A stretch of 64,000 nucleotides of DNA, from NCBI GenBank assembly GCA_965223865.1, contig OZ245020.1, positions 128,001-192,000 on the forward strand. The letters are read 5' to 3'. Positions 1 to 64,000 of this stretch are shown piece by piece (the stretch's first letter is position 1; each line of letters starts with the position of its first letter). The notes below the pieces were generated by a model. It was not told the origin of the DNA. It did not search any database and worked only from the letters and a program-made list of their open reading frames with translations. The DNA is from Nitrosarchaeum sp. (GTDB lineage Archaea; Thermoproteota; Nitrososphaeria; Nitrososphaerales; Nitrosopumilaceae). The translations under genes were made by a program, and so were the position numbers.

Positions 1-1274
1 TTCATCCTGTAATAATTGCTGATGGTTACAAAAAGGCATTAAAAAAAGCAATAGAATTTCTCTCTGAGATCACAATCAACGTAGAGTCAAAAGACAAGGA
101 AGTACTTGAAAAGATAGCAAACACGTCGATGCAGACAAAACTTGTGTCAATTGAGGCAACTGACCTTGCCAAACTGGTGGTTGATGCCGTGTTAAAAGTC
201 ATTGAAGAAAAAAATGGGAAATTTAAGGTAAATCTTGATAACATAAAGATAGAAAAAAAGGCAGGTGGTTCTATCTCTGACAGCGAACTGGTAAGCGGTA
301 TAATACTTGATAAGGAGATAGTTCACAGTGGGATGCCAAGAAAGATTGAAAATGCAAAGATTGCTTTGATCAGCGACGCGCTTGAGATCAAAAAGACAGA
401 GTTCGAGGCCAAACTAAACATCTCATCGCCAAACCAGATAAAGTCCTTCATGGAAGAGGAAAGCCAGATACTAAAAGACATGGTAAACAAGATAAAATCA
501 ACTGGCGCAAATGTTGTCTTGTGCCAAAAAGGTATTGATGATATTATTCAGCATTATCTGAGCAAGGAAGGGATGCTTGCAGTTAGAAGAATCAAGGAAA
601 GCGACATGACAAAGCTTGCAAAAGCAACTGGGGGAAGAATAGTTGGAAGAGTCGATGACCTAAATGACGCTGAATTGGGCCTGGCTGAAAATGTGGAGGA
701 GAGAAGAGTGGAGGAGGATAACTGGGTGTTCATTGAAGGATGCAAGAACCCAAAGGCCATTAGTATTCTTGTACGGGGTGGCTCTCAGAGGGTGATTGAT
801 GAGGCAGACAGGTCTATGCATGATGCATTGATGGTGGTAAAAGATGTTATTGAAAAACCAGCAATAGTATATGGAGGAGGTGCTCCTGAAGCATTTATTG
901 CACTAAAACTTAGAGAATGGTCAAAGACGCTTTCTGGCAGGGAACAGCTTGCAGTAGAAAAGTTTGCAGATGCCTTGGAATCTATTCCACTTGCGCTTGC
1001 AAGAAATGCTGGAATGAATCCCATTGATACAATCACCCAATTACGATCAAAACAGAGTACAGGAGAAAGGTTCACCGGTGTCGATGTCATCAATGGGACA
1101 ATTGCAGATTTTGAAAAACTGCGGATAATGGAGCCAGTCAAGGTCAAGGAGCAGATAATAAAGTCAGCTACTGAGACTGCAAACATGATACTGCGAATCG
1201 ACAATGTTGTTGCGTCCTCAAAAGGTTCTGCTATGCCACCAACTGGAGGAATGCCTGGAATGGGAATGGAATAG
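1..1274 (+). CDS. Thermosome (group II chaperonin) subunit, 5'-truncated by window edge
   Basis: Frame open from window start (HPVIIADGYKKA); motifs CQKGIDD, GGGAPE, LARNAG, ATETANMILRID; GGM-rich C-tail. Confidence 0.97.
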   Translation, partial: HPVIIADGYKKALKKAIEFLSEITINVESKDKEVLEKIANTSMQTKLVSIEATDLAKLVVDAVLKVIEEKNGKFKVNLDNIKIEKKAGGSISDSELVSGIILDKEIVHSGMPRKIENAKIALISDALEIKKTEFEAKLNISSPNQIKSFMEEESQILKDMVNKIKSTGANVVLCQKGIDDIIQHYLSKEGMLAVRRIKESDMTKLAKATGGRIVGRVDDLNDAELGLAENVEERRVEEDNWVFIEGCKNPKAISILVRGGSQRVIDEADRSMHDALMVVKDVIEKPAIVYGGGAPEAFIALKLREWSKTLSGREQLAVEKFADALESIPLALARNAGMNPIDTITQLRSKQSTGERFTGVDVINGTIADFEKLRIMEPVKVKEQIIKSATETANMILRIDNVVASSKGSAMPPTGGMPGMGME

Positions 1275-1548
1275 CCAAACGGCAGGTTTGCCCGGTTGAC
1301 AATGAATGATTCAAGTGTTACTTGAACAAGTGGGAATGTATGAGAGGTAATCATAGAACTCCTGCATTGATACTCTATCATGGAGAACTATGCCAGTATT
1401 TTGAGTATTAAAATGGACGCAGATAGATTTGCACATCTAATGCTGATTACAGAGCATTGACCACACAGAAAAAAAGTCTTACGAACAGAATTTCAGTTTT
1501 GCAAATATGATGCTAGGTTTTATTATTATAAATTAAAATCGGTCATAG

Positions 1549-2754
1549 ATGGTATCAGAGTTCGATGTAGTTCCAACAATTATCGGGGTTTTATTTTTAG
1601 TTTTACCCGCGTTACTTTTGGGCAGGCTATGTTCTCATTTTAAAATACCGGAAATCATCGGATTTGTTTTTGCAGGAATAATCTTAGGTCCTACTGCTCT
1701 AGGAGGCTTAATTCCAATTTTTGACAGACCAATTGTTGAACTAAATGATGTGATGCTAGCTTTATGGCAAATTTCTGGAATTATAATTCTATTTTCAGCA
1801 GGGTTACATTTTACATTTCATGACCTAATCAAGGCAGGTCCAAAGGCTGCAATAATTGGAATTTTTGGGGTAATTGTGCCACTTGTTACAGGATACTTTA
1901 TTGTACTTTGGATTGGTTTTGACTGGACAGTTGCAGTACTAATTGGAGCAACGTTTAGTGCCACAAGTATTGCGGTATCAATAGTAATTTTAGAAGAATT
2001 AGGAAAAGAGAAAAGCAAAGAAGGAAATATTTTGGTCAATGCAGCAGTGCTGGACGATGTTTTAGGTCTTGCAATTCTTTCTGCAGTAATTTCTTTGGTT
2101 GCATTAAATACAATTCCAACAATAGAATCTGTAGCAATTACAACTGTAACTGAAATAGGATTTTGGTTTTTGATATTACTTGGTGCAGTCTATATTCTAC
2201 CAAAAATTGTACATGTCGTTTCTAGAACACATCCATCTACTTTGGAAGCTAGAGGTACAAGACAAGGTGTTGCATTAGGTTCTGCATTTGGTTTAGCTGC
2301 AATTGCAGCTAGTGTCGGGTTAAATCCTATCGTAGGTGCTTTTGCAGCAGGTATGGGTCTTGCAGGATCAAAACTAGTAGTACAGGTTAGAGAATTTGTT
2401 GGCAGATTACAAGTGATTGTTTCACCTTTATTTTTTGCAATAATTGGTGCTCATGTAGACATCACACAAATCTCATCAATCAACTGGGGTTTGTTTGCAA
2501 TACTTTTAGTTGTAGCAGTAGTTTCTAAAGTTCTTGGCTGTGGAATACCCGCATCGCTTCTGCTAAAAAGTAAGAAAAGTGGTTTTCGAATTGGATATGG
2601 GATGGTAGCTAGAGGAGAAGTAGCATTCATTGTTGCAGGAATTGGATTGGCTTTTGAGGTACTTTCAGATGAGATTTATTCTACAATGATCTTTGTGATT
2701 TTGGCCACAATTTTCATTGCACCAATATTACTGAGAAATTCATTCAAATCATAA
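1549..2754 (+). CDS. Cation:proton antiporter (CPA2/NapA-Kef family)
   Basis: ~12 TM helices; motifs FSATSIAV, AAVLDDVLG, GAFAAG, RGEVAFI. Confidence 0.93.
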   Translation: MVSEFDVVPTIIGVLFLVLPALLLGRLCSHFKIPEIIGFVFAGIILGPTALGGLIPIFDRPIVELNDVMLALWQISGIIILFSAGLHFTFHDLIKAGPKAAIIGIFGVIVPLVTGYFIVLWIGFDWTVAVLIGATFSATSIAVSIVILEELGKEKSKEGNILVNAAVLDDVLGLAILSAVISLVALNTIPTIESVAITTVTEIGFWFLILLGAVYILPKIVHVVSRTHPSTLEARGTRQGVALGSAFGLAAIAASVGLNPIVGAFAAGMGLAGSKLVVQVREFVGRLQVIVSPLFFAIIGAHVDITQISSINWGLFAILLVVAVVSKVLGCGIPASLLLKSKKSGFRIGYGMVARGEVAFIVAGIGLAFEVLSDEIYSTMIFVILATIFIAPILLRNSFKS

Positions 2755-2790
2755 TTTTTTTAAAAAAATTATTACGTGTGGATGCTTTTC

Positions 2791-2810
2791 TTAACCTCAA
2801 ATATATCCCC
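2791..2810 (-). mobile_element. Putative right terminus of an upstream casposon-like element (reads GGGGATATATTTGAGGTTAA on minus strand)
   Basis: ATATATCCCC abuts the 14-bp TSD copy at 2811-2824; GGG(G)ATAT is the typical casposon TIR terminus; partner end not in window. Confidence 0.55.
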
Positions 2811-2824
2811 AAGCACATCCTGCT
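2811..2824 (+). repeat. Left target-site duplication AAGCACATCCTGCT (14 bp)
   Basis: Identical to 8379-8392; both copies directly flank the TIRs. Confidence 0.93.
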
Positions 2825-2896
2825 GGGGTACTATAACAGCGCTCCATTTAACGCCCCCTGGATAGTATACCAAAAAGGGTCCTGATCAGTAACCTT
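2825..2896 (+). repeat. Left terminal inverted repeat (72 bp)
   Basis: GGGGTACTATAACAGCGCTCCATTTAACGCCCCCTG...CCTGATCAGTAACCTT; reverse complement of 8307-8378, first 36 bp perfect, 3 mismatches overall. Confidence 0.95.
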
Positions 2897-2972
2897 GAAA
2901 CTTGTTATGAAACCAAACGACTACACACAACAAAAAATAACTATTCCGAGGATAAAGCCAATTCATTCGTGA

Positions 2973-3644
2973 ATGAATATGGAAACTGACCCTGATGATT
3001 TACAGAAAATGAGCGAATTGGCCAATTGGTTTGAACAGCGCAAAAATGAAATTCCAAACATAGACAGATTAATTCACAAACTTAGAAACGACCAACAATT
3101 AGGGCACCTTGTCAATGCACAATTTGTAAAACAATTTCATGAAGATGGAACTTTCAGAGTTACTGATGTTGAAGCCAGCACTGGCGATAACGATGTAGAT
3201 ATCGAGTTAGACCATAAAATCAATATTCAAACTTGGCACGGACAAAGCACAGCAGGACACATTATGGAGTCTCAATTTGACAGGAAGGGAATGCAACGAA
3301 ATGTACGGTTAGGGAACATTTCCCCGTTGGGGGGAATCAATAGTGATTTTGATAAAGACTGTCAAGTCATGAAAAAGAAACTAAGTCAATTACCTGATGA
3401 CAATTTCGGCATGGTTTTACTGTTAGACAGATTTGTTGGAATGACAATTTTTCCAGATTGGTGGGACGAGATTTCAGATAACAAATGTGTGGTTAAACTG
3501 AGTTACGTCAGTCACGATACGGGATTCGATAACGTATACGGAGAATCTGTAGTATATCATTCAGATAATTTCCAACAAATGAATAAAGCAAAAGAAATTA
3601 TCAAAGCATTAAAGTTTAATTTCAAAGCAGAAAATATTCCGTGA
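2973..3644 (+). CDS. Hypothetical protein, possible PD-(D/E)xK-like fold
   Basis: 223-aa ORF; DNDVDIELDHKINIQTW loosely resembles a restriction-endonuclease-like active site. Confidence 0.55.
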   Translation: MNMETDPDDLQKMSELANWFEQRKNEIPNIDRLIHKLRNDQQLGHLVNAQFVKQFHEDGTFRVTDVEASTGDNDVDIELDHKINIQTWHGQSTAGHIMESQFDRKGMQRNVRLGNISPLGGINSDFDKDCQVMKKKLSQLPDDNFGMVLLLDRFVGMTIFPDWWDEISDNKCVVKLSYVSHDTGFDNVYGESVVYHSDNFQQMNKAKEIIKALKFNFKAENIP

Positions 3645-3656
3645 ACTGAAATACAA

Positions 3657-4355
3657 TTACTTTGTAATGTGCCCTTTCAGTCTGTCGACGATTCTATGTA
3701 CTTCCTTTTCTGAAAACTGTTCCTTTCTGCCTTCAATAAATGAATTAATTCTATTCAAATCCGTAACTGAAACAAACCTGTAATTGGAATTGTATTTCAT
3801 ATTTCCACGGACAGATAACAAGACACTTGTGACGGGAGGGTTTTTCGGACTACGCCAGGATTTTAATGCAATCCATAACACTCTTCCAGCTCTGTCTACC
3901 TGTTCATGCGGACTGAGGTTCTCGTTTTGATTATAGTATTGGGTGCTCCAGTTTTTGACTTCGATTAGAACTATTCCTCTATTAGACACTACGACAAAGT
4001 CCATTTGTGCAGATTTTAGATTCTTTCTTCCATTGTAAGTTACGTAGTTTGGCAATTCAAAATTTAATCCACACATGACATGAAAATTATCAGACAGTTC
4101 AGATAGTTTTCCCAAGACACTTAATTCCCCATTTGCACCAGCATGGAACGGGTCGTCCTTGTTTTTCTCAAACCTGTTAACCTGTCTTTGTTTGTTCCAT
4201 TTTTTGATGCCTCCAAAAAATCCCTTGTGTTCTGCCTTTAGTTCTTCTTTTAATTCCTGATGAACTCTGTCAATGTCTTCTATTTTCTTTACTTTTCTCG
4301 GATACAAGTCAAGAAGTTCTTTTTCACTTTCAGCACGACCGTAAATTATGGCCAA
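3657..4355 (-). CDS. NERD (nuclease-related domain) protein
   Basis: GANGE...QMDFVVVSNRGIVLIEVKNW...SPHEQV motifs typical of NERD. Confidence 0.88.
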   Translation of the reverse strand: MAIIYGRAESEKELLDLYPRKVKKIEDIDRVHQELKEELKAEHKGFFGGIKKWNKQRQVNRFEKNKDDPFHAGANGELSVLGKLSELSDNFHVMCGLNFELPNYVTYNGRKNLKSAQMDFVVVSNRGIVLIEVKNWSTQYYNQNENLSPHEQVDRAGRVLWIALKSWRSPKNPPVTSVLLSVRGNMKYNSNYRFVSVTDLNRINSFIEGRKEQFSEKEVHRIVDRLKGHITK

Positions 4356-4453
4356 TATAGTGACGTTTGTATATTATTGAAAAAACGTTTTGTTTTACAA
4401 AAACCCTGTTTTTTAAAAAAGCATTTAACTCAACAATCCAAACCTCATACATC

Positions 4454-5250
4454 ATGCAAATGAAGAGATTTCGAGTCCAGAATTACAAGAAGGTTGAAGA
4501 TACGGATTGGGTAAAATGTGATAATCTAACTGTGTTTGTAGGGAAAAATGAGTCAGGCAAATCGGCCATTTTTAGAGGTCTTTCAAAACTTAACCCCTCA
4601 GATGGTGAAATCTATGATGCACTTAAGGAATTTCCAAGAAGGAGATACTCTGAATATAAAAATAGAATTTGGCCTGTGAGTAGTGCTGAATTTGAGTTAG
4701 AAAAAAATGAAATTGAAAAACTTTGCGAAATTTGTGACCCACTTAGAAAAATAAAAAGCGTTATTGTAACTAGATTTTATGACGATAGTCTGAAGGCTGA
4801 ATTTGAACCAAAACCAGATATTGATTCGTTATTAGTAAAAGATTACTTAAACTCAATAAAATCATGGAAAAAACAAATTGAAAAAACTGTAGCCCCTGAA
4901 GGAAAAGGGGAAATTTTAGGGCAAATTAAAAATAATTTTAATCAAGTATTTGATAGTACAATTGCCAAATTAACAGATGAAGATGAACTGTCTTCCGTTG
5001 ATTCTACAATAGTTAAAGAAGTAACAGATACACTCAATTCTAACATCAATGAAGAATGGCAACAAAAAATATTTGATTCAGTTATTGAAGAAAATGACAA
5101 ACTTTCAACAAGAATTGAAAAACGAGATGATTTAGAAAATGCAAAAAATTGGATTTATGAAAATATACCTCAATTCATTTATTTTGATAAATATGATGTT
5201 TTAGATAGTGCAGTTCACATAGACCGATTTATCCAAGACTTGAACAAAGA
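4454..5250 (+). pseudogene. N-terminal fragment of OLD/GajA-like ABC (AAA_15) ATPase
   Basis: MQMKRFRVQNYK start, Walker A VGKNESGKS; no signature, Walker B or TOPRIM parts; runs out of frame into unrelated sequence near 5250. Confidence 0.8.
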
Positions 5251-5525
5251 CACTATCCAAGAAAATAAATCTCAAACCTGCTGGAATTACAGTAAAATCC
5301 TTGAAGGGGAGGTGGGGCAGCGCAACATCCAAAGGAATCATTACTCTGAATTCTAATTTAATTAAGACGCCAAAGAAGGTAATTGATTACATCATAATTC
5401 ACGAATTGTGTCACTTGAATGTAAAGGAACATTCCAGAACATTTTGGAATCTTGTTTCAAAGTATGACAAGGACTATACTAAAAAGGAAAAGTGGTTGTC
5501 AGACAACCATGTAAAAATATCCTGA
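5244..5525 (+). pseudogene. C-terminal fragment of YgjP/DUF45 (SprT-like) metalloprotease
   Basis: LSKKINLKPAGITVKSLKGRWGS...IDYIIIHELCHLNVKEHSRTFW; N-terminal part missing. Confidence 0.85.
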
Positions 5526-5537
5526 GTGCTTTCTAGG

Positions 5538-6029
5538 TTAATCATCTCCTGTCAAGACATGAAGTGCAATTAATCCAATCAATAAAAGTACCAATCCAAA
5601 CTGTCCATGCAACAACCTGTTGAAGACTTTTGTGTGTCTTGAGGAAGTGTATTTCAACAGAATTCCGCTAATCATCAAGACTGTCATTGTAATTGCCAAT
5701 GACAGAGAAATGGAATCCAAGTCATTTACAAGAAGCAGTCCATGCGACATTCCTGCAAAATAGCCAATTGAATTAAGAATAATGTGAAAGTTCAGAACTG
5801 GTTTGTAAAATTGAACTGCCTGTCTTGCCATCACTAATGATTGACCGCCTGCGCGTACAGCGTATTTTCTCCACTTGTTAAATACGATAAAAGGTAGATT
5901 TGCGACAACTCCTGCACCAATAGCCACCCATCCCAGGCTCTCTACTGCGTCTTCAGCGTCATCGTCTGCAAATACGGGTATTGGTACTAAAAATAATAGA
6001 AAAATAATAGGGAAAATTTTGAGATTCAT
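5538..6029 (-). CDS. Membrane protein with paired intramembrane His (cytochrome b/ferric-reductase-like)
   Basis: Signal peptide plus ~4 TM; FHIILNSIGYFAGMSH and LHGQFG...ALH histidine pairs. Confidence 0.6.
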   Translation of the reverse strand: MNLKIFPIIFLLFLVPIPVFADDDAEDAVESLGWVAIGAGVVANLPFIVFNKWRKYAVRAGGQSLVMARQAVQFYKPVLNFHIILNSIGYFAGMSHGLLLVNDLDSISLSLAITMTVLMISGILLKYTSSRHTKVFNRLLHGQFGLVLLLIGLIALHVLTGDD

Positions 6030-6033
6030 CGGA

Positions 6034-6357
6034 TCAACTCGATTTCATCTGAGGTCTTTTGGCTTTGTAGATTTTGTATCCCGTATATGCAACAGAGCCT
6101 ACAATCACTGCAATGGTTCCATAAAGAATTGCATCTGGTATCCCTCCGCCTAGTGCAAGTCCCTCATCATCGTCATCTTCCTCATCATCTCCTCTTTCCC
6201 TTTCCTGTTCTCTTGCTTGTTCTCTTTCAGTCTCACCAAATCCTCTCTGTTCATCATCTTCATACTCATCATCGTCATCTTCATCAGCAAAGACTGTGGG
6301 AACTGTAACAACAGAAAGTGTTAGAATCAAAAATAGACCAAGTGTGAGTGCCTTCAT
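6034..6357 (-). CDS. Exported, highly acidic protein with C-terminal TM anchor
   Basis: Signal peptide ending VFA, Asp/Glu tracts, C-terminal hydrophobic helix and basic tail. Confidence 0.8.
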   Translation of the reverse strand: MKALTLGLFLILTLSVVTVPTVFADEDDDDEYEDDEQRGFGETEREQAREQERERGDDEEDDDDEGLALGGGIPDAILYGTIAVIVGSVAYTGYKIYKAKRPQMKSS

Positions 6358-6770
6358 TGCTTTCTCACCCTTGTGCTTTCATGTTGCAACCATGGCTCTT
6401 TTCTGATTTGAGCCCATGCCAGTACGGAACCAATTACTACTCCTACTTGAAGTACTTTTGATACGATTCCCAAATGTCCTATTCCTCCAGCACTCATTCC
6501 GAAAACTGCAGCCATGTCAGTTCTTGTAACTGCATACAATGCAATTATTCCAACAGTTCCAGCTATTGTTACAGCATATGGAAGTGAACTGTTTGAACTC
6601 TTTAGCATCCAGACTGCAACTGGAATGTAGGCAACTGCCACAACCAAGAAGAATGGACCTTTTATCATGTCTTGTTCTTCAAACAACTCTTCTGATGTCT
6701 CTACAAAATAAACAGTAGAAGTTGCTATCATAAGACCAACAACAATTCCAATTATTGATTTTTTGTTCAT
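6354..6770 (-). CDS. Hypothetical membrane protein (4 TM)
   Basis: Hydrophobic ORF overlapping the downstream gene by 4 nt. Confidence 0.8.
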   Translation of the reverse strand: MNKKSIIGIVVGLMIATSTVYFVETSEELFEEQDMIKGPFFLVVAVAYIPVAVWMLKSSNSSLPYAVTIAGTVGIIALYAVTRTDMAAVFGMSAGGIGHLGIVSKVLQVGVVIGSVLAWAQIRKEPWLQHESTRVRKQ

Positions 6771-6810
6771 GATACTATTACGTGAAAGTGAATATAATGC
6801 GTATTCATCA

Positions 6811-6827
6811 TTCCCAAATTTTGGGAA
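6811..6827. promoter_or_regulatory. Palindromic operator TTCCCA-N5-TGGGAA
   Basis: Perfect 8-1-8 inverted repeat upstream of the 6770 operon; same consensus as 7494-7510. Confidence 0.55.
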
Positions 6828-6834
6828 CGGTTTG

Positions 6835-7173
6835 TTATTCTGAAAACTTTTGCCAAAGCCTTACAATCTTGTCTTCCATCTTTACATGTTCAAGTTTGTA
6901 TGACAGTTCTCCATCTCTAAAAGTTACAATAATTTCATAGGTCCAGTTTTTGTAATAGCTTTCATCAAGGCCTTCCAAAGTTCTTACTACTTTGGTCTTC
7001 TTTACAATGTGTAGTTCTTCCAGCTTTCGTGTCTTGCGGTATGCAGTTGACTGTGGAATGTTTAGCAGATTGGAGATTTGCTGTATGGTGAGTTCTGTTT
7101 TTGACAATAGTGTTATTATCTTTCTGCTCTGTTTGTCAGACAACACATCAAGAATTTCGTCTGTTTCATCCAT
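6835..7173 (-). CDS. ArsR-like winged HTH transcriptional regulator
   Basis: LDVLSDKQSRKII...LTIQQISNLLNIPQSTAYRK wHTH. Confidence 0.88.
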   Translation of the reverse strand: MDETDEILDVLSDKQSRKIITLLSKTELTIQQISNLLNIPQSTAYRKTRKLEELHIVKKTKVVRTLEGLDESYYKNWTYEIIVTFRDGELSYKLEHVKMEDKIVRLWQKFSE

Positions 7174-7174
7174 T

Positions 7175-7441
7175 TCAGCTTCGTTTTACAGCCAATATCA
7201 GAACAATAAAACCTGCAATCTCGATTCCTTCTTCTAATATTTCTCCTAGTATATGGTCTTCAAACACAGAAACAACATCCCCCATTATGGTATCGCCTAT
7301 TACTATTAATGAAAAACCAACCGCTAGAAGGGCCATTGGAGGATATTTTGTCTTCTTGAATGCCTTCATAGCAAGGTAAACCAAGGCAAAACCAACTATG
7401 ATGTGAATAACTAGTATGGCGTAATGAATTTCCTGAACCAA
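7175..7441 (-). CDS. Small 3-TM membrane protein co-transcribed with wHTH regulator
   Basis: 88 aa hydrophobic; stop lies 1 nt from the regulator start. Confidence 0.8.
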   Translation of the reverse strand: MVQEIHYAILVIHIIVGFALVYLAMKAFKKTKYPPMALLAVGFSLIVIGDTIMGDVVSVFEDHILGEILEEGIEIAGFIVLILAVKRS

Positions 7442-7493
7442 TATTTCTCCTCCATTCTAATTGTGATTCTGGATTTAAAGGACATATCTACCA

Positions 7494-7510
7494 TTCTCAT
7501 GAATTGAGAA
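7494..7510. promoter_or_regulatory. Palindromic operator TTCTCA-N5-TGAGAA
   Basis: Inverted repeat in the divergent promoter region 7441/7628. Confidence 0.55.
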
Positions 7511-7627
7511 TCATTTTTGGAGATTCTAAATTTTGATTAGCTGTTACAAAAATTTGAAATCAAGTTTGATTTTCATTAGTGAAAATTATATAATCTGTAT
7601 ATACTTTGCAAGGCTATTTTCTGTAAC

Positions 7628-8293
7628 ATGGTAAGTCAGTATGTCTGGATTGGCATTGCTGTTGGAGTTTTTGTAGCAGGCATTGGAATTGGTTTTGCAG
7701 CATTACAGGGCTCATCTCCAGCACCAGTTATGATGTCTCCTCAACAAATGCCACAGATGATGTCTGACCCTGAATTTAGGCAACAAATGAGAGACAACAT
7801 GAGCCAAAATCGACAATTTATGCAAGAGGCAATGCAAGACCCAGAATACATGCAACAGATGCATTCAACGATGATGGAAAACAGACAACACATGCAAGGA
7901 ATGATGGGTCCTATGATGAATTCCATGATGGATGATCCTGAATTAAGAGAAGAGATGATGAATACAATGTCACAACATCAGGCAATGATGCAGTCTATGA
8001 TGCAGAATCCAGAAATGATGAATATGATGAATCAGAATATGATGGGGTCAGGTATGATGGGACAAGGCAAAGGAATGATGAGTGGAGGTATGGGCCAGAT
8101 GATGATACAGGACCCTGAGTTGCTAGAGCAATTCAAACAACAAAAACTAGAACATCAAAAAATAATGAATGAGTTAATGTCTGGAGATATGAATGACCCA
8201 GCAGTACAACAGAAGCTCAAAGACCAGATTGAAGAACATCAAAAATTCATGGACGAGTTAATGAATCAGCTTAATTCTCAAACTGGTCCATAA
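7628..8293 (+). CDS. Membrane-anchored Met/Gln-rich protein with STI1-like DPE/NPE repeats
   Basis: N-terminal TM; about 46 Met in 221 aa; recurring (D/N)PE motifs. Confidence 0.85.
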   Translation: MVSQYVWIGIAVGVFVAGIGIGFAALQGSSPAPVMMSPQQMPQMMSDPEFRQQMRDNMSQNRQFMQEAMQDPEYMQQMHSTMMENRQHMQGMMGPMMNSMMDDPELREEMMNTMSQHQAMMQSMMQNPEMMNMMNQNMMGSGMMGQGKGMMSGGMGQMMIQDPELLEQFKQQKLEHQKIMNELMSGDMNDPAVQQKLKDQIEEHQKFMDELMNQLNSQTGP

Positions 8294-8306
8294 ATTCTAT
8301 TTTTCA

Positions 8307-8378
8307 AAGGTTACTGATCAGGACACTTTTTGGTATACCATTCAGGGGGCGTTAAATGGAGCGCTGTTATAGTACCCC
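8307..8378 (-). repeat. Right terminal inverted repeat (72 bp)
   Basis: Reverse complement of 2825-2896. Confidence 0.95.
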
Positions 8379-8392
8379 AAGCACATCCTGCT
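8379..8392 (+). repeat. Right target-site duplication AAGCACATCCTGCT
   Basis: Identical to 2811-2824. Confidence 0.93.
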
Positions 8393-8429
8393 GCCATTAC
8401 GATTTGAACCACTTTTCAGAGTGCAAAAT

Positions 8430-8451
8430 AAATCGGCCTAACTATATCCCC
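8430..8451 (-). mobile_element. Putative further casposon-like terminus (GGGGATATAGTTAGGCCG on minus strand)
   Basis: TATATCCCC at 8443-8451, same 9-mer as 2802-2810. Confidence 0.45.
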
Positions 8452-8668
8452 AGACAGGTTGTACTTCCAACTAATTTTGAACCGATTGTAAATACTTCTC
8501 TGAGATTAGTGATTGTATTTTTTTGTCTAACTACCAGCAAGGCTGAATTTGAGCTTCGTAGTTTATCTTCATTTTAATGAATATTCATCCAAATTTCATC
8601 TATAAAATAAACAAGTTTAAAGAAAAATTATTTCAGATTTAACTTCTAGTTTGACTATTACTCATTGT

Positions 8669-8800
8669 TTGAAAGAAGACTATGCAGAGTATACAAAGTG
8701 TGAAAGCTGTGATGCACCGCTACTTCTATGTGACTGTAATTGCCCAAAGTGTGGTAAAAGACAAGAGTGTAGATGCGAGCTAATGCCAATTGCCAATTAG
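8669..8800 (+). CDS. Cys-rich microprotein (43 aa, 8 Cys)
   Basis: MKEDYAEYTKCESCDAPLLLCDCNCPKCGKRQECRCELMPIAN, TTG start; translated by hand. Confidence 0.6.
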   Translation: MKEDYAEYTKCESCDAPLLLCDCNCPKCGKRQECRCELMPIAN

Positions 8801-8982
8801 AACTGTGATTTCCTAGATTAATAATCATCATTTCAGTCTATAAAGAAATTTCAAGGTGACATTTTTGATGTTCTACACATCTCAAGTTTTTTGCCAATCT
8901 ACCAATATATTGGATCTATCATTGGTGATAAATGGTAATAGTTGGTTTTTATTACCAATAAGTAATTCCAAGGTGTGCAAAT

Positions 8983-9861
8983 ATGAGTGATCTTAACGTA
9001 GCTGTTGTCATAAAATTAGAACCAGATTTTTCAGAAGGAAACGTAAGTTACAATCCAGATGGAACCCTAAATCGAGCTGAAACAAAGAATACTTTGGGTC
9101 CACACAGCGCAATTGCAGCTCATGCTGCATTTTATGCCAGAGTGATGTATGGTGCTAAAGTCTCTATTGGAACGATGGGTCCTCCAAATGCAGACATTGC
9201 ATTACAACAAGCTCAGCAAATCTCTGATGCAGAAGAGCTTCACCTGTATAGTGACAGATTGTTTGCAGGTGCTGATACTCTGGGAACTGCCGAAGTTCTA
9301 AAGACAGGAGTTGAAAAGATGCAAGGAAAGATGGATATTGTTTTTGCAGGACACAGAGCATCTGATGGTGAAACAGGACAGACAGGGCCACAGGCAGCAT
9401 GGAAGCTTGGATTTACTTTTCTTGGAAACGTAATTAGTTATAATTTAGATATGGAAACTAGAATTATTCGTGCAAAACGATTGATTAGTTTGCAGGGTGC
9501 TCCTGATGTAATTGAGGAAGTTGAAGCTCCACTTCCAGTATTCATATCAATTGATCCAACATACAAGTCAAGCTTTGATAAGGTATCTCAACGACTTGCA
9601 TTTCAGAAATATCAAAAAGAAGCAACAGAGAGAGCAGAGAATTTTAAAGATTATTTCAAAATTTTTAATGCCAAAGAATTAGGAGTTGATGAAACTCTAG
9701 TGGGACTTCCAGGTTCACCAACAATAGTTTACAAAGTTGAAAGAGTTCCAAAATCTACAGCTACTAGAAGAGCTGAAGTAGTAGATGGCTCTGATCCTGA
9801 ACAACTCCAAAAGGTTGTAGGAAAAATGAAAGAAGCCTTGGAGGCAATGGTGATAAAGTGA
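8983..9861 (+). CDS. fixA: Electron transfer flavoprotein beta subunit
   Basis: TMGPP, DRLFAGADTLGTA, GHRASDGETGQTGP, GLPGSPT. Confidence 0.95.
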   Translation: MSDLNVAVVIKLEPDFSEGNVSYNPDGTLNRAETKNTLGPHSAIAAHAAFYARVMYGAKVSIGTMGPPNADIALQQAQQISDAEELHLYSDRLFAGADTLGTAEVLKTGVEKMQGKMDIVFAGHRASDGETGQTGPQAAWKLGFTFLGNVISYNLDMETRIIRAKRLISLQGAPDVIEEVEAPLPVFISIDPTYKSSFDKVSQRLAFQKYQKEATERAENFKDYFKIFNAKELGVDETLVGLPGSPTIVYKVERVPKSTATRRAEVVDGSDPEQLQKVVGKMKEALEAMVIK

Positions 9862-11045
9862 TGGCAGAAAAATATCGACACCTATACGTCGTAGTTGAAA
9901 TTGAAGAAGGGCAAATTCTTCCAGTAAGCCTTGAGATGATCGGAGAGGCAAGACGTCTTTTAGATGATTTTAATTCAAAATATTCTTCTAAGGAAAAAGT
10001 TGTTGCAGTTATGTTAGGACACAATGTAAAAGATTTCTCAAAACAGCTAATCGAGTACGGTGCTGATGCTGTAATCTATTCAGACAATCCGGAACTAAAA
10101 GATGTAAGAAATACCATTTACACCAAAATCATTAGTCAGATTGCACAAGACCCCAAGACTTTGGGAGAGATAGAAACAGAGTATGCAAGTGAGATAAAAA
10201 GACCAAGATACATGTTTTTTGCAGCAGACAGCATAGGCAGGCACCTCTCCTCTACAGTTCTAGCAGAATTAGAATCAGGTCTGGCCTCTGATATCAACAA
10301 ACTTGTAATTGAGGACATTGAGATGTCTCACCAACAAAAGACTGCAGGTAAAAACGAAACCTATGAAAAAACCCTAGAGATGTACAGGCCTGACTTTTCA
10401 GGATTCTTGTGGACTACAATTCTTTGTCTTGATAACCGCAATCCAGCTTTTCAGCGAGACTATCACCCACAGTCTTGCAGTATCATTCCAGGCGTATTTG
10501 AACCAGTAAAACCAGACTCAGCACGTGAGGGAAAGATAATTGAATTTGTTCCGAGTCTAGACCCACAAGATCTCAAAGTAAAGGTAATAGGCAGACAAAT
10601 AATTGAAAGCGAGGTTGATTTTGAGACTCCTCGAACAATCGTATCCTTTGGCAGGGGAATAAAAGAAGACCCAGAGAAAAATATCAAACTAATCGAAGAG
10701 TTGGCAAAGCAATTAAACGCAGAAATTGGTGTGACCTTACCAATATCTAAAAAACCATACCAAGTAAGTTCTGCCTTGGATTCAAAGTATATGATTCCAG
10801 ACAGAGTCATTGGAACTAGTGGACACAAGACAAGTGCCATGTTATACATTGCAGCAGGAGTCAGCGGCGCGATGCAGCATGTATGGGGAATGAAGGATTC
10901 AGGATTTGTAGTTGCAATTAATCCTGATGAGGAGGCCCCAATCAAAGATGAGTGTGATGTTTTCATAAAAGGAAGATTAGAAGATGTGATTCCTCGATTA
11001 ATTGAGGAGATAAAAAAGCAGATACAAATTGTGGAGGCATCGTAA
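9858..11045 (+). CDS. fixB: Electron transfer flavoprotein alpha subunit
   Basis: FGRGI, IGTSGH, GVSGAMQHVWGM, VAINPDEEAPI. Confidence 0.95.
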   Translation: MMAEKYRHLYVVVEIEEGQILPVSLEMIGEARRLLDDFNSKYSSKEKVVAVMLGHNVKDFSKQLIEYGADAVIYSDNPELKDVRNTIYTKIISQIAQDPKTLGEIETEYASEIKRPRYMFFAADSIGRHLSSTVLAELESGLASDINKLVIEDIEMSHQQKTAGKNETYEKTLEMYRPDFSGFLWTTILCLDNRNPAFQRDYHPQSCSIIPGVFEPVKPDSAREGKIIEFVPSLDPQDLKVKVIGRQIIESEVDFETPRTIVSFGRGIKEDPEKNIKLIEELAKQLNAEIGVTLPISKKPYQVSSALDSKYMIPDRVIGTSGHKTSAMLYIAAGVSGAMQHVWGMKDSGFVVAINPDEEAPIKDECDVFIKGRLEDVIPRLIEEIKKQIQIVEAS

Positions 11046-11046
11046 T

Positions 11047-12915
11047 TTGGAAAAATATGATGTTGCAATAATTGGTGGAGGCACTGCAGGACTAGCTGCT
11101 CTAAAACAGTTATCAAATCTTGGCAAGCAAGCAATTCTACTGGAGGCAGGATCAGAGGTTGGCTCAAAGAATCTCTCAGGTGGAATTCTTTACTCAAAGA
11201 AACCAAAGAAGGGAACTGTAAATAATGTAGAGCAGGTCTATGAGAATTTTTTAGATGATGCTCCTTTTGAGAGAAAGATAACAAAGTATGTTTTGCACTC
11301 AACATCAAAAGACAAGATCTACTCGATGGATCTTACTGCAGCACACGAGTATCAAGCAAATTTTGGATATTCTGTTTTGTTGAACAAACTAAATTCATGG
11401 TTTGCAAGACAAGCAAATGATGCAGCTGAAAAACTAGGTGGCGGAATAATTCCAGGTGTGCATGTACGCTCAATTACCTGGAATGATAGTGGTAGTGCTG
11501 TAATTCAGACTGATGAGTTAGATGAATTTGAAGTCAAAGCAGTAATTGCAGCTGATGGAGTAAACTCTGAAATTGCTGAAATGGTAGGTGCAAGACCAAA
11601 GTTCACACCAACACAGTTGTATCAAGGAGTAAAAGTAATTGTAAAACTTCCTGAAGAGATTATTGAGAAGAGATTTGGAATCTCATCAAATGAAGGTGCA
11701 GCCCATCTATTTGCAGGAGATGTTACACTAAACCATATTGGAGGGGGATTTCTGTATACAAATTCAAATACACTTTCAGTTGGTGCAGTATACCACTTTG
11801 ACTCTCAGTTGTCAAATCCAACTGAACCATACACCCTCATTGATGCACTTTTGAAAAATCCAATGATAAGTGAATTTATCAAAGATGATGTACCAATCAA
11901 AGGAGAAATCGACAAGAATCTTCCACAAGAAGAACAGTTACGAATTCGCTTTGCAGTAGCAAAGCAAATCAAAAACTGGAATGAGATCCGTGAGGCACAT
12001 CTGTCATCAAGTGGAAGACAACGACTAATTGATTCAGGCAAATTCAAGACTGAAGAAGCAATTGCAACTAGACTATCTAAAATTGAAGAGATGCTAGACA
12101 AGTTGGGAGTAACTTTTGGTTCAGACTATGTAGAGGCAGAATATGGGGCAAAACTAGTTCCTGATGGAAAGAGATGCAGGATGACAAAGCCATTTTACAA
12201 AAATATCTTATTTGTCGGAGATGCAGCAGGCAGAGGAGTCTTTGTTGGTCCAAGAATTGAGGGACTAAATGTAGGAATAGATGATGGAGTAAGAGCAGCC
12301 AATGCAGTAGCAAGGGCAATTGACAAGAATGACTTTTCATCTGATTATCTAGGTGAATACTATTCTCAGCAGACAGAGGAGAGTCCATACACCACAGATA
12401 TGAAACAGATTGACAAGGATTACCTCAAGATTTTTCTTGATGCAGCAAAAGATGTACCAAAAGATATCATTGGATCACGCTATGGCCCAATTTTGAAAAT
12501 GATGTCAAGTGGAACCTTGCGAGGCATTGCTGTAAAGTTTGCAAATATTTTAGGATACGAAAAACTTCTTCCAATGGTAGAATCAGAGGACACCTACGTA
12601 AAGGTGCCAATTGAGCTTGCCGAACGCCTAGGTGAGACAGTATCTACAACCTATTCTCCAAGTATTCCCTCAATTGCAGACAGAATTGCAAATCTAAGTT
12701 ACAATGATGATAACTCATCTCACATCAAGGTTCTAAAGCCTACTAGTGAATATATGAAAAAGATGGTAACTCTTTGTCCTGCAAAGTGTTACACAGAAGA
12801 AGGTGGAAATGTCATAATACAACACGAGGGATGTGTAGATTGTGGAACATGTTCACAAGAAACAGAGTGGAGACATCCCCGTGGTGAAAAAGGAATTCAT
12901 TACAAGTACGGCTAG
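11047..12915 (+). CDS. fixC: FixC (ETF:quinone oxidoreductase-type flavoprotein) fused to FixX ferredoxin
   Basis: YDVAIIGGGTAG Rossmann, GSKNLSGG, VGDAAG; C-terminal CPAKCY...CVDCGTC...WRHPRGEKGIHYKYG; TTG start at 11047 likely. Confidence 0.92.
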   Translation: MEKYDVAIIGGGTAGLAALKQLSNLGKQAILLEAGSEVGSKNLSGGILYSKKPKKGTVNNVEQVYENFLDDAPFERKITKYVLHSTSKDKIYSMDLTAAHEYQANFGYSVLLNKLNSWFARQANDAAEKLGGGIIPGVHVRSITWNDSGSAVIQTDELDEFEVKAVIAADGVNSEIAEMVGARPKFTPTQLYQGVKVIVKLPEEIIEKRFGISSNEGAAHLFAGDVTLNHIGGGFLYTNSNTLSVGAVYHFDSQLSNPTEPYTLIDALLKNPMISEFIKDDVPIKGEIDKNLPQEEQLRIRFAVAKQIKNWNEIREAHLSSSGRQRLIDSGKFKTEEAIATRLSKIEEMLDKLGVTFGSDYVEAEYGAKLVPDGKRCRMTKPFYKNILFVGDAAGRGVFVGPRIEGLNVGIDDGVRAANAVARAIDKNDFSSDYLGEYYSQQTEESPYTTDMKQIDKDYLKIFLDAAKDVPKDIIGSRYGPILKMMSSGTLRGIAVKFANILGYEKLLPMVESEDTYVKVPIELAERLGETVSTTYSPSIPSIADRIANLSYNDDNSSHIKVLKPTSEYMKKMVTLCPAKCYTEEGGNVIIQHEGCVDCGTCSQETEWRHPRGEKGIHYKYG

Positions 12916-12920
12916 ATCAA

Positions 12921-13595
12921 CTAGACAGTAACTTTAACAGTTTTTAGTTCATCATAGGCTTTTCTAATTTCAGAGTAGTACTCTGGGAGTTGTGGAGGAA
13001 GTAAAGTAAATCCAATGTAAAAGTCCTCAGCTTCTCTTAGATACCTCTTTATTTTCTCATGTTGAGGAACTTGAGCCATAAATTTCATGTTGTTTATTCT
13101 ATCGGCTAGCTTGATTATCTTTACATCATATTTTGAACTGGACAGATCAGAGCAGTATTCAAAAAATCTTTGTTGCTTTTTTTCCTCCTCATTAGAACCT
13201 GTAAAGTTTTCAATTGGTTTTGTTTTTAATATCATGGAATTGTTGTAGACATAGTCTCCAAATCTGTGTTTAAAGTATGCATCAAATCCATAAGCTTTTG
13301 CAGAATAAAGATCTAGGATTTTATCATTGTCTTCCATGACATCATGTAAAACTGCTGAGACAATCTGAAGTGTGGTAAGAAGTTTGTCAGTACCTTGATA
13401 ATGTTTGATTACATCTAGAGTGACAGGCCATACATGAGTTTCAAGAAATGAAGACTTGCCATCTTCTCTTGTAATTTCTAAATGAACTTCTTCAGCTAGT
13501 TCTATTGCGTTTTCAACAAAACTATCAACTATAATTTTTGCATCATTTTCAATGTATGATATAAGATCCTCTCGTGTTACTTCTTGAATTGTCAC
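12921..13595 (-). CDS. HD-domain hydrolase, RelA/SpoT-hydrolase (Mesh1/HD_4)-like
   Basis: H...SAVLHDVMED...IIKLADRINNM motif order. Confidence 0.8.
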   Translation of the reverse strand: MTIQEVTREDLISYIENDAKIIVDSFVENAIELAEEVHLEITREDGKSSFLETHVWPVTLDVIKHYQGTDKLLTTLQIVSAVLHDVMEDNDKILDLYSAKAYGFDAYFKHRFGDYVYNNSMILKTKPIENFTGSNEEEKKQQRFFEYCSDLSSSKYDVKIIKLADRINNMKFMAQVPQHEKIKRYLREAEDFYIGFTLLPPQLPEYYSEIRKAYDELKTVKVTV

Positions 13596-13674
13596 TAACT
13601 ATCAATAGGTAATTATCATTCAAAAACTTGTTTATTGCTACTTTGAGGCGCGAACAAGTGATAGATTATTGTAT

Positions 13675-14118
13675 CTAAGAATAGTATTCTTTGAATCCCT
13701 TGTCAGTAGGATATAGCTCAATTTTTGGACCAAACAATCCTTGTTTTTGTTGTACCTTTAGAAGTCCTTTTTTTTCTAGATCCTCTAAAATTGAATCAAG
13801 TTCTTTATTGTCAAAACCTGTGTTTTTTTGAATGCTTTCAAATGTTTTTGATCCTCTGTTTAGTTCTCCTAAAACAAGCATCTTTTTGCTTTGAGGCTTT
13901 GAAAAGTCTCTTTGAGGTTTTGTAGATTCCCTTTGAGGTTCTGAAAAGTTCCGTTGAGGTTCCCTGTATTCATCAAAACTTTGTCGAAATTCATTTTCTT
14001 GAATGGTTTGAGGTGAACCATCCCTCATTTTTCTTCTAGCCAAGAAACGAGGAATGATCCTGGCAAGCGGGATTATTAAAAAAATCAGCAAATAAATCCA
14101 AGAATAATCTGTGGCCAT
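13675..14118 (-). CDS. Membrane-anchored protein with C-terminal wHTH-like domain
   Basis: N-terminal TM, PQR repeats, C-terminal LEDLEKKGLL...LYPTDKG. Confidence 0.75.
   Translation of the reverse strand: MATDYSWIYLLIFLIIPLARIIPRFLARRKMRDGSPQTIQENEFRQSFDEYREPQRNFSEPQRESTKPQRDFSKPQSKKMLVLGELNRGSKTFESIQKNTGFDNKELDSILEDLEKKGLLKVQQKQGLFGPKIELYPTDKGFKEYYS
13891..13961. repeat. 21-bp imperfect tandem repeat (~3.4 copies) encoding 7-aa PQR units
   Basis: TTGAGG recurs at 13891, 13912, 13933, 13954. Confidence 0.75.
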
Positions 14119-14232
14119 CTATTTTTGATACGTCAAGAGATGATAAATTTGTTAACCAGAGATAGTTCTAATGTCTAACTTCATTTGAAATTAGGATTGG
14201 TATAAAAGTAGGAAATAACCAGGTAATAGTAA

Positions 14233-15096
14233 TTGTCAAGATATCAAACTCCCAAAGTTAATGTAAATATGAATGCCGCAAAAGGCATTGCAATTGGTTT
14301 TGTTATACTTATTCTTATTGGAGTAGTTGCATTTGCTTCAGTAAAAATTGTAGATGCAGGTCATAGAGGAGTACTTTTACACTGGAATGCAGTTGATCTT
14401 ACAAATCCACCTCTTGATGAGGGATTACATTTTGTGGTTCCCTTCCAAGATGAAGTGGTTGATGTTGAGGTCCGTACCCTCAAATATGAAAAAGAGACTC
14501 GAAGTGCATCAAAAGACCTTCAGACAGTAGAAACAACTGTGACTGTTAACTATCATCCAGATAGAGAGGCTGTACATAGATTATACAAGAATCTGGGTCT
14601 TGACTATGAAAATAGGGTTATTCAGCCGGCCATAGAGGAGACAGTAAAACAGGTAACTGCAAATTATAATGCTGAAGAACTAATTACAAAAAGACCCTTA
14701 GTTAAGCAAGATATCGAAGCTTCAATTAGAGACAGATTAAGTCAATTTGAGGTTGTAACAGAAGTAATTTCAATTACTGATTTTGAATTCTCGCCATTGT
14801 TTGCTCAAGCAATTGAGGCCAAGGTGGAGGCCGAACAAAAGGCACTCAAAGCTGAAAACGACTTGAGAAGAATAGAAGTTGAGGCAAGACAAAGAGAGGC
14901 AAATGCCATAGGTGTGGCAAATGCAAACATTGCAGAGGCCAAAGGCGAAGCAGAAGCTATTGCAATAATTAACAAGGCATTAGCTGAGAATCCAAATTAT
15001 TTGGAATGGCTCAAAACACAAGCATGGGATGGTAAATTACCACTTGTTGTAGGTGAAGGTGGAACGCCGTTTATCCAGATACCTGTTAGTCCTTGA
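14233..15096 (+). CDS. Prohibitin/SPFH (band 7) family protein
   Basis: EGLHFVVPF, SKDLQTV, YNAEELITKR, AIEAKVEAEQ. Confidence 0.95.
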   Translation: MSRYQTPKVNVNMNAAKGIAIGFVILILIGVVAFASVKIVDAGHRGVLLHWNAVDLTNPPLDEGLHFVVPFQDEVVDVEVRTLKYEKETRSASKDLQTVETTVTVNYHPDREAVHRLYKNLGLDYENRVIQPAIEETVKQVTANYNAEELITKRPLVKQDIEASIRDRLSQFEVVTEVISITDFEFSPLFAQAIEAKVEAEQKALKAENDLRRIEVEARQREANAIGVANANIAEAKGEAEAIAIINKALAENPNYLEWLKTQAWDGKLPLVVGEGGTPFIQIPVSP

Positions 15097-15110
15097 TCAT
15101 TTAGAAAATT

Positions 15111-15407
15111 CTATTCTTTTTTGGGATTCTCTCTGATTGCATCATACATGGCAAGAAATTGCTCAGGTTCGTTTTGTCTGTAATTTTTCTCAAGGTTTTG
15201 GATTTCTTCGTGTGAGATGTCTTCTCCCTTGTTATTGTAATATTCTTTAATTATTTGGGATGGAGTCTTTTTGATGTTATATTTTTGAAGTGTCTGTCTA
15301 ACTGATCTTTTACATAACAAATCGTAAATAAAAAATCGATGAATGAGATATCCTGATAATCCTATGATTGCGACAATAATGATAGGAATTACAATTGGTG
15401 ATGCCAT
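15111..15407 (-). CDS. Hypothetical membrane-anchored protein
   Basis: 98-aa ORF with N-terminal TM. Confidence 0.7.
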   Translation of the reverse strand: MASPIVIPIIIVAIIGLSGYLIHRFFIYDLLCKRSVRQTLQKYNIKKTPSQIIKEYYNNKGEDISHEEIQNLEKNYRQNEPEQFLAMYDAIRENPKKE

Positions 15408-15426
15408 ACTAAATTATACGTTTTTT

Positions 15427-15798
15427 TTAGTATTTCATTGTTATTCTTTTTAACTGAATTTGAACTTTGATTATGAGGCGTGAATTTACCTTTTTTCTTC
15501 TTGGATTAAAGTGAATGTAACCATTTGAGATAGAATAGCTCTCTTTGAGTTGCTCATCTTCAGGCAAGAATTCATATTCAAAGTTTCCAAATTTCAGCAT
15601 TTCAATAATATGTTCCTTAATTGGTGTACCTGATTTGTCTAAATCAATTTTGTGTCTTCCCTGGGAGATGATTCTTGGATAATAATCACGGTCAAACTTT
15701 TCAGAGACATATTTTCTCAAATAATTATGATCATTTCTAGCCTTTAGCCACCAATTTGGCGATACATCCATAAAAAATTTCAGTTCTTTCATATACAT
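15427..15798 (-). CDS. Hypothetical protein
   Basis: 123-aa ORF, tandem with downstream gene. Confidence 0.7.
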   Translation of the reverse strand: MYMKELKFFMDVSPNWWLKARNDHNYLRKYVSEKFDRDYYPRIISQGRHKIDLDKSGTPIKEHIIEMLKFGNFEYEFLPEDEQLKESYSISNGYIHFNPRRKKVNSRLIIKVQIQLKRITMKY

Positions 15799-15902
15799 TA
15801 GGAATCACTTGTTTGCATTTATTACTAATCTCAAACAGGAAGACAGTGGGTTAGTCATGCAAAACAGCCTTCCACAAAAATTTCAATGTAGTTTGAGCAC
15901 AT

Positions 15903-16574
15903 GTGAAAAAAATGAATACGATTGATTCACTTAACACAAGAATTGCAAAATGCAGGAAATGTCCAAGATTGTCTCAATATATCAGAGATGTTGCAAAAAA
16001 TAAGGTAAGACGATTCAGAGATGAAAAATATTATGGTAAGCCATTGTCTGGATTTGGCGATATCAATGCCAGACTGCTAATTGTTGGATTGGCGCCAGCT
16101 GCTCATGGCGGAAATAGGACAGGCAGGATGTTTACAGGAGATTCCTCTGGAGACTGGCTTGCAAAAGTAATGCACAGACATGGATTTGCCTCAATTCCTA
16201 CCAGTCAAAGTAGAGATGACGGATTGGTTCTAAATGATGCTTACATTACAGCAACCCTAAGATGTGCCCCTCCACAAAACAAGCCTACAAGAGATGAGAT
16301 GGAAAATTGTTTTGTTTACCTACAAGAGGAGATTAAAATTCTCAAAAACATTTCAGTGATCCTATGTCTTGGAAAGATTGCATATGATACTACATGTAAG
16401 TTACTTGAGATAAAGTCTGAAAAATTTGGACATAACAAGCTGTTCACAGATGATAACTACAAGATTCTAACCTCATACCATCCATCAAAACAAAACACAC
16501 AGACAGGAAGATTAACTTGGAGAGATTGGTCTGCTGTGTTTGCAAAGGCAAAGAGAATAACTCGAAATGCTTAG
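15903..16574 (+). CDS. udgB: Uracil-DNA glycosylase family 5 (Fe-S)
   Basis: CRKCPRL, GLAPAAHGGNRTGRMFTGD, CAPPQNKP, YHPSKQN. Confidence 0.95.
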   Translation: MKKMNTIDSLNTRIAKCRKCPRLSQYIRDVAKNKVRRFRDEKYYGKPLSGFGDINARLLIVGLAPAAHGGNRTGRMFTGDSSGDWLAKVMHRHGFASIPTSQSRDDGLVLNDAYITATLRCAPPQNKPTRDEMENCFVYLQEEIKILKNISVILCLGKIAYDTTCKLLEIKSEKFGHNKLFTDDNYKILTSYHPSKQNTQTGRLTWRDWSAVFAKAKRITRNA

Positions 16575-16599
16575 ATTTTCTCAAATTCTATAATTTATT

Positions 16600-16914
16600 G
16601 TGAGCCAAGAGATTATTTCATTTATTGAAGTATCATATGATCAGCTAAAATCAAGCCCAATTGATAAACTAGAAGAAGAGATCACCAAAAATATCCAACC
16701 ATATTTTGAAAAGATTTCTCAGATGGATTTAGATGAGAAGATTAAACTCAGAGAATATGTAAAGCAGACAAGAAAAGAGAAATTTCGATTCTCACAGGAA
16801 ATCACAAAAGATATTCCAAAGGAAAGAATTCAAATTGCACTTTCACATCTTGCAAAATTATTTCGAAGATTAGATGATGAGATAAAAAATGAAACAGATC
16901 AAAGCAAAGCTTAG
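16600..16914 (+). CDS. Hypothetical protein
   Basis: 104-aa helical ORF. Confidence 0.65.
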   Translation: MSQEIISFIEVSYDQLKSSPIDKLEEEITKNIQPYFEKISQMDLDEKIKLREYVKQTRKEKFRFSQEITKDIPKERIQIALSHLAKLFRRLDDEIKNETDQSKA

Positions 16915-17093
16915 ATGCAATACTTTGAAGATAGATTAAATGAGTGAAGAAATAAGATTTTGTCCAAAGTGTGGAGGTCTGATGTTTAGAGAGCATGGCG
17001 AATCTGTTTCGTGGTACTGTCCTTCTTGCAATGTAAAGTTCAAAACTGAATAATAGAGAAATACTTGTATTCATAGCAAATAGGATTAACGTT

Positions 17094-17282
17094 ATGAAAA
17101 AGTGTCAGTGTGACAAGTGCGATTGTCCAAATGAGATCAAGGAGTTTGGACACAGATATGAAGAAGAAAATGCAATTGTAGAGGCTGAATTTCAAAAGGA
17201 TGCAGACAAGGTAGAATCAATTATCAAGGAAATTTGTGATTATTGCGAAAGGGGTCAACACCAAGGATCTCCAAGTTCTTAA
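17094..17282 (+). CDS. Small Cys-rich protein
   Basis: CQCDKCDC...CDYCERGQH. Confidence 0.7.
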   Translation: MKKCQCDKCDCPNEIKEFGHRYEEENAIVEAEFQKDADKVESIIKEICDYCERGQHQGSPSS

Positions 17283-17283
17283 G

Positions 17284-17538
17284 ATGGAAATCAAAAACGT
17301 TACTTTATTTTTTGTAGGCATTGCTGTAATAATTTTAGGAACGTTTGTTGTGGTTTTTGATTATCCTCAGATTCAATACTTTGAAAGCATGGAATCTGAA
17401 TCATACCTGATGCTAGATGGGCAAGAAAGAGATATTCATCAAAGACTAGTGATAGAGTTTAGCATAGGAATCGGAGTTTTGGTAATAGGAATTGCATTAT
17501 TGATAGTTTCAGTTTTCAAAAAATCAAAGACAACATAA
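17284..17538 (+). CDS. Small 2-TM membrane protein
   Basis: ATG 1 nt after previous stop; two hydrophobic helices. Confidence 0.7.
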   Translation: MEIKNVTLFFVGIAVIILGTFVVVFDYPQIQYFESMESESYLMLDGQERDIHQRLVIEFSIGIGVLVIGIALLIVSVFKKSKTT

Positions 17539-17548
17539 ATTTGAAAAT

Positions 17549-17902
17549 TTATCTAATTAACTGCAAAATTTTTTGAATTACTGGATCGTGTGCTACTTCG
17601 ACTTCAGTACTAATTATGAGAAAAGCATGTGTGTCAAGAGGAAATGTAATTCGTTTGACTTTTTCATACTCAGTTAGGGAATATTTTCCCTTTCCTAAAA
17701 ATGGATAAAGTGATTCACGGGTTTTCCAACGTGAAATTATATTATGTACAGATTTGGTTACTTCGCCTATAGGTAGCCTAGATTCAACATCTCTTCGCAT
17801 TCCTCCAGCTAATATTTCACCATTAGGATGATATACAAACGCACTTCTGATTTGAGGCTCAATTCCTAAAATAAGAGAACAGATCTTTGTATACTCCATC
17901 AA
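17549..17902 (-). CDS. DUF6659-like (roadblock/profilin-fold) protein
   Basis: IRSAFV...GGMR...LGKGKYSLTEYEKVKRITFP; paralogous to 53511 and 60268. Confidence 0.75.
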   Translation of the reverse strand: MMEYTKICSLILGIEPQIRSAFVYHPNGEILAGGMRRDVESRLPIGEVTKSVHNIISRWKTRESLYPFLGKGKYSLTEYEKVKRITFPLDTHAFLIISTEVEVAHDPVIQKILQLIR

Positions 17903-18389
17903 GTGTTAACTTGGTAATAATAAGATGTAAATTTTTTCAAAGCAGAAAACAAAATTCAATCATAGGTAAGAATTGAAAAACAATTCGTATAATTGCTCTG
18001 TATACACTAACTACTTTGGTAACAAAGAGAATTGCAAGTATTCTGATCAGATATTTATTTACAGTAAGCACTTGATATATTGCTATATTGACACGTAGAA
18101 ATCATCAGTAGGATCTAAATATCAATAGTAGTAACCATAATCAGTTGGAGCTGTCACCAAATAACTAATCGTTGTTGGTCTTAAGTTCCACTTTTATCAT
18201 TTAAATAAAAAAAGAGGTTAAATTCTTGTTTAGTTTTTTTAAAAATTTTCAAAATTTGTCTAAGTGCGGTTTGAATTCAATGGTTAAAGTTGTACCATGA
18301 GCCAGTTAATTAAAAGAAATAGAATGAGAAACTCTGATTTTCATAGGTGACATAGTAATATTGGCAGGTCTTGTGTTGTCACTAGTTTC

Positions 18390-19880
18390 ATGCAATTATT
18401 TAATTGGAAACACGACACATTGACTATGATGAAGGAAGTTATTTTTGCAGTAATACTATTGTCTATATTTCCAGTAGCATATGCACAGGATTATCCAGAA
18501 TATGGGGTACGAGTAGAAACTGTGGCTGATAACCTATCAATTCCATGGAGCATTGATTTTGCTCCTGATAATAGAATATTTTTCACTGAGAGAACAGGAA
18601 ATCTTCGGGTAATAGAGGATGGTCAGGTGCTTCCACCAATAATGTCCCTTGATGTTGCAGGTGGAGAGGGAGGACTGTTAGGTATTGCCCTTGATCCGGA
18701 TTTTGAGGAAAATCATTTTCTTTATCTATATTTTACATATAACGAATTTTTTGAAACAAAAAACAAGGTTGTAAGATATGTTGAATCTAACAGTTCTCTT
18801 AGAGAAGATAAGACAATTCAGGAACCTTTTGCAGGGGCCTCATACCATGATGGTGGTAGGTTAAAGTTCGGACCTGATGGAAAACTATACATCACAACAG
18901 GGGATGCAGGAAATCCAGACGCATCACAAAATAAAGAAACGGTTGTTGGAAAAATTCTCAGAATAAATTCAGATGGCACTATTCCTACTGATAATCCATT
19001 TGGAACTGCAGTTTATTCATGGGGTCACAGAAATCCGCAGGGCATAGACTGGGATGCAAATGGTAAAATGCTTGCAACAGAACATGGTCCATCTGGATGG
19101 AGAGGAGTAGCACATGATGAAATCAACGAGATTCTTCCTGGAGGCAACTATGGATGGCCCGACATTATAGGTGATGAGAAAAAGCAGAACATGATAAATC
19201 CGATATTGCATTCAGGGGATGATACATGGGCTCCATCTGGAGCTACATTTTACTATGGTGAAAAAATTCCACAGTGGACTGGAAAGTTTTTTGTTGCAAC
19301 ACTTAGAGGAGAACACCTTCACATGATATCTTTTGAACAAAATGAAATTTCATCTCATGAAAAATTATTTCTTGGAGACTATGGCCGACTACGAGATGTA
19401 GTAGAGGGTCCTGATGAATATCTTTACTTGCTTACAAGCAACAGGGATGGACGTGGCAGTCCTGAAGTAAATGATGATAAAATTCTAAGAATTGTGCCAA
19501 TTCCAGTTATTAACAGTTTTGAGCAGTGTGTTGATGCAGGAAATCCCGTAATGGAATCATACCCAAGACAATGCAGAACACAAGATGGAAAGCATTTTGT
19601 CGAGGATATTTCAAAAATTCCAGACTGGGTAAGGAAAACTGCAAAATGGTGGTCTCTAACACAAATTTCTGATCAGGACTTTGCATTGAGTCTTGAATAT
19701 CTCATAAATCAAAGAATCATCATAATTCCAAAAGAAACAGCATCTGAAGGCAATCCAGAATCACAATTACCTTCTTGGCTTCGAGAAAATGCAGGATGGT
19801 GGAGCCAGGAATTGATAGATGATGATGAATTTTTCAGAGGAATCCAGTGGATGATAAATAATGGATTTATCAAAATCTAG
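18390..19880 (+). CDS. PQQ-dependent glucose/sorbosone dehydrogenase-like protein with duplicated thaumarchaeal IPxW..A.WW C-terminal domain
   Basis: PWSIDF, GGLLGIALDPDF, HDGGRLKFGPDG, GHRNPQG, NYGWP, GRLRDV; start probably near 18426. Confidence 0.92.
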   Translation: MQLFNWKHDTLTMMKEVIFAVILLSIFPVAYAQDYPEYGVRVETVADNLSIPWSIDFAPDNRIFFTERTGNLRVIEDGQVLPPIMSLDVAGGEGGLLGIALDPDFEENHFLYLYFTYNEFFETKNKVVRYVESNSSLREDKTIQEPFAGASYHDGGRLKFGPDGKLYITTGDAGNPDASQNKETVVGKILRINSDGTIPTDNPFGTAVYSWGHRNPQGIDWDANGKMLATEHGPSGWRGVAHDEINEILPGGNYGWPDIIGDEKKQNMINPILHSGDDTWAPSGATFYYGEKIPQWTGKFFVATLRGEHLHMISFEQNEISSHEKLFLGDYGRLRDVVEGPDEYLYLLTSNRDGRGSPEVNDDKILRIVPIPVINSFEQCVDAGNPVMESYPRQCRTQDGKHFVEDISKIPDWVRKTAKWWSLTQISDQDFALSLEYLINQRIIIIPKETASEGNPESQLPSWLRENAGWWSQELIDDDEFFRGIQWMINNGFIKI

Positions 19881-20283
19881 ATGCTAGCCTGATTTATTCT
19901 CCTTTGGGATAGGCGGAATATGGATGAATACAACTTGTCTTTTCTTTCTTAGACGAAACATAAAACCAATAATACAAAATTTGGTTATAAAGCTCAAGTA
20001 GGAGTTATCTTTTATCCATTTGAGATTTTTTTCTTTCAGCAAGAAATGATTACTTTGATTGCATTCCTGCAACAATTACTAAAAGAGCCAAAACTGCAAA
20101 ACAGGTTCAGAAAAATTAAGACTTGAAAACTTGCATTTGCAAAAAAGTGTCAGAAAAGATCATAATTTTCTAGTACAACCGTAGAATGTACCAATTCCTT
20201 TTTTATCAGAAATGACTAAACCCAAATACTAACAGGCTGTTCACGTCGTTTATCTTGCCAAAAATAACCTGACCAGTTATCTG

Positions 20284-20339
20284 CCTGACTGCAACGAGGA
20301 GTCATTCTAATGCAGTCAGGTACATTCATCAAATGTACC
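20284..20339. other. Two adjacent hairpins in long intergenic region
   Basis: CCTGACTGCA/TGCAGTCAGG (10 bp) and GGTACATT/AATGTACC (8 bp). Confidence 0.45.
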
Positions 20340-20548
20340 AATTGTGTTTATAATCTTAATTTAGCAGTAAAGATGTCTGTACAAGTCATCTCATGGTTGT
20401 ATGAAGACATCCCAACTATACAACCAGGGTATTTTTCATAATACTCTCCCAGAAATATTACAAATTCCTTCAACTGCAAATACAAGGCCGGAATGTAATT
20501 TCTTAGTTAAGGATCTCCTTTTTATTTTGGTACGACCTATATTATATA

Positions 20549-20650
20549 GAAAGCTGACACAATCTCCTATTGTCAAAAGTTGGCGATTGTTTACCGGTCT
20601 GAGCATAAAGGCAGGGCTGCGTAAAGGTTGTTCCGCACTAGTCAGCTTTC
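20549..20650 (+). ncRNA. Candidate structured ncRNA (~100 nt, multi-stem)
   Basis: 10-bp closing stem GAAAGCTGAC/GTCAGCTTTC with two internal stems; GC-rich island in AT-rich DNA. Confidence 0.4.
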
Positions 20651-20778
20651 GAATTTTTACTGAATGTAAGTTAATTTTTGAAGTTTATGATTAAGCTATT
20701 TAAGACTCAAAACACATCAAGCGATCAAAAATTAATTTTCACACCCCAGGCTAAATTAAGAATTTTAAATCAACTATC

Positions 20779-20943
20779 ATGAGTGAAATGCAGTTAGGAG
20801 ACAGGATAAAGATGGCACATACCATTAAGGTTAGAAAAGCAATGAGAAGAAATCTAGCACTTGAAGTAAGCTGGTATGATGTTCATGGAGAATCTCACAC
20901 ACAAGAATTTTCAGTTAAAGAAGGTTCAACAATAGAGTTTTAA
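20779..20943 (+). CDS. Small hypothetical protein (54 aa)
   Basis: MSEMQLGDRIKMAHTIKVRKAMRRNLALEVSWYDVHGESHTQEFSVKEGSTIEF, followed by T-rich terminator-like tract. Confidence 0.7.
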   Translation: MSEMQLGDRIKMAHTIKVRKAMRRNLALEVSWYDVHGESHTQEFSVKEGSTIEF

Positions 20944-21066
20944 CTCTTCTTTTTTTGTTTTTAAAAAAATTATCAATAAATCTTGGATTTTTTATAAAAA
21001 AAATCAAATGCTGATAAAATTATTCTAGGAAAAAGAGTTTTTATCATAGTGTAAAATTGACAGATT

Positions 21067-21222
21067 ATGGCAAAACGCATTACAATAATGTTAGACGACG
21101 ATTTGGTCACAAAGATAAGACAAAAACAAGCAAAGATGATTCAAAAAGAAAACAAATCTGTCAGTTTCTCAAAGGTAATAAATCTGATTATAGAAGATTC
21201 ACTAAAAAAGAAAACTAGTTAG
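21067..21222 (+). CDS. Ribbon-helix-helix (CopG-like) microprotein
   Basis: MAKRITIMLDDDLVTKIRQKQAKMIQKENKSVSFSKVINLIIEDSLKKKTS. Confidence 0.75.
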   Translation: MAKRITIMLDDDLVTKIRQKQAKMIQKENKSVSFSKVINLIIEDSLKKKTS

Positions 21223-21279
21223 TAACTAAAATCAACTTTAAACAATTCTTGTAGTATTGACAAATCCAAAGGTAAAAAA

Positions 21280-22563
21280 TCACGTGTTGTTCCAAACATA
21301 GTCAAACAAATCAATGCACCAAGAGATGAAATCCTGATTTCTGCTAAACATCAAATTGTTATCATCAATGGTTCCATCCTGATTTAAAAATCCCAGGCAG
21401 GCAGATTTATCTGAAACGCCTAAAATAATGGGAATGTTTTTTGCAATTTTTCCTTTAAAGCTTCCATACAGCATAGATTTTTCTGATTCAAGTTTTTTTG
21501 TTAAATTTTGCCAATTGGGAGAATTGACGGTATTATTATCTGATATATGAGATATTTTGATCTTTTTTTTCATTAGTTTTGAGACTGTAGGAAATTCTAA
21601 GTTAAAGTAATTTTTTAGTATAATCAGTTTTACAAATTCTTTTGAATCGTTAAAAAAAGTATTGAGTCTTTCTTCTTTTCCTGAGACCATTTCAAATTCT
21701 TGTAAATCTCCTATTCTTTGTAAAAACTGTATTGGAATTAACGACAGATTATGGGTTTTAAAATATTCACGTTTTTCAAATAAAAATTGAATTGAGGGAA
21801 TCTGTTTTGCAACTACAAAACCAAGTTCTGTAAGTGAAACATTACCATCTGATTTTTTTTCAATGATATCTAATTCAATTAATTTTGGAAAATGTTTTTG
21901 AAGTGCTTGGAGAGTCATGTTCAATTTTTTAGCAAGTTGAGAGAGTGTCATGTTTTGTTCATATAAATAAAAAATCATAGATCGACGAATTTCATTATCT
22001 AGGGCAGAAAAAATATCAAGTTTTTGTTGATTTGATTTGTTTTTAATCTCTCTAATTTTTTGTTTAGCAGGGGTTGCAGTTTTCCATAAACTATCAAAAA
22101 AATTTTGTTGTTGTTCTACAACATCAATGACATTACTATATACCACTTGAGTTAGGGGTTTTGATTCGTGAAGAATATTGGTTGCCATGTACTCAGTTTC
22201 ACTTATTGCAGTACCTCCTTTGATATTGTCAAGATGTCGCATTTCATCAACAATATCCATCAAGTCTTTACAATATTCTATGTTCTCTTTGGTAACTTCT
22301 GTAATTACTCTAATTTTTCCTCCTCTTTTTCTAATTTCGATATACCCATTCTTGTACTGATCTACGTTTAGAACTATTGATGGGGCCTTGCTGTCATAAC
22401 ATAGGTCCATTTTCTTGTTGATTTTTTGCATAAATTCTACTCCTTTTGCAACAGCGTCTTTGGTACCATAGATGATTTTCATTGTATCATTAACACGAGA
22501 ATAATTAGAAATAGCCAATTCGTTACTTTTTTGATCAAATTTGGAATCTTGAGATTTGCTCAT
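21280..22563 (-). CDS. Multidomain transcriptional regulator (TrmB-effector-like N-term, central wHTH, DUF1724-like C-term)
   Basis: GGKIRVITEVTKENIEYCK...RHLDNIKG...FFDSLW; FSALDNEIRRSMI...LSQLAKKL; FISWCIDLFDYVW. Confidence 0.75.
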   Translation of the reverse strand: MSKSQDSKFDQKSNELAISNYSRVNDTMKIIYGTKDAVAKGVEFMQKINKKMDLCYDSKAPSIVLNVDQYKNGYIEIRKRGGKIRVITEVTKENIEYCKDLMDIVDEMRHLDNIKGGTAISETEYMATNILHESKPLTQVVYSNVIDVVEQQQNFFDSLWKTATPAKQKIREIKNKSNQQKLDIFSALDNEIRRSMIFYLYEQNMTLSQLAKKLNMTLQALQKHFPKLIELDIIEKKSDGNVSLTELGFVVAKQIPSIQFLFEKREYFKTHNLSLIPIQFLQRIGDLQEFEMVSGKEERLNTFFNDSKEFVKLIILKNYFNLEFPTVSKLMKKKIKISHISDNNTVNSPNWQNLTKKLESEKSMLYGSFKGKIAKNIPIILGVSDKSACLGFLNQDGTIDDNNLMFSRNQDFISWCIDLFDYVWNNT

Positions 22564-22724
22564 AAAAGTTTCAGACGTCAGAAATATTAAAAAACATTCA
22601 TTTTTTCAAAGAATATTTTGTCAAAAACTTCCATGTCCGAAGGTAAAAATTGATTTTTTTAAAAAAAATCAATGATCTTGTTTTTTAGGTACTACTAAAC
22701 CAAGTGGTTTACTAGTATTCTTTT

Positions 22725-23033
22725 TTGTTGTTAATTATTTTTATCATTAGACCAAAAAAATCCTTTGTGAAACTTGGATCTCGTTTTTGTGATACCTGTC
22801 AGTGTGAGATAAATGATGATTTATGCAGATTTTTTATTTTGAAGGATGTGGATGATAATCCCAGAGTATTGCACTTTCATTATTTTTTTCCTTGTTGGGA
22901 TTTTGAGATGTTCTGCCAAAAATATCCTAATCTAGAATTCATCAAAGGTGGATTTGATTGTGATGAAAAAATTTCTCATAATCCTAATTATGTAAAAAAT
23001 TTACAATCAAATCTAGAAATGTGGTTATCATAG
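22725..23033 (+). CDS. Hypothetical Zn-binding protein
   Basis: CDTC...HFHYFFPCW; start likely GTG near 22767. Confidence 0.65.
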   Translation: MLLIIFIIRPKKSFVKLGSRFCDTCQCEINDDLCRFFILKDVDDNPRVLHFHYFFPCWDFEMFCQKYPNLEFIKGGFDCDEKISHNPNYVKNLQSNLEMWLS

Positions 23034-23180
23034 ATTCAATTTACATCATAAAACAATATTAATAATTCTGGATCTTTTTAGGAATTCAATTTTTATCCTT
23101 AATGACTTGTGGTTTACTTCAAAGTAATCATTCCTAAAAATTAGATTTTATGAAATAAAATTATACAGTTCCTAGTATAT

Positions 23181-23354
23181 CTAGGAACGAGATTTTGTTC
23201 TGAGTATGGCACTGCAACATGGACATCTGACTGAATTAACATCCATAAACAGTCCACAGAATGTGCATCTCTTCTGGCCAAGTGAATACCTTAAACCATT
23301 TCTTACGGGCTTGCCTTCAAACTGATAGCAAAGTCCTCTACAGCTTCGAGCCAT
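23181..23354 (-). CDS. Cys-rich microprotein (CxxxC...CxxC...CPCC)
   Basis: MARSCRGLC...QKRCTFC...RCPCCSAILRTK; paralog at 57199-57372. Confidence 0.8.
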   Translation of the reverse strand: MARSCRGLCYQFEGKPVRNGLRYSLGQKRCTFCGLFMDVNSVRCPCCSAILRTKSRS

Positions 23355-23542
23355 TAGAGACTTCCCCTTATCAATGAATTGTGGCAGCAGGGACATCTAT
23401 GATATTTTGAGATTAGGTAATCATCACATACTGAGCACCACTTTTTGTAAATAGAAGTGCCTGATTTTCTAAATGATGCATCTGCTTGATAATACTTGCA
23501 AATGTTAGAACAGAAATTTGTACTCATATCGCTTACCTCCAT
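23354..23542 (-). CDS. Cys-rich microprotein, same pattern as neighbour
   Basis: CSNIC...WCSVC...RCPCC. Confidence 0.75.
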   Translation of the reverse strand: MEVSDMSTNFCSNICKYYQADASFRKSGTSIYKKWCSVCDDYLISKYHRCPCCHNSLIRGSL

Positions 23543-23722
23543 TTAGCAGGCGCAAGCCTCCTCCCGTTGGAATTTAGAGTCACAGTCTTTACAGTATATT
23601 CCGTAATTGTCGATCTTGACTCCTATATTACCACATGTAACGCAAATCCTGATTGCGTTATTTACAACCCTTTTTTTCTGTTCAAATTCATATGTACTTC
23701 CTAAATTGCTATGGCTATTCAT
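23543..23722 (-). CDS. Zinc-ribbon microprotein
   Basis: CVTC...CKDC; start probably ATG at 23722. Confidence 0.7.
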   Translation of the reverse strand: MNSHSNLGSTYEFEQKKRVVNNAIRICVTCGNIGVKIDNYGIYCKDCDSKFQREEACAC

Positions 23723-23730
23723 GCTTCTAT

Positions 23731-23779
23731 TAGGAATCATTCCTATTAAAGTGTTATTATTTATTCAGAATAATTCCTA
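23731..23779. promoter_or_regulatory. Two 7-1-7 Fur/PerR-box-like palindromes in divergent promoter
   Basis: TAGGAAT-C-ATTCCTA (23731-23745, perfect) and TCAGAAT-A-ATTCCTA (23765-23779). Confidence 0.6.
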
Positions 23780-23821
23780 ATAATAAATAAATATTAAATA
23801 CAGAGAACTAGAAAAAATATC

Positions 23822-24244
23822 ATGCAGTTAGAACAAATTGTTACCTCACTTAGAGAAGAAGGGCATAGAATCACTCCTCAGAGAATAGCAATAATGGATT
23901 ATCTGCTGCATACTGATGACCATCCAAGTGCCGAGAGGGTTCACAACATTGTAAGGAAGAGATATCCAATGGTAAGCCTCTCAACTGTTTACAAAACACT
24001 AGATCTTCTAAGAGAAAAGAAACTTGTAAACGAGATTGAAGTTGAAGGAGAGGCAAGATTTGATGCACATGTTGATGAGCACATAAATCTGGTATGTCTT
24101 AACTGTGGAAAAATAGATGACATTGATGAGAAAGCACTAAAGAATATTCAGACAAAGATCTCAAAAAAATCAGAATATCTCATCATTAAAGGAAGTTTTG
24201 AGATGCATGGTTACTGTAGTAGATGTAAATTAAAATTCGAATAA
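23822..24244 (+). CDS. fur: Fur/PerR family metalloregulator
   Basis: RITPQRIAI, HPSAE, SLSTVYKTL, HINLVCLNCGKI, YCSRC. Confidence 0.95.
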   Translation: MQLEQIVTSLREEGHRITPQRIAIMDYLLHTDDHPSAERVHNIVRKRYPMVSLSTVYKTLDLLREKKLVNEIEVEGEARFDAHVDEHINLVCLNCGKIDDIDEKALKNIQTKISKKSEYLIIKGSFEMHGYCSRCKLKFE

Positions 24245-24565
24245 ACTTTAGGTTCAATTATAGATAATTTCATTTTCAATCTTCAATAAATTAAGAATAT
24301 TTTTTTTGTACATTTAGAAAACTTTCTTTTGTTGCATCACAAAAAAAATTCAATGTTGGGAAGTTAATTTTCTACTGGTTCTCAAATAAAATGAGGAACT
24401 CATTCGTGATATAACAATGAGAATAATTCTAGAAGTCAATGCATATCTGCTCTTAATAGAAGATACTGATAAAAGGAAATTCTAGGAGGATTCATTAGAC
24501 AGGATACACAGCGGAGTAGAACAATAGTCTTTCAGAATTTAAGATTAATAGAACAAAATTTAATG

Positions 24566-24690
24566 GCGTAACCCTTTTTTCGCAGAACTATGAGAGATTT
24601 CCTCTCTTTGTCAGGTCGTCATGACGCCTGATTGCCATTTTCGTTCTGCAGGGCTACGCGGTCTATTTGAAGTCTAGGATGCCTAGTGAC
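24566..24690 (-). ncRNA. Candidate structured ncRNA (~125 nt)
   Basis: Nested stems 24566-75/24650-59 and 24582-88/24643-49, internal hairpins, extra hairpin 24674-86, TATA-like TTAAATA about 25 nt upstream on minus strand. Confidence 0.5.
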
Positions 24691-24902
24691 ATCGATTTAA
24701 TTTGTCAAATGTGCTATTTAATATCTAATACAGGAATTTTGAACATTTGTTTAGTTTAGAAATTGCTCTGATCTGGATCTAGGTGAGGGCAATTTGTTTC
24801 TCAGTTTACAGATTATTTGATCTGACAGAATAAACAATTTCAATATATTAAAAATCAAATATTTCGAAACTACTTTAAACTGGATAAAAATCAAAAAGAA
24901 TC

Positions 24903-25157
24903 ATGTTATCATACATGCTTCTAAATTGTAGTCCAGGTTCCGAATCTGAGGTAATTTCTGAAATAAGTAATCTTCCAGGAGTGATAGAGGTAAATGGCGT
25001 ATTGGGAAAATATGATGTATTTGTAAAAATATCAGCAGATAATCCTGATGCCATGGAAATAACGGTTTCACAAATAAGAAAAGTAAAGATGGTAAGCAGC
25101 CACACATTACCTGTGGTGTATGGCCAGGGTGGGACAATAGATAAAGAAATCAACTAG
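24903..25157 (+). CDS. Lrp/AsnC ligand-binding (RAM) domain protein
   Basis: LPGVIEVNGVLGKYDVFVKI...IRKV...SHTL. Confidence 0.88.
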   Translation: MLSYMLLNCSPGSESEVISEISNLPGVIEVNGVLGKYDVFVKISADNPDAMEITVSQIRKVKMVSSHTLPVVYGQGGTIDKEIN

Positions 25158-25304
25158 GCCTGAATTTGATTACTATGGTAGCTAGCAGCCTAAATTTTCA
25201 GCATACATGATAAAACTATTGAGATTCATAATCTGCATATTTGAAATTAATACCTCTTTGATTTTCTGCTAAAATAAAAAAGAGAAGATAACACCTACAG
25301 TAAA

Positions 25305-26087
25305 ATGAAAGTAAAGATTGGATGTACTGGTTGGAGTTATTCTGGTTGGTCTGGCACATTTTATCCAAAGGGTATGAAGAGTTCTGACTGGTTAAAATAT
25401 TATTCACAAATTTTTGACATTACTGAAATAAATTCAACTTTTTACAAGATACCTGATAAATCTATTACAAAGCGATGGCATGACGATACTCCAGATAACT
25501 TTAGGTTTACAGCAAAATTTCCAAAGATAATAACACATGAAAAAAGACTGAAAGACGTCAGTTCTGATGTGTTTTCATTTCTTGCTGCACTAACTCCACT
25601 TTATCAAAAAATTTCTGCTCTGGTTTTACAAATGCCTCCCTCTTTGTCATTTTATGAGGCAAAATCTAGGCTTGAGAGCTTATTTTCTTTATTGCCTGAT
25701 GATTTTTTGTATCCAATTGAAGGAAGACATGAATCCTGGTTCTCTGAGGAAGCAATAGACTATCTTAAAGAAAAAAATCTTTGCTTGGTTGGGAATGAAA
25801 TTGCAGGAGTCAATAATCCAAAGCCAGTTACATCTGATTACCTATATGTCAGATTAATCGGAGATCGCTCTATTTCTGATTCAGATTTTGGTATGGTATC
25901 AAAGGATAGAAGTGAATTGATAAAGTCATGGGCCAAAATCCTTCAATCACGAAATATTCCTCTTGCGTTGGTAATGGCAAATAATCATTTTGAAGGGTTT
26001 GGTCCAGCAACTGCAAACTCGTTAAGACTTGAGCTTGGAATGTCAGAACTGATCTGGGAAGAAAAAAAGCAAGCAAAACTAATCTAG
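25305..26087 (+). CDS. DUF72 domain protein
   Basis: IGCTGWSY, EINSTFY, FTAKFPKIITH, EGRHESW, NNHFEG. Confidence 0.95.
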   Translation: MKVKIGCTGWSYSGWSGTFYPKGMKSSDWLKYYSQIFDITEINSTFYKIPDKSITKRWHDDTPDNFRFTAKFPKIITHEKRLKDVSSDVFSFLAALTPLYQKISALVLQMPPSLSFYEAKSRLESLFSLLPDDFLYPIEGRHESWFSEEAIDYLKEKNLCLVGNEIAGVNNPKPVTSDYLYVRLIGDRSISDSDFGMVSKDRSELIKSWAKILQSRNIPLALVMANNHFEGFGPATANSLRLELGMSELIWEEKKQAKLI

Positions 26088-26177
26088 CCAGTTTAACAAA
26101 AGTAAAATGAATTAAAAAAGATAAAAAAAATTCTAAAAATCCAGTTGATTAAAATACATAAAAATGTAAAAAACATT

Positions 26178-26279
26178 ATGAAGTGTTCTAGTTGTTCAAG
26201 GGATTTAGATGAGCATAATTTTGTTACCGCCTATTATTGTTATCAAAAGATAAAAATTCTAAAAGAAATGGCGAGCTAA
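26178..26279 (+). CDS. C2HC Zn-finger microprotein (33 aa)
   Basis: MKCSSCSRDLDEHNFVTAYYCYQKIKILKEMAS. Confidence 0.55.
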   Translation: MKCSSCSRDLDEHNFVTAYYCYQKIKILKEMAS

Positions 26280-26393
26280 TACCATTTACCTTTTTTGAAA
26301 GAGTATGTCAAATACCATAAAAGGAACCAAGAAAAGATAATTCAAACCTAATATCATTTCAGTATTTGATTTATTCATTGGGGTAACTAATTT

Positions 26394-26918
26394 TTAAAAA
26401 CTGTTTAATCCAGTTCCGAAATAATATCCAGATAGAATTGTTCCACCAGACCAGACACAAGAGCCACAGAATGTGTACAAGACAAACTTTAGAATTTTCA
26501 TCCTTAGCAATCCAGCTGGAATTGAGATCATCTCTCTCATTACGGGAACTACTCTTCCAAAAAATACAGCCTTATCACCATACTTTTCAAACCATGCCTC
26601 AACTTTTTCCAGTTTTTTCTCTGAAACCCTAACTTTTTTGAGATATCTCAAAAGAATTGTTCTTCCAAGTTTTAATGCAATAAAATAGAGTGTAGAGGTA
26701 CCAATAGTAGCTCCTGCTGCACCCAATAATATCATAGGGATTACAGAAATAAGTGGCATTTGTTGTTGAGATGCCAAAAATCCTGCGGTAGGAAATATAG
26801 CAAGGGTAGGTACTGGTGGAACTATTGTCTCAATCAGCGCTGCAAGAAAAATTCCTTCGTATAGATGATCTCCTAAAAACTCTGAAATCCATATCAAAAA
26901 TGAATCTAGTAATTCCAA
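26394..26918 (-). CDS. DedA family membrane protein
   Basis: LIETIVPPVP, WFEKYG, FFGRVVPVMR, ISIPAG. Confidence 0.93.
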   Translation of the reverse strand: MELLDSFLIWISEFLGDHLYEGIFLAALIETIVPPVPTLAIFPTAGFLASQQQMPLISVIPMILLGAAGATIGTSTLYFIALKLGRTILLRYLKKVRVSEKKLEKVEAWFEKYGDKAVFFGRVVPVMREMISIPAGLLRMKILKFVLYTFCGSCVWSGGTILSGYYFGTGLNSF

Positions 26919-27287
26919 TATGATCTCAACATGCTCCCCATCTAAATTACTTTAAAAAAATTGTTGGCTAAATCAGAACACCCAATAATTCATGAATTAT
27001 TGGATTTGTTTTAACTTATCCTAGCACTAATGAGGCTTGGACATCAGATTCTAGTAATGAAATTGCTAATCTTGTAAATGCAATTGCAAAATGCCCGTTT
27101 GAGGTTGCAATTACTAATGCCAAAATTATTACAAGTGCTAATGTTAGTTTTGCAATAGTCAAATGATAAACAGTCAAAATATTATCAGTTTCGCGGTTTT
27201 TTTGCTAATGATTTCTTTGTTTTAGAAATTTTCAAATTATAACAAAAAACCAACTGAATTAATAATTAGAAAATATTTCCAGGAATA

Positions 27288-27704
27288 TTGAGCTATAATT
27301 TTTTAGATCATGCAACTGATGCAATAATTGAAGTAAGGGCAAAGGATCTGATAGAAGCATTTACAGTAACAGCTGATGCTGTCATAAACATTACACTAGA
27401 CCAAGACAAGGTAGAAGAAAAAGAAGAAAAAGAGATTGTGGCAAAAGGAAAAGATCTTAGATACCTCCTTTTTAGTTGGTTAGAAGAGATTACTTTTGTT
27501 CTGATAACTGAAGGGTTTGCAATAAGAAGAGTGAAGGTAGACGTTTCAGAACAAAATGGCTATACAATCAATGCAAAGGTGTTTGGAGAACCTCTTGACT
27601 TTAAAAAACATAATTTCAAGGTAGAAATCAAAGCTCCTACGTTTTATGACATGGAAATCAAGAAAAATAATGAAGTGTACATGAGATTTTTATTAGATTT
27701 ATGA
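27288..27704 (+). CDS. Archease
   Basis: YNFLDHATD...EIKAPTFY...FLLDL. Confidence 0.95.
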   Translation: MSYNFLDHATDAIIEVRAKDLIEAFTVTADAVINITLDQDKVEEKEEKEIVAKGKDLRYLLFSWLEEITFVLITEGFAIRRVKVDVSEQNGYTINAKVFGEPLDFKKHNFKVEIKAPTFYDMEIKKNNEVYMRFLLDL

Positions 27705-27781
27705 TTTTGTGAATAATTCTTAGCAAAGAATGAGAAGAAGTTATACGCTTTTTTTAAAAACAGACAATTAAAACCAGTAAT

Positions 27782-29419
27782 GTGAACAAGAAATTAACAG
27801 TATTTGTACTATTTTCAATATTTGTAGTTATGATAACACCAGCATATGCTAGCGTGACTTCTATTTCACTTGAAGAAGAATTTTACACAGAAGAGGATAA
27901 CATGAAATTTATCGGTACTCAAAGTGGCAAAGAGGTAGTACATGTCATAATTCGTGATTCTTCTGGTGGTTTTGAGGATATACTATCTGATCCCACACCT
28001 GACCAAAATGAATTTTCAACAATACCTAGAACAGTAGAAAAAATCTTTGATAGAATTGGAGTTTATACTGCAACGGCATTTACAGATTCACAAAAGGAAG
28101 AAAACGGAGTTAAAATAGAATTAGAGTTTGATGGGAATAAAGTATTTGAAGTTGCTGATTTTGTTTTAGAATTAAAATCAATTTCAGATAAAACAATTGA
28201 AGAAGAAAGGACTTTGTCATTTACAGCATCACTTACTGAATCAGTTAAAGATGCCGTGTTTAGTTTAGAAAAAGAACCAACAGGTGCTATAATTAATTCT
28301 GATACAGGAAAATTCACATGGACTCCAACTAAATCCCAAGCTCCTGCCTCTTATTTTTTTGATATTGTGGTAAAGAAAGGAGTACTTGTAGACAGAGAAT
28401 CAATCAAGGTAACAGTTACAGAAAAACCAGAACCAGTTACACAGCCAACCCAACCAACAGAACCAGAGCCACCAAAACCTGAACCAACAAAACCAAAAGA
28501 GTTGGGACTAGCACCATTTGTAGATGAGACAAAAGATCCTCAAACCTATGTTGATAGATACAATAACGAGCCAAGCTACAAGGAGTGGTTTGATGAGAAC
28601 TATCCAGAGTATTCCTCTATTTACCAGGCAGTCGGACTAGAAGAGCCAGTGGAGATGCCCGCCTTTGTAGATCCAAATCAAGATCCGCAATACTATGTTG
28701 ATAGATACAATAACGAGCCAAGCTACAAGGAGTGGTTTGATGAGAACTATCCAGAGTATTCCTCTATTTACCAGGCAGTCGGACTAGAAGAGCCAGTGGA
28801 GATGCCCGCCTTTGTAGATCCAAATCAAGATCCGCAATACTATGTTGATAGATACAATAACGAGCCAAGCTACAAGGAGTGGTTTGATGAGAACTATCCA
28901 GAGTATTCCTCTATTTACCAGGCAGTCGGACTAGAAGAGCCAGTAGAACCTGAAGAAATTATTGGAGAATGTGGTAAAGGAACAATTTTGGTTAATGGTG
29001 TATGTACTCCTGATAAATCAACAGCAAATGGAAATAGTGGAGGTGGATGTCTGATTGCAACTGCAGCATATGGTTCTGAGATGGCACCACAGGTACAATT
29101 CCTTAGAGAAATTAGAGACAATAAGGTAATGAGTACAGAATCTGGAGCTTCATTTATGACAGGATTCAACCAAGTTTACTATTCATTTTCACCATACATA
29201 GCAGATTATGAAAGAGAAAACCCAGCTTTTAAGGAATTAGTAAAGATTGGAATAACTCCATTGCTGTCATCTCTTTCTGTAATGTCAATGGCAGACTCTG
29301 AAGAGGAGGTTTTAGGATATGGTATTGGTGTTATTTTGATGAATCTTGGAATGTATGTTGTAGCTCCTGCAATGTTAATTTATGGAATTGACAAGGCAAG
29401 AAAAAAAGTTAGGTTTTAA
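27782..29419 (+). CDS. Surface protein: Ig-like domain, 49-aa tandem repeats, CFI-box-CTERM domain
   Basis: Signal peptide; PTGAIINSDTGKFTWTP; GGGCLIATAAYGSEMAPQVQFLREIRD; C-terminal TM. Confidence 0.9.
   Translation: MNKKLTVFVLFSIFVVMITPAYASVTSISLEEEFYTEEDNMKFIGTQSGKEVVHVIIRDSSGGFEDILSDPTPDQNEFSTIPRTVEKIFDRIGVYTATAFTDSQKEENGVKIELEFDGNKVFEVADFVLELKSISDKTIEEERTLSFTASLTESVKDAVFSLEKEPTGAIINSDTGKFTWTPTKSQAPASYFFDIVVKKGVLVDRESIKVTVTEKPEPVTQPTQPTEPEPPKPEPTKPKELGLAPFVDETKDPQTYVDRYNNEPSYKEWFDENYPEYSSIYQAVGLEEPVEMPAFVDPNQDPQYYVDRYNNEPSYKEWFDENYPEYSSIYQAVGLEEPVEMPAFVDPNQDPQYYVDRYNNEPSYKEWFDENYPEYSSIYQAVGLEEPVEPEEIIGECGKGTILVNGVCTPDKSTANGNSGGGCLIATAAYGSEMAPQVQFLREIRDNKVMSTESGASFMTGFNQVYYSFSPYIADYERENPAFKELVKIGITPLLSSLSVMSMADSEEEVLGYGIGVILMNLGMYVVAPAMLIYGIDKARKKVRF
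28546..28944 (+). repeat. 147-bp perfect tandem repeat, ~2.7 copies, in frame
   Basis: Unit starts at 28546, 28693, 28840; nucleotide-identical by eye. Confidence 0.95.
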
Positions 29420-29443
29420 TCATAACTCATTTTGGGTATAGAC

Positions 29444-29590
29444 ATGGGTAAACTGAGCAGAAATCTTAGAATTTGCGGAGACTGTGGTATTGCATATACC
29501 TCCGTTAGTTTTACGAAATATATTGATCAATGCCCAATTTGCCATTCAAAAAGATACGAGTCTGTTCCAATAAAGACAGACGGCGACTAG
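29444..29590 (+). CDS. Zinc-ribbon microprotein (48 aa)
   Basis: MGKLSRNLRICGDCGIAYTSVSFTKYIDQCPICHSKRYESVPIKTDGD. Confidence 0.7.
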   Translation: MGKLSRNLRICGDCGIAYTSVSFTKYIDQCPICHSKRYESVPIKTDGD

Positions 29591-29642
29591 TATCATATTA
29601 AATCGATATAGATTTTTTAATAGAAATGACTTGTTTACAGCA

Positions 29643-30044
29643 ATGTCTGAAGATCCAGAGATAGAGAAGATAAAGCAGAGAAAGCTAGAAGAGATGCTAA
29701 GGCAGCAAAATCAACCTCAAATTAAACCTGGAATTGTTGATTTGAATGGTGCAAATTTTGATCAAATAGTATCAGCTGATAATCCAACACTTGTAGATTT
29801 TTGGGCAGAGTGGTGTGGTCCATGCAAGATGATGCATCCAGTATTTGAGAGCCTCTCAAAAAAATACCCAAATGTAAAATTTGCACGAGTCAATGTTGAT
29901 CTAAATCAAAACATTGCAATGAGATTTGGTGTTCAATCCATTCCTACATTTATCATGTTCAAGTCAGGGCAAATTGTTGATAAAATGATGGGGGCAGTAG
30001 GTGCACCTGGAATACATATGATATGCAAGAAATATTCCGAATAG
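29643..30044 (+). CDS. trxA: Thioredoxin
   Basis: VDFWAEWCGPC; N-terminal DPEIEKIKQRKLEEM extension. Confidence 0.95.
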   Translation: MSEDPEIEKIKQRKLEEMLRQQNQPQIKPGIVDLNGANFDQIVSADNPTLVDFWAEWCGPCKMMHPVFESLSKKYPNVKFARVNVDLNQNIAMRFGVQSIPTFIMFKSGQIVDKMMGAVGAPGIHMICKKYSE

Positions 30045-30284
30045 ACAAAATCAATAATACAAATAATTATCATGGTAAAGATTTCAATAACAAAAACTGC
30101 AATTATCGTAAACTTTGAGAATTAAAATCCTTGTATTAAAAGTCTAAGAATTCTATTTTCCCATATAAAATCAATCTCAACTGTACTGCAAAGTAAAATT
30201 TTTTTGCAGAAATTGGGAAGTTTATCTGAAAATTAAAATTTAGATCCTTAAAGTTGTAAGAATATTATTTGTTTTATTTGAGGG

Positions 30285-32066
30285 TTAGTAAGCGTATGCT
30301 GCATCTTTTTTTCTTTGAATCTCAACTATTTCATTTAGTATTTCTTGTTCTTCAGGATTAAGCTTGTGCATGTATTTTTTCAATATTGTCTTTGCTTCAT
30401 GTGAAGGAGGTAATGTATAGTAAACATCTTCTTCAAAGATTTGTCTTCCAATTGTAACGTCTTGAACAGAGCATGCAACTTCTTGTCCGACTTTTGCTGA
30501 AGTGACTGTCTTTCCTTCATGTTGAAGCTGATGAATTATTCCAACTCTTCTTCCATCTTTGTTCATAAAAGGTATTTTTTGATGCAATGTTCCAACATCA
30601 ACTTTGATACCAAACACTGCTGGATTATTATTTCGAAATACAAACCCTTTCAAGAAAGTAAATTTTGCAATGGGTGTAAATTCTGCAAAAATGGCATCTT
30701 CCTCATGAGCAGTATCTTCTTCAACCCAGGCGTTATAGTTATCAATAAGACTGTAAATTACTTTGTCCTCAAAAATTCGAATGTGACTCTCTTCTGATTC
30801 GTCTTTTGCATCTGGTAGAATCTTTACGTTAAATGCCAATAAAACTCCTAAATGCCTATTTTTTTCCTTTATTGCCTTTGCTTCCATAATATCACGTCTA
30901 TTTACAGGTCCAATGTCCGCTTTGGCAACTGGTACTTGAGAACGTCGAAGCATCTCAACAATTGCCTCAAGGGAACCAATTGTATCACATTTTAGAATAA
31001 TTCCGTTAGTTTCAGTATCGATAAAGACAGATTCCATCTCTGATGCAATTACTTTAGTATATTTTTCTACATCATCATGAGTGGATGCAACATAGAGAGT
31101 GCTGCCAGGTAAAACTCCTTCTAGTTCAGGAGATGCAATTTTCAGGCCAGCTGCTGCATCAACTTGGTCTACAAGTTTAAATTTATCTCTAGGATCTCTC
31201 ATCTCATCAAGTGGTTTTGGCAACAGTATAGCTTTTGGTTTTGTTACAATAATCGAATCTCTTTTGGCTACAACAATGCTATCTCCTTTCTTTATTGAAC
31301 CATCAATTAAAATAATATTTGCTGTCTGTCCGAGACCAATCTCATCATTTACTTCAAGTACAATTCCACGAGGATCTTTTTCTTCTTGTTTTAATCGGTT
31401 TTGAAGATATTGTTGTGTAAGTCCTACAAGTACTGCAAGCAGTTCTGGGATTCCAACACCTGATCTTGCAGAGATTGGTACAATTGCTATTTCTGTTTTA
31501 AAATCCTTAACTCGGTAAAATGCTTCAGATTTGTATCCAAGAATTGAAAGAGTACCTACAACATCATATATTTTTTGATCAAGGTCTGTCTGAATTGATG
31601 TATCTTGTTCTTTTATTGCCTTTGAGATAAAAGGGGTTTCAGATTTTCGCCAACCAGATATCTGATCACATTTGTTTAATGCAACAACGAATGGGACTTT
31701 TCTACTTTGCAAAATCTTCAAACTTTCATTTGTTTGAGGTTGAAATCCACGGTTTACATCAACTACCAAAATTGCAATATCAGCAGCAGAACCTCCACGT
31801 GCTCTAAGATTTGTAAAGACCTCGTGTCCAGGAGTATCAATAACTAGAATTCCAGGTACTTGATTTTCAGACTCTTCTAATTTCTTGTATAGAGGACCGC
31901 ATGTCTCCTTGATTGTCTCAGTAGGAAGAAAACTTGCTCCAATGTGTTGTGTAATTCCTCCTGCTTCTCGACCTTGGACACCAGTACCTCTAATTCTGTC
32001 TAAAAGAGATGTTTTACCAGAGTCTACATGACCTAAAACTGCCACAATGGGCTGACGAATCTGCAA
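30285..32066 (-). CDS. infB: Translation initiation factor aIF5B (IF-2)
   Basis: GHVDSGKT, EAGGITQHIGA, DTPGHE, NKCD. Confidence 0.98.
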   Translation of the reverse strand: MQIRQPIVAVLGHVDSGKTSLLDRIRGTGVQGREAGGITQHIGASFLPTETIKETCGPLYKKLEESENQVPGILVIDTPGHEVFTNLRARGGSAADIAILVVDVNRGFQPQTNESLKILQSRKVPFVVALNKCDQISGWRKSETPFISKAIKEQDTSIQTDLDQKIYDVVGTLSILGYKSEAFYRVKDFKTEIAIVPISARSGVGIPELLAVLVGLTQQYLQNRLKQEEKDPRGIVLEVNDEIGLGQTANIILIDGSIKKGDSIVVAKRDSIIVTKPKAILLPKPLDEMRDPRDKFKLVDQVDAAAGLKIASPELEGVLPGSTLYVASTHDDVEKYTKVIASEMESVFIDTETNGIILKCDTIGSLEAIVEMLRRSQVPVAKADIGPVNRRDIMEAKAIKEKNRHLGVLLAFNVKILPDAKDESEESHIRIFEDKVIYSLIDNYNAWVEEDTAHEEDAIFAEFTPIAKFTFLKGFVFRNNNPAVFGIKVDVGTLHQKIPFMNKDGRRVGIIHQLQHEGKTVTSAKVGQEVACSVQDVTIGRQIFEEDVYYTLPPSHEAKTILKKYMHKLNPEEQEILNEIVEIQRKKDAAYAY

Positions 32067-32072
32067 GCCAGA

Positions 32073-32474
32073 TCACTCAAATGCTACCCTCGATTCGTGT
32101 TCAAAACTTTCCTGTGAATCAGACGCATGAATAATATTTTCACTGAATCCCAATCCAAAGTCTCCACGGATTGAACCAGGTGCTGCTTCAAATGACTTTG
32201 TTGCACCAATCATAATTCTTGTAGTGGCAATTGCATTGTTTCCTTCAATAACTGCAGCAACCACCGGTCCTGATGTGATAAATGATGTAAGCTCACCAAA
32301 GAATGGTTTGTCTTTGTGAACTCCATAAAAGTTCTCAGCTTGCTCCTGAGAAAACGTAAACATTTTTAGTTTTAAAATTTTTAATCCTTTTCTTTCAAAT
32401 CTAGATATTACTTCTCCAATTAGATTTCTAGCTACCGCATCAGGCTTTACAATGAATAATGATTGTTCAGTCAA
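32073..32474 (-). CDS. ndk: Nucleoside diphosphate kinase
   Basis: [21 protein letters not shown]. Confidence 0.98.
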
Positions 32475-32476
32475 TT

Positions 32477-32677
32477 CTACTTCTTTTTAATTCCGCCCTT
32501 GACGTACTTTTTGGTCCATTTTAATTTTCTTGGATCGCGTTTTAGATCTAATGCATTTTTCTTGCATTTAGAGGAACAAAACCATAAGACAGTTCCATCA
32601 TTTTTTGCAAGCATTGTGCCAGAACCTTTTGCTACCGGTCTGTCACAAAAATTACATGGTTTAACTAAAAGACTCAT
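32477..32677 (-). CDS. rpl24e: 50S ribosomal protein L24e
   Basis: CNFC...GSG...FCSSKC...PRKLKWT. Confidence 0.97.
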
Positions 32678-32687
32678 CCACTTTCAC

Positions 32688-32900
32688 CTATTTGATTTTC
32701 TTCGCTTCTCTTTCTGTTTCTCTTAGCATTAGAATTTCTCCTAATCTAACAGAACCTTTCACATTTCTTGTAAGAATTCTACCTTTATCCTTTCCAGAAA
32801 GAACCTTTACTCTAACTTGAATAACTTCACCAGCAATGCCAGTTCTTCCAACAATTTGAATAATTTCAGACTGAATTACTTCGTCAGTAGTAGTGCTCAT
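32688..32900 (-). CDS. rps28e: 30S ribosomal protein S28e
   Basis: [14 protein letters not shown]...RNVKG...LRETEREA. Confidence 0.97.
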
Positions 32901-33283
32901 TGATCAGTCTTTCCACCTTTAATTTTAGCAATTGATGAGACAACTTGATCTACAATATGTTGTGCATCACCAGCATCCAAAATTGCTGCAGCGGCAGAGG
33001 TAATGTCAATTCCCAGAGATTTTCCTAGTTCCTGTTTACTTGGAACAAATGCATATGATGCGCCCTGTTCTTCACATAAGATGGGAAGATGAGCAACTAC
33101 CTCTGGTGGTTCAACATCTTCGGCAATAACTATTAGTTTGCTTGTTCCACGTTCAATTGCCTTTGTGGCTTCGTTAGTTCCTTTCTTTACTTTACCGCTA
33201 GTAGATGCAACTCTAACGGCCTCCAGTATTGGATTAACGAGGTCCTCTGGTGTCTCATATTTTACATAATAAGCCTTACCCAT
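32897..33283 (-). CDS. rpl7ae: 50S ribosomal protein L7Ae
   Basis: [23 protein letters not shown]. Confidence 0.98.
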
Positions 33284-33345
33284 TTTACGTCACCCTTAGG
33301 GATCATTCTCCATTCTCATCATGCAAGTGTTTGGTTTTAAAAGTG

Positions 33346-34707
33346 TTATCGGGAAATAATGGAATTAGCTTTTTCTGTAAATTCTGACATTAAAGAATCA
33401 AGTTTTTGCTGACTTTCAGCTTCGGCATATATTCTAATGATTGGTTCTGTTCCACTTGGTCTAATCATTACCCATTTTTTTTGATCGATTTGAATTTTGA
33501 TGCCATCAGTTGTATCTGAATTAGCATATTCTTCTTTTAGTTTATTGATCAGCTTTTCAGCATCCTTCCTAGAACAAGATATCTTATCTTTAGTAGTAAA
33601 TGATATGGGAAGATTAGAGATTTCTTCAGTTAACTTTCTTTCAGATTTTGCTAAAAGATCTAGCATCAATGCAAGGGTCATACAGCCATCTCTAACCTGG
33701 TTGTATTTTCCATACATGAATCCTCCATTTTCCTCATAACCAATTAGGGCACGAGTCGGAACCATTTTTCGTGAGACCTCAACACTTCCAACCTTTGTTC
33801 GAATGACTTTAGAATCAAATTCTTTTGCCAATAATTCAATGCTTGAACCAGAATTCAAACATGTAATAACAAGGGAGTTTGGATTATTTTTTAAAATATA
33901 TTTTGCCAATACAAGTGCAGATTTGTCACCCGTAAGAATTTCGCCATTATTATCACAAAATATACTTCTATCACCATCCCCGTCAAAAGCTATTCCGAGA
34001 TCAGCATTATTTTTTTTGACAGCATCAGCCAATACAAAAAGATTTTGTGGTGTTGGTTCAGATCCTCTTCCTGGAAATTTTCCATCAATGTTTTCATTTA
34101 CCAAAATAGCATTACACCCCAAATTCTTACAAAGAATTGGTGCAGATACTGCTTGTGCTCCATTTCCCAAGTCTAAAGCAACTTTGAATTTTTTTGATTG
34201 TATATTTTTGGAATCAACTTGTGAAATAACTCCATCAACATATACTTGGATTGCTTTGGTTTCCTTTCCCGTTTTTCCCCAACGTGTTGGATTTTTTATC
34301 CAAGTTTTATCAAGGTAAATACTCTCAATTATAAGCTCGTCTTCTCTTGAAATTTCGACACCGTCCTTTGCTGAAGGCTTGATTCCATTGTATTGGGGAG
34401 GATTGTGAGAAGCAGTGATCATTATGCCACCAGTATAGCCCAATGTTTTAACTACATATTCAAGACAAGGGGTTGGAACAAGTCCTGCATTATTGCAGTC
34501 AAGTCCAATTGAATTTAGAGTAGCGCAAATAATTTTACAGATTAAAGGACTCGAATCTCTTCCATCATATCCAACTAGTATTGGGCCTTCTTTGAAGTAT
34601 GTTCCTATTGCAAGTGTCATGTCATGTAAAAATTCTAATGTAAAATCTTCTTCAAAGACTCCACGAATTCCATTTGTTCCAAAAAATTTTGCCACAAGTT
34701 TGTTCAA
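33346..34707 (-). CDS. glmM: Phosphoglucosamine mutase / phosphohexomutase
   Basis: FGTNGIRG, ITASHNP, FDGDGDR, IRPSGTEP. Confidence 0.93.
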   Translation of the reverse strand: MNKLVAKFFGTNGIRGVFEEDFTLEFLHDMTLAIGTYFKEGPILVGYDGRDSSPLICKIICATLNSIGLDCNNAGLVPTPCLEYVVKTLGYTGGIMITASHNPPQYNGIKPSAKDGVEISREDELIIESIYLDKTWIKNPTRWGKTGKETKAIQVYVDGVISQVDSKNIQSKKFKVALDLGNGAQAVSAPILCKNLGCNAILVNENIDGKFPGRGSEPTPQNLFVLADAVKKNNADLGIAFDGDGDRSIFCDNNGEILTGDKSALVLAKYILKNNPNSLVITCLNSGSSIELLAKEFDSKVIRTKVGSVEVSRKMVPTRALIGYEENGGFMYGKYNQVRDGCMTLALMLDLLAKSERKLTEEISNLPISFTTKDKISCSRKDAEKLINKLKEEYANSDTTDGIKIQIDQKKWVMIRPSGTEPIIRIYAEAESQQKLDSLMSEFTEKANSIISR

Positions 34708-34742
34708 TAATAGATAAATTTGTGTTTAATGGAAAATCCGTT

Positions 34743-34830
34743 GCGGGAGTCGCCCAGCCTGGTCAAAGGCGTAGGGCTTAGGACCCTATCTCTCAGGAGT
34801 TCGTGGGTTCAAATCCCACCTCCCGCACCA
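34743..34830 (+). tRNA. tRNA-Leu (TAG)
   Basis: GCGGGAG/CTCCCGC acceptor, anticodon arm TAGGG-CTTAGGA-CCCTA, long variable arm, GGTTCAAATCC, encoded CCA. Confidence 0.96.
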
Positions 34831-34884
34831 GATCATTTTTCTCTTAATAATTAATAATGAGACAATATTGATCAAAGAAAAGTC

Positions 34885-35733
34885 ATGAGAAAGACAGTCA
34901 TAGGGATTACAGTTGTTGGTAAAGATAGAGAAGGAATTGTTGCTGCATTTACCAATTTTGTTTTTGAAAAAGGTGGAAATATTGAAAAAGTAAATCAAAA
35001 TGTCATCAAAGGACTTTTTGGAATGTATCTTGAAGCATCCTTTACAAAACAAATTGATATCAAAAAATTTGATTCGGAGATTCAATCACTAGCAAAAAAA
35101 GAAAAGATGGATGTTAGTACACACCATGAGACAAATTCTCAGAAAAACATTGCAATATTTGTAACTAAAGAACCACTTTGTATTGAGACAATTTTGGAAG
35201 CTTCAAAAAACAAATCACTAAAAGGAAACATATCAGTAATTGTTGGAACAGAAAAGACACTAGAATCAATTGCGAAAAAAGAAAATATTCCATTTGTTGC
35301 TGTAGAAGAAAAGAATCAAGAAAAAGCAGAGGCAAAGATTATTGATATATGTAAAAAGTATGACATTGATTTGATCGCACTTGCAAGATATATGAGAATT
35401 CTTACCCCTAACTTTGTTTGGAGATATCCCAATAGAATTATCAATATCCATCCATCGCTACTACCAGCATTTCCTGGAGCATTGGCATATGCACAAGCTT
35501 ATGAAAGAGGAACAAAAATTGTTGGAGTAACATCTCACTATGTAACTGAAAACTTGGATCAAGGACCAATTATTTTCCAAGATTCTTTCAAAGTTGATCC
35601 TAATGATACCTTAGAGGAGATAAAGACAAAAGGACAGAAATTAGAAGCTCAAACTCTGTTAAAAGCAGTAAAAATGCACCTAGAAAATAAGCTAGAGGTA
35701 AGATGGAGAAAGGTCCACATAAAATCCAAGTGA
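34885..35733 (+). CDS. purU: Formyltetrahydrofolate deformylase
   Basis: N-terminal ACT domain, LARYMRIL, INIHPSLLPAFPG, LDQGPII. Confidence 0.92.
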   Translation: MRKTVIGITVVGKDREGIVAAFTNFVFEKGGNIEKVNQNVIKGLFGMYLEASFTKQIDIKKFDSEIQSLAKKEKMDVSTHHETNSQKNIAIFVTKEPLCIETILEASKNKSLKGNISVIVGTEKTLESIAKKENIPFVAVEEKNQEKAEAKIIDICKKYDIDLIALARYMRILTPNFVWRYPNRIINIHPSLLPAFPGALAYAQAYERGTKIVGVTSHYVTENLDQGPIIFQDSFKVDPNDTLEEIKTKGQKLEAQTLLKAVKMHLENKLEVRWRKVHIKSK

Positions 35734-35737
35734 TTAG

Positions 35738-36460
35738 ATGGTAGAGATTAGTTCCCATTTTGATCCAAATTTAAGAAAAAAAATAAAACAAAAAAAACTG
35801 GTTGCAGTAATTCCAGTTGGTTCAATTGAGCAGCATGGAGCACATCTTCCAATATCTACAGATTCGGACATTGTAACTGAAGTTGCAAAAAGAGTTGCCG
35901 AAAAAAAGAGATTCTTGCTTTTGCCTACCATCACTTTTGGAGTCTCATATGAGCATGCTCCATTTTTTAATCTAAGTATAAGACAATCAACGCTAAAGGC
36001 AATTCTTATTGATTTGTGTGAGTCTCTATTATCAAATGGAATTAACACCGTTTTTGTAATAAATGGACATCATGGAAATCTAAAACCTATAAAAAATTTG
36101 AATGAAAAACTCAGAAAACTTTCAAAAAATAAGCTAAAGGTATTTCCATTATCATATTGGCATTTTATGAAAACAGATTTTGATCATGCAGGATTTGTAG
36201 AAACATCCCTAATGCTTGTCATATCTAAAAATGTAAAAATGAATCTTGCAAAAAAAGGGTTAACCACCGAAGGAATGAATAAAAAAGAGTTAGAAAATCT
36301 AGGAAGACTAGCATCAAAATCATTTCCAAAAGTTACAAAGAATGGAGTTTGGGGTGATCCAACCAAAGCTAGTAAAAAAGAGGGCCGGAAGATTTTAGAT
36401 GAAATCGTTGAGAATATCTCAAAAAAGTGTCAAACTTGCCTTACTGGGAATAGCTCATAG
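35738..36460 (+). CDS. Creatininase family amidohydrolase (ArfB-like)
   Basis: GSIEQHGAHLPISTD, NGHHGN, DHAGFVETS, GVWGDP. Confidence 0.93.
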   Translation: MVEISSHFDPNLRKKIKQKKLVAVIPVGSIEQHGAHLPISTDSDIVTEVAKRVAEKKRFLLLPTITFGVSYEHAPFFNLSIRQSTLKAILIDLCESLLSNGINTVFVINGHHGNLKPIKNLNEKLRKLSKNKLKVFPLSYWHFMKTDFDHAGFVETSLMLVISKNVKMNLAKKGLTTEGMNKKELENLGRLASKSFPKVTKNGVWGDPTKASKKEGRKILDEIVENISKKCQTCLTGNSS

Positions 36461-36517
36461 TTTCACCAATGAAATTTTAATATAATCCCTCAATATCAAA
36501 GCCAATAAGTGAAATAG

Positions 36518-36754
36518 ATGTCCGTTGATATGGCAGTTAAAGTACTGGATGAGAGTATCAATCAAGTAGTATTGATAAAACTCAAAGGCGGTAAAACAAT
36601 TAGAGGAAATCTACTTGGTTTTGACCAACACATGAACCTGCTACTCGATTCTTCAGAGGAAATTCCTACTGAGGGCGATTCAAAAAGCCTTGGAACCATT
36701 GTGGTTAGAGGAGACAATGTAGTTATGATATCTCCTCCACCAGCAAAAAATTAG
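36518..36754 (+). CDS. Sm/LSm RNA-binding protein
   Basis: [14 protein letters not shown]...[11 protein letters not shown]. Confidence 0.96.
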
Positions 36755-36763
36755 GTGATTTAG

Positions 36764-36931
36764 ATGGTTAAAGGCACAACTTCAATGGGTGGTTTTACAA
36801 AGAAGAAAGTTCACATTAGATGTAGAAGATGTGGTAAGAATTCTCTTCATAAAAGACACCATTCCTGTGCAAGTTGTGGATTCCCAGAGGCAAAACGCAG
36901 AAAGTATTCATGGATTAAATGGTATACATAG
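36764..36931 (+). CDS. rpl37e: 50S ribosomal protein L37e
   Basis: MVKGTTSMG...HIRCRRCG...CASCGF...RKYSW; follows Sm gene; absent from ORF track (55 aa). Confidence 0.96.
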
Positions 36932-37900
36932 ATGCAAGAAATTGCCATTCTTCTTAGTTCATTAGCAGGTATTGCTACAGCAGCTGCTGTACGAAAAAGA
37001 TCAGGAAATAAAACTCAACTTCTTAGTCTAGGTGCAAGTTCTCATATCAAGAGCCAGATTAGAACTCTAAATATAGAAAAAGACATTCTAACTAAAACAA
37101 TTTCACGGCTATACCAAGCAGATTCTGAATACTCAAAAATACAGCGTGACAAATTATTATTAAAATATCAGCATCAATTAGGAATTGTTTTAGCTAAACT
37201 AGAAAAGTTAGAACAAGCAAGCCAACATCCTGACTTGGGTCCAGTGGGAGATGGTTTGATTACTTTGATGGATCAAAAATTATCAAAACTTGATGATAAA
37301 CTCTACGAATTATCATCAAAGATTTCAACGGAAGAACCAGCTGTACAAGGAAAAAAACAAGAGACAAAGCCTGAGAGAAAACAAGAAGAGAAGATTGGTG
37401 AAAAGACAATCAAAGAAACATTTAGCTTTGAAAAACCAAAAAAAGTTCAAGAATCTATTGTAATTCCACCGTCAAAACAAAAACAATCATTTGAATTAAC
37501 AACACTTACTAGATTATCAAGAAAAGAACCAAAGTTCCCATTATTTGAAAAACCAGTTGAGCCAAAACATGAAACCAAAGAGATTTTCCATTCAAAAACA
37601 ATTAATTCAGAAGAAGAGATTGTACCTAAATTTGTTCAGTCAAAACCAAAAGTTCAAGAAAAGATTGAGATTATTCAATCAGTTACTACAAAACCCAAAA
37701 TACAGCTAGAGAAAAAGCCTGATCTTAACCAAGAAGTAGCAAAAATTACCAAACATAAAGCATTACCTGAACCTGAAAATAAATCAAATTCAATAACACT
37801 CGATGATGATTTTGACGATGACGATTCAGATGATCTAGACAAAATTAAAGGAGAGATAATGAGTGTTCTCTCCAAACTAGACCAAGCCGAGGTAGAGTAA
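36932..37900 (+). CDS. Hypothetical coiled-coil protein
   Basis: 322 aa, coupled between rpl37e and rpiA; C-terminal LSKLDQAEVE. Confidence 0.8.
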   Translation: MQEIAILLSSLAGIATAAAVRKRSGNKTQLLSLGASSHIKSQIRTLNIEKDILTKTISRLYQADSEYSKIQRDKLLLKYQHQLGIVLAKLEKLEQASQHPDLGPVGDGLITLMDQKLSKLDDKLYELSSKISTEEPAVQGKKQETKPERKQEEKIGEKTIKETFSFEKPKKVQESIVIPPSKQKQSFELTTLTRLSRKEPKFPLFEKPVEPKHETKEIFHSKTINSEEEIVPKFVQSKPKVQEKIEIIQSVTTKPKIQLEKKPDLNQEVAKITKHKALPEPENKSNSITLDDDFDDDDSDDLDKIKGEIMSVLSKLDQAEVE

Positions 37901-38575
37901 TTGTCTTACGATAATGCCATTGAGGCATTGTCAAATGATGCACTAAAGTTAGTAAAAGATGGTTTTGTTATAGGACTTGGGAGTGGAAGAGCAGCTACTA
38001 CACTTGTAAAATCACTTTCAAAACTAATTAAAATAAAAAACTACAACATCAAAGGAGTTCCAACTTCATTGCAGATAAAACAAATTGCTGAAAAAGGTAA
38101 TATTCCATTAGTAGAGGCTGATCAAATTGATCACATCGATGTTGTGTTTGATGGTGCAGACCAAATTGATTCAGAAAGATATGTAATAAAAGGAGGAGGG
38201 GGAGCACTTTTGAGAGAAAATATTTTGTTTAGTTTAGCAAAAAAAGTGGTAGTGATGGCAGACAAATCAAAATTTGTAAAAAATTTTACTAGTCCTGTTC
38301 CAGTTGAAGTTCATCCTCTTGCTAGAACATCAGTTTCAAATGCACTAAAGAATATAGGTGGGAAACCTAATCTTCGTTTACTAGATAGAGGATATCCATT
38401 CTTTACAGAAAATGGAAACATTATTTTTGATTGTGATTTTGGCACAATAAAAAATCCAAAATCACTTACACAAAAGATCAAACAAACTTCCGGAGTAATG
38501 GAATGTGGAATATTTCTAAGAAAACCAGACGTTATTTACAAAGCAAAAAATGGCGGAAAGTTTGACATTTTCTAA
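37901..38575 (+). CDS. rpiA: Ribose-5-phosphate isomerase A
   Basis: GLGSG, DGADQID, IKGGGGALLRE, TENGNII. Confidence 0.96.
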   Translation: MSYDNAIEALSNDALKLVKDGFVIGLGSGRAATTLVKSLSKLIKIKNYNIKGVPTSLQIKQIAEKGNIPLVEADQIDHIDVVFDGADQIDSERYVIKGGGGALLRENILFSLAKKVVVMADKSKFVKNFTSPVPVEVHPLARTSVSNALKNIGGKPNLRLLDRGYPFFTENGNIIFDCDFGTIKNPKSLTQKIKQTSGVMECGIFLRKPDVIYKAKNGGKFDIF

Positions 38576-38577
38576 TT

Positions 38578-39450
38578 CTATTTATGTCTAATAGAATTCA
38601 TAAATCCCTGGTTTTCCAACATTAACTCTATCATTTGTTCTCGAATTTGAGGATCATCCATCATAGGATATAATATTTCTCCCATCATTTGTTCAGACAT
38701 AAGAGCCATATGCTCAGGACTTTTAAGCATGAATTGATGCACATCTTGGTTCATTTGGTTATTAATCCAGATGTGATGCATCAGATCCATTATTCTATCT
38801 GAATGAGAGAAGTGCATAGAATGATCCAGAGAATCATGATGTTCATATTGTGGGCACCATGAGCATTTCTCATGGTGCATTCTCTTGTCCATCCCAGAAT
38901 TCACAGGTTCATGAACGGATTTCATCCATAGGGTGTTTTGTTTTAAGTAAGTCTCCATTGCTGGATGTTTTTTCATTTCTTCAATCATTTTTTCTCGTAA
39001 AATAGGGTCATTTGTCATTGGACCCAAAATATTTTTCAAAAGTTTTGGATTTTCTTTGATTTGTGATATCCAGTTTGACATTGTTTTATTAGTCATGTTT
39101 GGATTTTTTAGCATCATTTCATGCCAATGACTCATAAGATTTTGATTTGATACCATGTTTTCTATCAAAGAGTTCATCATATTCTGACGATTCAGAATTA
39201 ATGTGAAATCAAATTTGGTGAAGTTTCTGTCAATCAGCTTGAGATATGTTGAAGGTGTAACACATGCAGGATAACCATTATTTTTTTGTAATAACAAAAA
39301 TCCATCTTTGCATGTCAACTTTTCAGGATCTGCAAAATGTTTCCATTGTTGTCTAGGAGACAAGTTTTCTGCAAAAGAATCATCATAAAAAATTGGATTT
39401 ATCAAAAAACTGGCAGTCATAATAAAACAAATTGCAAAGGGGATTTTCAA
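38578..39450 (-). CDS. Exported Met/His-rich protein
   Basis: Signal peptide, LSPRQQ..TCK..PACV domain, Met-rich DP/NP repeats, HHEKCSWCPQYEHH. Confidence 0.8.
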   Translation of the reverse strand: MKIPFAICFIMTASFLINPIFYDDSFAENLSPRQQWKHFADPEKLTCKDGFLLLQKNNGYPACVTPSTYLKLIDRNFTKFDFTLILNRQNMMNSLIENMVSNQNLMSHWHEMMLKNPNMTNKTMSNWISQIKENPKLLKNILGPMTNDPILREKMIEEMKKHPAMETYLKQNTLWMKSVHEPVNSGMDKRMHHEKCSWCPQYEHHDSLDHSMHFSHSDRIMDLMHHIWINNQMNQDVHQFMLKSPEHMALMSEQMMGEILYPMMDDPQIREQMIELMLENQGFMNSIRHK

Positions 39451-39491
39451 TACTATAAAAATTTAATTTTATCATAAAAACGATTCGTAGA

Positions 39492-40883
39492 TTATGTTAC
39501 AGGTCTTGACACTAGTTTTCCATGACCAATTTTTCCAACAACTTCAAAGTCTTCTGCAACAATCTCTCCTCTAACAATAGTCTTTACAGGCCAACCTTTG
39601 AGAGATCTGCCTTCATAAACAATATAATCAGAAAATCCACCAAAAAGATCATTTGATACCTTATTTTCTTTTTTCAAATTAATCATCGTAATATCAGCAT
39701 CAGAATTTTTCTCTAGCACACCTTTTTTTGGATGCATTCCAAAAATTTGAGCTGCGTTTTGACTGGTAAATTTCACAAATTGCTCCAATGTAATTCTGTT
39801 TTTGTTGACTCCTTCGCTTAGCAAAATAGGAATTACTGTTCCTATCCCAGGAAATCCAGCTAGGGCTCCCCAGACATCATTACCACCTAGTTTTAGTTTT
39901 AATTGATTAGCAACATGATCAGTACCTACTGTATCAATTAGATTATTTGATAATGCATTCCATACAGCCTTGTTGTCCTTTTCAGTTCGAATAGGAGGCA
40001 TAACTTTGGCTAGATATCCTCCTTGTTTTTCATATGACAAAGTCAAATAATGAGGACATGTCTCTACAAAGATTTTTGTTCCTAATTCTCTTTCTTCTTT
40101 AATTTGCTCAAGTGCTCTTTGAGAACCAATATGCACAAAGTAAATTACACATCCAAAGTCTCGACCATACTTACATACAGTCTTGATTGCTTTTGCTTCA
40201 AATTCAGGTGAACGACTTTCAGACCAAGCAGATAAGCCATCTTGGTTTTTTTCTTTGGCTGTTTTTATTTCACATGCACAGGATTCATAGTCTTCTGCAT
40301 GAACTAAAACAGGACAACTTAGAGATGCTGCTTTCTTAACAGTTTCTTTAACTATATTGTCATTAACATCAACTTGAGCTGCAATTAGTTCTGAAGAATA
40401 TGGGGGCATATCCATATAGACATGCCCAACTTCTCCTCCAAGATTCATGTAAATTTTAAAAGATGTAATCCCTTTATCAATACAAAATTGCATTTCATTA
40501 ATTTGTTGTTGATTAAAAATTGATGCATGGATTGTATAATCAACATAGTGGTACTTTGAAGCAGCATCAAGCTGTTCTTGCAAAGTATTTTGAAAAGAGT
40601 TTCCTAATCTTAGCATCCTCATCATGGTTGTGATACCACCAATTGCAGCTGCATGAGATTCTGTTCTTGCAGCATTATCAATTGATGAGTATACTCCATA
40701 ATGAACATGAGTATCAATTGGACCTGGAATAGAAATTAAACCAGTTCCGTTAATTTTGTGATCACACACAGGTGTGTCATTTGTAAATCCTACAATTTTT
40801 CCATCATCAATGAGGATATTTTTATCAATCATTCCATGTGGTAAAATGATGTGTGAGTTTGTGATTATAGTGTCATAGGTCAT
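39492..40883 (-). CDS. Cyclic amidohydrolase (dihydroorotase/hydantoinase/allantoinase family)
   Basis: IDTHVH, GGITT, SFKIYM, VHAED, ETCPHYL, PPIR, GTDH. Confidence 0.92.
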   Translation of the reverse strand: MTYDTIITNSHIILPHGMIDKNILIDDGKIVGFTNDTPVCDHKINGTGLISIPGPIDTHVHYGVYSSIDNAARTESHAAAIGGITTMMRMLRLGNSFQNTLQEQLDAASKYHYVDYTIHASIFNQQQINEMQFCIDKGITSFKIYMNLGGEVGHVYMDMPPYSSELIAAQVDVNDNIVKETVKKAASLSCPVLVHAEDYESCACEIKTAKEKNQDGLSAWSESRSPEFEAKAIKTVCKYGRDFGCVIYFVHIGSQRALEQIKEERELGTKIFVETCPHYLTLSYEKQGGYLAKVMPPIRTEKDNKAVWNALSNNLIDTVGTDHVANQLKLKLGGNDVWGALAGFPGIGTVIPILLSEGVNKNRITLEQFVKFTSQNAAQIFGMHPKKGVLEKNSDADITMINLKKENKVSNDLFGGFSDYIVYEGRSLKGWPVKTIVRGEIVAEDFEVVGKIGHGKLVSRPVT

Positions 40884-41123
40884 TTGAGATTTTTCACGTT
40901 CTTCAGTCTATTATGCGTTAAGAAGATTTTTTAAAAATATTCATCACAAATAGGTGTTATAATTGAAAGGCAAAAATGGAAAAATTTCAAATTAATTTGA
41001 TTCCCAATCTTTTGTTAAATGATATTTATCAAGATTCTTTCCATATTTTCCGTCAAATTTTGATTTTATTTCTAAAATAACACTTAGAAAATGAATAAAA
41101 ACGGATCTTAGAGAGTTATGAAG

Positions 41124-41198
41124 GGGCCGGTGGTTTAGGAGCATAATGCCTCGTTCGCAACGAGGAGGTCAGGGGTGCGATTCCCCTCCGGTCCACCA
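41124..41198 (+). tRNA. tRNA-Ala (CGC), atypical T-loop
   Basis: GGGCCGG/CCGGTCC acceptor with G3:U70, CCTCG-TTCGCAA-CGAGG, T arm AGGGG-TGCGATT-CCCCT, encoded CCA. Confidence 0.85.
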
Positions 41199-41240
41199 CA
41201 TCCAGAAACTATTATACATAAACAAAGATTACAAACCTTC

Positions 41241-41603
41241 ATGAAAGTCTTTGATGGAAAAAAAGCAGCAACTGAGTACATGTCAAAGCACACTCTAGCA
41301 TTTTCAACACCTGAATTGACTTTAATGAGATTTGCCTTTTGGTTAGGGGATTCTGTACCTGATCCAGAAAATAAAGTGGAAGAAGGAATACCTAGAATGA
41401 TGACCTTTATGACAGAACAGGATTTTGCGCCAGTATTGATTGACGATGAGAAATACGAGCCAACAGGAGCAGTTAGAAGTTCTGCAGTATATGGAAATGC
41501 AGTGAAAGATACAAGTACGGATGGAAAGTTTTGTTCTGAATGTGGAACAAGTCTTTCTGCTACAGCAAAGTTCTGCCCTGAATGTGGCACCACTCAAGAA
41601 TAG
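41241..41603 (+). CDS. Zinc-ribbon domain protein
   Basis: C-terminal FCSECG...AKFCPECGT. Confidence 0.88.
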   Translation: MKVFDGKKAATEYMSKHTLAFSTPELTLMRFAFWLGDSVPDPENKVEEGIPRMMTFMTEQDFAPVLIDDEKYEPTGAVRSSAVYGNAVKDTSTDGKFCSECGTSLSATAKFCPECGTTQE

Positions 41604-41648
41604 TATTGCTCTAAGATTTCTTAAATACAAAAAATACGTAATAATATC

Positions 41649-41744
41649 ATGGTTTTTAGAAAATGTACACATTGTGGTAGAGAATATGAGGATGTGTTTA
41701 ACCGAAGAGTATGCTCTGATAAATGCTCGTTAGAAATTTCTTAA
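41649..41744 (+). CDS. Zn-finger microprotein (31 aa, CxxC...CxxxC)
   Basis: MVFRKCTHCGREYEDVFNRRVCSDKCSLEIS. Confidence 0.55.
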   Translation: MVFRKCTHCGREYEDVFNRRVCSDKCSLEIS

Positions 41745-41938
41745 TTAGCGTGGGCTGATAGTAATTCCTTTTTGCTTCTTGATCATGCAATTATTATTCC
41801 TCCAACAAAAACAATTGATTTAGAATATTTTTGTAATGATTTTGCAGTTTCTCGATATACCTATACATGTTTGTATAATTATTAACAGGAATTCTATAAG
41901 TGAAATCAATTAAGATGAAAATTAAGATTTGAATTTTC

Positions 41939-42478
41939 TTATAATTTAGTTCCACATTTTGTGCAGAATTTTGCATTTGGTCTTAATTCAGATCCACATG
42001 ATGAACAATTGTTTCCACTTGATTGAATTGTTTGTCTTGGCATTAATGAAGGATCAGGTGAAGGTAGTGTTCCAACGTCGCTAAATGCTTCTTGTGCAGA
42101 AACTATACCTGGTGGACCTCCTACGGGATTCTGTGGAGTACCAGTTCTTGGTGGCATTCCCATTTGTCCTGCCATCATTCCTGGTTGTCCCATTCCTGGC
42201 ATCAATCCTGGAGATTGAGTAGTACCAGAACCAGAGCCCATATTTTTTTTCAGCTCAAATATTACCTTAATTGCAAGAAATTCTAGTGCAGAATATGCAA
42301 CTACATAGTCGCCAAGTCTTTGAAAGAATTCTTTGTCACTGATTTGTCCTTTCTTGTACATATTGTTTGTATCAAGAAATGATTCATAGTACCCTTGAGA
42401 TTCATTAAACAAGCTATCAAGCTTGTCAAATAACATGTTTAGAGTATCTACTTCACCAAATGACATAATCAGACTCAT
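41939..42478 (-). CDS. Zinc-ribbon domain protein
   Basis: Gly/Pro/Met linker; C-terminal CSSCG...AKFCTKCG. Confidence 0.88.
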   Translation of the reverse strand: MSLIMSFGEVDTLNMLFDKLDSLFNESQGYYESFLDTNNMYKKGQISDKEFFQRLGDYVVAYSALEFLAIKVIFELKKNMGSGSGTTQSPGLMPGMGQPGMMAGQMGMPPRTGTPQNPVGGPPGIVSAQEAFSDVGTLPSPDPSLMPRQTIQSSGNNCSSCGSELRPNAKFCTKCGTKL

Positions 42479-42666
42479 TTCTTGGAATATTAATTACTTT
42501 AGGATCGCTATTTACAAACATTAACTGTATTACTTACTCTTATAGATGAGATTTTAATAATTAATGCTTTCATTATTTCAATTCATTAAATCTAGGCACA
42601 ATATATGATGAATTTGTTCTTGTAATATGCAAGATAGGAAGTTGTATCAAAGGTAGGAAAGTTCCT

Positions 42667-43194
42667 TTATGATGCTGTCGTTGTTTTGTAAATATCAGAT
42701 ACTTCTCTAATTGTAGCTTTTACATTACTAACTGTTACAGATTTCTTCGAAGAAGCAAAAGTAACTGTCATTTCATTCATCAAGTCTTTAATAGATAACA
42801 GCATTTCTTTAGAGGCTACAGTCACGTCACGAAGATCTTGACCATTTATGCTATCCATTCCACCATCAGAAAATGAATTGATCTTATCTTTAGCAGATTT
42901 CATTAGTTCAGAGGCCTCATAAATTACACCTGTTTCGCTAAGTTGATTTGCGGTATTTTCTATTTTTGTAGATACTTGATTCATATTTTCTGAAATCAAG
43001 CGGAAATTTTCTATGTTCCTTACCATTTCTGGAGTGTTAAGACTTTGTATGATCTCATTAACTATTTTGGCAGTATCTTTAACCTTGTTCAACGATTCAA
43101 GAACTCCAGGGTTTCCAAACTGACGAATTATTTCTGCTGCATCAGAAGCAGTTTCCTTAATTTCACGAATTTTACTGGTTTTTCTATCGTCCAT
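42667..43194 (-). CDS. Hypothetical amphipathic helical protein
   Basis: 175 aa; shares xLxETG.I motif with 43563-44018. Confidence 0.75.
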   Translation of the reverse strand: MDDRKTSKIREIKETASDAAEIIRQFGNPGVLESLNKVKDTAKIVNEIIQSLNTPEMVRNIENFRLISENMNQVSTKIENTANQLSETGVIYEASELMKSAKDKINSFSDGGMDSINGQDLRDVTVASKEMLLSIKDLMNEMTVTFASSKKSVTVSNVKATIREVSDIYKTTTAS

Positions 43195-43205
43195 GTTCTC
43201 TCAAC

Positions 43206-43553
43206 TCACTTCCCAATACCTAAAAAAGATCTAGAATTGGTTACATTGTAAATGGAATAAAATGGATGGATCTTATTATTTTGAATTAGTTGTGTAAGAA
43301 AAATAAAATTACTAGCTGCAAATAGGGAATTTAGTATTCCAAACTCAATTCTATTTGCTAGAAAATCATTTGCAGCCAACAAAACATTCAAACTAGCCAA
43401 TGAGAGAAAAAGTACTGGAAAATTTCTGCCAATTTTTGTTATTATTTCTAACAGGTAGATCAATGCAATAACCTCTCTGGAATCAGTAATCCCAGTTGTC
43501 CATTGCATGGAATTTTTTCCTATTTTTCTCTCATTAGCATAGTTTGTCATCAT
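43206..43553 (-). CDS. Hypothetical membrane protein
   Basis: Hydrophobic ORF between two helical paralogs. Confidence 0.55.
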   Translation of the reverse strand: MMTNYANERKIGKNSMQWTTGITDSREVIALIYLLEIITKIGRNFPVLFLSLASLNVLLAANDFLANRIEFGILNSLFAASNFIFLTQLIQNNKIHPFYSIYNVTNSRSFLGIGK

Positions 43554-43562
43554 ACATCTTAC

Positions 43563-44018
43563 CTAGTTTTTCAGATCTTCTATCATTTTTTCAGTTATCT
43601 GACCAGTTTCCGTTTTTATCAGGTCAAGACTATCTTTTACCACCTTAGTTGTGTTTGGAGATACTTTTCCAGCGTCATTTGTAATTTCTTTTACAGTTGT
43701 TATGGATTCTTTTGCTGAGTTCAAAGCGTTTTCTATAGCACTTGCAGTATCAGTTACGGAACCATTTCTTTTCAGCTCTTGTGTAGTATCATTAAGATCT
43801 TTTACTGTATCACGAACAGCATATGAGCCTTCACGTATTGCTAGAGCCATCTCTGGAATTGCTCCTGTCTCACGAAGAGTTTTCATGGTCTCTCTCATTA
43901 GGAGTGAATACTCTCTGATGTTCTTTGAAACATCTTGTATTGTTCCAACAGTTTGTTTTGCACTAAGTTGATGTCTATCTTTATTCCATGATGGAATTGA
44001 GTTGTTGTATTCTTTCAT
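43563..44018 (-). CDS. Hypothetical amphipathic helical protein
   Basis: TLRETGAIPEM...ELKRNGSVTDTA; start ATG at 44018 likely. Confidence 0.75.
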   Translation of the reverse strand: MKEYNNSIPSWNKDRHQLSAKQTVGTIQDVSKNIREYSLLMRETMKTLRETGAIPEMALAIREGSYAVRDTVKDLNDTTQELKRNGSVTDTASAIENALNSAKESITTVKEITNDAGKVSPNTTKVVKDSLDLIKTETGQITEKMIEDLKN

Positions 44019-44613
44019 GTTATACTTTATACAAAAAATTCTTAATAATAATCGCGAATAATTCATTCATATCAATGGTTCATTTTTTAAATGATTAAAT
44101 GACATGAATTTTTTAAAATCTTCAGAGTTTTTAGAATTTGAAAAATAAAATTTAGATTTGAGAAAAAAGTTCTAAAATAATTTCAGAGTTTCAATGAATC
44201 ATCTCTAAGTGAATTTTTTACAATTTCTTAAAGAAGTAGATGTTTCATGGGGATCAAATTTTTCTATCATTTTACCTTTTCCTTACAACAAATCATACAG
44301 GATGAGATACATTTTCAAAATATTATCAGTTCACACATACCATGATTTGGTAAATTTCTTAATTGTTAATTCATAATAAAATCAAAAATCTGAATTAAGA
44401 ATATCTTACAAATTATCTTTGGGTTGTATTTTCAGTTTTTATAAAAAGGAGTTTAATTACACCTGAAACCGATTTCAAACTTTGAGGCTAAATCTTTAGA
44501 TTTAGATGTTGATTTAGGAACAAAAATGGATCAATGAAAATCTGAATTTTAGTTTGATGAGATATATGATAATCTGTTATTTTAGGATCAAAAAAGGAAA
44601 AAAACTAAACAGT

Positions 44614-44940
44614 TTATGCGAGTGCTCTATCTATCATATTTTTATATGATTCTTTAGAGGCAGCACCAACTTGTTGGGCAATTATTTCACCCTTGTTTAG
44701 GAGAATTAAGGTTGGAATACTAAAGACATTGTATTTTGATGCCAATTCATTGGCCTCATCAACATTGACCTTGACAAATTTGACTTTGTCTCCATAGTCA
44801 TTTGCGAGTTCTTCCACAACGGGACCAACCATTCTACATGGACCACACCATTCGGCCCAAAAGTCGACGAATACAGGAGTATCTGAGTTGATTACATTGG
44901 TCTCCCATGACTTTGCATCTGAAATTTGTGTTATTCCCAT
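44614..44940 (-). CDS. trxA: Thioredoxin
   Basis: VDFWAEWCGPC, SIPT. Confidence 0.96.
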   Translation of the reverse strand: MGITQISDAKSWETNVINSDTPVFVDFWAEWCGPCRMVGPVVEELANDYGDKVKFVKVNVDEANELASKYNVFSIPTLILLNKGEIIAQQVGAASKESYKNMIDRALA

Positions 44941-45064
44941 TTCATTGATAATTTATTGACCATCCCTAAAAAGGTTCACCAAAATTTGCACCGTATTTTG
45001 TGGGAGAAAAATTCAAAAAATATAATTTGATATATATTTAATGATGTTTTGGTAAATCTGAGTT

Positions 45065-45823
45065 ATGAGTACCGAACTTAGACTTAAAAAATTAAGAGGT
45101 TCTGGCGGCTACGTCATGGCCAATGTAACTGATGAGCAGCAAATGAAAGGAAATTTAGGAGGTCCAGATCTTTTCTTGGCGCCAATTGGTAGGCTGGAGG
45201 CTGAAAAAATTTCTAAGCACTTTTGCAATACATGTGAAAAAGAATTCGAGGGAGCTCCAAAAATTGAATTTGAAAATCCGAATGAAGAGGTAGCAGAAAA
45301 CTTGATTCTTGCTGAAAGAGGACAATATATCTGCAATACATGTAATTCTACTATTGCAGAATACAGAGAATTCAAAAAACAAGATGAAGCAAATGAAATT
45401 GGAAATGCAAAACCATTAGAATCTACACAAACTATGCAACCACAAGCAGAACCTCAGATTACACAAGCACCACCAACAGTATCTGTGCAAGTCGAAACAC
45501 AAGCGCAAACAACCCAACCAAGTCCTGCAGGTTCAGTTAGTTCTATTGAAGGATTAGCAGTATATGATGAAAATGCAAAGAAGATTGGAAATGCAAAGCA
45601 AGTGGGCATTGATTCTAATCAATCCGTAGTATTACTAATTACAAAAAATGATGGAACTGAAGGAAGTATTCCTTGGAATAGCATAGGAAAAGTTGGAGAA
45701 ATTATTTTATTAGGAAGCCAAGAGGTTGTAAAACAGGCTCCCCAACCAGGAAAATGTTCGAATTGTGGATTTTCAAACAAAGAAGGTTCAAAGTTTTGTG
45801 AAGAGTGTGGAACAAAACTCTAG
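45065..45823 (+). CDS. Zinc-ribbon + PRC-barrel protein
   Basis: CNTC x2, VYDENAKKIG...IPWNSIGKVGEIILL, C-terminal CSNCG..FCEECG. Confidence 0.85.
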   Translation: MSTELRLKKLRGSGGYVMANVTDEQQMKGNLGGPDLFLAPIGRLEAEKISKHFCNTCEKEFEGAPKIEFENPNEEVAENLILAERGQYICNTCNSTIAEYREFKKQDEANEIGNAKPLESTQTMQPQAEPQITQAPPTVSVQVETQAQTTQPSPAGSVSSIEGLAVYDENAKKIGNAKQVGIDSNQSVVLLITKNDGTEGSIPWNSIGKVGEIILLGSQEVVKQAPQPGKCSNCGFSNKEGSKFCEECGTKL

Positions 45824-45863
45824 TTAGCAAATTTAATCAATGACGCTATAGGCGATGAAGTAA

Positions 45864-46538
45864 TTGGCTAAGAGTTCTATTTCAAAAGGTGTTGTCAAGG
45901 ACATATTGATTGTTGCCTTAGGCATTACAATTATCTGGCTTGGTTTATGGATTGCCTTTGGAACTGCAAATCCGTTTTATGTTGTTGCAAGTGGAAGTAT
46001 GGTTCCTGAGCTCCTAGTTTATGACGTATTAATTGTGCAGGGACATGAACCATTTGAAGACATTGAGATTGGAGACATTATCGTTTTTGATCGCCCATCA
46101 GATCATGATAGAGTAATTGTACATAGAGTAGCTTCAATAATTGATGATGACCCAAAGACTCTTAGAACAAAAGGTGATGCAAATCCCGCTTCAATTCCAG
46201 GAACTGATTTTCCTATTACAGAAGAAGAGTACATTGGAAAAGTGGTATTCGTTGTTTCCCAGGTAGGATATGTAACCCAAATTCTCAAGCCACCCACCAA
46301 CTACATTCTCATTGCAATTGTGATAGGAATTATGATTGCAAAGCAGATGGTAAAAAAGAAGAAAGAGAAAGAACTAACTTTTGAGAATCCCTTTGGGGAT
46401 AAAGATGAATCAGAAGAATCATCTGTAGAAATCCCAGGTTTGGACAAATTGAAAAAAGATGATGAATATTCCAAGGATGAAAAAGCAGATTCTGATTCAA
46501 AAGAATCAAAAAAAGAGTCAGAGAAGGACAAAAAATAA
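45864..46538 (+). CDS. Signal peptidase I (Sec11 type)
   Basis: VASGSMVP, GDIIVF, IVHRV, TKGDAN. Confidence 0.95.
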   Translation: MAKSSISKGVVKDILIVALGITIIWLGLWIAFGTANPFYVVASGSMVPELLVYDVLIVQGHEPFEDIEIGDIIVFDRPSDHDRVIVHRVASIIDDDPKTLRTKGDANPASIPGTDFPITEEEYIGKVVFVVSQVGYVTQILKPPTNYILIAIVIGIMIAKQMVKKKKEKELTFENPFGDKDESEESSVEIPGLDKLKKDDEYSKDEKADSDSKESKKESEKDKK

Positions 46539-46566
46539 TTTTCTATGTGTTTAGAAATTAAAATAA

Positions 46567-48099
46567 TTAAAGAACAGAGTCTTTTGTCTTGAATACTCGT
46601 TTAAAGTATTCAGTTGATTCTACTGGTTCTTCGATATCATTTGTTATTCCTGCGAGATTTTTTGCAAGATTCTTTTTGTAACCAATTTGCATCTGTCTCT
46701 GAATCTGAATTCTTTGAGCTTGTGGTGAACCAGCTCCATGCATTGATTCAGTAAGATATCCAACTGCATTTCTTCCTAGAGTCATATTTTCAATTAGTCT
46801 TAGTATTCTCATTCTATTTTCAACATCAACTCCCTTTCTTCCTGCAAGATATTTCTTAAGAAGTGGGCCTGCTTCTGGATGTCTAAAGTCTTTTTCAGAT
46901 GGGAGAGTCACAACTAATCCACCTGCTATGTCTTGTGCAAGTCTGCTAATTTCATATGGGAATCTAGTTACGTTATGTTTGCAAACTTGTGCCAGCATAT
47001 CATCATTAAGATAAACTCCTGATTTCATTTCATGTCCTTGATGTGATGATGCAATTCCTGCTGCGAAAATTGTCTCATTGAGATGAGTCATTTCAATAAT
47101 CTTATCTTTAATATGAGATACTTTTGGTACTCCATTATATTCAGCGATTGTAGCTGCTGCACCAATTAGAACATCACCTAATCCTGTCTTACAGACATAA
47201 CTTCTTCTATGATAGCATGTAAATCTTTCAACAAGCATTGATGCAAATTCATATTCACCGTACATGAAAACTTTTTCCCATGGAATAAACACTTTATCTA
47301 AAATGATCAGAGCCTCTTGTCCACCAAACTTTGCGTTACCATCATCTATATCACCTTCTTCCATACTTCTTGTATCACAAGATTGTCTTCCGTAGATGTA
47401 GGTAACACCTTTTGCGTCTGCGGGAATAACTCCTACAACTGCCCAGTCTTTGTCTGCTTCTGTTAATCTAATTGTAGGCATTAAAATAATCCAGTGAGAA
47501 TTGATACAACCTGTCTGATGAGCTTTTGCTCCTGAAACATATATTCCGTTTTCATCCTTGTCTACCACTCTTGTAAACAAGTCAGGATCCTCTTGTTCTG
47601 ATGGACCTTTACTTCTATCACCTTTAGGATCAGTCATGGCTCCACCAATTACTGAATTTTCTCTTTGAACCATCTTCACAAATTCTAAGAATCGTTGATG
47701 GTAATTTGTTCCGTGTTTTTCGTCAATCTCAAAGGTTGTAGAATGTAAAGCATTCATTGCATCCATACCAACACATCTTTGGAAACATGTACCAGTGTTC
47801 TGACCTAGCTTTCTTTGCATTTTATTTTGTAAAACTAAATCTTCTGCACTTTCTGCAATATGTAAGAATCTGTTTACTTGTAGTCCAGTAATTGAGGATT
47901 GTGCAGATGCAAGTGCTTCTTCTCTTACTGCAAGATCATATGTTTCTGCTACTGCATTAATTGATGGTCTAATCATTGGGTGATCGACTGGCTCTTTAAC
48001 TAATTCACCAAATAGATATACTTTGAGGTCTCTACCTCGTAAACTTTGAATATAATCTTCTCCTGTTTTTATAGTCTCAAAACTCTCTACATTTGCCAT
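46567..48099 (-). CDS. hcd: 4-hydroxybutyryl-CoA dehydratase (3HP/4HB cycle)
   Basis: TGTCFQRCVGMD, GAMTDPKGDRS, YHRRSYVCK, ESMHGAGSPQAQ. Confidence 0.96.
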   Translation of the reverse strand: MANVESFETIKTGEDYIQSLRGRDLKVYLFGELVKEPVDHPMIRPSINAVAETYDLAVREEALASAQSSITGLQVNRFLHIAESAEDLVLQNKMQRKLGQNTGTCFQRCVGMDAMNALHSTTFEIDEKHGTNYHQRFLEFVKMVQRENSVIGGAMTDPKGDRSKGPSEQEDPDLFTRVVDKDENGIYVSGAKAHQTGCINSHWIILMPTIRLTEADKDWAVVGVIPADAKGVTYIYGRQSCDTRSMEEGDIDDGNAKFGGQEALIILDKVFIPWEKVFMYGEYEFASMLVERFTCYHRRSYVCKTGLGDVLIGAAATIAEYNGVPKVSHIKDKIIEMTHLNETIFAAGIASSHQGHEMKSGVYLNDDMLAQVCKHNVTRFPYEISRLAQDIAGGLVVTLPSEKDFRHPEAGPLLKKYLAGRKGVDVENRMRILRLIENMTLGRNAVGYLTESMHGAGSPQAQRIQIQRQMQIGYKKNLAKNLAGITNDIEEPVESTEYFKRVFKTKDSVL

Positions 48100-48169
48100 A
48101 CCAGCACTTCCGCTAGGTTATATAAAAATTCTAGATCAGAAAAAGTAAAAAGTTACGAATAGATAGCGA

Positions 48170-50266
48170 TCAGAGACCAATTCTGACATCAAGGATTTTG
48201 CAGCCCTTTCCCTTCTCTAATACCAGAACAGGATTCATATCAAGTTCCTTAATTTCTTTAAAGTCAGTTACCAATTGAGAAAGTTTCTGAATACATTCAG
48301 ACAGTTTTGCAAGATCAGATGGTTTTTCACCTCTTACTCCTTGAAGAAGTTTTTGAGTCTTGATTGAGGCAATCATATCATCTGCTTCTTTGTCAGTTAC
48401 AGGAGCAAGCTTGAATGTTACATCTTTTAGAACTTCTACGTAAATACCTCCCATTCCAAGCATAATTACTGGTCCAAATCCAGGTTCAAGTTTTGATCCA
48501 ATGATCAATTCTTTTCCTCCTTTGACCATCTCTACAATCAAAACTCCTTTAATTTCGGCATTTTTGTTGTATTTTTTAGCGTTTTTAAGTATAGTCTTAA
48601 AGGCGGAACGTATCTCGTTGTCATTTGTGAGATTTACTTTAACACCTCCTGCATCAGATTTGTGAATGATTTGTGGAGATGCAATTTTCATTACTACCGG
48701 ATAACCTATCTTCTTTGCAATCTTGATTGCTTCATCTTCTGTTTTAGCTAGTGCACTATTTGGTAAAGGTAATCCATACGACTTGAGGACTTCATGTCCT
48801 TCTTCTTCTAGAAGATTTGGACGTTTCTCTTTTTTGACCTTGTCAAAAATTTTCTTTACCTTGGTTTTGTTTACTTTGAATTTTTGTATTTTTCCTTCTT
48901 CGGTGTTTACCCAAATCGCAAAATTTTTCATTGCAGCCAAAGCTCTAATTGCACCTTCAGCATATGTGTAATAGGGAACATCTCCTTTGGATAAAATTTC
49001 TCTATTGGTAATTCCCTCATCTAATCCCATTAAACTTGCCAGCATCGTTTTTTTGTATTTCTTTGACATCTCAACAATTACTTCAGCAAGCTTGTCATAA
49101 TTTAGAGTTCCAGAAGGAGTACACATTGTAATAACTGAACCAACTTTTGATTGTTTGAGTACACGTTCCAAAACATTTCTGAATCGGTTAAAGTCAGCAT
49201 CGCCAACAATGTCAACAGGGTTTCTTGAACTTCCCCAAGGGGGAATTACCTCATCAATCTTTGGGCGGATACTATCAATTTTGGCCATTCTAATTCCAAA
49301 TTTAGAGCAGGCATCAGTGGAAATAATTGCAGGTCCACCTGCGTTCGAGACAATAACTAGACCACCTGCTGTTGGAAGAGGTTGTTTTGAAAATGCAGTC
49401 GCATAATCAAATAGCTCCTCCATCGTATCAACTCTAATTGCACCTGATTGTTTTAGTAAAGCATCATAGATTTCATCAGATCCCATCAAAGCACCGGTAT
49501 GAGACATTGCAGCTTTTGCACCTTCAGGACTACGTCCTGATTTTAAAACAAGTACAGGTTTTTTGAGTTTTTTAGTAATATTTTTACAAACTTTGAGAAA
49601 CTCTTGACCATCTCCCATATCTTCAAGATACATGACTATTACTTCGGTTTGCTTATGAGCAGCTAACATCTTTAGAACGTCAACTTCGCTCATTGCTGCT
49701 TTGTTTCCCAAACTAATTACTGCAGAAAATCCAATTCCTTGAGCACTTGCATCTTCTACTAGTGCTGCACAAATAGCACCACTTTGAGATACTAGTGCAA
49801 TCTTTCCTGACTTTGGTGTAACCTTAAGAAAAGTAGAATTCATCATTGTTTTTGGATCAAGATTCATGACCCCAAGACAGTTTGGACCAATGATTTGAAT
49901 TTTGTATTTTTTAGCAATGTCTTTAATTTGTTGTTCTCGTTTTGCTCCTTCTTCATCAACTTCTTTGAAACCTGCAGTGATAATGATTACTCCTTTAACC
50001 TTTTTCTTACCACATTCTTCTAAAACATCTGCGACAAGAGTGTTTTTGATAACTATTACTGCAAGATCAATAGTCTTTGGGACATCTAAAACACTCTTGT
50101 ATGCTTTTTTGTAAAATACGGTATCTCTTGTAGGACTAATTGGATAAACTGTTCCTTTGAATCCGTTCATAATATTTGATGTAATAGTTGCTCCAACACT
50201 TCCTCGTTTGTCAGATGCACCAATAATGGCAATTGATTTTGGAGATAAAAAGACAGATTCTGCCAT
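48170..50266 (-). CDS. 4-hydroxybutyrate-CoA ligase (ADP-forming)
   Basis: ACD alpha-beta fusion (IGPNCLG, SQSGA, SHTGAL, HKSDAGGV); adjacent to hcd as in Nitrosopumilus. Confidence 0.9.
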   Translation of the reverse strand: MAESVFLSPKSIAIIGASDKRGSVGATITSNIMNGFKGTVYPISPTRDTVFYKKAYKSVLDVPKTIDLAVIVIKNTLVADVLEECGKKKVKGVIIITAGFKEVDEEGAKREQQIKDIAKKYKIQIIGPNCLGVMNLDPKTMMNSTFLKVTPKSGKIALVSQSGAICAALVEDASAQGIGFSAVISLGNKAAMSEVDVLKMLAAHKQTEVIVMYLEDMGDGQEFLKVCKNITKKLKKPVLVLKSGRSPEGAKAAMSHTGALMGSDEIYDALLKQSGAIRVDTMEELFDYATAFSKQPLPTAGGLVIVSNAGGPAIISTDACSKFGIRMAKIDSIRPKIDEVIPPWGSSRNPVDIVGDADFNRFRNVLERVLKQSKVGSVITMCTPSGTLNYDKLAEVIVEMSKKYKKTMLASLMGLDEGITNREILSKGDVPYYTYAEGAIRALAAMKNFAIWVNTEEGKIQKFKVNKTKVKKIFDKVKKEKRPNLLEEEGHEVLKSYGLPLPNSALAKTEDEAIKIAKKIGYPVVMKIASPQIIHKSDAGGVKVNLTNDNEIRSAFKTILKNAKKYNKNAEIKGVLIVEMVKGGKELIIGSKLEPGFGPVIMLGMGGIYVEVLKDVTFKLAPVTDKEADDMIASIKTQKLLQGVRGEKPSDLAKLSECIQKLSQLVTDFKEIKELDMNPVLVLEKGKGCKILDVRIGL

Positions 50267-50329
50267 GTATGTTTTGGTTAAGGATTTTGTATAATAAAGT
50301 TATTCATAGAAATTTCTGATCTATCAATT

Positions 50330-50686
50330 TTAGCTTCCCATCATTTTTCCTGCGAGATTTTCTTTTCTTGGAATCCAAGATATGGTAAGATTTGAAAATT
50401 TTCCAATCAATTTCCAGGCCTCGCGAGCTAATTCACGTAACTTTTCATTATTTATGGCAAATTCATGATTCAGTTGTGATACTGTATTTTTGGAATCACT
50501 AAATATTACAAGATCATCATTAAAGTCTACAAATTTTTCTAATGCTGAAATTATTGCCATATATTCAGCCTGATTATTGGTGATGTCAGGTCTTTTTTCA
50601 TAAAATGATTCTCCAGTCTCCTTTACAAAGAATCCATATCCACCGTTTGGGCCTCCAGAACCATCAACATAAACACTAATCCCCAT
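50330..50686 (-). CDS. rnhA: Ribonuclease HI
   Basis: VYVDGS, TNNQAEY, FSDS, WIPRKEN. Confidence 0.92.
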   Translation of the reverse strand: MGISVYVDGSGGPNGGYGFFVKETGESFYEKRPDITNNQAEYMAIISALEKFVDFNDDLVIFSDSKNTVSQLNHEFAINNEKLRELAREAWKLIGKFSNLTISWIPRKENLAGKMMGS

Positions 50687-51128
50687 CTTTGTACAACCTC
50701 GTCATCTTTACACTAAGATTTACTACTATCATATAGACTACAGTGGATATAACTTGTGATACAATAGATGCCAAATATGCATCATAATCAAATGTAAGCA
50801 GGTAATATTGTAACATCCACCTGATAATTGTGTAAATGATCTCAGCGATTCCAAGTGAAGTTAGAATTTTTACTAAATCATGGCGTAGTCTCGATTTATC
50901 AGTTTGGCCGGATTTAAGCAGGTATTTTTTCCGATTATCAATATAATACAATCCTCCAAATGTGGAAAAGTAAACTATGTAATCTACAATCAAAGTATAT
51001 GTTGTGTTAAGATAATCAGCTTGTTCAGATAATATCTGAGCAACTATTGCAGATATTGTTATTGATGCTGCAAATGAAATCAGGATGTTTTTGTTTAGTT
51101 TGAAATACTCACGATATTTTTGACGCAA
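50676..51128 (-). CDS. Membrane protein (GtrA-like, 4 TM)
   Basis: Four hydrophobic segments. Confidence 0.7.
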   Translation of the reverse strand: MRQKYREYFKLNKNILISFAASITISAIVAQILSEQADYLNTTYTLIVDYIVYFSTFGGLYYIDNRKKYLLKSGQTDKSRLRHDLVKILTSLGIAEIIYTIIRWMLQYYLLTFDYDAYLASIVSQVISTVVYMIVVNLSVKMTRLYKDGD

Positions 51129-51164
51129 CGAAAAGGATACTTTTTTGTTACAATTAAACTAAGA

Positions 51165-51449
51165 CTAGTCCATTGTAATCTTCAAGAAGATTAAAAGGCC
51201 TGCTAGTTCAGCAATTCCAACTCCTAACATATATGGGAAAATTTCATGTGAAAACAGTTGATCCATTGAAAAGTAAGCTAGGGAACTGATGATATTGTGA
51301 AGAAATAACATTCCAGCTACGACTATCATTCCAAGTGGCAATTGTGCTCTTGTCTTTGTATACATTTTTCCAAAAGTACCTATTAAAATTCCCAGAACTA
51401 CCATGTTTGCAATAGATACTACGGATAACACTAAGGATGTGGATTCCAT
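51165..51449 (-). CDS. Small 3-TM membrane protein
   Basis: Hydrophobic; downstream of wHTH gene. Confidence 0.8.
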   Translation of the reverse strand: MESTSLVLSVVSIANMVVLGILIGTFGKMYTKTRAQLPLGMIVVAGMLFLHNIISSLAYFSMDQLFSHEIFPYMLGVGIAELAGLLIFLKITMD

Positions 51450-51474
51450 TTAGTGATGAACACCTCCGGAGCGT

Positions 51475-51777
51475 TTATTTACTTTTGTCCAATTTCTTTT
51501 CAACTTCTTCAAATGTCTCCATATTAGCTTCTAAAAATGTAGAAATGAAGTATGTGATTCCATATTTTTCTCCAACTGAAGTAATAAGATTATTTTTTTC
51601 AAGTATTCTAATGTGATGTTTTATTGCTTTGTAATCTAATTCTAGCTTCTTTGCTAGCTGGTTTGTGTTCAGTGGATTTTCTATTAATTTAGATATAATT
51701 TTTAGACGATTTAATCCTCCCCGTGAACCTGCAAAAATAAACCATAAGAGTCTCTTTACATCAGGGTCATTTGCCAT
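51475..51777 (-). CDS. ArsR-like wHTH regulator
   Basis: LLWFIFAGSRGGLNR...NTNQLAKKLELDYKAIKHHIRILEKNNLI...KYG. Confidence 0.9.
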   Translation of the reverse strand: MANDPDVKRLLWFIFAGSRGGLNRLKIISKLIENPLNTNQLAKKLELDYKAIKHHIRILEKNNLITSVGEKYGITYFISTFLEANMETFEEVEKKLDKSK

Positions 51778-51868
51778 CAGTCACGAAATTCTTGAGTATC
51801 TGCAATAAAAGGTATTTTGGGATTTTACCATAACTAGAAAGTATAAAAAACATACCAGACTATTATCT

Positions 51869-52762
51869 TTGAAAATAAAATTGATGTTAAATTATGATGC
51901 ACCATTATACAGACCACCGTCTGAAGCTAGATCATTGATTTTTCAGGTGACTTTAGGTTGTTCATTTAATGAGTGTTCCTTTTGTGATATGTATAGATCA
52001 AAAGAATATGCAGAAAGATCTTGGGATGAAGTTAAACTTGAAATTGATTTAATGGCAAAACACCTTCCAAAAACTAGAAGAATATTTTTAGCTGATGGTG
52101 ATGCATTGAATCTGGATGCACAGTATATTGTTAAAATAATAAAATATCTTAAAGAAAAATTTTCAAATCTTGAGAGAATATCTTGCTATGCAATGCCAAT
52201 GAATATTCTAAAGAAAACTCCTGAGGAGTTAAAGATAATGCATGATGCCGGTTTAGATATGCTATATCTAGGAATTGAGAGTGGCTCCGATATTATTCTA
52301 AAGAAAGTCACAAAAGGCGCGGTTGCAAAAACCATAGTCAAATCGGTAAACAAAGCAAAGGATGCAGGATACATCATGTCATGTATGGTAATTTTGGGTT
52401 TAGGTGGTAGAACATATTCTAAAGAACACATCAAAGGAACTGCAGAGGTAATTAGTGCGTGTTCTCCCCATTACGTAGGAGCATTAACATTGTATCTTGA
52501 AAATGGGATAAAACAGGAATTTCTTGACAAGTTTGGAGAACCATTCATAAGAATCAACGATGATGAAGCATTAGAAGAACTTTATGATTTAATTAATCAA
52601 ATAGAGACTAAAGAAGAGATTATTTTTAGGGCAAATCATGGATCAAATGCATATACCATAAAAGGTACTTTCCCACGAGATAAAAAAGAGATGCTTGAGA
52701 AAATAGAATGGATGAAAAAGCACCCAGAAATTATGCGTCCTCAAGGACTACGAGGATTTTAA
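51869..52762 (+). CDS. Radical SAM protein
   Basis: YRPPSE, CSFNECSFCDMY (CxxxCxxC), FLADGD, GIESG. Confidence 0.93.
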   Translation: MKIKLMLNYDAPLYRPPSEARSLIFQVTLGCSFNECSFCDMYRSKEYAERSWDEVKLEIDLMAKHLPKTRRIFLADGDALNLDAQYIVKIIKYLKEKFSNLERISCYAMPMNILKKTPEELKIMHDAGLDMLYLGIESGSDIILKKVTKGAVAKTIVKSVNKAKDAGYIMSCMVILGLGGRTYSKEHIKGTAEVISACSPHYVGALTLYLENGIKQEFLDKFGEPFIRINDDEALEELYDLINQIETKEEIIFRANHGSNAYTIKGTFPRDKKEMLEKIEWMKKHPEIMRPQGLRGF

Positions 52763-52827
52763 ATTAGATTTTATAGACTAGATACCATTATTTTGGCATG
52801 TTTGAATAATTACTTCCACTAGATTTG

Positions 52828-53079
52828 TTAAAGTGACTCAATTACTTGTTTTAGATTATCAGGTAAATCAGGAAGTTCTGTGTGACTCTCATTGTTTTGG
52901 ATTATTTCAGGGCCAATTCTTCTAACTTTTTGAGTTCCAATAAGAGTATCGATCGTTCTTTGAATATCTTTTTCAGGTAAAATAGATTTTAGTTTTTCAA
53001 TAACTTTCTCTTCATTTTCAAATTTTTTAATTGTATATTGAACAATGATCATTTTTTCATTTGTTGAATAGTCTGTCAT
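52828..53079 (-). CDS. Hypothetical protein
   Basis: 83-aa ORF. Confidence 0.75.
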   Translation of the reverse strand: MTDYSTNEKMIIVQYTIKKFENEEKVIEKLKSILPEKDIQRTIDTLIGTQKVRRIGPEIIQNNESHTELPDLPDNLKQVIESL

Positions 53080-53510
53080 TTAAAAATACACGTTTGCTCT
53101 TTGTAAAAAACATTTTCTGCTATTTGCTAAATTCTCGTTTTTAATTTATTTAGTAACTTCTTTAATTTCAAATTTTTTAGTTTTTTCTTTAACTGATAAT
53201 GGCAATAGTTCTTTCATTATTGATTTAATTTTCAATTTTTTAACATTTTTTTCTTCCTCAGATAACGACTCTCCCACTCTGCTTTCATAGTAATAAAATG
53301 CATTATCATTTTTGCTCTCTCATCAAAGACATGCAAAAAATGTATTTTTGTCTTCACCCCATTGTTGTTTTTTTAGCTCTCTTTCCTCTGGAGTTAGGTT
53401 AGCATACGGCCATTTCAAGTATTTTTGTAGTCTATTAAAAATAAAAATTGAGTTAAATTCTATGATTTTTTTATTATAATTATTAATAGATGTGTACTAG
53501 AGGGATACCT

Positions 53511-53894
53511 ATGTCTAATGAGGAATATTACAAGTTATCAGAGAATATCTTAAGTCTTGATTCAGGAATAAGATTTGTAACAATTCTTGGAAATCAAGGA
53601 CAAATAATCTATGGAGGAAGTAAACAGGGTGTAGAAAATTATTTAGATCCCCATGATCAGAGACTCTCCGCAGAGCATATCTTAAGGGCATGGAAACTTA
53701 GAAAAGAATTCGAGGATGCCATTGGTGAAAGCAAATATGCAATGGCTCAATATGAAAAAATAAGAAGGTATACTGTTCCCATTGACCAAAATCGTCTATT
53801 ATTTATCACCACAGAATCTACCCTATCAAATCAATCATTCATAGAAAATATACTGGAATTAGTAGAGACATTCAAAAAAACCTCTTCAATCTAA
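53511..53894 (+). CDS. DUF6659-like protein
   Basis: IRFVTI...IGESKYAMAQYEKIRRYTVP. Confidence 0.75.
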   Translation: MSNEEYYKLSENILSLDSGIRFVTILGNQGQIIYGGSKQGVENYLDPHDQRLSAEHILRAWKLRKEFEDAIGESKYAMAQYEKIRRYTVPIDQNRLLFITTESTLSNQSFIENILELVETFKKTSSI

Positions 53895-53963
53895 ACAAAT
53901 ATGGAACAAATAACTTGTTTGAATGCAATTTTAGACATGAAGTGATATAAAAGAAAATTTGAG

Positions 53964-54758
53964 TCACTCTTTTTCATAAAGATTAACTTTAACTTTAGTT
54001 GTCCAAGGGTTTAGTTCATCAGGAAAGACTACCAATAAGCCACCATCTTTTTGAATATTTTCACAAGTACCACTGTAGCTTTGTTTGTTTTGTCCATAGC
54101 AACTTGAATTGGAATAATAATTAAATTCATTGTTTGAGAAATATTCACGTTGTATAGATGATGGAACAAAGTATACATCAAATCCTAAATCTGTGTTATC
54201 AGTTTTGATACTATAATCATATGATGTAATTTCCTTTGATGTACATATAGGGAAAAATTGTGCAAATCCATTTTTAATTCTTAATTGTTGTTCTATATTA
54301 TCATAATTTTTATTTTCCATATCTGGATATACAGAAATTTCAGGATTTGTGCTCAGTTGTTTTCCCTGTACGTATTCTATTTCATGACGTACTGTATCTA
54401 CCGCCTTCCTGTATAGCATAGGCTGCCATTCTTCTTGGCAGTCACTAAATTCGTGCTTTAACTCGACGTAAGATTTGTCATTGATTTCTTGAAGTTGATT
54501 ATAATTGTATTTTTTGGATTCTGCATTTAATACAAGATTACTATTGTTATCATTTTTTGATTTATACCATGAATTAGTTACTTCAAAGATTATATTCTTT
54601 GAATCGCTGTTCCAATCTGGCAGTAAATGCACATATACAGAATATTTGTTTATGACTTGTTCAGTTTCTGATGCAAGAATCAAATGTCCAAAAAATGCAT
54701 TAATAAAAATTATAGAAAATGCAAAAACAGGAATTATTACATAGAGAATTCTTTTCAT
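53964..54758 (-). CDS. Exported hypothetical protein
   Basis: N-terminal TM/signal, 264 aa, several Cys. Confidence 0.75.
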   Translation of the reverse strand: MKRILYVIIPVFAFSIIFINAFFGHLILASETEQVINKYSVYVHLLPDWNSDSKNIIFEVTNSWYKSKNDNNSNLVLNAESKKYNYNQLQEINDKSYVELKHEFSDCQEEWQPMLYRKAVDTVRHEIEYVQGKQLSTNPEISVYPDMENKNYDNIEQQLRIKNGFAQFFPICTSKEITSYDYSIKTDNTDLGFDVYFVPSSIQREYFSNNEFNYYSNSSCYGQNKQSYSGTCENIQKDGGLLVVFPDELNPWTTKVKVNLYEKE

Positions 54759-54926
54759 TGAGAGGATCCTCCATAAAACCTAATACCAGTTTCAGGTTCT
54801 TGAAGTTCTTTTTTTCTATTTTTTATTAGCATATCTTTTTTGATGGTTACTCCAAGATTATTACAAGAAAGAAAAAAATATGTTTTTAGTTTTCATAATA
54901 TTGCTAGATAAGTTTGATAAATAGAT

Positions 54927-55013
54927 AGGCTGGACCAAATTCTACTATATTATGTCCAAATTGGACAGGATATCACGTCTAAATTGATACATTTAACGAA
55001 AAATGTCCAGCCT
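54927..55013. promoter_or_regulatory. Operator cluster upstream of Lrp-GAF gene
   Basis: Perfect 15-bp TGTCCAA-A-TTGGACA (54953-54967) inside outer inverted repeat AGGCTGGAC (54927-35)/GTCCAGCCT (55005-13). Confidence 0.55.
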
Positions 55014-55049
55014 GGAAATAGATATTATCTTGTTTTACCTAGATTACTA

Positions 55050-56048
55050 GTGCAAGATAAGATAGACAGGATTATTCTGGCACAATTAGGAAAAAATGCT
55101 CGATTATCATCACAAGAGTTGCAAAAAATTCTTAAAAATTTAGGGCATACAATTACAGATAGAGGAATAAGACATCGGTTACATAGATTAGAAAAGAATA
55201 ATGTGATTTTGGGTTATTCTGCAATTCTAAATCCAAATATAATTTCAGAAAAAATAAATCGAATTATTCTAATGAAATTTAAGTTCGGAAGATCTTCTCA
55301 AGAAAAAATTAAATTATTAACCGATTATGTGAATCAATCAACATTTTGTACATATTCTAATAGACTAAGTGGAGATTATGATTGGATATGTAATTTTATT
55401 TTTGACTCCATTGAGCAATACGAGTTGGAGACAAATAATTTTCTAAACAGATTTTCTTCCCTTATTGCAGATTATAGATCTTATGAATCAAAGATGATAA
55501 AATCCTCACCATATGTTGTGTTTGATGAAGAAGGGATACAAGAGAAAAAAGAAAAAGCATTTCAAATTTTAAGCTCAATTAGAAAATATAATACACTCAA
55601 TGAGAGATTACAAGCAATTGTTGAGAGTATGGTGAGATACTTTAATGCTACATTTGCAAGAGTATGGTTTGTCGATAAGGATAGAAAGAATCTAATTCTA
55701 AAATACAGTGCAGGTAAGTATATTGGAATTAAAGGCGAGTTTTCCAAAGTATCGATTAATTCCTTGAAGATTGGATCTGTAGCTAAAACCAAAAAACCAG
55801 TTGTAACAAATGATGTCATAAATGATCCTAGAATAAAACATCCAGATTGGGCAAAAAAAGAAAAATTGAAATCATTTGGAGCTTATCCTCTAATCTATAA
55901 AGGAAAAGTTATTGCAGTTTTAGCGATGTTTAGCAAAAAGGAGCTTAGTCATGTTGATTTTGAAATTTTAGGATTGTTTTCTGAACAACTCTCAAAGGAG
56001 CTAGTGGGATTTTTTGAGGCTAAAGACTTTCTAGATAGAGCAGATTAA
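55050..56048 (+). CDS. Lrp/AsnC regulator fused to C-terminal GAF domain
   Basis: DKIDRIILAQLGKNARLS...LEKNNVILGYSA, SGDYD; GAF: VVTNDVINDPRI...SFGAYPLIYKGKVIAVL; GTG start likely. Confidence 0.9.
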   Translation: MQDKIDRIILAQLGKNARLSSQELQKILKNLGHTITDRGIRHRLHRLEKNNVILGYSAILNPNIISEKINRIILMKFKFGRSSQEKIKLLTDYVNQSTFCTYSNRLSGDYDWICNFIFDSIEQYELETNNFLNRFSSLIADYRSYESKMIKSSPYVVFDEEGIQEKKEKAFQILSSIRKYNTLNERLQAIVESMVRYFNATFARVWFVDKDRKNLILKYSAGKYIGIKGEFSKVSINSLKIGSVAKTKKPVVTNDVINDPRIKHPDWAKKEKLKSFGAYPLIYKGKVIAVLAMFSKKELSHVDFEILGLFSEQLSKELVGFFEAKDFLDRAD

Positions 56049-56075
56049 ATTTTAGAGATTTTCAGTGCCGTAATA

Positions 56076-56117
56076 ATGGGCCTACGTCAATTCGCCTACT
56101 AGATTGGGGATAAAATT
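56076..56117. repeat. Dispersed direct repeat copy 1 (att-like)
   Basis: ATTCGCCTACTAGATTGGGGATAAAATT matches 58097-58124 at 22/28. Confidence 0.45.
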
Positions 56118-56240
56118 GGAAGTATTTACAAATAAAAATAAAATAATTTCAAATCAAACAAGATGAACTGAATTTTTAGTACAATTCCTTGAATTATTTT
56201 AAAAAAAATTGTTAAAAACTCAAATTTATAAAAAAAGAGT

Positions 56241-56561
56241 TTAAGGTTGAACAGCTGCTACTCTGTCCTGAACCTTGTCATAATAGCCGTTTATCTCCAT
56301 TGCTGGAATATTAAACGATGCTGAAACCACGTCACCAACTTGAGCAGTACACTCAGGAACGACTACACTTACGCCATGCTGAGATTCAGCAACACAACCG
56401 TGTTCTGTAATTGCAATTACTGTCACATCTTCAGTTACCTGTGTTGGAACGAAATTCCATGGGGTTAGCAAGAAAATAAGAATCACTGCGGTTCCTGCAG
56501 CCATCAATGCAATTGCTGCAATTCGTGGTGGTTTCTTTTCTTTTTGTGTTTTAGTTATCAT
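56241..56561 (-). CDS. Small membrane-anchored protein with two Cys
   Basis: TM then EDVTVIAITEHGCV...ECTAQVGD; paralog of 57619-57921. Confidence 0.82.
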   Translation of the reverse strand: MITKTQKEKKPPRIAAIALMAAGTAVILIFLLTPWNFVPTQVTEDVTVIAITEHGCVAESQHGVSVVVPECTAQVGDVVSASFNIPAMEINGYYDKVQDRVAAVQP

Positions 56562-56778
56562 TTCTCCTCACTACAATTTACGTCAAATTCGGATAAAAGG
56601 GACAGGATTACATTGTATTCAATTGCAATCATTTTTTTGCTAAGAAATTCTTTCAAATCAAACCAGATTCAAATCTTTAGAATGCATTAAAAGAAATGGA
56701 CAATTTACCACACGATTTCCATTGTTGAAAACCATATTCAGAAAATGTGTATACATAATTTATCATACCCTGTCAAGT

Positions 56779-57114
56779 ATGTTCATGCAAGAGTTGCAAT
56801 CTGTATTCAAAATAGAGGAAGACATTACAAAAGATGCAATACTCTCAGTTGTCTCAGACAAATATTGTCGCTCCATCATAAAAACAATTTTGACTGTGCC
56901 AAAATCGGCATTGGAAATATCTACAGAAACTCAAATTCCAATCAGCACAGTATATAGGCGAATACAAACACTTCATGACAACAAACTGCTCCGAACATCT
57001 GGCATGTTAAATGAAGATGGAAAGAAATTTTTCTTGTACAAAAGCAAGATAAAAGAAATTCGAAGCCAATTCAATAACGGTCAGATGAATGTAGAATTAT
57101 TTTTCAACCAATAA
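56779..57114 (+). CDS. ArsR-like wHTH regulator
   Basis: ILSVVSDKYCRSII...SALEISTETQIPISTVYRRI; same family as 6835-7173. Confidence 0.88.
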   Translation: MFMQELQSVFKIEEDITKDAILSVVSDKYCRSIIKTILTVPKSALEISTETQIPISTVYRRIQTLHDNKLLRTSGMLNEDGKKFFLYKSKIKEIRSQFNNGQMNVELFFNQ

Positions 57115-57198
57115 ATGATCAATTCAATTATTTTTCTCCAAATTAATTTTACAAACGTAAAATAAAAGCAAAAAAACTATGTTAATTGTAATTAAATT

Positions 57199-57372
57199 TC
57201 AAGTGCGAGGTTTTGTTCGTAATAATGCTTTACAGCAAGGACATCTAATTTCTGTTACTTCTAAAAATAGACCACAAAACGTACATCGTTTTTGCCCATT
57301 TTGATATCTTTTACTGTTACTCATAGGAATTGCCTTTGATTCAATGCATATTCCTCTACAGGTTCTGGCCAT
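57199..57372 (-). CDS. Cys-rich microprotein, paralog of 23181-23354
   Basis: MARTCRGICIESKAIPMSNSKRYQNGQKRCTFCGLFLEVTEIRCPCCKALLRTKPRT. Confidence 0.8.
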   Translation of the reverse strand: MARTCRGICIESKAIPMSNSKRYQNGQKRCTFCGLFLEVTEIRCPCCKALLRTKPRT

Positions 57373-57618
57373 ACAGTAGATGTTGGTAGAATTTGATATA
57401 ATGGATCAGTTTACAATGTGTTCAACTGCAATCATATATCATGATTTAAAACAAGACTGCTAAAAAATAATTTTATTCTGTTAACTGAAACGTTCAGACT
57501 TGAGGTATCATAAGAATTAGCTTTTTTTTATTTAGTTTCAAGATCTGATTTTCATGTACGAAAACCACTATTAGATAATATCTATTCCAATTTTATCTGG
57601 GTCTCACGTAAGAAAAAC

Positions 57619-57921
57619 ATGTCAGCAATTAATAACAGGCAATCAAAAAAGTCAGGCATGAACTCAATCGTTTTGGTAGGAGGTATCATTGCTGCAGGCG
57701 CCATTGTGCTATTTGCATATTTGATGTTTTTTACTGCTCCAGAGGAAAATATTGAGAGAGTCAAGATAATAGCAATAACTGATGATGGATGTATCGGAGA
57801 AACCGTAGATGGTTTTTCAGTCAACATAGGTGAATGCCAAGCACAGCCTGGCGATTCCATTATGGCTCCAGTTGATCAAAAAGCAAAAGAGCGTGCAGCC
57901 GCAATGAATCCAACAAGCTAA
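57619..57921 (+). CDS. Small membrane-anchored protein with two Cys
   Basis: ERVKIIAITDDGCI...ECQAQPGD; T-tract after stop. Confidence 0.82.
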   Translation: MSAINNRQSKKSGMNSIVLVGGIIAAGAIVLFAYLMFFTAPEENIERVKIIAITDDGCIGETVDGFSVNIGECQAQPGDSIMAPVDQKAKERAAAMNPTS

Positions 57922-58082
57922 TTTTTTTCTTTTTTTACTTTTTGTTTCTAGTCAAATCTCATGTTCATGTTAACATGAATTACCTTCTATTGTTAGATGT
58001 TAATCTTTAGAGGCTCATCTAGTTTATTTCCTATTCTTCTGGTTCAAGTCGTCCTAGATTCAGGTATTATTTTGGAAATAAA

Positions 58083-58124
58083 ATAGACCGGATGGGATTC
58101 ACCTACTTACTTGGGGATAATTTT
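58083..58124. repeat. Dispersed direct repeat copy 2 (att-like, tRNA-Ala 3'-end-like on minus strand)
   Basis: TAGACCGGATGGGATTCA matches the reverse complement of the tRNA-Ala 3' end at 14/18; followed by CCTACT..TTGGGGATAA. Confidence 0.45.
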
Positions 58125-58170
58125 AGATCCATTTGGATAATTCATTCTGAATACTAGTCTGAAAAGAAAA

Positions 58171-59593
58171 TCAACTAGGCATTAATGGAATCTGTATAAA
58201 CACAAGTATTGCTGCAAGTATCATTGTAGGAATAGAGATTACAGCACCTGGCTTTATCCATTCCTTTAGTGAAATGTTTCCACGTTTTCTTCTTTCAAGC
58301 ATTCCTATTGCCACAATGTTTGCAGTACTTCCAATCAGTGTAAGATTACCAAAGAAAGTACCTCCAAACAACATTGCCCACCAAAATGGATAGTTATCTA
58401 CACCCATGTCTCCAAACTCATGGACAACTGGAATGAAAGTTGCAACTGCTAGCACATTGTCCATCAATGCACTAAGGATGCTGGTAACTGGAACAAAAAG
58501 AAAGTAAAGATTTGTCTCGTCATTTCCACTAAGATCATACATTCCTTCTGCAATAACAGTGGTCACTCCCAACATCTTCATTGTGCCAACCGATGCAAAC
58601 AAGAAGATAAAAAATGCCAGTGTCCACCAGTCTACACGTCTTTCTACCATCTCTCTTGCCTTTTTGTGATTTAGGAACAAAACAATTCCTGCAGCTGCAA
58701 ACGCAACTCCCGGAAGCAACACATTCTTCTCAAGATCTAGAGCCTCTTCTAAAGGACTGTGTGCAACAAGGGCAGCAATTGTTCCTATGAAGATTATCCA
58801 CGAAATTTTGAAGCTCTCTTTATGCACAGATACCTCCACTCCTGATGATGAGGATGAGGCTGATGTACTGTTGTCACCTAGCACATCTTCTGGCCTTTGA
58901 GAGCGAAGGGCATTACCCATCTGAGAGATGTATTTCCTAAAGTAGAGCAGTGATAGAGGAATTGCAACTCCTAAACCTGCAATGGATATTGGAGTTGCCC
59001 ATCTTAAAAATTCCATGAAAGTAAGTTCTGCCCGCATCGCAATCAATACGCCCACAGGATTTCCAACGACAGTTGCACTGCTTCCAATATTTGTGGCAAA
59101 TACTGTCATCATTACTAAGGGAATTGCACTGATTCTTAGCTTTCCAGTGAGATGCAGTACAGTTGCAGTCATAAACAGAATTGAGGTCACCTCATCTACC
59201 AATGCTGCAAATAATGCAGACATTAACATCAAAACAACTACAAGCTTGATAGGGTTATTTCCAACTCCCTTCATTATTTTTCCGAGTAGATGTTCAAAGA
59301 ATTTTTTTCTCTTCTAAAAATCCTACTACAATCATCATTCCTACCAAGAACAATATCATGTCAAATCCAGCAAACTCTATCATCGTATCTGTATCAAGTA
59401 GTCCCAATCCAAGCATTGCCGCGATTCCAACAAGTGCAAATGCAAGTCTGAATCGCCAGAAGAGTAAAGTTCCTACAATGAGTGATGCAAATATTGTTAC
59501 AGATGCAATCTGTTCTGCATTGAGTCCTGCAAAACTGACAGTTACTGAGATGCATCCAAGTATAATTGGATATAGGATATACTTTGGAATCAA
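58171..59593 (-). pseudogene. ArsB/NhaD/SLC13-type permease, split by +1 frameshift
   Basis: ORFs 59294-59593 and 58171-59274 join (EEKKFFEHLLGKIMK) if one base is removed from the 7-T run at 59302-59308; motifs TNIGSSATVVGNP, DNVLAV, GNLTLIGSTAN. Confidence 0.85.
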
Positions 59594-59596
59594 TTA

Positions 59597-59797
59597 CTAA
59601 TTTACCTCAGGTTTTGACATTACCTGTATGTGAGAATTTTTCTTGTCAATCCACACCTGAAATCCAGAATCCAGAAGAAGTGAGAACACCTCTACCCAAG
59701 GGAATTTTTCATTGTCAATTACGGTTATCTCATATCCTCCGTAATCTTCTACTATGTTGGCAGTAGAACCAATAGTTTTTTTGAGGATTAGAAACAA
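59597..59797 (-). CDS. Small hypothetical protein
   Basis: 66 aa, coupled between USP and permease. Confidence 0.7.
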   Translation of the reverse strand: MFLILKKTIGSTANIVEDYGGYEITVIDNEKFPWVEVFSLLLDSGFQVWIDKKNSHIQVMSKPEVN

Positions 59798-60266
59798 CTA
59801 TTTTTTCTCCCCATCAATAAGCATGACAGGACAGGATATTTTCTCAAGTACTTTTCTTGATATGCTTCCTAGTTTCAGTATTGCCTTGAATCCAGGAAGT
59901 TTACGCCGTTTTGCCATTACGACAATATCGTAAACCTTGTTCATTGGCAATTCTGGTTATTTCCTCATCAGGATAGCCATGGACAACCTTTACGGAAACT
60001 GGAATGTTGTCTTTTTTTAAGGAGATTACCTGCTTGGTGAGTTTTTCATGCATTTCAACTTTCAGGTCTCTTCTGGCAGCCTGGATTTCCTTTGCCCATT
60101 TCCTCCTCTCAGGACTGAATCCAATTGATGGCGGTATGGGAATGTTTTCAACTACATGCAACACAGTCACGTTTGAATCATGCTTTTTTGCCATTTCTCT
60201 AGCATGCTCTAGTGCCCTGTCTCCTGCGTTTGTTCCTGCATGTGGTACCAAAATTTTCTTATACAT
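59798..60266 (-). pseudogene. Universal stress protein, split by +1 frameshift
   Basis: MYKKILVP...GYPDEEI; other frame continues YDIVVMAKRR...LGSISRKVLEKISCPVMLI; extra base at 59932-59934. Confidence 0.85.
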
Positions 60267-60267
60267 T

Positions 60268-60666
60268 TCATTCGCCACCTGAAAGAGCATCATCATTTAG
60301 CCCATCATTGATTTTTGAAACAATTTTTTGAATTTCTGTCTCATGCAAAAATGATACTATTATTACATATTCATAAAATGGCACAGATATCATCAAACCT
60401 TTTTCCCTGTATGATATGATATAGTTAATAGGCCCCAAAGAAGAATTGAATTCTTTTCTCATTGTGATTTCAAGAACCATTTGCATGTAAAGCATGCGAC
60501 GTTTTGCATCATTCTCAAATGGAACCACACCATCTCTGAATTTCTCTGAGACAATATTTCCCATTTTGTCAATAATTCCTACAAATTGAACCTTATCAAC
60601 ATCAAATATTTTTTCACACAATTTCTGCATGTTCAAATGAACCTTGTTTTCCATGACAGAAATCAT
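60268..60666 (-). CDS. DUF6659-like protein
   Basis: VQFVGIIDKMG...MRKEFNSSLGPINYIISYREK. Confidence 0.78.
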   Translation of the reverse strand: MISVMENKVHLNMQKLCEKIFDVDKVQFVGIIDKMGNIVSEKFRDGVVPFENDAKRRMLYMQMVLEITMRKEFNSSLGPINYIISYREKGLMISVPFYEYVIIVSFLHETEIQKIVSKINDGLNDDALSGGE

Positions 60667-61427
60667 ATTCTTTAAAATGGGTTTGAAGTATTTAATAACA
60701 AAATAAAAAAGTGCCTAGTGCCAATTATATGAAAAAAATATTCCTTTTGGTAATCTTAACAAAATGCAAAACATATGTTAATTATTGTTAAAACGATTTA
60801 CAAAATATTCACTATTCAAAGAAATTTTGTCGAGACAAATATCGTAAACAATGAAACTAATGCAATTGCTATAAAATTAGACACAAGTCCATTTTTTACT
60901 ATGTCCTTTATTATTACCTTCGCATTCTCATATACGAGTGCATTGTGTTGAATTAATTTTCTCTACTCAAAAGGGATTCGATTTTCCTTATCACTAAAAA
61001 AATAAACTCCCGGAGCTATTTTCTAAACAATATCCAAATTCGTGATCCAACAAAAATTCCAACTGCTGAAGCAATTAATATTGATACTACAAACTGACCC
61101 TCGTTCATCAATCATATTAGTAATTTTTAGTATTAAATCATGAGCAAATAATTTTCAAGTTACCACTAGATGCTTTACTTTCTAAAATTATTTTCATCTC
61201 ACAATTAATTCGGCCAGTAAGAAGTTTCTATTATCTATTTTTTATTTTTTTACCAAAAAGAAATTATTTATTCTTCAAGCTTTGTTAAGTTGCCTTTGAT
61301 ATCTTTCTAGATTCAAATCTTTAGAGATTTGAACTCTTTTAGGAATAATTTGCGATTTATTGCTTATTATTAAATGAAAATTTAGATCATTAAAGGTTTT
61401 ATCAAAACAATAAGAAAAAGACGGAAT

Positions 61428-61541
61428 CTAAAATTCATTACCACATTTAGTGCAATGATATTTTCCATCTGATTGGGTATGATTCCTACACTTACGACAC
61501 CAATTTGTAGACATTTCAAGAATCGATCTTGCATTTTTCAT
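61428..61541 (-). CDS. Zinc-ribbon microprotein (37 aa)
   Basis: MKNARSILEMSTNWCRKCRNHTQSDGKYHCTKCGNEF. Confidence 0.55.
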   Translation of the reverse strand: MKNARSILEMSTNWCRKCRNHTQSDGKYHCTKCGNEF

Positions 61542-61754
61542 TTATAAAAACAAGTTGAAATGTTTTGTTTTAGAACTCAAACAATTCAAAAATTAATGTG
61601 GTTTGTATTCTAATGGTTAGTCATTATTTTTGCTTCTGAAAACTTAGTTAAGTATCTACAAATCTTTGATATGCGACGTAAATATACTATTTTCTTGACT
61701 GTGATAAGTTAAAATGTTCAAAATGAGGATTGCATGAAGTACTATGGTTAGGAT

Positions 61755-62153
61755 TTACTCTCGGCTAGAATAGTTAGAAGATAAAATAATACAAACAAAA
61801 ATACCACTACCAGAAAGAGCTTGTGCACTGTGTTGTAATCCCTTTGGTATAAAAATTGTCGAAGGAGAAGATACTGTGTATTTTTCGTGGTCAAGTTGGA
61901 TCTCATAAGTTAGTTTTGAATGTTCAGAAAGAATTAGGTTGATCTCATCATAATTATGTTGATGTAGTTGACTGTATTGCGGAAGTTTCTTTGATGTATC
62001 TACAAAATGAACTGCAACATGAGTATTAGATTCAGGGATTAAAGATTTGTCAAGCATGGATAATCGTCGTATTGAAGCTTTTTTATGAAATGGGACTTTA
62101 TCAAGAGGCTCAGTTATTCCTCGCTTGATGAATTTCTTATATTTTCCCATCAT
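61755..62153 (-). CDS. Cupin-fold protein
   Basis: HQHNYDE...IFIPKGLQH metal-binding cupin motifs. Confidence 0.85.
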   Translation of the reverse strand: MMGKYKKFIKRGITEPLDKVPFHKKASIRRLSMLDKSLIPESNTHVAVHFVDTSKKLPQYSQLHQHNYDEINLILSEHSKLTYEIQLDHEKYTVSSPSTIFIPKGLQHSAQALSGSGIFVCIILSSNYSSRE

Positions 62154-62227
62154 ATAGTTATAGTTCATTCTATTAAATAACTCTCTAAACATTTTTCATA
62201 TAAACAATGAAGACTAACTAAAGATCA

Positions 62228-62920
62228 TTGTCGGATAGAATGTCAGAATGGTTTGTTCCAAAATTTGGCTCTCAAAAATTCAGAAAGAGTATTGGGATTT
62301 TGTATCTACCATATACTGCCATAGTTACTTGTTTTGCAATACTTGGTGCAATAACAGAACACATGGATATTGAGAGAATAATAGCAATTGCAGTAATTTA
62401 TTTTATGTCACTTGGCATCAGTGCACATCTGCTTGATGCCATAGGAGGAAGAACAAAACCTTGGGGTGATCTTCCAAAATTAAGACTTTGTGCAATTGCA
62501 CTATTTGTATTAGGCATAGCATTTACCATTGGACTCTATTATGCTTTTTTGGATTCACCATTACTTTTTCCAATTGGAATAATTGAAGGGTTTTTTCTTT
62601 TTGCATATAACTTGGAATTATTTGGAGGTAAATTTCATAATAAAAAATCGACCATCTTTTCATGGGGAGTATTACCAGTATTTGCAGGTTCTGCAATCCA
62701 AACAAATTCAATCACAATTGAGGCATTAATAATTTCAGGAATTGCTGCAGTAATCACATATATTTTAATCAAAAACTCTAGACCATACAAAATTCTAAAA
62801 CAAAAAAACGGTGACATTAATGAAATCAAAAAGAAAGAAATTATTCTAAAACTATTATCAATTGGAGTAGTTGTTGGAACTCTGATATTTTTTATAATTA
62901 GATATTTTTTCAGCATGTAA
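62228..62920 (+). CDS. Membrane protein, UbiA prenyltransferase-like topology
   Basis: ~7 TM; AHLLDA..G..KPW, FAYN. Confidence 0.6.
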   Translation: MSDRMSEWFVPKFGSQKFRKSIGILYLPYTAIVTCFAILGAITEHMDIERIIAIAVIYFMSLGISAHLLDAIGGRTKPWGDLPKLRLCAIALFVLGIAFTIGLYYAFLDSPLLFPIGIIEGFFLFAYNLELFGGKFHNKKSTIFSWGVLPVFAGSAIQTNSITIEALIISGIAAVITYILIKNSRPYKILKQKNGDINEIKKKEIILKLLSIGVVVGTLIFFIIRYFFSM

Positions 62921-63574
62921 TATTACTGAACAATTCCAAGTAAGATTCTGTTGTGTTACTGTAAAACCATGTTTCTCAAGCTCCTGTTTATATTGTTCAA
63001 CCCACTTGGTTTTTTGTATTAATTTTGGTAGTTCAGTAAATGCATACTTCCAAGGAGGAATAAAATTTCCTATACAGTTCAATAATAAAAAATACATTCT
63101 CCAAAATGCGTTAATCAGTTTATTATTTGGATATACAAAATCATGAAGAATAATAGAACCTCCTGAATGAAGATGAGCAATACATCTTTCAATCAAAATT
63201 TCTGAATTACAATATTTTGGAATATAAGATGAGCAAATGCAATCAAATTTTTGTTTAAGATCCATCTTTTCTGCATCTTCATGTATATAGGATATATTTG
63301 GAAAGGGATTTTTATTGGCTTGAGCTAAGTAGTTTTTTGATATATCTATTCCAACTATTTTAGTTTGAGGTAGTTTGGAAGCAATCATGCGAGTCAATAT
63401 TCCTGTACCACATGCAAGATCTAACACGGAATTAACATTGTTTATCTTGTTTACAATCTTTTTTTTCCAGTATCTATCTTTTCCAAAAGTAGTCCATGCT
63501 ACCACTCTTTCATATGTTTTTGCGGTTTCATCAAAAAAGCGCGGAACCAAATCTTTTGGAGATTGTATCATCAA
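62858..63574 (-). CDS. Class I SAM-dependent methyltransferase (UbiE-like)
   Basis: FFDETAKTYE, VLDLACGTG, VGIDIS, EDAE. Confidence 0.9.
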   Translation of the reverse strand: MMIQSPKDLVPRFFDETAKTYERVVAWTTFGKDRYWKKKIVNKINNVNSVLDLACGTGILTRMIASKLPQTKIVGIDISKNYLAQANKNPFPNISYIHEDAEKMDLKQKFDCICSSYIPKYCNSEILIERCIAHLHSGGSIILHDFVYPNNKLINAFWRMYFLLLNCIGNFIPPWKYAFTELPKLIQKTKWVEQYKQELEKHGFTVTQQNLTWNCSVILHAEKISNYKKYQSSNNYSN

Positions 63575-63607
63575 TTAATCTATATGATAATACTTAAACA
63601 AGTTATC

Positions 63608-63811
63608 TCATGAAAATTCAAATGTATCAAGCAGAATTGAAAACACTACGTAATATGCACCATAAAATGCTAATAGAAAGATACCAACCCATAAACAGTT
63701 TTTGGCCATTGAAGGATCTTCTTTTCTTAGAATAAAATAGGCTATGATACCTCCAAATATACTAAAGATGAGTGGTAGTCCATACCAAAAAGGACTCTTT
63801 GTCATGTTCAT
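63608..63811 (-). CDS. Small 2-TM membrane protein
   Basis: WYGLPLIFSIFGGIIAYFILRKEDPSMAKNCLWVG. Confidence 0.8.
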   Translation of the reverse strand: MNMTKSPFWYGLPLIFSIFGGIIAYFILRKEDPSMAKNCLWVGIFLLAFYGAYYVVFSILLDTFEFS

Positions 63812-64000
63812 CCATTATCCTTTTTTTCTCTTAAGTTTATGATTAAAAAATAAAATTCATAGTAGCATTTTCTCGTATCATTCTCTTATTGAAAGGATAT
63901 GGATTCACTGGAACTGCTATCATTTTGGGGTTAAAAATAGACGCAGATAGGCGTGAAAATACTTATCTGAATTGAATTTATGAAATTCTGTTATGGGTTT

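What the first reader, a model, noticed from the sequence alone, without database searches (positions are those of the whole stretch)
2791..8465. Tandem/nested casposon cassette array in which the TSD behaves like a CRISPR repeat
Seen: the left TSD is immediately preceded by ATATATCCCC (2801-2810), a casposon-type end that differs from the TIR of the 2825-8378 element. A third end-like TATATCCCC lies 51 bp past the right TSD (8443-8451). The layout is [element A end]-TSD-[element B]-TSD-short segment-[element C end]. Known: casposases can integrate repeatedly at the same site, as Cas1 adds spacers. Inference: different cassettes with different TIRs were stacked at one target, itself possibly inside a larger outer casposon. 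That would be an integron-like, Cas1-built array of gene cassettes.
Basis: partly seen in the sequence, partly recalled or inferred. Interest (0 to 1): 0.88.

Follow-up and report, generated by a model that had tools for sequence, protein, structure and literature searches.

The report
Cargo-only casposon beside old casposon ends
A 5.5-kb mobile element that has casposon-type ends and a 14-base target duplication but no integrase or polymerase of its own sits next to leftover ends of older casposons, in an ammonia-oxidising archaeon that no longer encodes any casposon integrase.

Summary
Window 2825-8378 is one element with 72-73-nt inverted ends, flanked by an exact 14-bp duplication. The two TATATCCCC 9-mers are not chance. 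They are 3' termini of a repeated casposon-end family: about 14 copies in this genome, and 5 of 151 genomes of the taxonomic family. The M. mazei casposon end is 5'-TATATCCC.

In relatives the same end types bound elements that encode a casposase (409 aa, PDB 6OPM hit at 8e-73) with 13-14-bp duplications.

Element B carries only cargo: a NERD nuclease, a truncated defence-type ATPase, a ygjP fragment, a regulator and membrane proteins. It has no Cas1 and no PolB, and the 99.98%-complete genome has no Cas1. B-type ends occur in another genome and in 6 metagenome contigs, in different flanks, always after a related 14-mer next to a conserved "leader" or an older end.

B is best read as a non-autonomous casposon that inserted at the leader-proximal target beside an older end (A). 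End C is a separate solo end with its own 14-mer and leader, and it bounds a 21.9-kb variable island.

The "integron-like array" reading is only partly supported: two adjacent sites, one intact cassette, no enzyme. Tandem casposons and solo ends are already published. Natural cargo-only casposons and multiplied landing pads were not found in the paper searches run.

The parts
1549..2754 (+). Na+/H+ exchanger gene (401 aa), the end-proximal cargo of older element A
   Evidence: PF00999 at 5.4e-54. Paralogous antiporter genes lie just inside three other casposon ends of this genome (486247-487774, 775740-777031, 849431-850804) and one in G004.
2770..2810 (+). End A: degenerate type-1a casposon terminus ending in ...ATATATCCCC-3'
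   Evidence: 17 of 23 specified positions of CCACGTGGGT-N16-TAACTATATCCCC match, with ACGTG at the same 37-nt distance from the tip. It directly abuts the 14-bp duplication. No partner left end was found.
2811..2824 (+). [quoted passage not shown]
2825..2896 (+). Left terminal inverted repeat of B (GGGGTACTATAACAGCGCTCCATTTAAC...)
   Evidence: 73 nt, 96%. Its layout GGGGTA-N14-CATTTAAC resembles GGGGTA-N15-C(A/G)TTTGAC of casposase-encoding elements in G119, G085 and G157.
2825..8378 (.). Element B: 5,554-bp non-autonomous casposon-type element
   Evidence: Inverted ends plus an exact 14-bp duplication. No Cas1 or PolB among its 10 ORFs. A single copy in the genome. B-type ends occur in G004 and in 6 metagenome contigs.
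2973..3644 (+). ORF of 223 aa with no family match
   Evidence: no hit in Pfam, PADLOC or NCBIfam.
3657..4355 (-). NERD-domain nuclease (232 aa)
   Evidence: PF08378 at 1.1e-11. 51% identical to an ORF 1.6 kb from the Cas1 gene of G005, and 48% to one in the G138 casposon locus. NERD nucleases are reported as casposon cargo (PMC6563490, section 11).
4367..5356 (+). Truncated AAA_15 / OLD-AriA-GajA-like ATPase gene, running into ygjP-derived DNA from about 5242
   Evidence: PF13175 at 1.7e-6, below the cut-off, covering profile positions 1-224 of 374. PADLOC AriA at 1.4e-8. Homology to metagenome contig L112 starts at window 5242.
5301..5525 (+). YgjP-like metallopeptidase fragment (74 aa, last third of the domain only)
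   Evidence: PF01863 at 4.9e-27, profile positions 139-206 of 207. A longer open frame of 165 aa exists in L112.
5538..6770 (-). Three small membrane or secreted protein genes (163, 107 and 138 aa)
   Evidence: Paralogues lie at G000 363394-364000 and 1568808-1569777 and in the G004 island.
6835..7441 (-). ArsR-type winged-helix regulator (112 aa) and DUF7521 membrane protein (88 aa)
   Evidence: PF01022 at 5.9e-7 and PF24365 at 6.5e-11.
7628..8293 (+). Met/Gln-rich protein (221 aa) of unknown function
8307..8378 (-). Right terminal inverted repeat of B (...GTTATAGTACCCC-3')
8379..8392 (+). [quoted passage not shown]
8393..8410 (+). Leader-like flank 1 (GCCATTACGATTTGAACC)
   Evidence: 13 of 18 identical to the leader consensus CCCAATCAAATTTGAACC, which was built from 22 units.
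8411..8451 (+). End C: solo casposon end of the GTGCAAAAT...TAACTATATCCCC subtype
   Evidence: nhmmer E 0.021. The same subtype ends the casposase-bearing element of G075. The orthologous end is intact in G004. Synteny with G004 resumes exactly at 8439.
8452..8465 (+). Second target-type 14-mer, AGACAGGTTGTACT
   Evidence: 11 of 14 identical to the consensus ATACACGTTGTGCT and 7 of 14 to B's duplication. A single exact copy in the genome.
8466..8483 (+). Leader-like flank 2 (TCCAACTAATTTTGAACC)
   Evidence: 14 of 18 identical to the leader consensus.

Best explanation
Element B (2825-8378) is a non-autonomous casposon: a cargo-only derivative of a Cas1-integrase transposon.

Inferred mechanism. 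A casposase supplied in trans bound B's C-rich 3' ends and recognised a specific target, a 14-mer next to a conserved leader containing TCAAATTTGA. It joined the two ends 14 bp apart, and gap repair duplicated the 14-mer. The insertion went in on the leader-proximal side of an older casposon end (A). A is the right terminus of a decayed element that still carries a Na+/H+ antiporter gene. B is therefore the newest member of a two-member tandem.

Fifty bases further on lies a second, independent unit: solo end C, its own 14-mer and its own leader. It marks the edge of a 21.9-kb variable island. Such end / 14-mer / leader units are multiplied across this genome and its genus.

The genome now has no casposase, so the locus is immobile unless an incoming casposon supplies the enzyme.

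Shown: the anatomy, the end families, their link to casposase-bearing elements in relatives, the recurrence of the same layout, and the absence of Cas1 and PolB. Inferred: mobilisation in trans, the order of events, and the role of the leader.
For: 1. Anatomy: 73-nt arms at 96% and an exact 14-bp duplication found nowhere else in the genome.

2. The termini equal the published casposon end. The M. mazei casposase was crystallised with ends 5'-TATATCCC joined to a 14-bp target that starts 5'-CGCAC, and it makes 14-bp duplications (PMC6977970, passages and figure 5 legend). Read from the leader, the 14-mers here start AGCAC.

3. The same end families bound casposase-encoding elements in relatives.
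- G119: L100 3146-18968, 32 of 32 inverted ends starting GGGGTATAGATGAGGAC, a 13-14-bp duplication, a 409-aa Cas1 (PF01867 at 1.7e-56; PDB 6opm_A at 8.2e-73 over residues 2-396) and a PF03175 polymerase.
- G085 and G157: the same end type with 13-14-bp duplications.
- G075: an end of C's subtype.
- G004: L031 8440-19293, type-1a ends, the exact duplication AGCACAACGTGTAT, and a C-terminal Cas1 fragment (PF01867 at 1.4e-22) that is 57-64% identical to 405-447-aa casposases.

4. The layout recurs. All 4 of 4 complete, duplication-flanked elements have a leader on one side, and 3 of the 4 have an older end on the other (for the G004 Cas1-fragment element only a degenerate end-like stretch): B; E1 at G000 1337346-1349068; G004 L105 2587-10997; and the G004 Cas1-fragment element.

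5. B-type ends sit in 6 metagenome contigs with at least 5 different flanks, each after a 14-mer and either a leader (L107, L110) or a type-1a end (L111).

6. Of 30 distinct type-1a ends, 22 are followed by a 14-mer plus leader and 5 by an inverted casposon end.

7. No Cas1 or PolB in B. No Cas1 in the 99.98%-complete genome with PF01867 or with the G119 casposase as query. The only PF03175 signal is a sub-threshold hit in an 852-aa polymerase set among housekeeping genes.

8. B's NERD gene has homologues in casposon loci. NERD and OLD nucleases are published casposon cargo.

9. An engineered Cas1-less mini-casposon moves in vivo and lands in the left duplication of a resident casposon, forming a tandem (PMC10359463, abstract and passages).
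Against: - No casposase-bearing element with B-type ends was found. The genome-contig scan found only the G004-like record, and the 6 metagenome contigs are 1.2-5 kb, too short to show one.
- B's ends resemble casposon ends only in layout: about 19 of 32 positions to the G157 end, by my own hand alignment of the output.
- No empty site for B was recovered. B's end was absent from 60 relatives, so there is no orthologous occupied/empty pair. No contig of 4 runs joins across B.
- A is degenerate (17 of 23) and was not picked up by the profile search.
- Some elements, such as G000 1067058-1080391, are flanked by inverted rather than direct 14-mers. Simple insertion does not explain this.
- Leader-like sequences almost never occur without an end beside them: 9 of 10 in this genome have one. 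So the leader could be part of a co-travelling unit rather than a pre-existing chromosomal target.
- Family placement of the casposases rests on a PDB match and on length, not on a tree.
Confidence: 0.78

Rival explanations
1. One reading: an operating, integron-like, Cas1-built array in which cassettes with different ends are captured one after another at one repeat that behaves like a CRISPR repeat.
For: - Heterologous end types share one target type, and new elements lie on the leader side.
- Cargo-only elements carry ordinary genes.
- A 93-bp segment without casposon ends is flanked by an exact 14-mer pair between an end and a leader at G000 650167-650287.
- The family-1 casposase of N. 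koreensis integrates DNA without casposon ends in vitro (PMC8464041, abstract and passages).
Against: - No Cas1 in this genome, and only fragments in G004.
- The window holds one intact cassette.
- C's 14-mer differs from B's duplication at 7 of 14 positions and has its own leader.
- No array longer than two members was seen in the loci examined.
- No promoter logic or expression data.
- B carries truncated genes, which looks like decay rather than use.
Confidence: 0.1
2. The ~75-nt unit (end, 14-mer, leader) is a functional or mobile module of its own, for example a landing pad carried along with casposons, or a regulatory or RNA element. A and C would be copies of that module rather than relics of separate insertions.
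For: - 22 of 30 ends are followed by the leader, and 9 of 10 leader-like sites have an end beside them.
- In the window and in G004, a leader is followed directly by an element body or an end.
- Copies at 283.1 kb and 1349.1 kb carry a copy of the last codons of ef-2 beyond the leader, so flank DNA was copied together with the end.
- MetMaz-C1 was reported to appear at a new site together with its own duplication sequence (PMC10359463 passage).
Against: - No Rfam match in window 1-14000 at E up to 1.
- The N16 part of the unit is not conserved.
- The ends are homologous to true ends of casposase-bearing elements.
- No mechanism for moving the leader was tested.
Confidence: 0.07
3. B is an island integrated by a tyrosine or serine recombinase, or a DDE transposon. 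The 18-bp direct repeat CCCCAAGCACATCCTGCT would be an att core, and the 9-mers would be coincidence.
For: The direct repeat can be read as 18 bp. Thaumarchaeal att sites can be as short as 8-26 bp (PMC6563490 passage). The genome has 4 PF00589 matches.
Against: - No recombinase or transposase in B or in the 21.9-kb island among the ORFs scanned. The PF00589 hits lie at 0.86, 1.63 and 1.86 Mb.
- Long perfect inverted ends abut the repeat.
- The extra CCCC is explained by end A.
- The same ends and a 14-bp repeat bound Cas1-encoding elements.
Confidence: 0.04

Closest known systems
Family-2 casposons of Methanosarcina mazei (MetMaz casposons; casposase structure PDB 6OPM)
   Same: - The 3' terminus is TATATCCC(C), and the duplication is 14 bp.
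- The target is sequence-specific, made of a duplicated segment plus adjacent leader. The duplicated segment starts (C/A)GCAC when read from the leader.
- Tandem insertions share a duplication, and solo ends occur.
(PMC6977970 and PMC4779613 passages.)
- Casposases of relatives with these ends match 6opm_A at 8.2e-73 over their full length.
   Different: - B has no Cas1, no PolB and no HNH or HTH core genes.
- The host is a Nitrosarchaeum-type ammonia oxidiser; the genus name comes from a record title.
- The leader is not a tRNA gene but a short conserved sequence, one copy of which lies about 80 nt downstream of ef-2.
- The related intact elements carry a PF03175-type polymerase. The literature gives that type as typical of family 1.
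Engineered mini-casposon of M. mazei Go1 (PMC10359463)
   Same: Ends and duplications around cargo with no casposase. It is mobilised in trans and lands in the left duplication of a resident casposon to form a tandem (abstract and passages). This is the layout of B beside A.
   Different: The mini-casposon is a laboratory construct. B, E1 and the G004 element are natural, 5.5-11.7 kb, carry host-type genes, and sit in genomes without an intact casposase.
Casposon solo-TIRs (Krupovic et al. 2016, PMC4779613)
   Same: Isolated casposon ends lie next to a conserved target motif in genomes or loci that lack the full element. They were proposed as possible intermediates towards CRISPR arrays (abstract and passages). 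C fits this, and so largely does A.
   Different: - Here the solo ends are many: 10 type-1a matches in this genome and 15 in G004.
- They are of several subtypes.
- They are nearly always coupled to a copy of the leader.
- M. mazei SarPi was reported with three.
Family-1 thaumarchaeal casposons (NitAR1-C1; tandem NitNF5-C1/C2 in ef-2)
   Same: The host group is the same. Both are associated with ef-2, tandem integration occurs, and NERD and OLD nucleases are cargo (PMC6563490). A family-1-type element sits in ef-2 of genus-mate G003.
   Different: - The family-1 site is a 13-bp duplication with a GTTTT leader, and the end carries a TTCTA motif (PMC8464041). G003's ends start TAAAAATAGAATCC.
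- Its casposase is about 334-347 aa and only 26% identical to the G119 type.
- None of this matches the ends or the 14-mer in the window.
Integron gene-cassette arrays
   Same: Only the idea: promoterless or cargo units inserted next to a fixed site, with the newest nearest to it.
   Different: No IntI-type integrase, no attI or attC sites, and cassettes of 5-12 kb with inverted ends and target duplications.

Membership tests
Casposon in the strict sense (self-synthesizing Cas1 transposon) | Encodes a Cas1-family integrase (casposase) | tested here: not met
   No PF01867 hit among B's 10 ORFs. None in the whole genome in six frames. The G119 casposase as query gives only E 0.006 and 0.06 scraps.
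Casposon in the strict sense (self-synthesizing Cas1 transposon) | Encodes a family B DNA polymerase | tested here: not met
   None in B. The only PF03175 signal in the genome is a sub-threshold hit (19 bits) in an 852-aa polymerase among housekeeping genes.
Casposon in the strict sense (self-synthesizing Cas1 transposon) | Terminal inverted repeats | tested here: met
   Arms 2824-2896 and 8307-8379, 73 nt, 96%.
Casposon in the strict sense (self-synthesizing Cas1 transposon) | Target-site duplication of about 14 bp | tested here: met
   An exact 14-mer at 2811-2824 and 8379-8392, unique in the genome.
Casposon in the strict sense (self-synthesizing Cas1 transposon) | Ends homologous to those of casposase-encoding elements | tested here: inconclusive
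   Met for ends A and C: the tip TATATCCC(C) and type-1a, type-1b and type-2 ends on Cas1-bearing elements. For B's own ends only the layout is shared, GGGGTA-N14-CATTTAAC against GGGGTA-N15-C(A/G)TTTGAC. No Cas1-bearing element with B-type ends was found.
Non-autonomous (mini-) casposon | Casposon-type ends and duplication around cargo without casposase, inserted at a casposon target or next to a resident end | tested here: met
   The same layout is seen in G004, E1 and L111.
Non-autonomous (mini-) casposon | Mobilised in trans by a casposase | not testable with these tools
   Inferred from B-type ends in at least 5 different flanks and from the engineered precedent.
Casposon solo-TIR | A single casposon end next to a target-type sequence, with no partner end and no element body | tested here: met
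   C: 41 nt between leader 1 and its own 14-mer, with no partner found. A is an end with a retained antiporter gene and no partner found, so it is a truncated element rather than a bare solo end.
Integron | IntI tyrosine recombinase with attI, and cassettes ending in attC | tested here: not met
   No PF00589 hit in the window region or the island. The cassettes have inverted ends and duplications instead.
CRISPR array | Identical 24-47-bp repeats separated by 26-72-bp spacers, usually with cas genes | tested here: not met
   The repeats are 14 bp. The third copy differs at 7 of 14 positions. The 'spacers' are 5.5 kb and 59 bp. The genome has no Cas1.

The most novel reading that the evidence does not exclude
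In this archaeal genus, casposons may have seeded many copies of a portable landing pad (one casposon end, the 14-mer and a leader). Casposases arriving on transient elements would then load Cas1-less cargo cassettes, with several different end types and perhaps even short DNA lacking casposon ends, always on the leader side. That would be a living intermediate between a transposon and a CRISPR-like, polarised insertion array, and a natural cargo-capture system run by a Cas1 integrase in trans.
Probability: 0.15. Interest if true: 0.85.

Novelty: new variant of a known kind. Interest (0 to 1): 0.55.

Why it matters
Casposons are the proposed ancestors of the CRISPR adaptation machinery. The proposed route runs through solo ends and repeated insertion at one leader-proximal repeat. 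In the passages I read, the published natural examples are tandem full-length casposons and a few solo ends in Methanosarcina, and the only Cas1-less mini-casposon is an engineered one.

This locus and its relatives show three further things:
- natural cargo-only casposon derivatives of 5.5-11.7 kb with exact 14-bp duplications;
- several end families that use one target type;
- ten or more end / 14-mer / leader units per 2-Mb genome, in genomes without an intact casposase.

If mobilisation in trans is confirmed, casposases would count as movers of ordinary host genes (ion transporters, stress proteins, hydrolases, defence genes) in ammonia-oxidising archaea. The step from transposon to array could then be tested with natural substrates.

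Tried and rejected
I searched the whole genome for further copies of both 14-mers and for the predicted left ends of A and C. None was found. This does not make the 9-mers chance, because they belong to a repeated end family.

- Empty site for B. B's end was not found in 60 relatives. The flanks map to different places in G004, so no occupied/empty pair exists for B. A partial substitute exists for the G004 B-like element: G000 has the homologous type-1a end followed by the leader with no insertion. However, G004 carries 17.2 kb there, not only that element.

- Sequencing runs. Contigs of X19 and X22 cover B, the metagenome runs X1 and X4 cover only parts, and no joint skips 2825-8378. Contigs drop rare variants, so this says nothing about excision.

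- Left boundary of the 21.9-kb island at G000 114572. No end, 14-mer or leader was found there. A possible internal end near 118.4 kb was not confirmed.

- Partner end of the type-2 end at 1337331. Not found within 47 kb. The weak PF03175 hit there lies in an 852-aa polymerase among housekeeping genes.

- An autonomous B-type element. The genome-contig scan returned one record, the G004-like one. The metagenome scan returned 6 short contigs without Cas1 in the parts next to the end.

- Known RNA families. None in window 1-14000 at E up to 1. Base composition is unremarkable.

- PADLOC and NCBIfam gave only sub-threshold ATPase and regulator matches for B's proteins.

- A tRNA-derived origin of the leader was considered and dropped. 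It contains the palindrome TCAAATTTGA and no tRNA was called there.

- Literature. The searches were 'casposon'+'non-autonomous' (14 papers; passages read in 2), 'casposon'+'MITEs' (6 papers; listing only), 'casposon'+'Nitrosarchaeum' (1 paper; passages read, reports a family-1 Cas1 only) and 'casposon'+'Thaumarchaeota'+'target site duplication' (6 papers). None described natural Cas1-less casposons or these ends. Supplementary tables of PMC6563490 and PMC4779613, which list ends and duplications, could not be seen and may bear on this.

- The tallies include the unpublished genomes G103 and G117. No specific claim rests on them.

Full report
**What is at the coordinates**

From left to right:
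- a Na+/H+ exchanger gene at 1549-2754;
- a stretch ending in ATATATCCCC at 2810;
- AAGCACATCCTGCT at 2811-2824;
- an element that starts GGGGTACTATAAC at 2825 and ends GTTATAGTACCCC at 8378;
- the same 14-mer at 8379-8392;
- 50 bases (8393-8442), then TATATCCCC at 8443-8451 (the full end motif TAACTATATCCCC spans 8439-8451);
- AGACAGGTTGTACT at 8452-8465.

The inverted arms are 73 nt long and 96% complementary. The 14-mer has only these two copies in the window and in the whole genome. The 9-mer has only these two copies in the window (expected 0.29; 2 of 100 shuffles reach 2).

**What element B carries**

The 10 ORFs of B give these matches:
- a NERD nuclease;
- the first two thirds of an AAA_15 ATPase of the OLD/AriA/GajA kind, below the curated cut-offs;
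- the last third of a YgjP-type metallopeptidase;
- an ArsR-type regulator and a DUF7521 protein;
- several small membrane proteins and two proteins of unknown function.

B has no Cas1, no DNA polymerase and no other recombinase. Metagenome contig L112 matches the window from 5242 onward and has a longer ygjP frame. B has therefore suffered an internal deletion that joins the ATPase gene to the 3' end of ygjP.

The genome is 99.98% complete in 4 contigs. It has no Cas1, either by family search or with a related casposase as query. It has no casposon-type polymerase. B's end is single-copy in the genome and was not found in 60 relatives.

**The 9-mers belong to a repeated end family**

TATATCCCC occurs 14 times in the genome. 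Most copies share a larger conserved unit: TTCCACGTGGGT, 16 variable bases, TAACTATATCCCC, a 14-mer, then CCCAATCAAATTTGAAC.

With up to 3 mismatches, the end pattern is found in 5 of 151 genomes of the taxonomic family. There are 10 copies in this genome, 15 in G004, 6 in G006, 3 in G001 and 1 in G008, and none in the reversed-pattern control.

I examined 30 distinct ends, from this genome plus the loci fetched from four relatives:
- 22 are followed by a 14-mer with consensus ATACACGTTGTGCT and a leader with consensus CCCAATCAAATTTGAACC;
- 5 are followed by a 14-mer and an inverted end of another element;
- 3 are followed by something else.

End A matches 17 of the 23 specified positions, with ACGTG at the right distance from the tip. 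End C matches 16 of 23. C also belongs to a subtype with GTGCAAAAT in place of CCACGTGGGT. The 18 bases after B's right duplication, and the 18 bases after C's 14-mer, match the leader at 13 and 14 of 18 positions.

The window therefore holds two adjacent units of end, 14-mer and leader. B is inserted into the first.

**Why these are casposon ends**

Three lines of evidence agree.

First, the published M. mazei casposase structure holds casposon ends 5'-TATATCCC joined to a 14-bp target that starts CGCAC, and the enzyme makes 14-bp duplications (PMC6977970, passages and figure 5 legend).

Second, a genus-mate links the type-1a end to Cas1. G004 has a 10.9-kb element with type-1a ends and the exact duplication AGCACAACGTGTAT. 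It holds the C-terminal half of a Cas1 gene.

Third, that fragment is 57-64% identical to intact 405-447-aa casposases in other genera of the family, and those elements carry related ends:
- G119: perfect 32-nt ends starting GGGGTATAGATGAGGAC, a 13-14-bp duplication, a 409-aa Cas1 and a PF03175 polymerase.
- G085 and G157: the same end type with 13-14-bp duplications.
- G075: an element that ends in the GTGCAAAAT...TGACTATATTCCCC subtype.

The G119 enzyme matches the M. mazei casposase 6OPM at 8.2e-73 over nearly its whole length. The ef-2-inserted family-1-type enzyme of G003 gives 1e-28 over a part, and is 26% identical to the G119 enzyme. I did not build a tree, so "family-2-like" rests on that match and on length.

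The GGGGTATAGAT type also occurs as four ends in this genome. B's own ends share only their layout with it.

**The layout recurs, always on the leader side**

Four complete elements with exact 14-bp duplications were found. Each has a leader on one side, and three of the four have an older end on the other.
- B, in the window.
- E1 at G000 1337346-1349068. Its cargo is hydrolases, a monooxygenase and TetR and HxlR regulators, with no Cas1 or PolB.
- An 8.4-kb element with B-like ends in G004, with no Cas1 or PolB among its 7 ORFs.
- The G004 Cas1-fragment element.

Six metagenome contigs hold B-type ends, nearly identical over the first 60-70 nt. They lie in at least five different flanks, each after a 14-mer and either a leader or a type-1a end. 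The DNA just inside the end differs between contigs. B-type ends have therefore moved, with different cargo, to the same kind of target.

This matches the engineered case. A Cas1-less mini-casposon, mobilised in trans, landed in the left duplication of the resident M. mazei casposon and formed a tandem (PMC10359463).

**The surroundings**

Synteny with G004 is about 93% identical up to G000 114572, next to a histidyl-tRNA synthetase gene. It resumes, at 88%, exactly at G000 136439, which is window 8439, the first base of C's TAACTATATCCCC.

Between these points this genome has 21.9 kb. It holds ZnuABC, NikR, two Usp genes, a thermosome paralogue, the antiporter and B. G004 has a different 14.8 kb there, with an intact orthologue of end C and a Cas1 pseudogene remnant. 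So the idea of a larger outer element has some support on the right side. The left boundary, however, shows no casposon feature.

The antiporter next to A has paralogues just inside three other ends in this genome and one in G004. A is therefore the end of a truncated cargo-bearing element rather than a bare end.

**What remains unexplained**

- Leader-like sequences almost always come with an end: 9 of 10 in this genome.
- Two copies, besides the true locus downstream of ef-2, carry the last codons of ef-2 beyond the leader.
- Some elements are flanked by inverted rather than direct 14-mers.
- In the window and in G004, a leader is followed directly by an end or by an element body.

These points suggest that end, 14-mer and leader can be copied together. 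I could not test how.

**Comparison with what is known, and verdict**

Tandem casposons that share a duplication, solo ends, and sequence-specific leader-dependent integration are all published. The integron analogy fails on every defining feature.

My paper searches turned up none of the following: natural cargo-only casposon derivatives, several end families using one target, and many end / 14-mer / leader units in genomes that lack a casposase. Supplementary tables that list casposon ends could not be read.

I rate this a new variant of a known kind, of moderate interest.

Noticed in passing
G000:C1:650100-650305 (outside the window): A 93-bp segment without recognisable casposon ends is flanked by the only two exact copies of ATACATGCTGTGCT in the genome (650167 and 650274). 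It lies between a B-like right end and a leader. The 93 bp resemble an intergenic stretch at 1877820-1877885 (89% over 66 nt). It could be a spacer-like insertion of DNA lacking casposon ends, or the remnant of a deleted element.
   Followed up: partly
G000:C1 around 283000, 1349200 and 1475950-1476030 (outside the window): The true ef-2 gene ends about 80 nt beyond the leader of the unit at 1475895. The units at 283100 and 1349056 carry diverged copies of the last ef-2 codons (GVNEFIDKE*, GAKEFIEKE*) and of the downstream spacer. Target-side flank DNA has been copied to other loci together with a casposon end.
   Followed up: partly
G000:C1:1053838-1080391 (outside the window): Two ~13-kb segments are bounded by type-1a ends and meet at an end / 14-mer / inverted-end junction (1067031/1067058). 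The second is flanked by inverted, not direct, 14-mers. This suggests rearrangement between units rather than simple insertion.
   Followed up: no
window 1549-2754, and G000:C1 486247-487774, 775740-777031, 849431-850804: Four paralogous Na+/H+ exchanger genes (66-92% DNA identity to a G004 copy) each lie just inside a casposon-type end, sometimes with Usp genes beside them.
   Followed up: partly
L030 10583-19394 (G003:C1, genus-mate): A family-1-type casposon with 27-nt ends starting TAAAAATAGAATCC and the duplication CTCTCTGTCGA, inserted in the 3' end of ef-2, with a 334-aa Cas1. The genus therefore hosts two unrelated casposon types.
   Followed up: partly
G000:C1:118759-118926 and 1977803-1977976; G004 island: A ~175-nt non-coding segment is shared at 84-88% between an intergenic spot in the 21.9-kb island, the DNA just inside the end at 1977977, and the DNA 370-560 nt inside the G004 orthologue of end C. 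Its nature is unknown.
   Followed up: no
window 6134-6269: Two contigs of run X19 skip 134 bases inside the acidic, repeat-rich ORF at 6034-6357. This is probably repeat-length variation or an assembly effect in the GAT/GAA-rich stretch also flagged as direct repeats.
   Followed up: no
L100 15566-16303 (G119 casposon): The intact casposon of G119 carries a TIR-domain plus WYL-domain protein (PF13676 at 1.4e-22, PF13280 at 1.9e-6), which is a defence-type cargo gene.
   Followed up: no

What the first reader, a model, noticed from the sequence alone, without database searches (positions are those of the whole stretch)
2811..8392. Non-autonomous, cargo-carrying casposon-like element with 72-bp TIRs and 14-bp TSD
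Seen: TIRs at 2825-2896 and 8307-8378 (first 36 bp perfect, 3 mismatches in 72), each ending in four G/C and flanked exactly by AAGCACATCCTGCT. No cas1/casposase, polB or DDE transposase lies in the 5554 bp between them. Known: casposons (Cas1-mobilised elements of Thaumarchaeota, Aciduliprofundum and Methanosarcina) have G-run termini and ~14-15-bp TSDs. Inference: this is a mini-casposon mobilised in trans that has become a gene-cargo vehicle. Near-perfect TIRs and TSD suggest a recent insertion.
Basis: partly seen in the sequence, partly recalled or inferred. Interest (0 to 1): 0.92.

Follow-up and report, generated by a model that had tools for sequence, protein, structure and literature searches.

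The report
Casposon-type gene cassette lacking its integrase
A 5.5-kb block of accessory genes in an archaeal chromosome has the ends, the 14-bp target duplication and the target-site motif of a Cas1-driven transposon (casposon), but neither the block nor the genome encodes a Cas1 integrase, so it looks like a passenger element that depends on an integrase supplied from elsewhere.

Summary
In detail: 73-nt inverted repeats (96% complementary) at 2824-2896 and 8307-8379, flanked by a perfect 14-bp direct repeat. None of the 10 ORFs between them matches Cas1, PolB or a transposase, and the 99.98%-complete genome has no Cas1 match.

- In the same archaeal family, elements with a ~410-aa family-2-type casposase (best solved match 6opm, E 8e-73) and PolB have ends that share 12 invariant positions with this element's ends. 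They also have 14-bp duplications at tRNA 3' ends.
- The motif TCAAATC lies exactly 8 bp from this element's duplication. That is the published target geometry of the A. boonei casposase. No tRNA is present.
- Five metagenome contigs carry the same ~70-nt end in five different flanks.

The genome also holds a second Cas1-less element (11.7 kb) and several solo ends.

Two points stay open: whether this element moved without Cas1 or lost it in place, and no empty site was found. Verdict: a new variant of a known kind, a non-autonomous casposon derivative.

The parts
2768..2810 (-). Solo casposon-type end. Read on the minus strand it starts GGGGATATATTTGAGG... and directly abuts the distal duplication copy. 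It is probably the remnant of an older element and lies just after the antiporter stop codon (2752-2754).
   Evidence: It fits the 'GGGGATATAG...CCACGTGG' end type seen at 7 other loci of this genome, and the ends of a Cas1-bearing 20.5-kb element in G233.
2811..2824 (.). Target-site duplication, distal copy (AAGCACATCCTGCT).
   Evidence: family D16.
2825..2896 (+). Left terminal inverted repeat, starting GGGGTACTATAAC.
   Evidence: pair I1; alignment with casposon ends.
2973..3644 (+). 223-aa ORF of unknown function.
   Evidence: No match in Pfam, NCBIfam or PADLOC. Atlas best score 0.89, unnamed clusters only. Not found by tblastn in the 5 sister contigs.
3657..4355 (-). NERD-domain nuclease-like protein, 232 aa.
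   Evidence: PF08378, E 1.1e-11. Homologues at 48-51% identity lie in loci fetched around Cas1 genes in G003, G041 and G114. NERD cargo is reported in the casposon NitNF5-C1 (PMC6563490).
4367..5356 (+). N-terminal part of an AAA_15 (OLD/AriA/GajA-like) ATPase, truncated near 5251.
   Evidence: The Pfam AAA_15 match covers profile positions 1-224 of 374. PADLOC best match is AriA, E 1.4e-8. A contig of run X3 is about 99% alike up to 5251 and then runs on unlike.
5301..5525 (+). C-terminal fragment of a YgjP-like metallopeptidase, a gene remnant.
   Evidence: PF01863 match covers profile positions 139-206 of 207 only.
5538..6770 (-). Three small membrane proteins (163, 107 and 138 aa).
   Evidence: ORFs, with no firm family. 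Paralogues in the own genome at C1:363394-364000 and C1:1568808-1569777, and a copy in G030.
6835..7173 (-). ArsR/TrmB-type winged-helix regulator, 112 aa.
   Evidence: PF01022, E 5.9e-7. NF033788 metalloregulator subfamily, E 5.8e-7, below its cut-off. 94% identical in sister contig L114.
7175..7441 (-). DUF7521 membrane protein, 88 aa.
   Evidence: PF24365, E 6.5e-11. 93% identical in L114, where it lies right next to the same end sequence.
7628..8293 (+). Membrane-anchored protein rich in Met and Gln, 221 aa. Absent from the sister copy L114.
   Evidence: (only sub-threshold matches).
8307..8378 (-). Right terminal inverted repeat, on the leader-proximal side.
8379..8392 (.). Target-site duplication, leader-proximal copy.
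8393..8407 (-). Target 'leader'. On the minus strand it reads TCAAATC (8407-8401), then 8 nt (8400-8393), then the duplication.
   Evidence: The motif frequency is 2.3e-4 per position per strand. No tRNA is called here.
8393..8483 (-). Older unit into which the element inserted: a second leader (8483-8466), a 14-mer (8465-8452), and a solo end GGGGATATAGTTAGG... (8451 down to about 8393). The solo end contains the TCAAATC leader used by this element.
   Evidence: The leader, 14-mer and end tip are conserved at the orthologous site of G030.

Best explanation
The 5554-bp segment 2825-8378 is a Cas1-less, PolB-less derivative of a family-2-type casposon. A casposase (Cas1-family integrase) joined its two ends to staggered positions 14 bp apart in a target that mimics a tRNA 3' end: the T-loop-like motif TCAAATC, 8 bp, then AGCA... 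Gap repair then produced the 14-bp duplication. The target lay inside a short array of older solo casposon ends in the intergenic region between a cation/H+ antiporter gene and the ETF operon. The element carries only cargo: a NERD nuclease-like gene, a truncated OLD/AriA-like ATPase, a peptidase fragment, three membrane proteins, an ArsR-type regulator with a DUF7521 membrane protein, and a Met-rich protein. It cannot move or copy itself, and any movement needs a casposase supplied by another element. None is present in this genome now.

Shown: the anatomy, the homology of the ends, the target geometry, the absence of Cas1, and the existence of sister copies elsewhere.

Inferred: that a casposase did the integration, and (about 60:40) that the element travelled in its Cas1-less state rather than losing Cas1/PolB after landing.
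For: 1. Anatomy. The arms are 73 nt long and 96% complementary, with a perfect 14-bp direct repeat.

2. End homology.
- 8 of 24 loci fetched around ~410-aa Cas1 genes of the same family show both ends of an element within 20 kb or less (L075, L084, L086, L090, L092, L093, L100, L101).
- Seven of these start GGGGTA[T/A]AGA..CATTTGACC.
- In the alignment of 14 such ends with 7 ends of this element's type, G1-G4, T5, A6, A9, T23-25, A27 and C28 are invariant.

3. Those relatives are real casposons.
- The L075 Cas1 (409 aa) matches PF01867 at E 1.7e-56. Its best solved match is 6opm, E 8.2e-73 over residues 2-396. PMC8464041 calls 6opm the family-2 M. mazei casposase.
- L075 has a PolB (PF03175, E 1.3e-11).
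- It sits at a tRNA-Pro 3' end.

4. Target.
- TCAAATC lies 8 bp from the duplication, as published for the A. boonei casposase.
- The chance of this on either flank is about 5e-4.
- The same spacing holds at the tRNA targets of L075, L090, L084, L086, L100 and L101.

5. Mobility of this end type.
- Five metagenome contigs from three metagenomes carry the ~70-nt end in 5 different flanks with different 14-mers. One flank is a leader-type site (L112).
- A contig of run X1 shows a further or identical junction.

6. No casposase.
- PF01867 gives 0 matches in the own genome (99.98% complete; the control search matched in 7 of 14 well-known control genomes).
- No tblastn hit of any L075 casposon ORF in the own genome.

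7. Cas1-less elements with casposon-type ends recur.
- Own genome C1:1337346-1349068 is 11.7 kb with a perfect 14-bp duplication. The 10 ORFs scanned (9 of them inside the element) gave no integrase.
- In G373 a 2-kb single-gene element lies in tandem with a full casposon and shares its duplication.
Against: - No empty site and no excision product was seen. The nearest species (G030, about 84% identical in the flanks) has broken synteny on both sides. No contig of the 4 runs laid skips 2825-8392.
- No casposase with exactly this end type was found. The 5 sister contigs are short (1.3-4.1 kb), so they could belong to autonomous elements.
- The 100-nt end was not found in 400 other genomes of the family. 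The 20-mer tip found nothing, and the internal 18-mer found only 7 chance hits in bacteria, among one genome for each of 185,579 species.
- The end differs from casposon ends by a 1-nt indel and in most non-invariant positions.
- Two truncated genes abut at about 5251-5300, so internal deletion did occur and could have removed Cas1/PolB in place.
- The target is not a tRNA.
- The leader motif may be part of a repeated unit rather than an independent site.
Confidence: 0.8

Rival explanations
1. It is a relic decayed in place. A complete casposon with these ends (Cas1 + PolB) inserted here and later lost its core genes by internal deletion and replacement. On this reading the element was never mobilised in trans and is now immobile.
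For: The truncated AAA_15 ATPase and the YgjP fragment abut at about 5251-5300. G+C is mosaic, 0.28-0.42 along the element. Same-genus genomes G030 and G073 hold only fragments (237 and 194 aa) of the ~410-aa casposase, so decay of such casposons happens in this genus. The three arm mismatches are private substitutions.
Against: Sister contig L114 has the same ArsR-DUF7521 cargo directly at the same end, but at another site and in the opposite orientation relative to the leader. So cargo next to this end predates this insertion. Complete Cas1-less elements of 2 kb and 11.7 kb with perfect duplications exist. No remnant of Cas1 or PolB is detectable anywhere in the genome.
Confidence: 0.3
2. 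It is mobilised by another enzyme. The inverted repeats belong to an IS/DDE or other unrecognised transposon family, or the 223-aa ORF of unknown function is a new integrase, and the likeness to casposon ends is convergent.
For: The 223-aa ORF has no recognisable family. No casposase has been tied to exactly this end type.
Against: The 223-aa ORF is absent from the 5 sister contigs. Ends with the same invariant positions bound Cas1+PolB elements in 7 genomes. The 14-bp duplication and the TCAAATC-8-bp geometry match published casposase behaviour. No transposase domain lies in the element.
Confidence: 0.06
3. It is an island integrated by a tyrosine recombinase, with the 19-bp direct repeat as attL/attR.
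For: The direct repeat can be read as 19 bp. tRNA-like targets are typical of such islands (PMC6563490).
Against: No integrase lies in or beside the element. 73-nt terminal inverted repeats are not a feature of att recombination. The repeat beyond 14 bp is explained by the G/C runs of the neighbouring ends.
Confidence: 0.03

Closest known systems
Family 2 casposons (AciBoo-C1 of Aciduliprofundum boonei; NitNCS1-C1 of Ca. Nitrosotalea okcheonensis)
   Same: Terminal inverted repeats, a ~14-bp target duplication, and a target defined by a tRNA T-loop motif (TCAAATC) 8 bp from the duplication (passages read in PMC6614799, PMC8464041 and PMC6563490). The ends are homologous to those of family-2-type casposons in the same archaeal family.
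   Different: No casposase, PolB, HNH or the two family-typical HTH genes. The target is a tRNA-like motif inside an older solo end, not a tRNA gene. The content is entirely cargo.
Solo-TIRs and tandem casposon arrays (Methanosarcina mazei; NitNF5-C1/C2)
   Same: Casposon ends without the rest of the element at integration sites, and tandem elements sharing a duplication (PMC4779613; PMC6563490). The flanks of this element show such solo ends.
   Different: Here two matched ends enclose 5.5 kb of unrelated genes. It is neither a single leftover end nor a full casposon.
Artificial mini-casposons used in vitro
   Same: A marker gene between 20-bp casposon ends is integrated by casposase with duplication of the target, for inserts up to about 4 kb (PMC8464041). 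This shows that ends plus target are sufficient.
   Different: Those are laboratory constructs for a family-1 enzyme. This is a natural element with family-2-type ends.
Non-autonomous DNA transposons (MITEs, mobile insertion cassettes; named from my own recall, not from a call)
   Same: The ends resemble those of autonomous relatives, there is no transposase, and there are several copies with the same ends.
   Different: The enzyme class would be Cas1, not DDE. The element is larger and carries genes. There is one copy in this genome.

Membership tests
Casposon (as defined by Krupovic et al. 2014, PMC4046053; I saw only its listing and abstract) | Encodes a Cas1-family casposase | tested here: not met
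   No PF01867 match in the 10 ORFs or in the whole genome. No tblastn hit of a relative's casposase.
Casposon | Encodes a family B DNA polymerase | tested here: not met
   No PolB domain in the element. No tblastn hit of the L075 PolB ORFs in the genome.
Casposon | Terminal inverted repeats | tested here: met
   73 nt, 96% complementary. Shares 12 invariant columns with the ends of Cas1+PolB elements.
Casposon | Target-site duplication of about 14-15 bp | tested here: met
   Perfect 14-bp direct repeat abutting both ends.
Family 2 casposon | Target recognised through a leader motif (TCAAATC 8 bp from the duplication), normally a tRNA 3' end | tested here: inconclusive
   Motif and spacing are present. 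No tRNA gene is present.
Family 2 casposon | Casposase with a C-terminal HTH, HNH nuclease and two HTH proteins | tested here: not met
   Absent from this element. In the relative L075, the Cas1 match to 6opm spans residues 2-396 and a wHTH gene is adjacent.
Non-autonomous transposon of a casposon family | Ends homologous to those of autonomous elements, no transposase, and more than one insertion with the same ends | tested here: met
   (5 further junctions in metagenomes).
Non-autonomous transposon of a casposon family | Mobilised in trans by the cognate casposase | not testable with these tools
   Needs an integration assay, or complete sister elements.
IS / DDE transposon | DDE (or other IS-type) transposase, or ends matching an IS family | tested here: not met
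   No transposase domain.

The most novel reading that the evidence does not exclude
Casposases in this archaeal family service a whole population of Cas1-less gene cassettes of 2 to 12 kb, with several end types. These cassettes insert next to a leader-like tRNA mimic, and the solo ends themselves carry that mimic along. Repeated leader-proximal insertions therefore build arrays of the form leader, 14-mer, insert, 14-mer, insert at hot spots. That would be a natural intermediate between a transposon and a CRISPR-like array, and a route for spreading accessory genes among ammonia-oxidising archaea.
Probability: 0.3. Interest if true: 0.9.

Novelty: new variant of a known kind. Interest (0 to 1): 0.72.

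Why it matters
Casposons are described as self-synthesising elements that carry their own Cas1 integrase and polymerase. Natural passenger elements that keep only the ends were not found in my literature searches. Those were, passages of a 2023 review, and passages of PMC4779613 and PMC6563490. If casposases move such cassettes, three things follow.
- Casposons become vehicles of accessory and defence genes in ammonia-oxidising archaea.
- The in vitro finding that ends plus target are sufficient would have a natural counterpart.
- The local arrays of leader, 14-mer and short solo end give a concrete system in which to test how a Cas1 integrase can build repeat-insert arrays. That is the proposed first step towards CRISPR.

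Tried and rejected
Empty site. The flanks were searched in the 6 other genomes of the genus. The nearest, G030, has the antiporter gene and the ETF operon 1.4 Mb apart, and its orthologous leader site holds a different element. So no pre-insertion site could be read.

Sequencing runs. Four runs were laid (X1, X3, X10, X13). No contig joins across 2825-8392. X13 (organism A, probably the source) breaks at the repeats. This neither supports nor contradicts mobility.

Searches for the end sequence.
- The 100-nt end was not found in 400 family genomes.
- The 20-mer tip had 0 matches in genome contigs.
- An internal 18-mer had 7 matches in genome contigs, all in unrelated bacteria and judged chance.
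- The 18-mer tip had 0 matches in viral contigs.

Cargo links to a casposon. tblastx and blastn of the element against six family-2-type loci gave only a weak P-loop match.

DUF7521 neighbourhoods. Only 1 of 28 loci scanned (L125) has a casposon-type end within 1.5 kb (locus L150 from an unpublished genome was left out). So this gene is mostly ordinary accessory DNA.

The 223-aa ORF. No family was found. I did not fold it.

tRNA at the target. ARAGORN, Rfam and a comparison with all 37 tRNAs of the genome found only the T-loop-like 10-mer.

A pairing I proposed and dropped. C1:1067058-1080391 as one element: its two 14-mers are inverted rather than direct.

Supplementary tables of PMC6563490 and PMC4779613, which list ends and duplications of published casposons, could not be read and may hold ends like these.

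Unpublished genomes. The tallies include genomes flagged unpublished (G205, G257, G259, G092, G077, G339, G227). No specific claim rests on them. L006 (G205) appeared only as a row in the blastp table.

Full report
**1. Observation**

The window holds inverted arms at 2824-2896 and 8307-8379 (73 nt, 96% complementary). It also holds a 19-nt direct repeat at 2807-2825 and 8375-8393. Reading the sequence resolves the direct repeat into a perfect 14-bp duplication, AAGCACATCCTGCT, at 2811-2824 and 8379-8392. The extra bases are G/C runs shared with the neighbouring ends, so a length of 14 to about 16 bp is possible. The element proper is 2825-8378, 5554 bp. The end sequence occurs only as these two arms in the own genome.

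**2. Content**

Ten ORFs tile the interval. Pfam, NCBIfam and PADLOC give the following.

| Coordinates | Strand | Reading |
|---|---|---|
| 2973-3644 | + | 223-aa ORF with no family |
| 3657-4355 | - | NERD-domain protein |
| 4367-5356 | + | N-terminal part of an AAA_15 (OLD/AriA-like) ATPase |
| 5301-5525 | + | C-terminal third of a YgjP-like peptidase |
| 5538-6770 | - | three small membrane proteins |
| 6835-7173 | - | ArsR-type regulator |
| 7175-7441 | - | DUF7521 membrane protein |
| 7628-8293 | + | Met/Gln-rich membrane-anchored protein |

- There is no Cas1, PolB, transposase or integrase domain.
- A contig of run X3 follows the ATPase gene up to 5251 and then continues differently. 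The ATPase is therefore truncated there and abuts the peptidase fragment, which marks an internal rearrangement scar.
- G+C varies from 0.28 to 0.42 along the element.

**3. No casposase in the genome**

The genome (2.01 Mb, 4 contigs, 99.98% complete) has no PF01867 match, while the control search matched in 7 of 14 well-known control genomes. tblastn with every ORF of 100 aa or more from a relative's casposon (L075) finds nothing at E up to 1e-3.

In the family, Cas1 matches occur in 139 of 400 other genomes sampled. They also occur in all 4 same-genus genomes re-searched by handle. Two of these 4 hold only fragments (237 and 194 aa) of the ~410-aa class.

**4. Which casposons are the relatives?**

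I fetched up to 20 kb around 40 Cas1 genes and looked for distant inverted repeats with flanking direct repeats.

Family-1-like elements:
- The Cas1 is about 337-362 aa (L065, L071, L082).
- The ends read TAAAAATAGAATCCCCCC..., and the duplications contain ATAA.
- This fits the published Ca. N. koreensis features and is unlike the finding.

The ~410-aa class, 24 loci:
- Both ends were found within the stretch in 8 loci (L075, L084, L086, L090, L092, L093, L100, L101).
- A ninth element spans L067 and L094 (20.5 kb).
- Seven of the 8 start GGGGTA[T/A]AGA and carry CATTTGACC about 20 nt in. L084 starts GGGAATATAG.
- All have 14-bp direct repeats at the 3' end of a tRNA or tRNA-like sequence. Examples are tRNA-Pro (tgg) in L075 and tRNA-Ser-like and tRNA-Glu-like ends in L101, L086, L084 and L100.

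L075 is a bona fide family-2-type casposon:
- Its 409-aa Cas1 matches PF01867 at E 1.7e-56, and an adjacent ORF matches PolB family PF03175 at E 1.3e-11.
- The best solved match of its Cas1 is 6opm, E 8.2e-73 over residues 2-396. PMC8464041 cites 6opm as the family-2 M. mazei casposase.
- A wHTH gene lies next to Cas1.

**5. End homology**

I aligned 14 ends of seven such casposons with the two arms of the finding and five metagenomic copies. The invariant positions are G1-G4, T5, A6, A9, T23-T25, A27 and C28, with one 1-nt indel. So the finding shares the tip (GGGGTA) and the subterminal ..C.TTT.AC block with ends that bound Cas1+PolB elements. The rest of its arm is its own.

**6. Target**

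On the minus strand the right flank reads GGTTCAAATC, then 8 nt, then the duplication, then the end of the element.
- Beguin et al. (PMC6614799; passage read) mapped the A. boonei casposase target to TCAAATC '8 bp upstream of the TSD'.
- The same spacing holds at the tRNA targets of the relatives listed in section 4.
- TCAAATC occurs at 2.3e-4 per position per strand in this genome. Finding it at that exact offset on either flank has a chance of about 5e-4.
- No tRNA is present there (ARAGORN; Rfam at E up to 10; comparison with all 37 tRNAs).

**7. The site is a small array of older ends**

The distal duplication copy is directly followed, on the minus strand, by a solo end GGGGATATATTTGAGG... 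(2810 down to about 2768). The leader used by this element lies inside another solo end, GGGGATATAGTTAGG... (8451 down to about 8393). That solo end is itself preceded by a 14-mer and a second leader at 8452-8483.

Units of leader, 14-mer and this end type occur at seven loci of the genome, counting the one just described at window 8393-8483 (alignment). Of 17 genome sites matching TCAAAT[C/T]-N8-AGCA, 5 are followed exactly by a GGGG tip.

This end type also bounds a Cas1-bearing 20.5-kb element in G233, with identical 14-mers at both sides.

The orthologous leader site of G030 carries the same end type leading into different DNA. The locus therefore looks like an integration hot spot, which also explains why no empty site could be read.

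**8. Sister copies**

An 18-mer tip scan of the metagenome collection found 5 contigs from three metagenomes. All carry about 70 nt that are 90-100% like the arms, and each lies in a different flank.
- L112 sits on a leader-type site.
- L110, L113 and L114 abut a solo end plus a 14-mer.
- L111 has an unrelated flank.
- None of the 14-mers can be paired as the two sides of one element within a metagenome, so these are at least five junctions of several insertions.
- L114 has ArsR and DUF7521 (94% and 93% protein identity) immediately inside the end, without the Met-rich gene. Its orientation relative to the leader is opposite to that of the finding.
- A contig of run X1 covers 8298-8379 and then runs into another 14-mer plus a solo end.
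- The three mismatches between the finding's arms are each private to one arm relative to these copies.

**9. Other Cas1-less elements**

- In the own genome, C1:1337346-1349068 (11.7 kb) has matched ends of the GGGGATATAG type, a perfect 14-bp duplication and a leader. Its ORFs match an exosortase-like protein (below the curated cut-off), an alpha/beta hydrolase, an Fe-S/SCP2 protein, HxlR, a beta-lactamase-fold protein, an FAD monooxygenase and TetR. No integrase match was found in the 10 ORFs scanned (9 of them inside the element).
- In G373 a 2043-bp element with a single transporter-like gene lies in tandem with a full casposon and shares the same duplication.
- NERD genes 48-51% identical to the finding's lie in loci fetched around Cas1 genes in three relatives. 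In G114 the gene sits inside such a tandem Cas1-less element.
- NERD and OLD nucleases are reported as casposon cargo (PMC6563490).

**10. Mechanism**

The best-supported reading is that a family-2-type casposase integrated this element at a tRNA-mimicking target, producing the 14-bp duplication. Because the element has no casposase or polymerase, it can only move with an enzyme supplied by another element.

Two things remain inferred. One is that a casposase acted. The other is whether the element travelled without Cas1 (favoured, because of L114 and the other Cas1-less elements) or lost its core genes in place (supported by the rearrangement scar).

**11. Comparison and novelty**

The element fails the definition of a casposon (no Cas1, no PolB). 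It meets the features of a non-autonomous derivative: homologous ends, a casposon-sized duplication, casposase-type target geometry and several insertions with the same ends.

My searches of the held library did not find a natural non-autonomous casposon. I searched 'casposon' with 'non-autonomous', with 'lacking' and 'derivative' and with 'MITE'. I also read passages of the 2016 mobility paper, the 2019 thaumarchaeal mobilome paper and a 2023 review. Solo ends and tandem casposons are known, and mini-casposons are laboratory constructs. Subscription papers and supplements were not visible. I therefore rate it a new variant of a known kind.

**12. Verdict**

Confidence that the element is casposon-derived and was integrated by a casposase is about 0.8. 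Interest is 0.72.

Noticed in passing
G000:C1:1337346-1349068 (L105 1347-13069), outside the window: A second complete Cas1-less element of 11.7 kb. It has matched GGGGATATAG-type ends, a perfect 14-bp duplication and a leader on its right. Its cargo is metabolic and regulatory genes. It abuts a canonical casposon end at C1:1337331 that runs the other way.
   Followed up: partly
G000:C1 at 283100, 485008, 853199, 1080391, 1200681, 1349068 and window 8393-8483: A conserved unit of about 80 nt: a leader with TCAAAT, a quasi-palindromic 14-mer, then a casposon-type end of about 42 nt with a CCACGTGG core. It is scattered through a genome that has no Cas1. Head-to-head 'end, 14-mer, end' junctions lie at C1:203781, 850886, 1067043/1067058, 1337331/1337346 and 1977989/1978004.
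   Followed up: partly
L101 70-2112 (G373:C8): A 2-kb element with casposon-type ends. It carries one gene for a 604-aa membrane protein that, by eye, looks like a CBS-domain TrkH-type transporter (no family search was run). It lies in tandem with a 13-kb Cas1+PolB casposon at a tRNA-Ser-like leader, and all three junctions share the same 14-mer.
   Followed up: partly
L060 2421-2510 (G030:C1, orthologous to window 8439-8485): The nearest species has the same leader, 14-mer and end next to its ETF operon, but different DNA behind it, including a 77% copy of the three membrane-protein genes about 7 kb in. Its antiporter gene lies 1.4 Mb away, next to another such unit (L061 13396). The locus looks like an integration hot spot.
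   Followed up: partly
G000:C1:1568651-1569777 and C1:363394-364000: Paralogues of the cargo membrane-protein genes. The first lies directly behind a leader-like unit with a degenerate end.
   Followed up: no
G000:C1:1903332 versus tRNA-Glu at C1:1856140-1856215: A second copy of the tRNA-Glu T-arm and acceptor 3' half lies 47 kb from the gene. This may mark the far border of an integrated element.
   Followed up: no
L078 2836-3093 and 11316-11874 (G272:C1): Arrays of a 38-43-nt repeat in opposite orientation on both sides of a 316-aa Cas1. This looks like an ordinary CRISPR locus. Many family genomes also have 550-670-aa Cas1 fusion ORFs.
   Followed up: no
window 8651-8800: A small Cys-rich ORF (49 aa, CxxC pairs) lies between the element and the ETF-beta gene. 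It was not examined.
   Followed up: no
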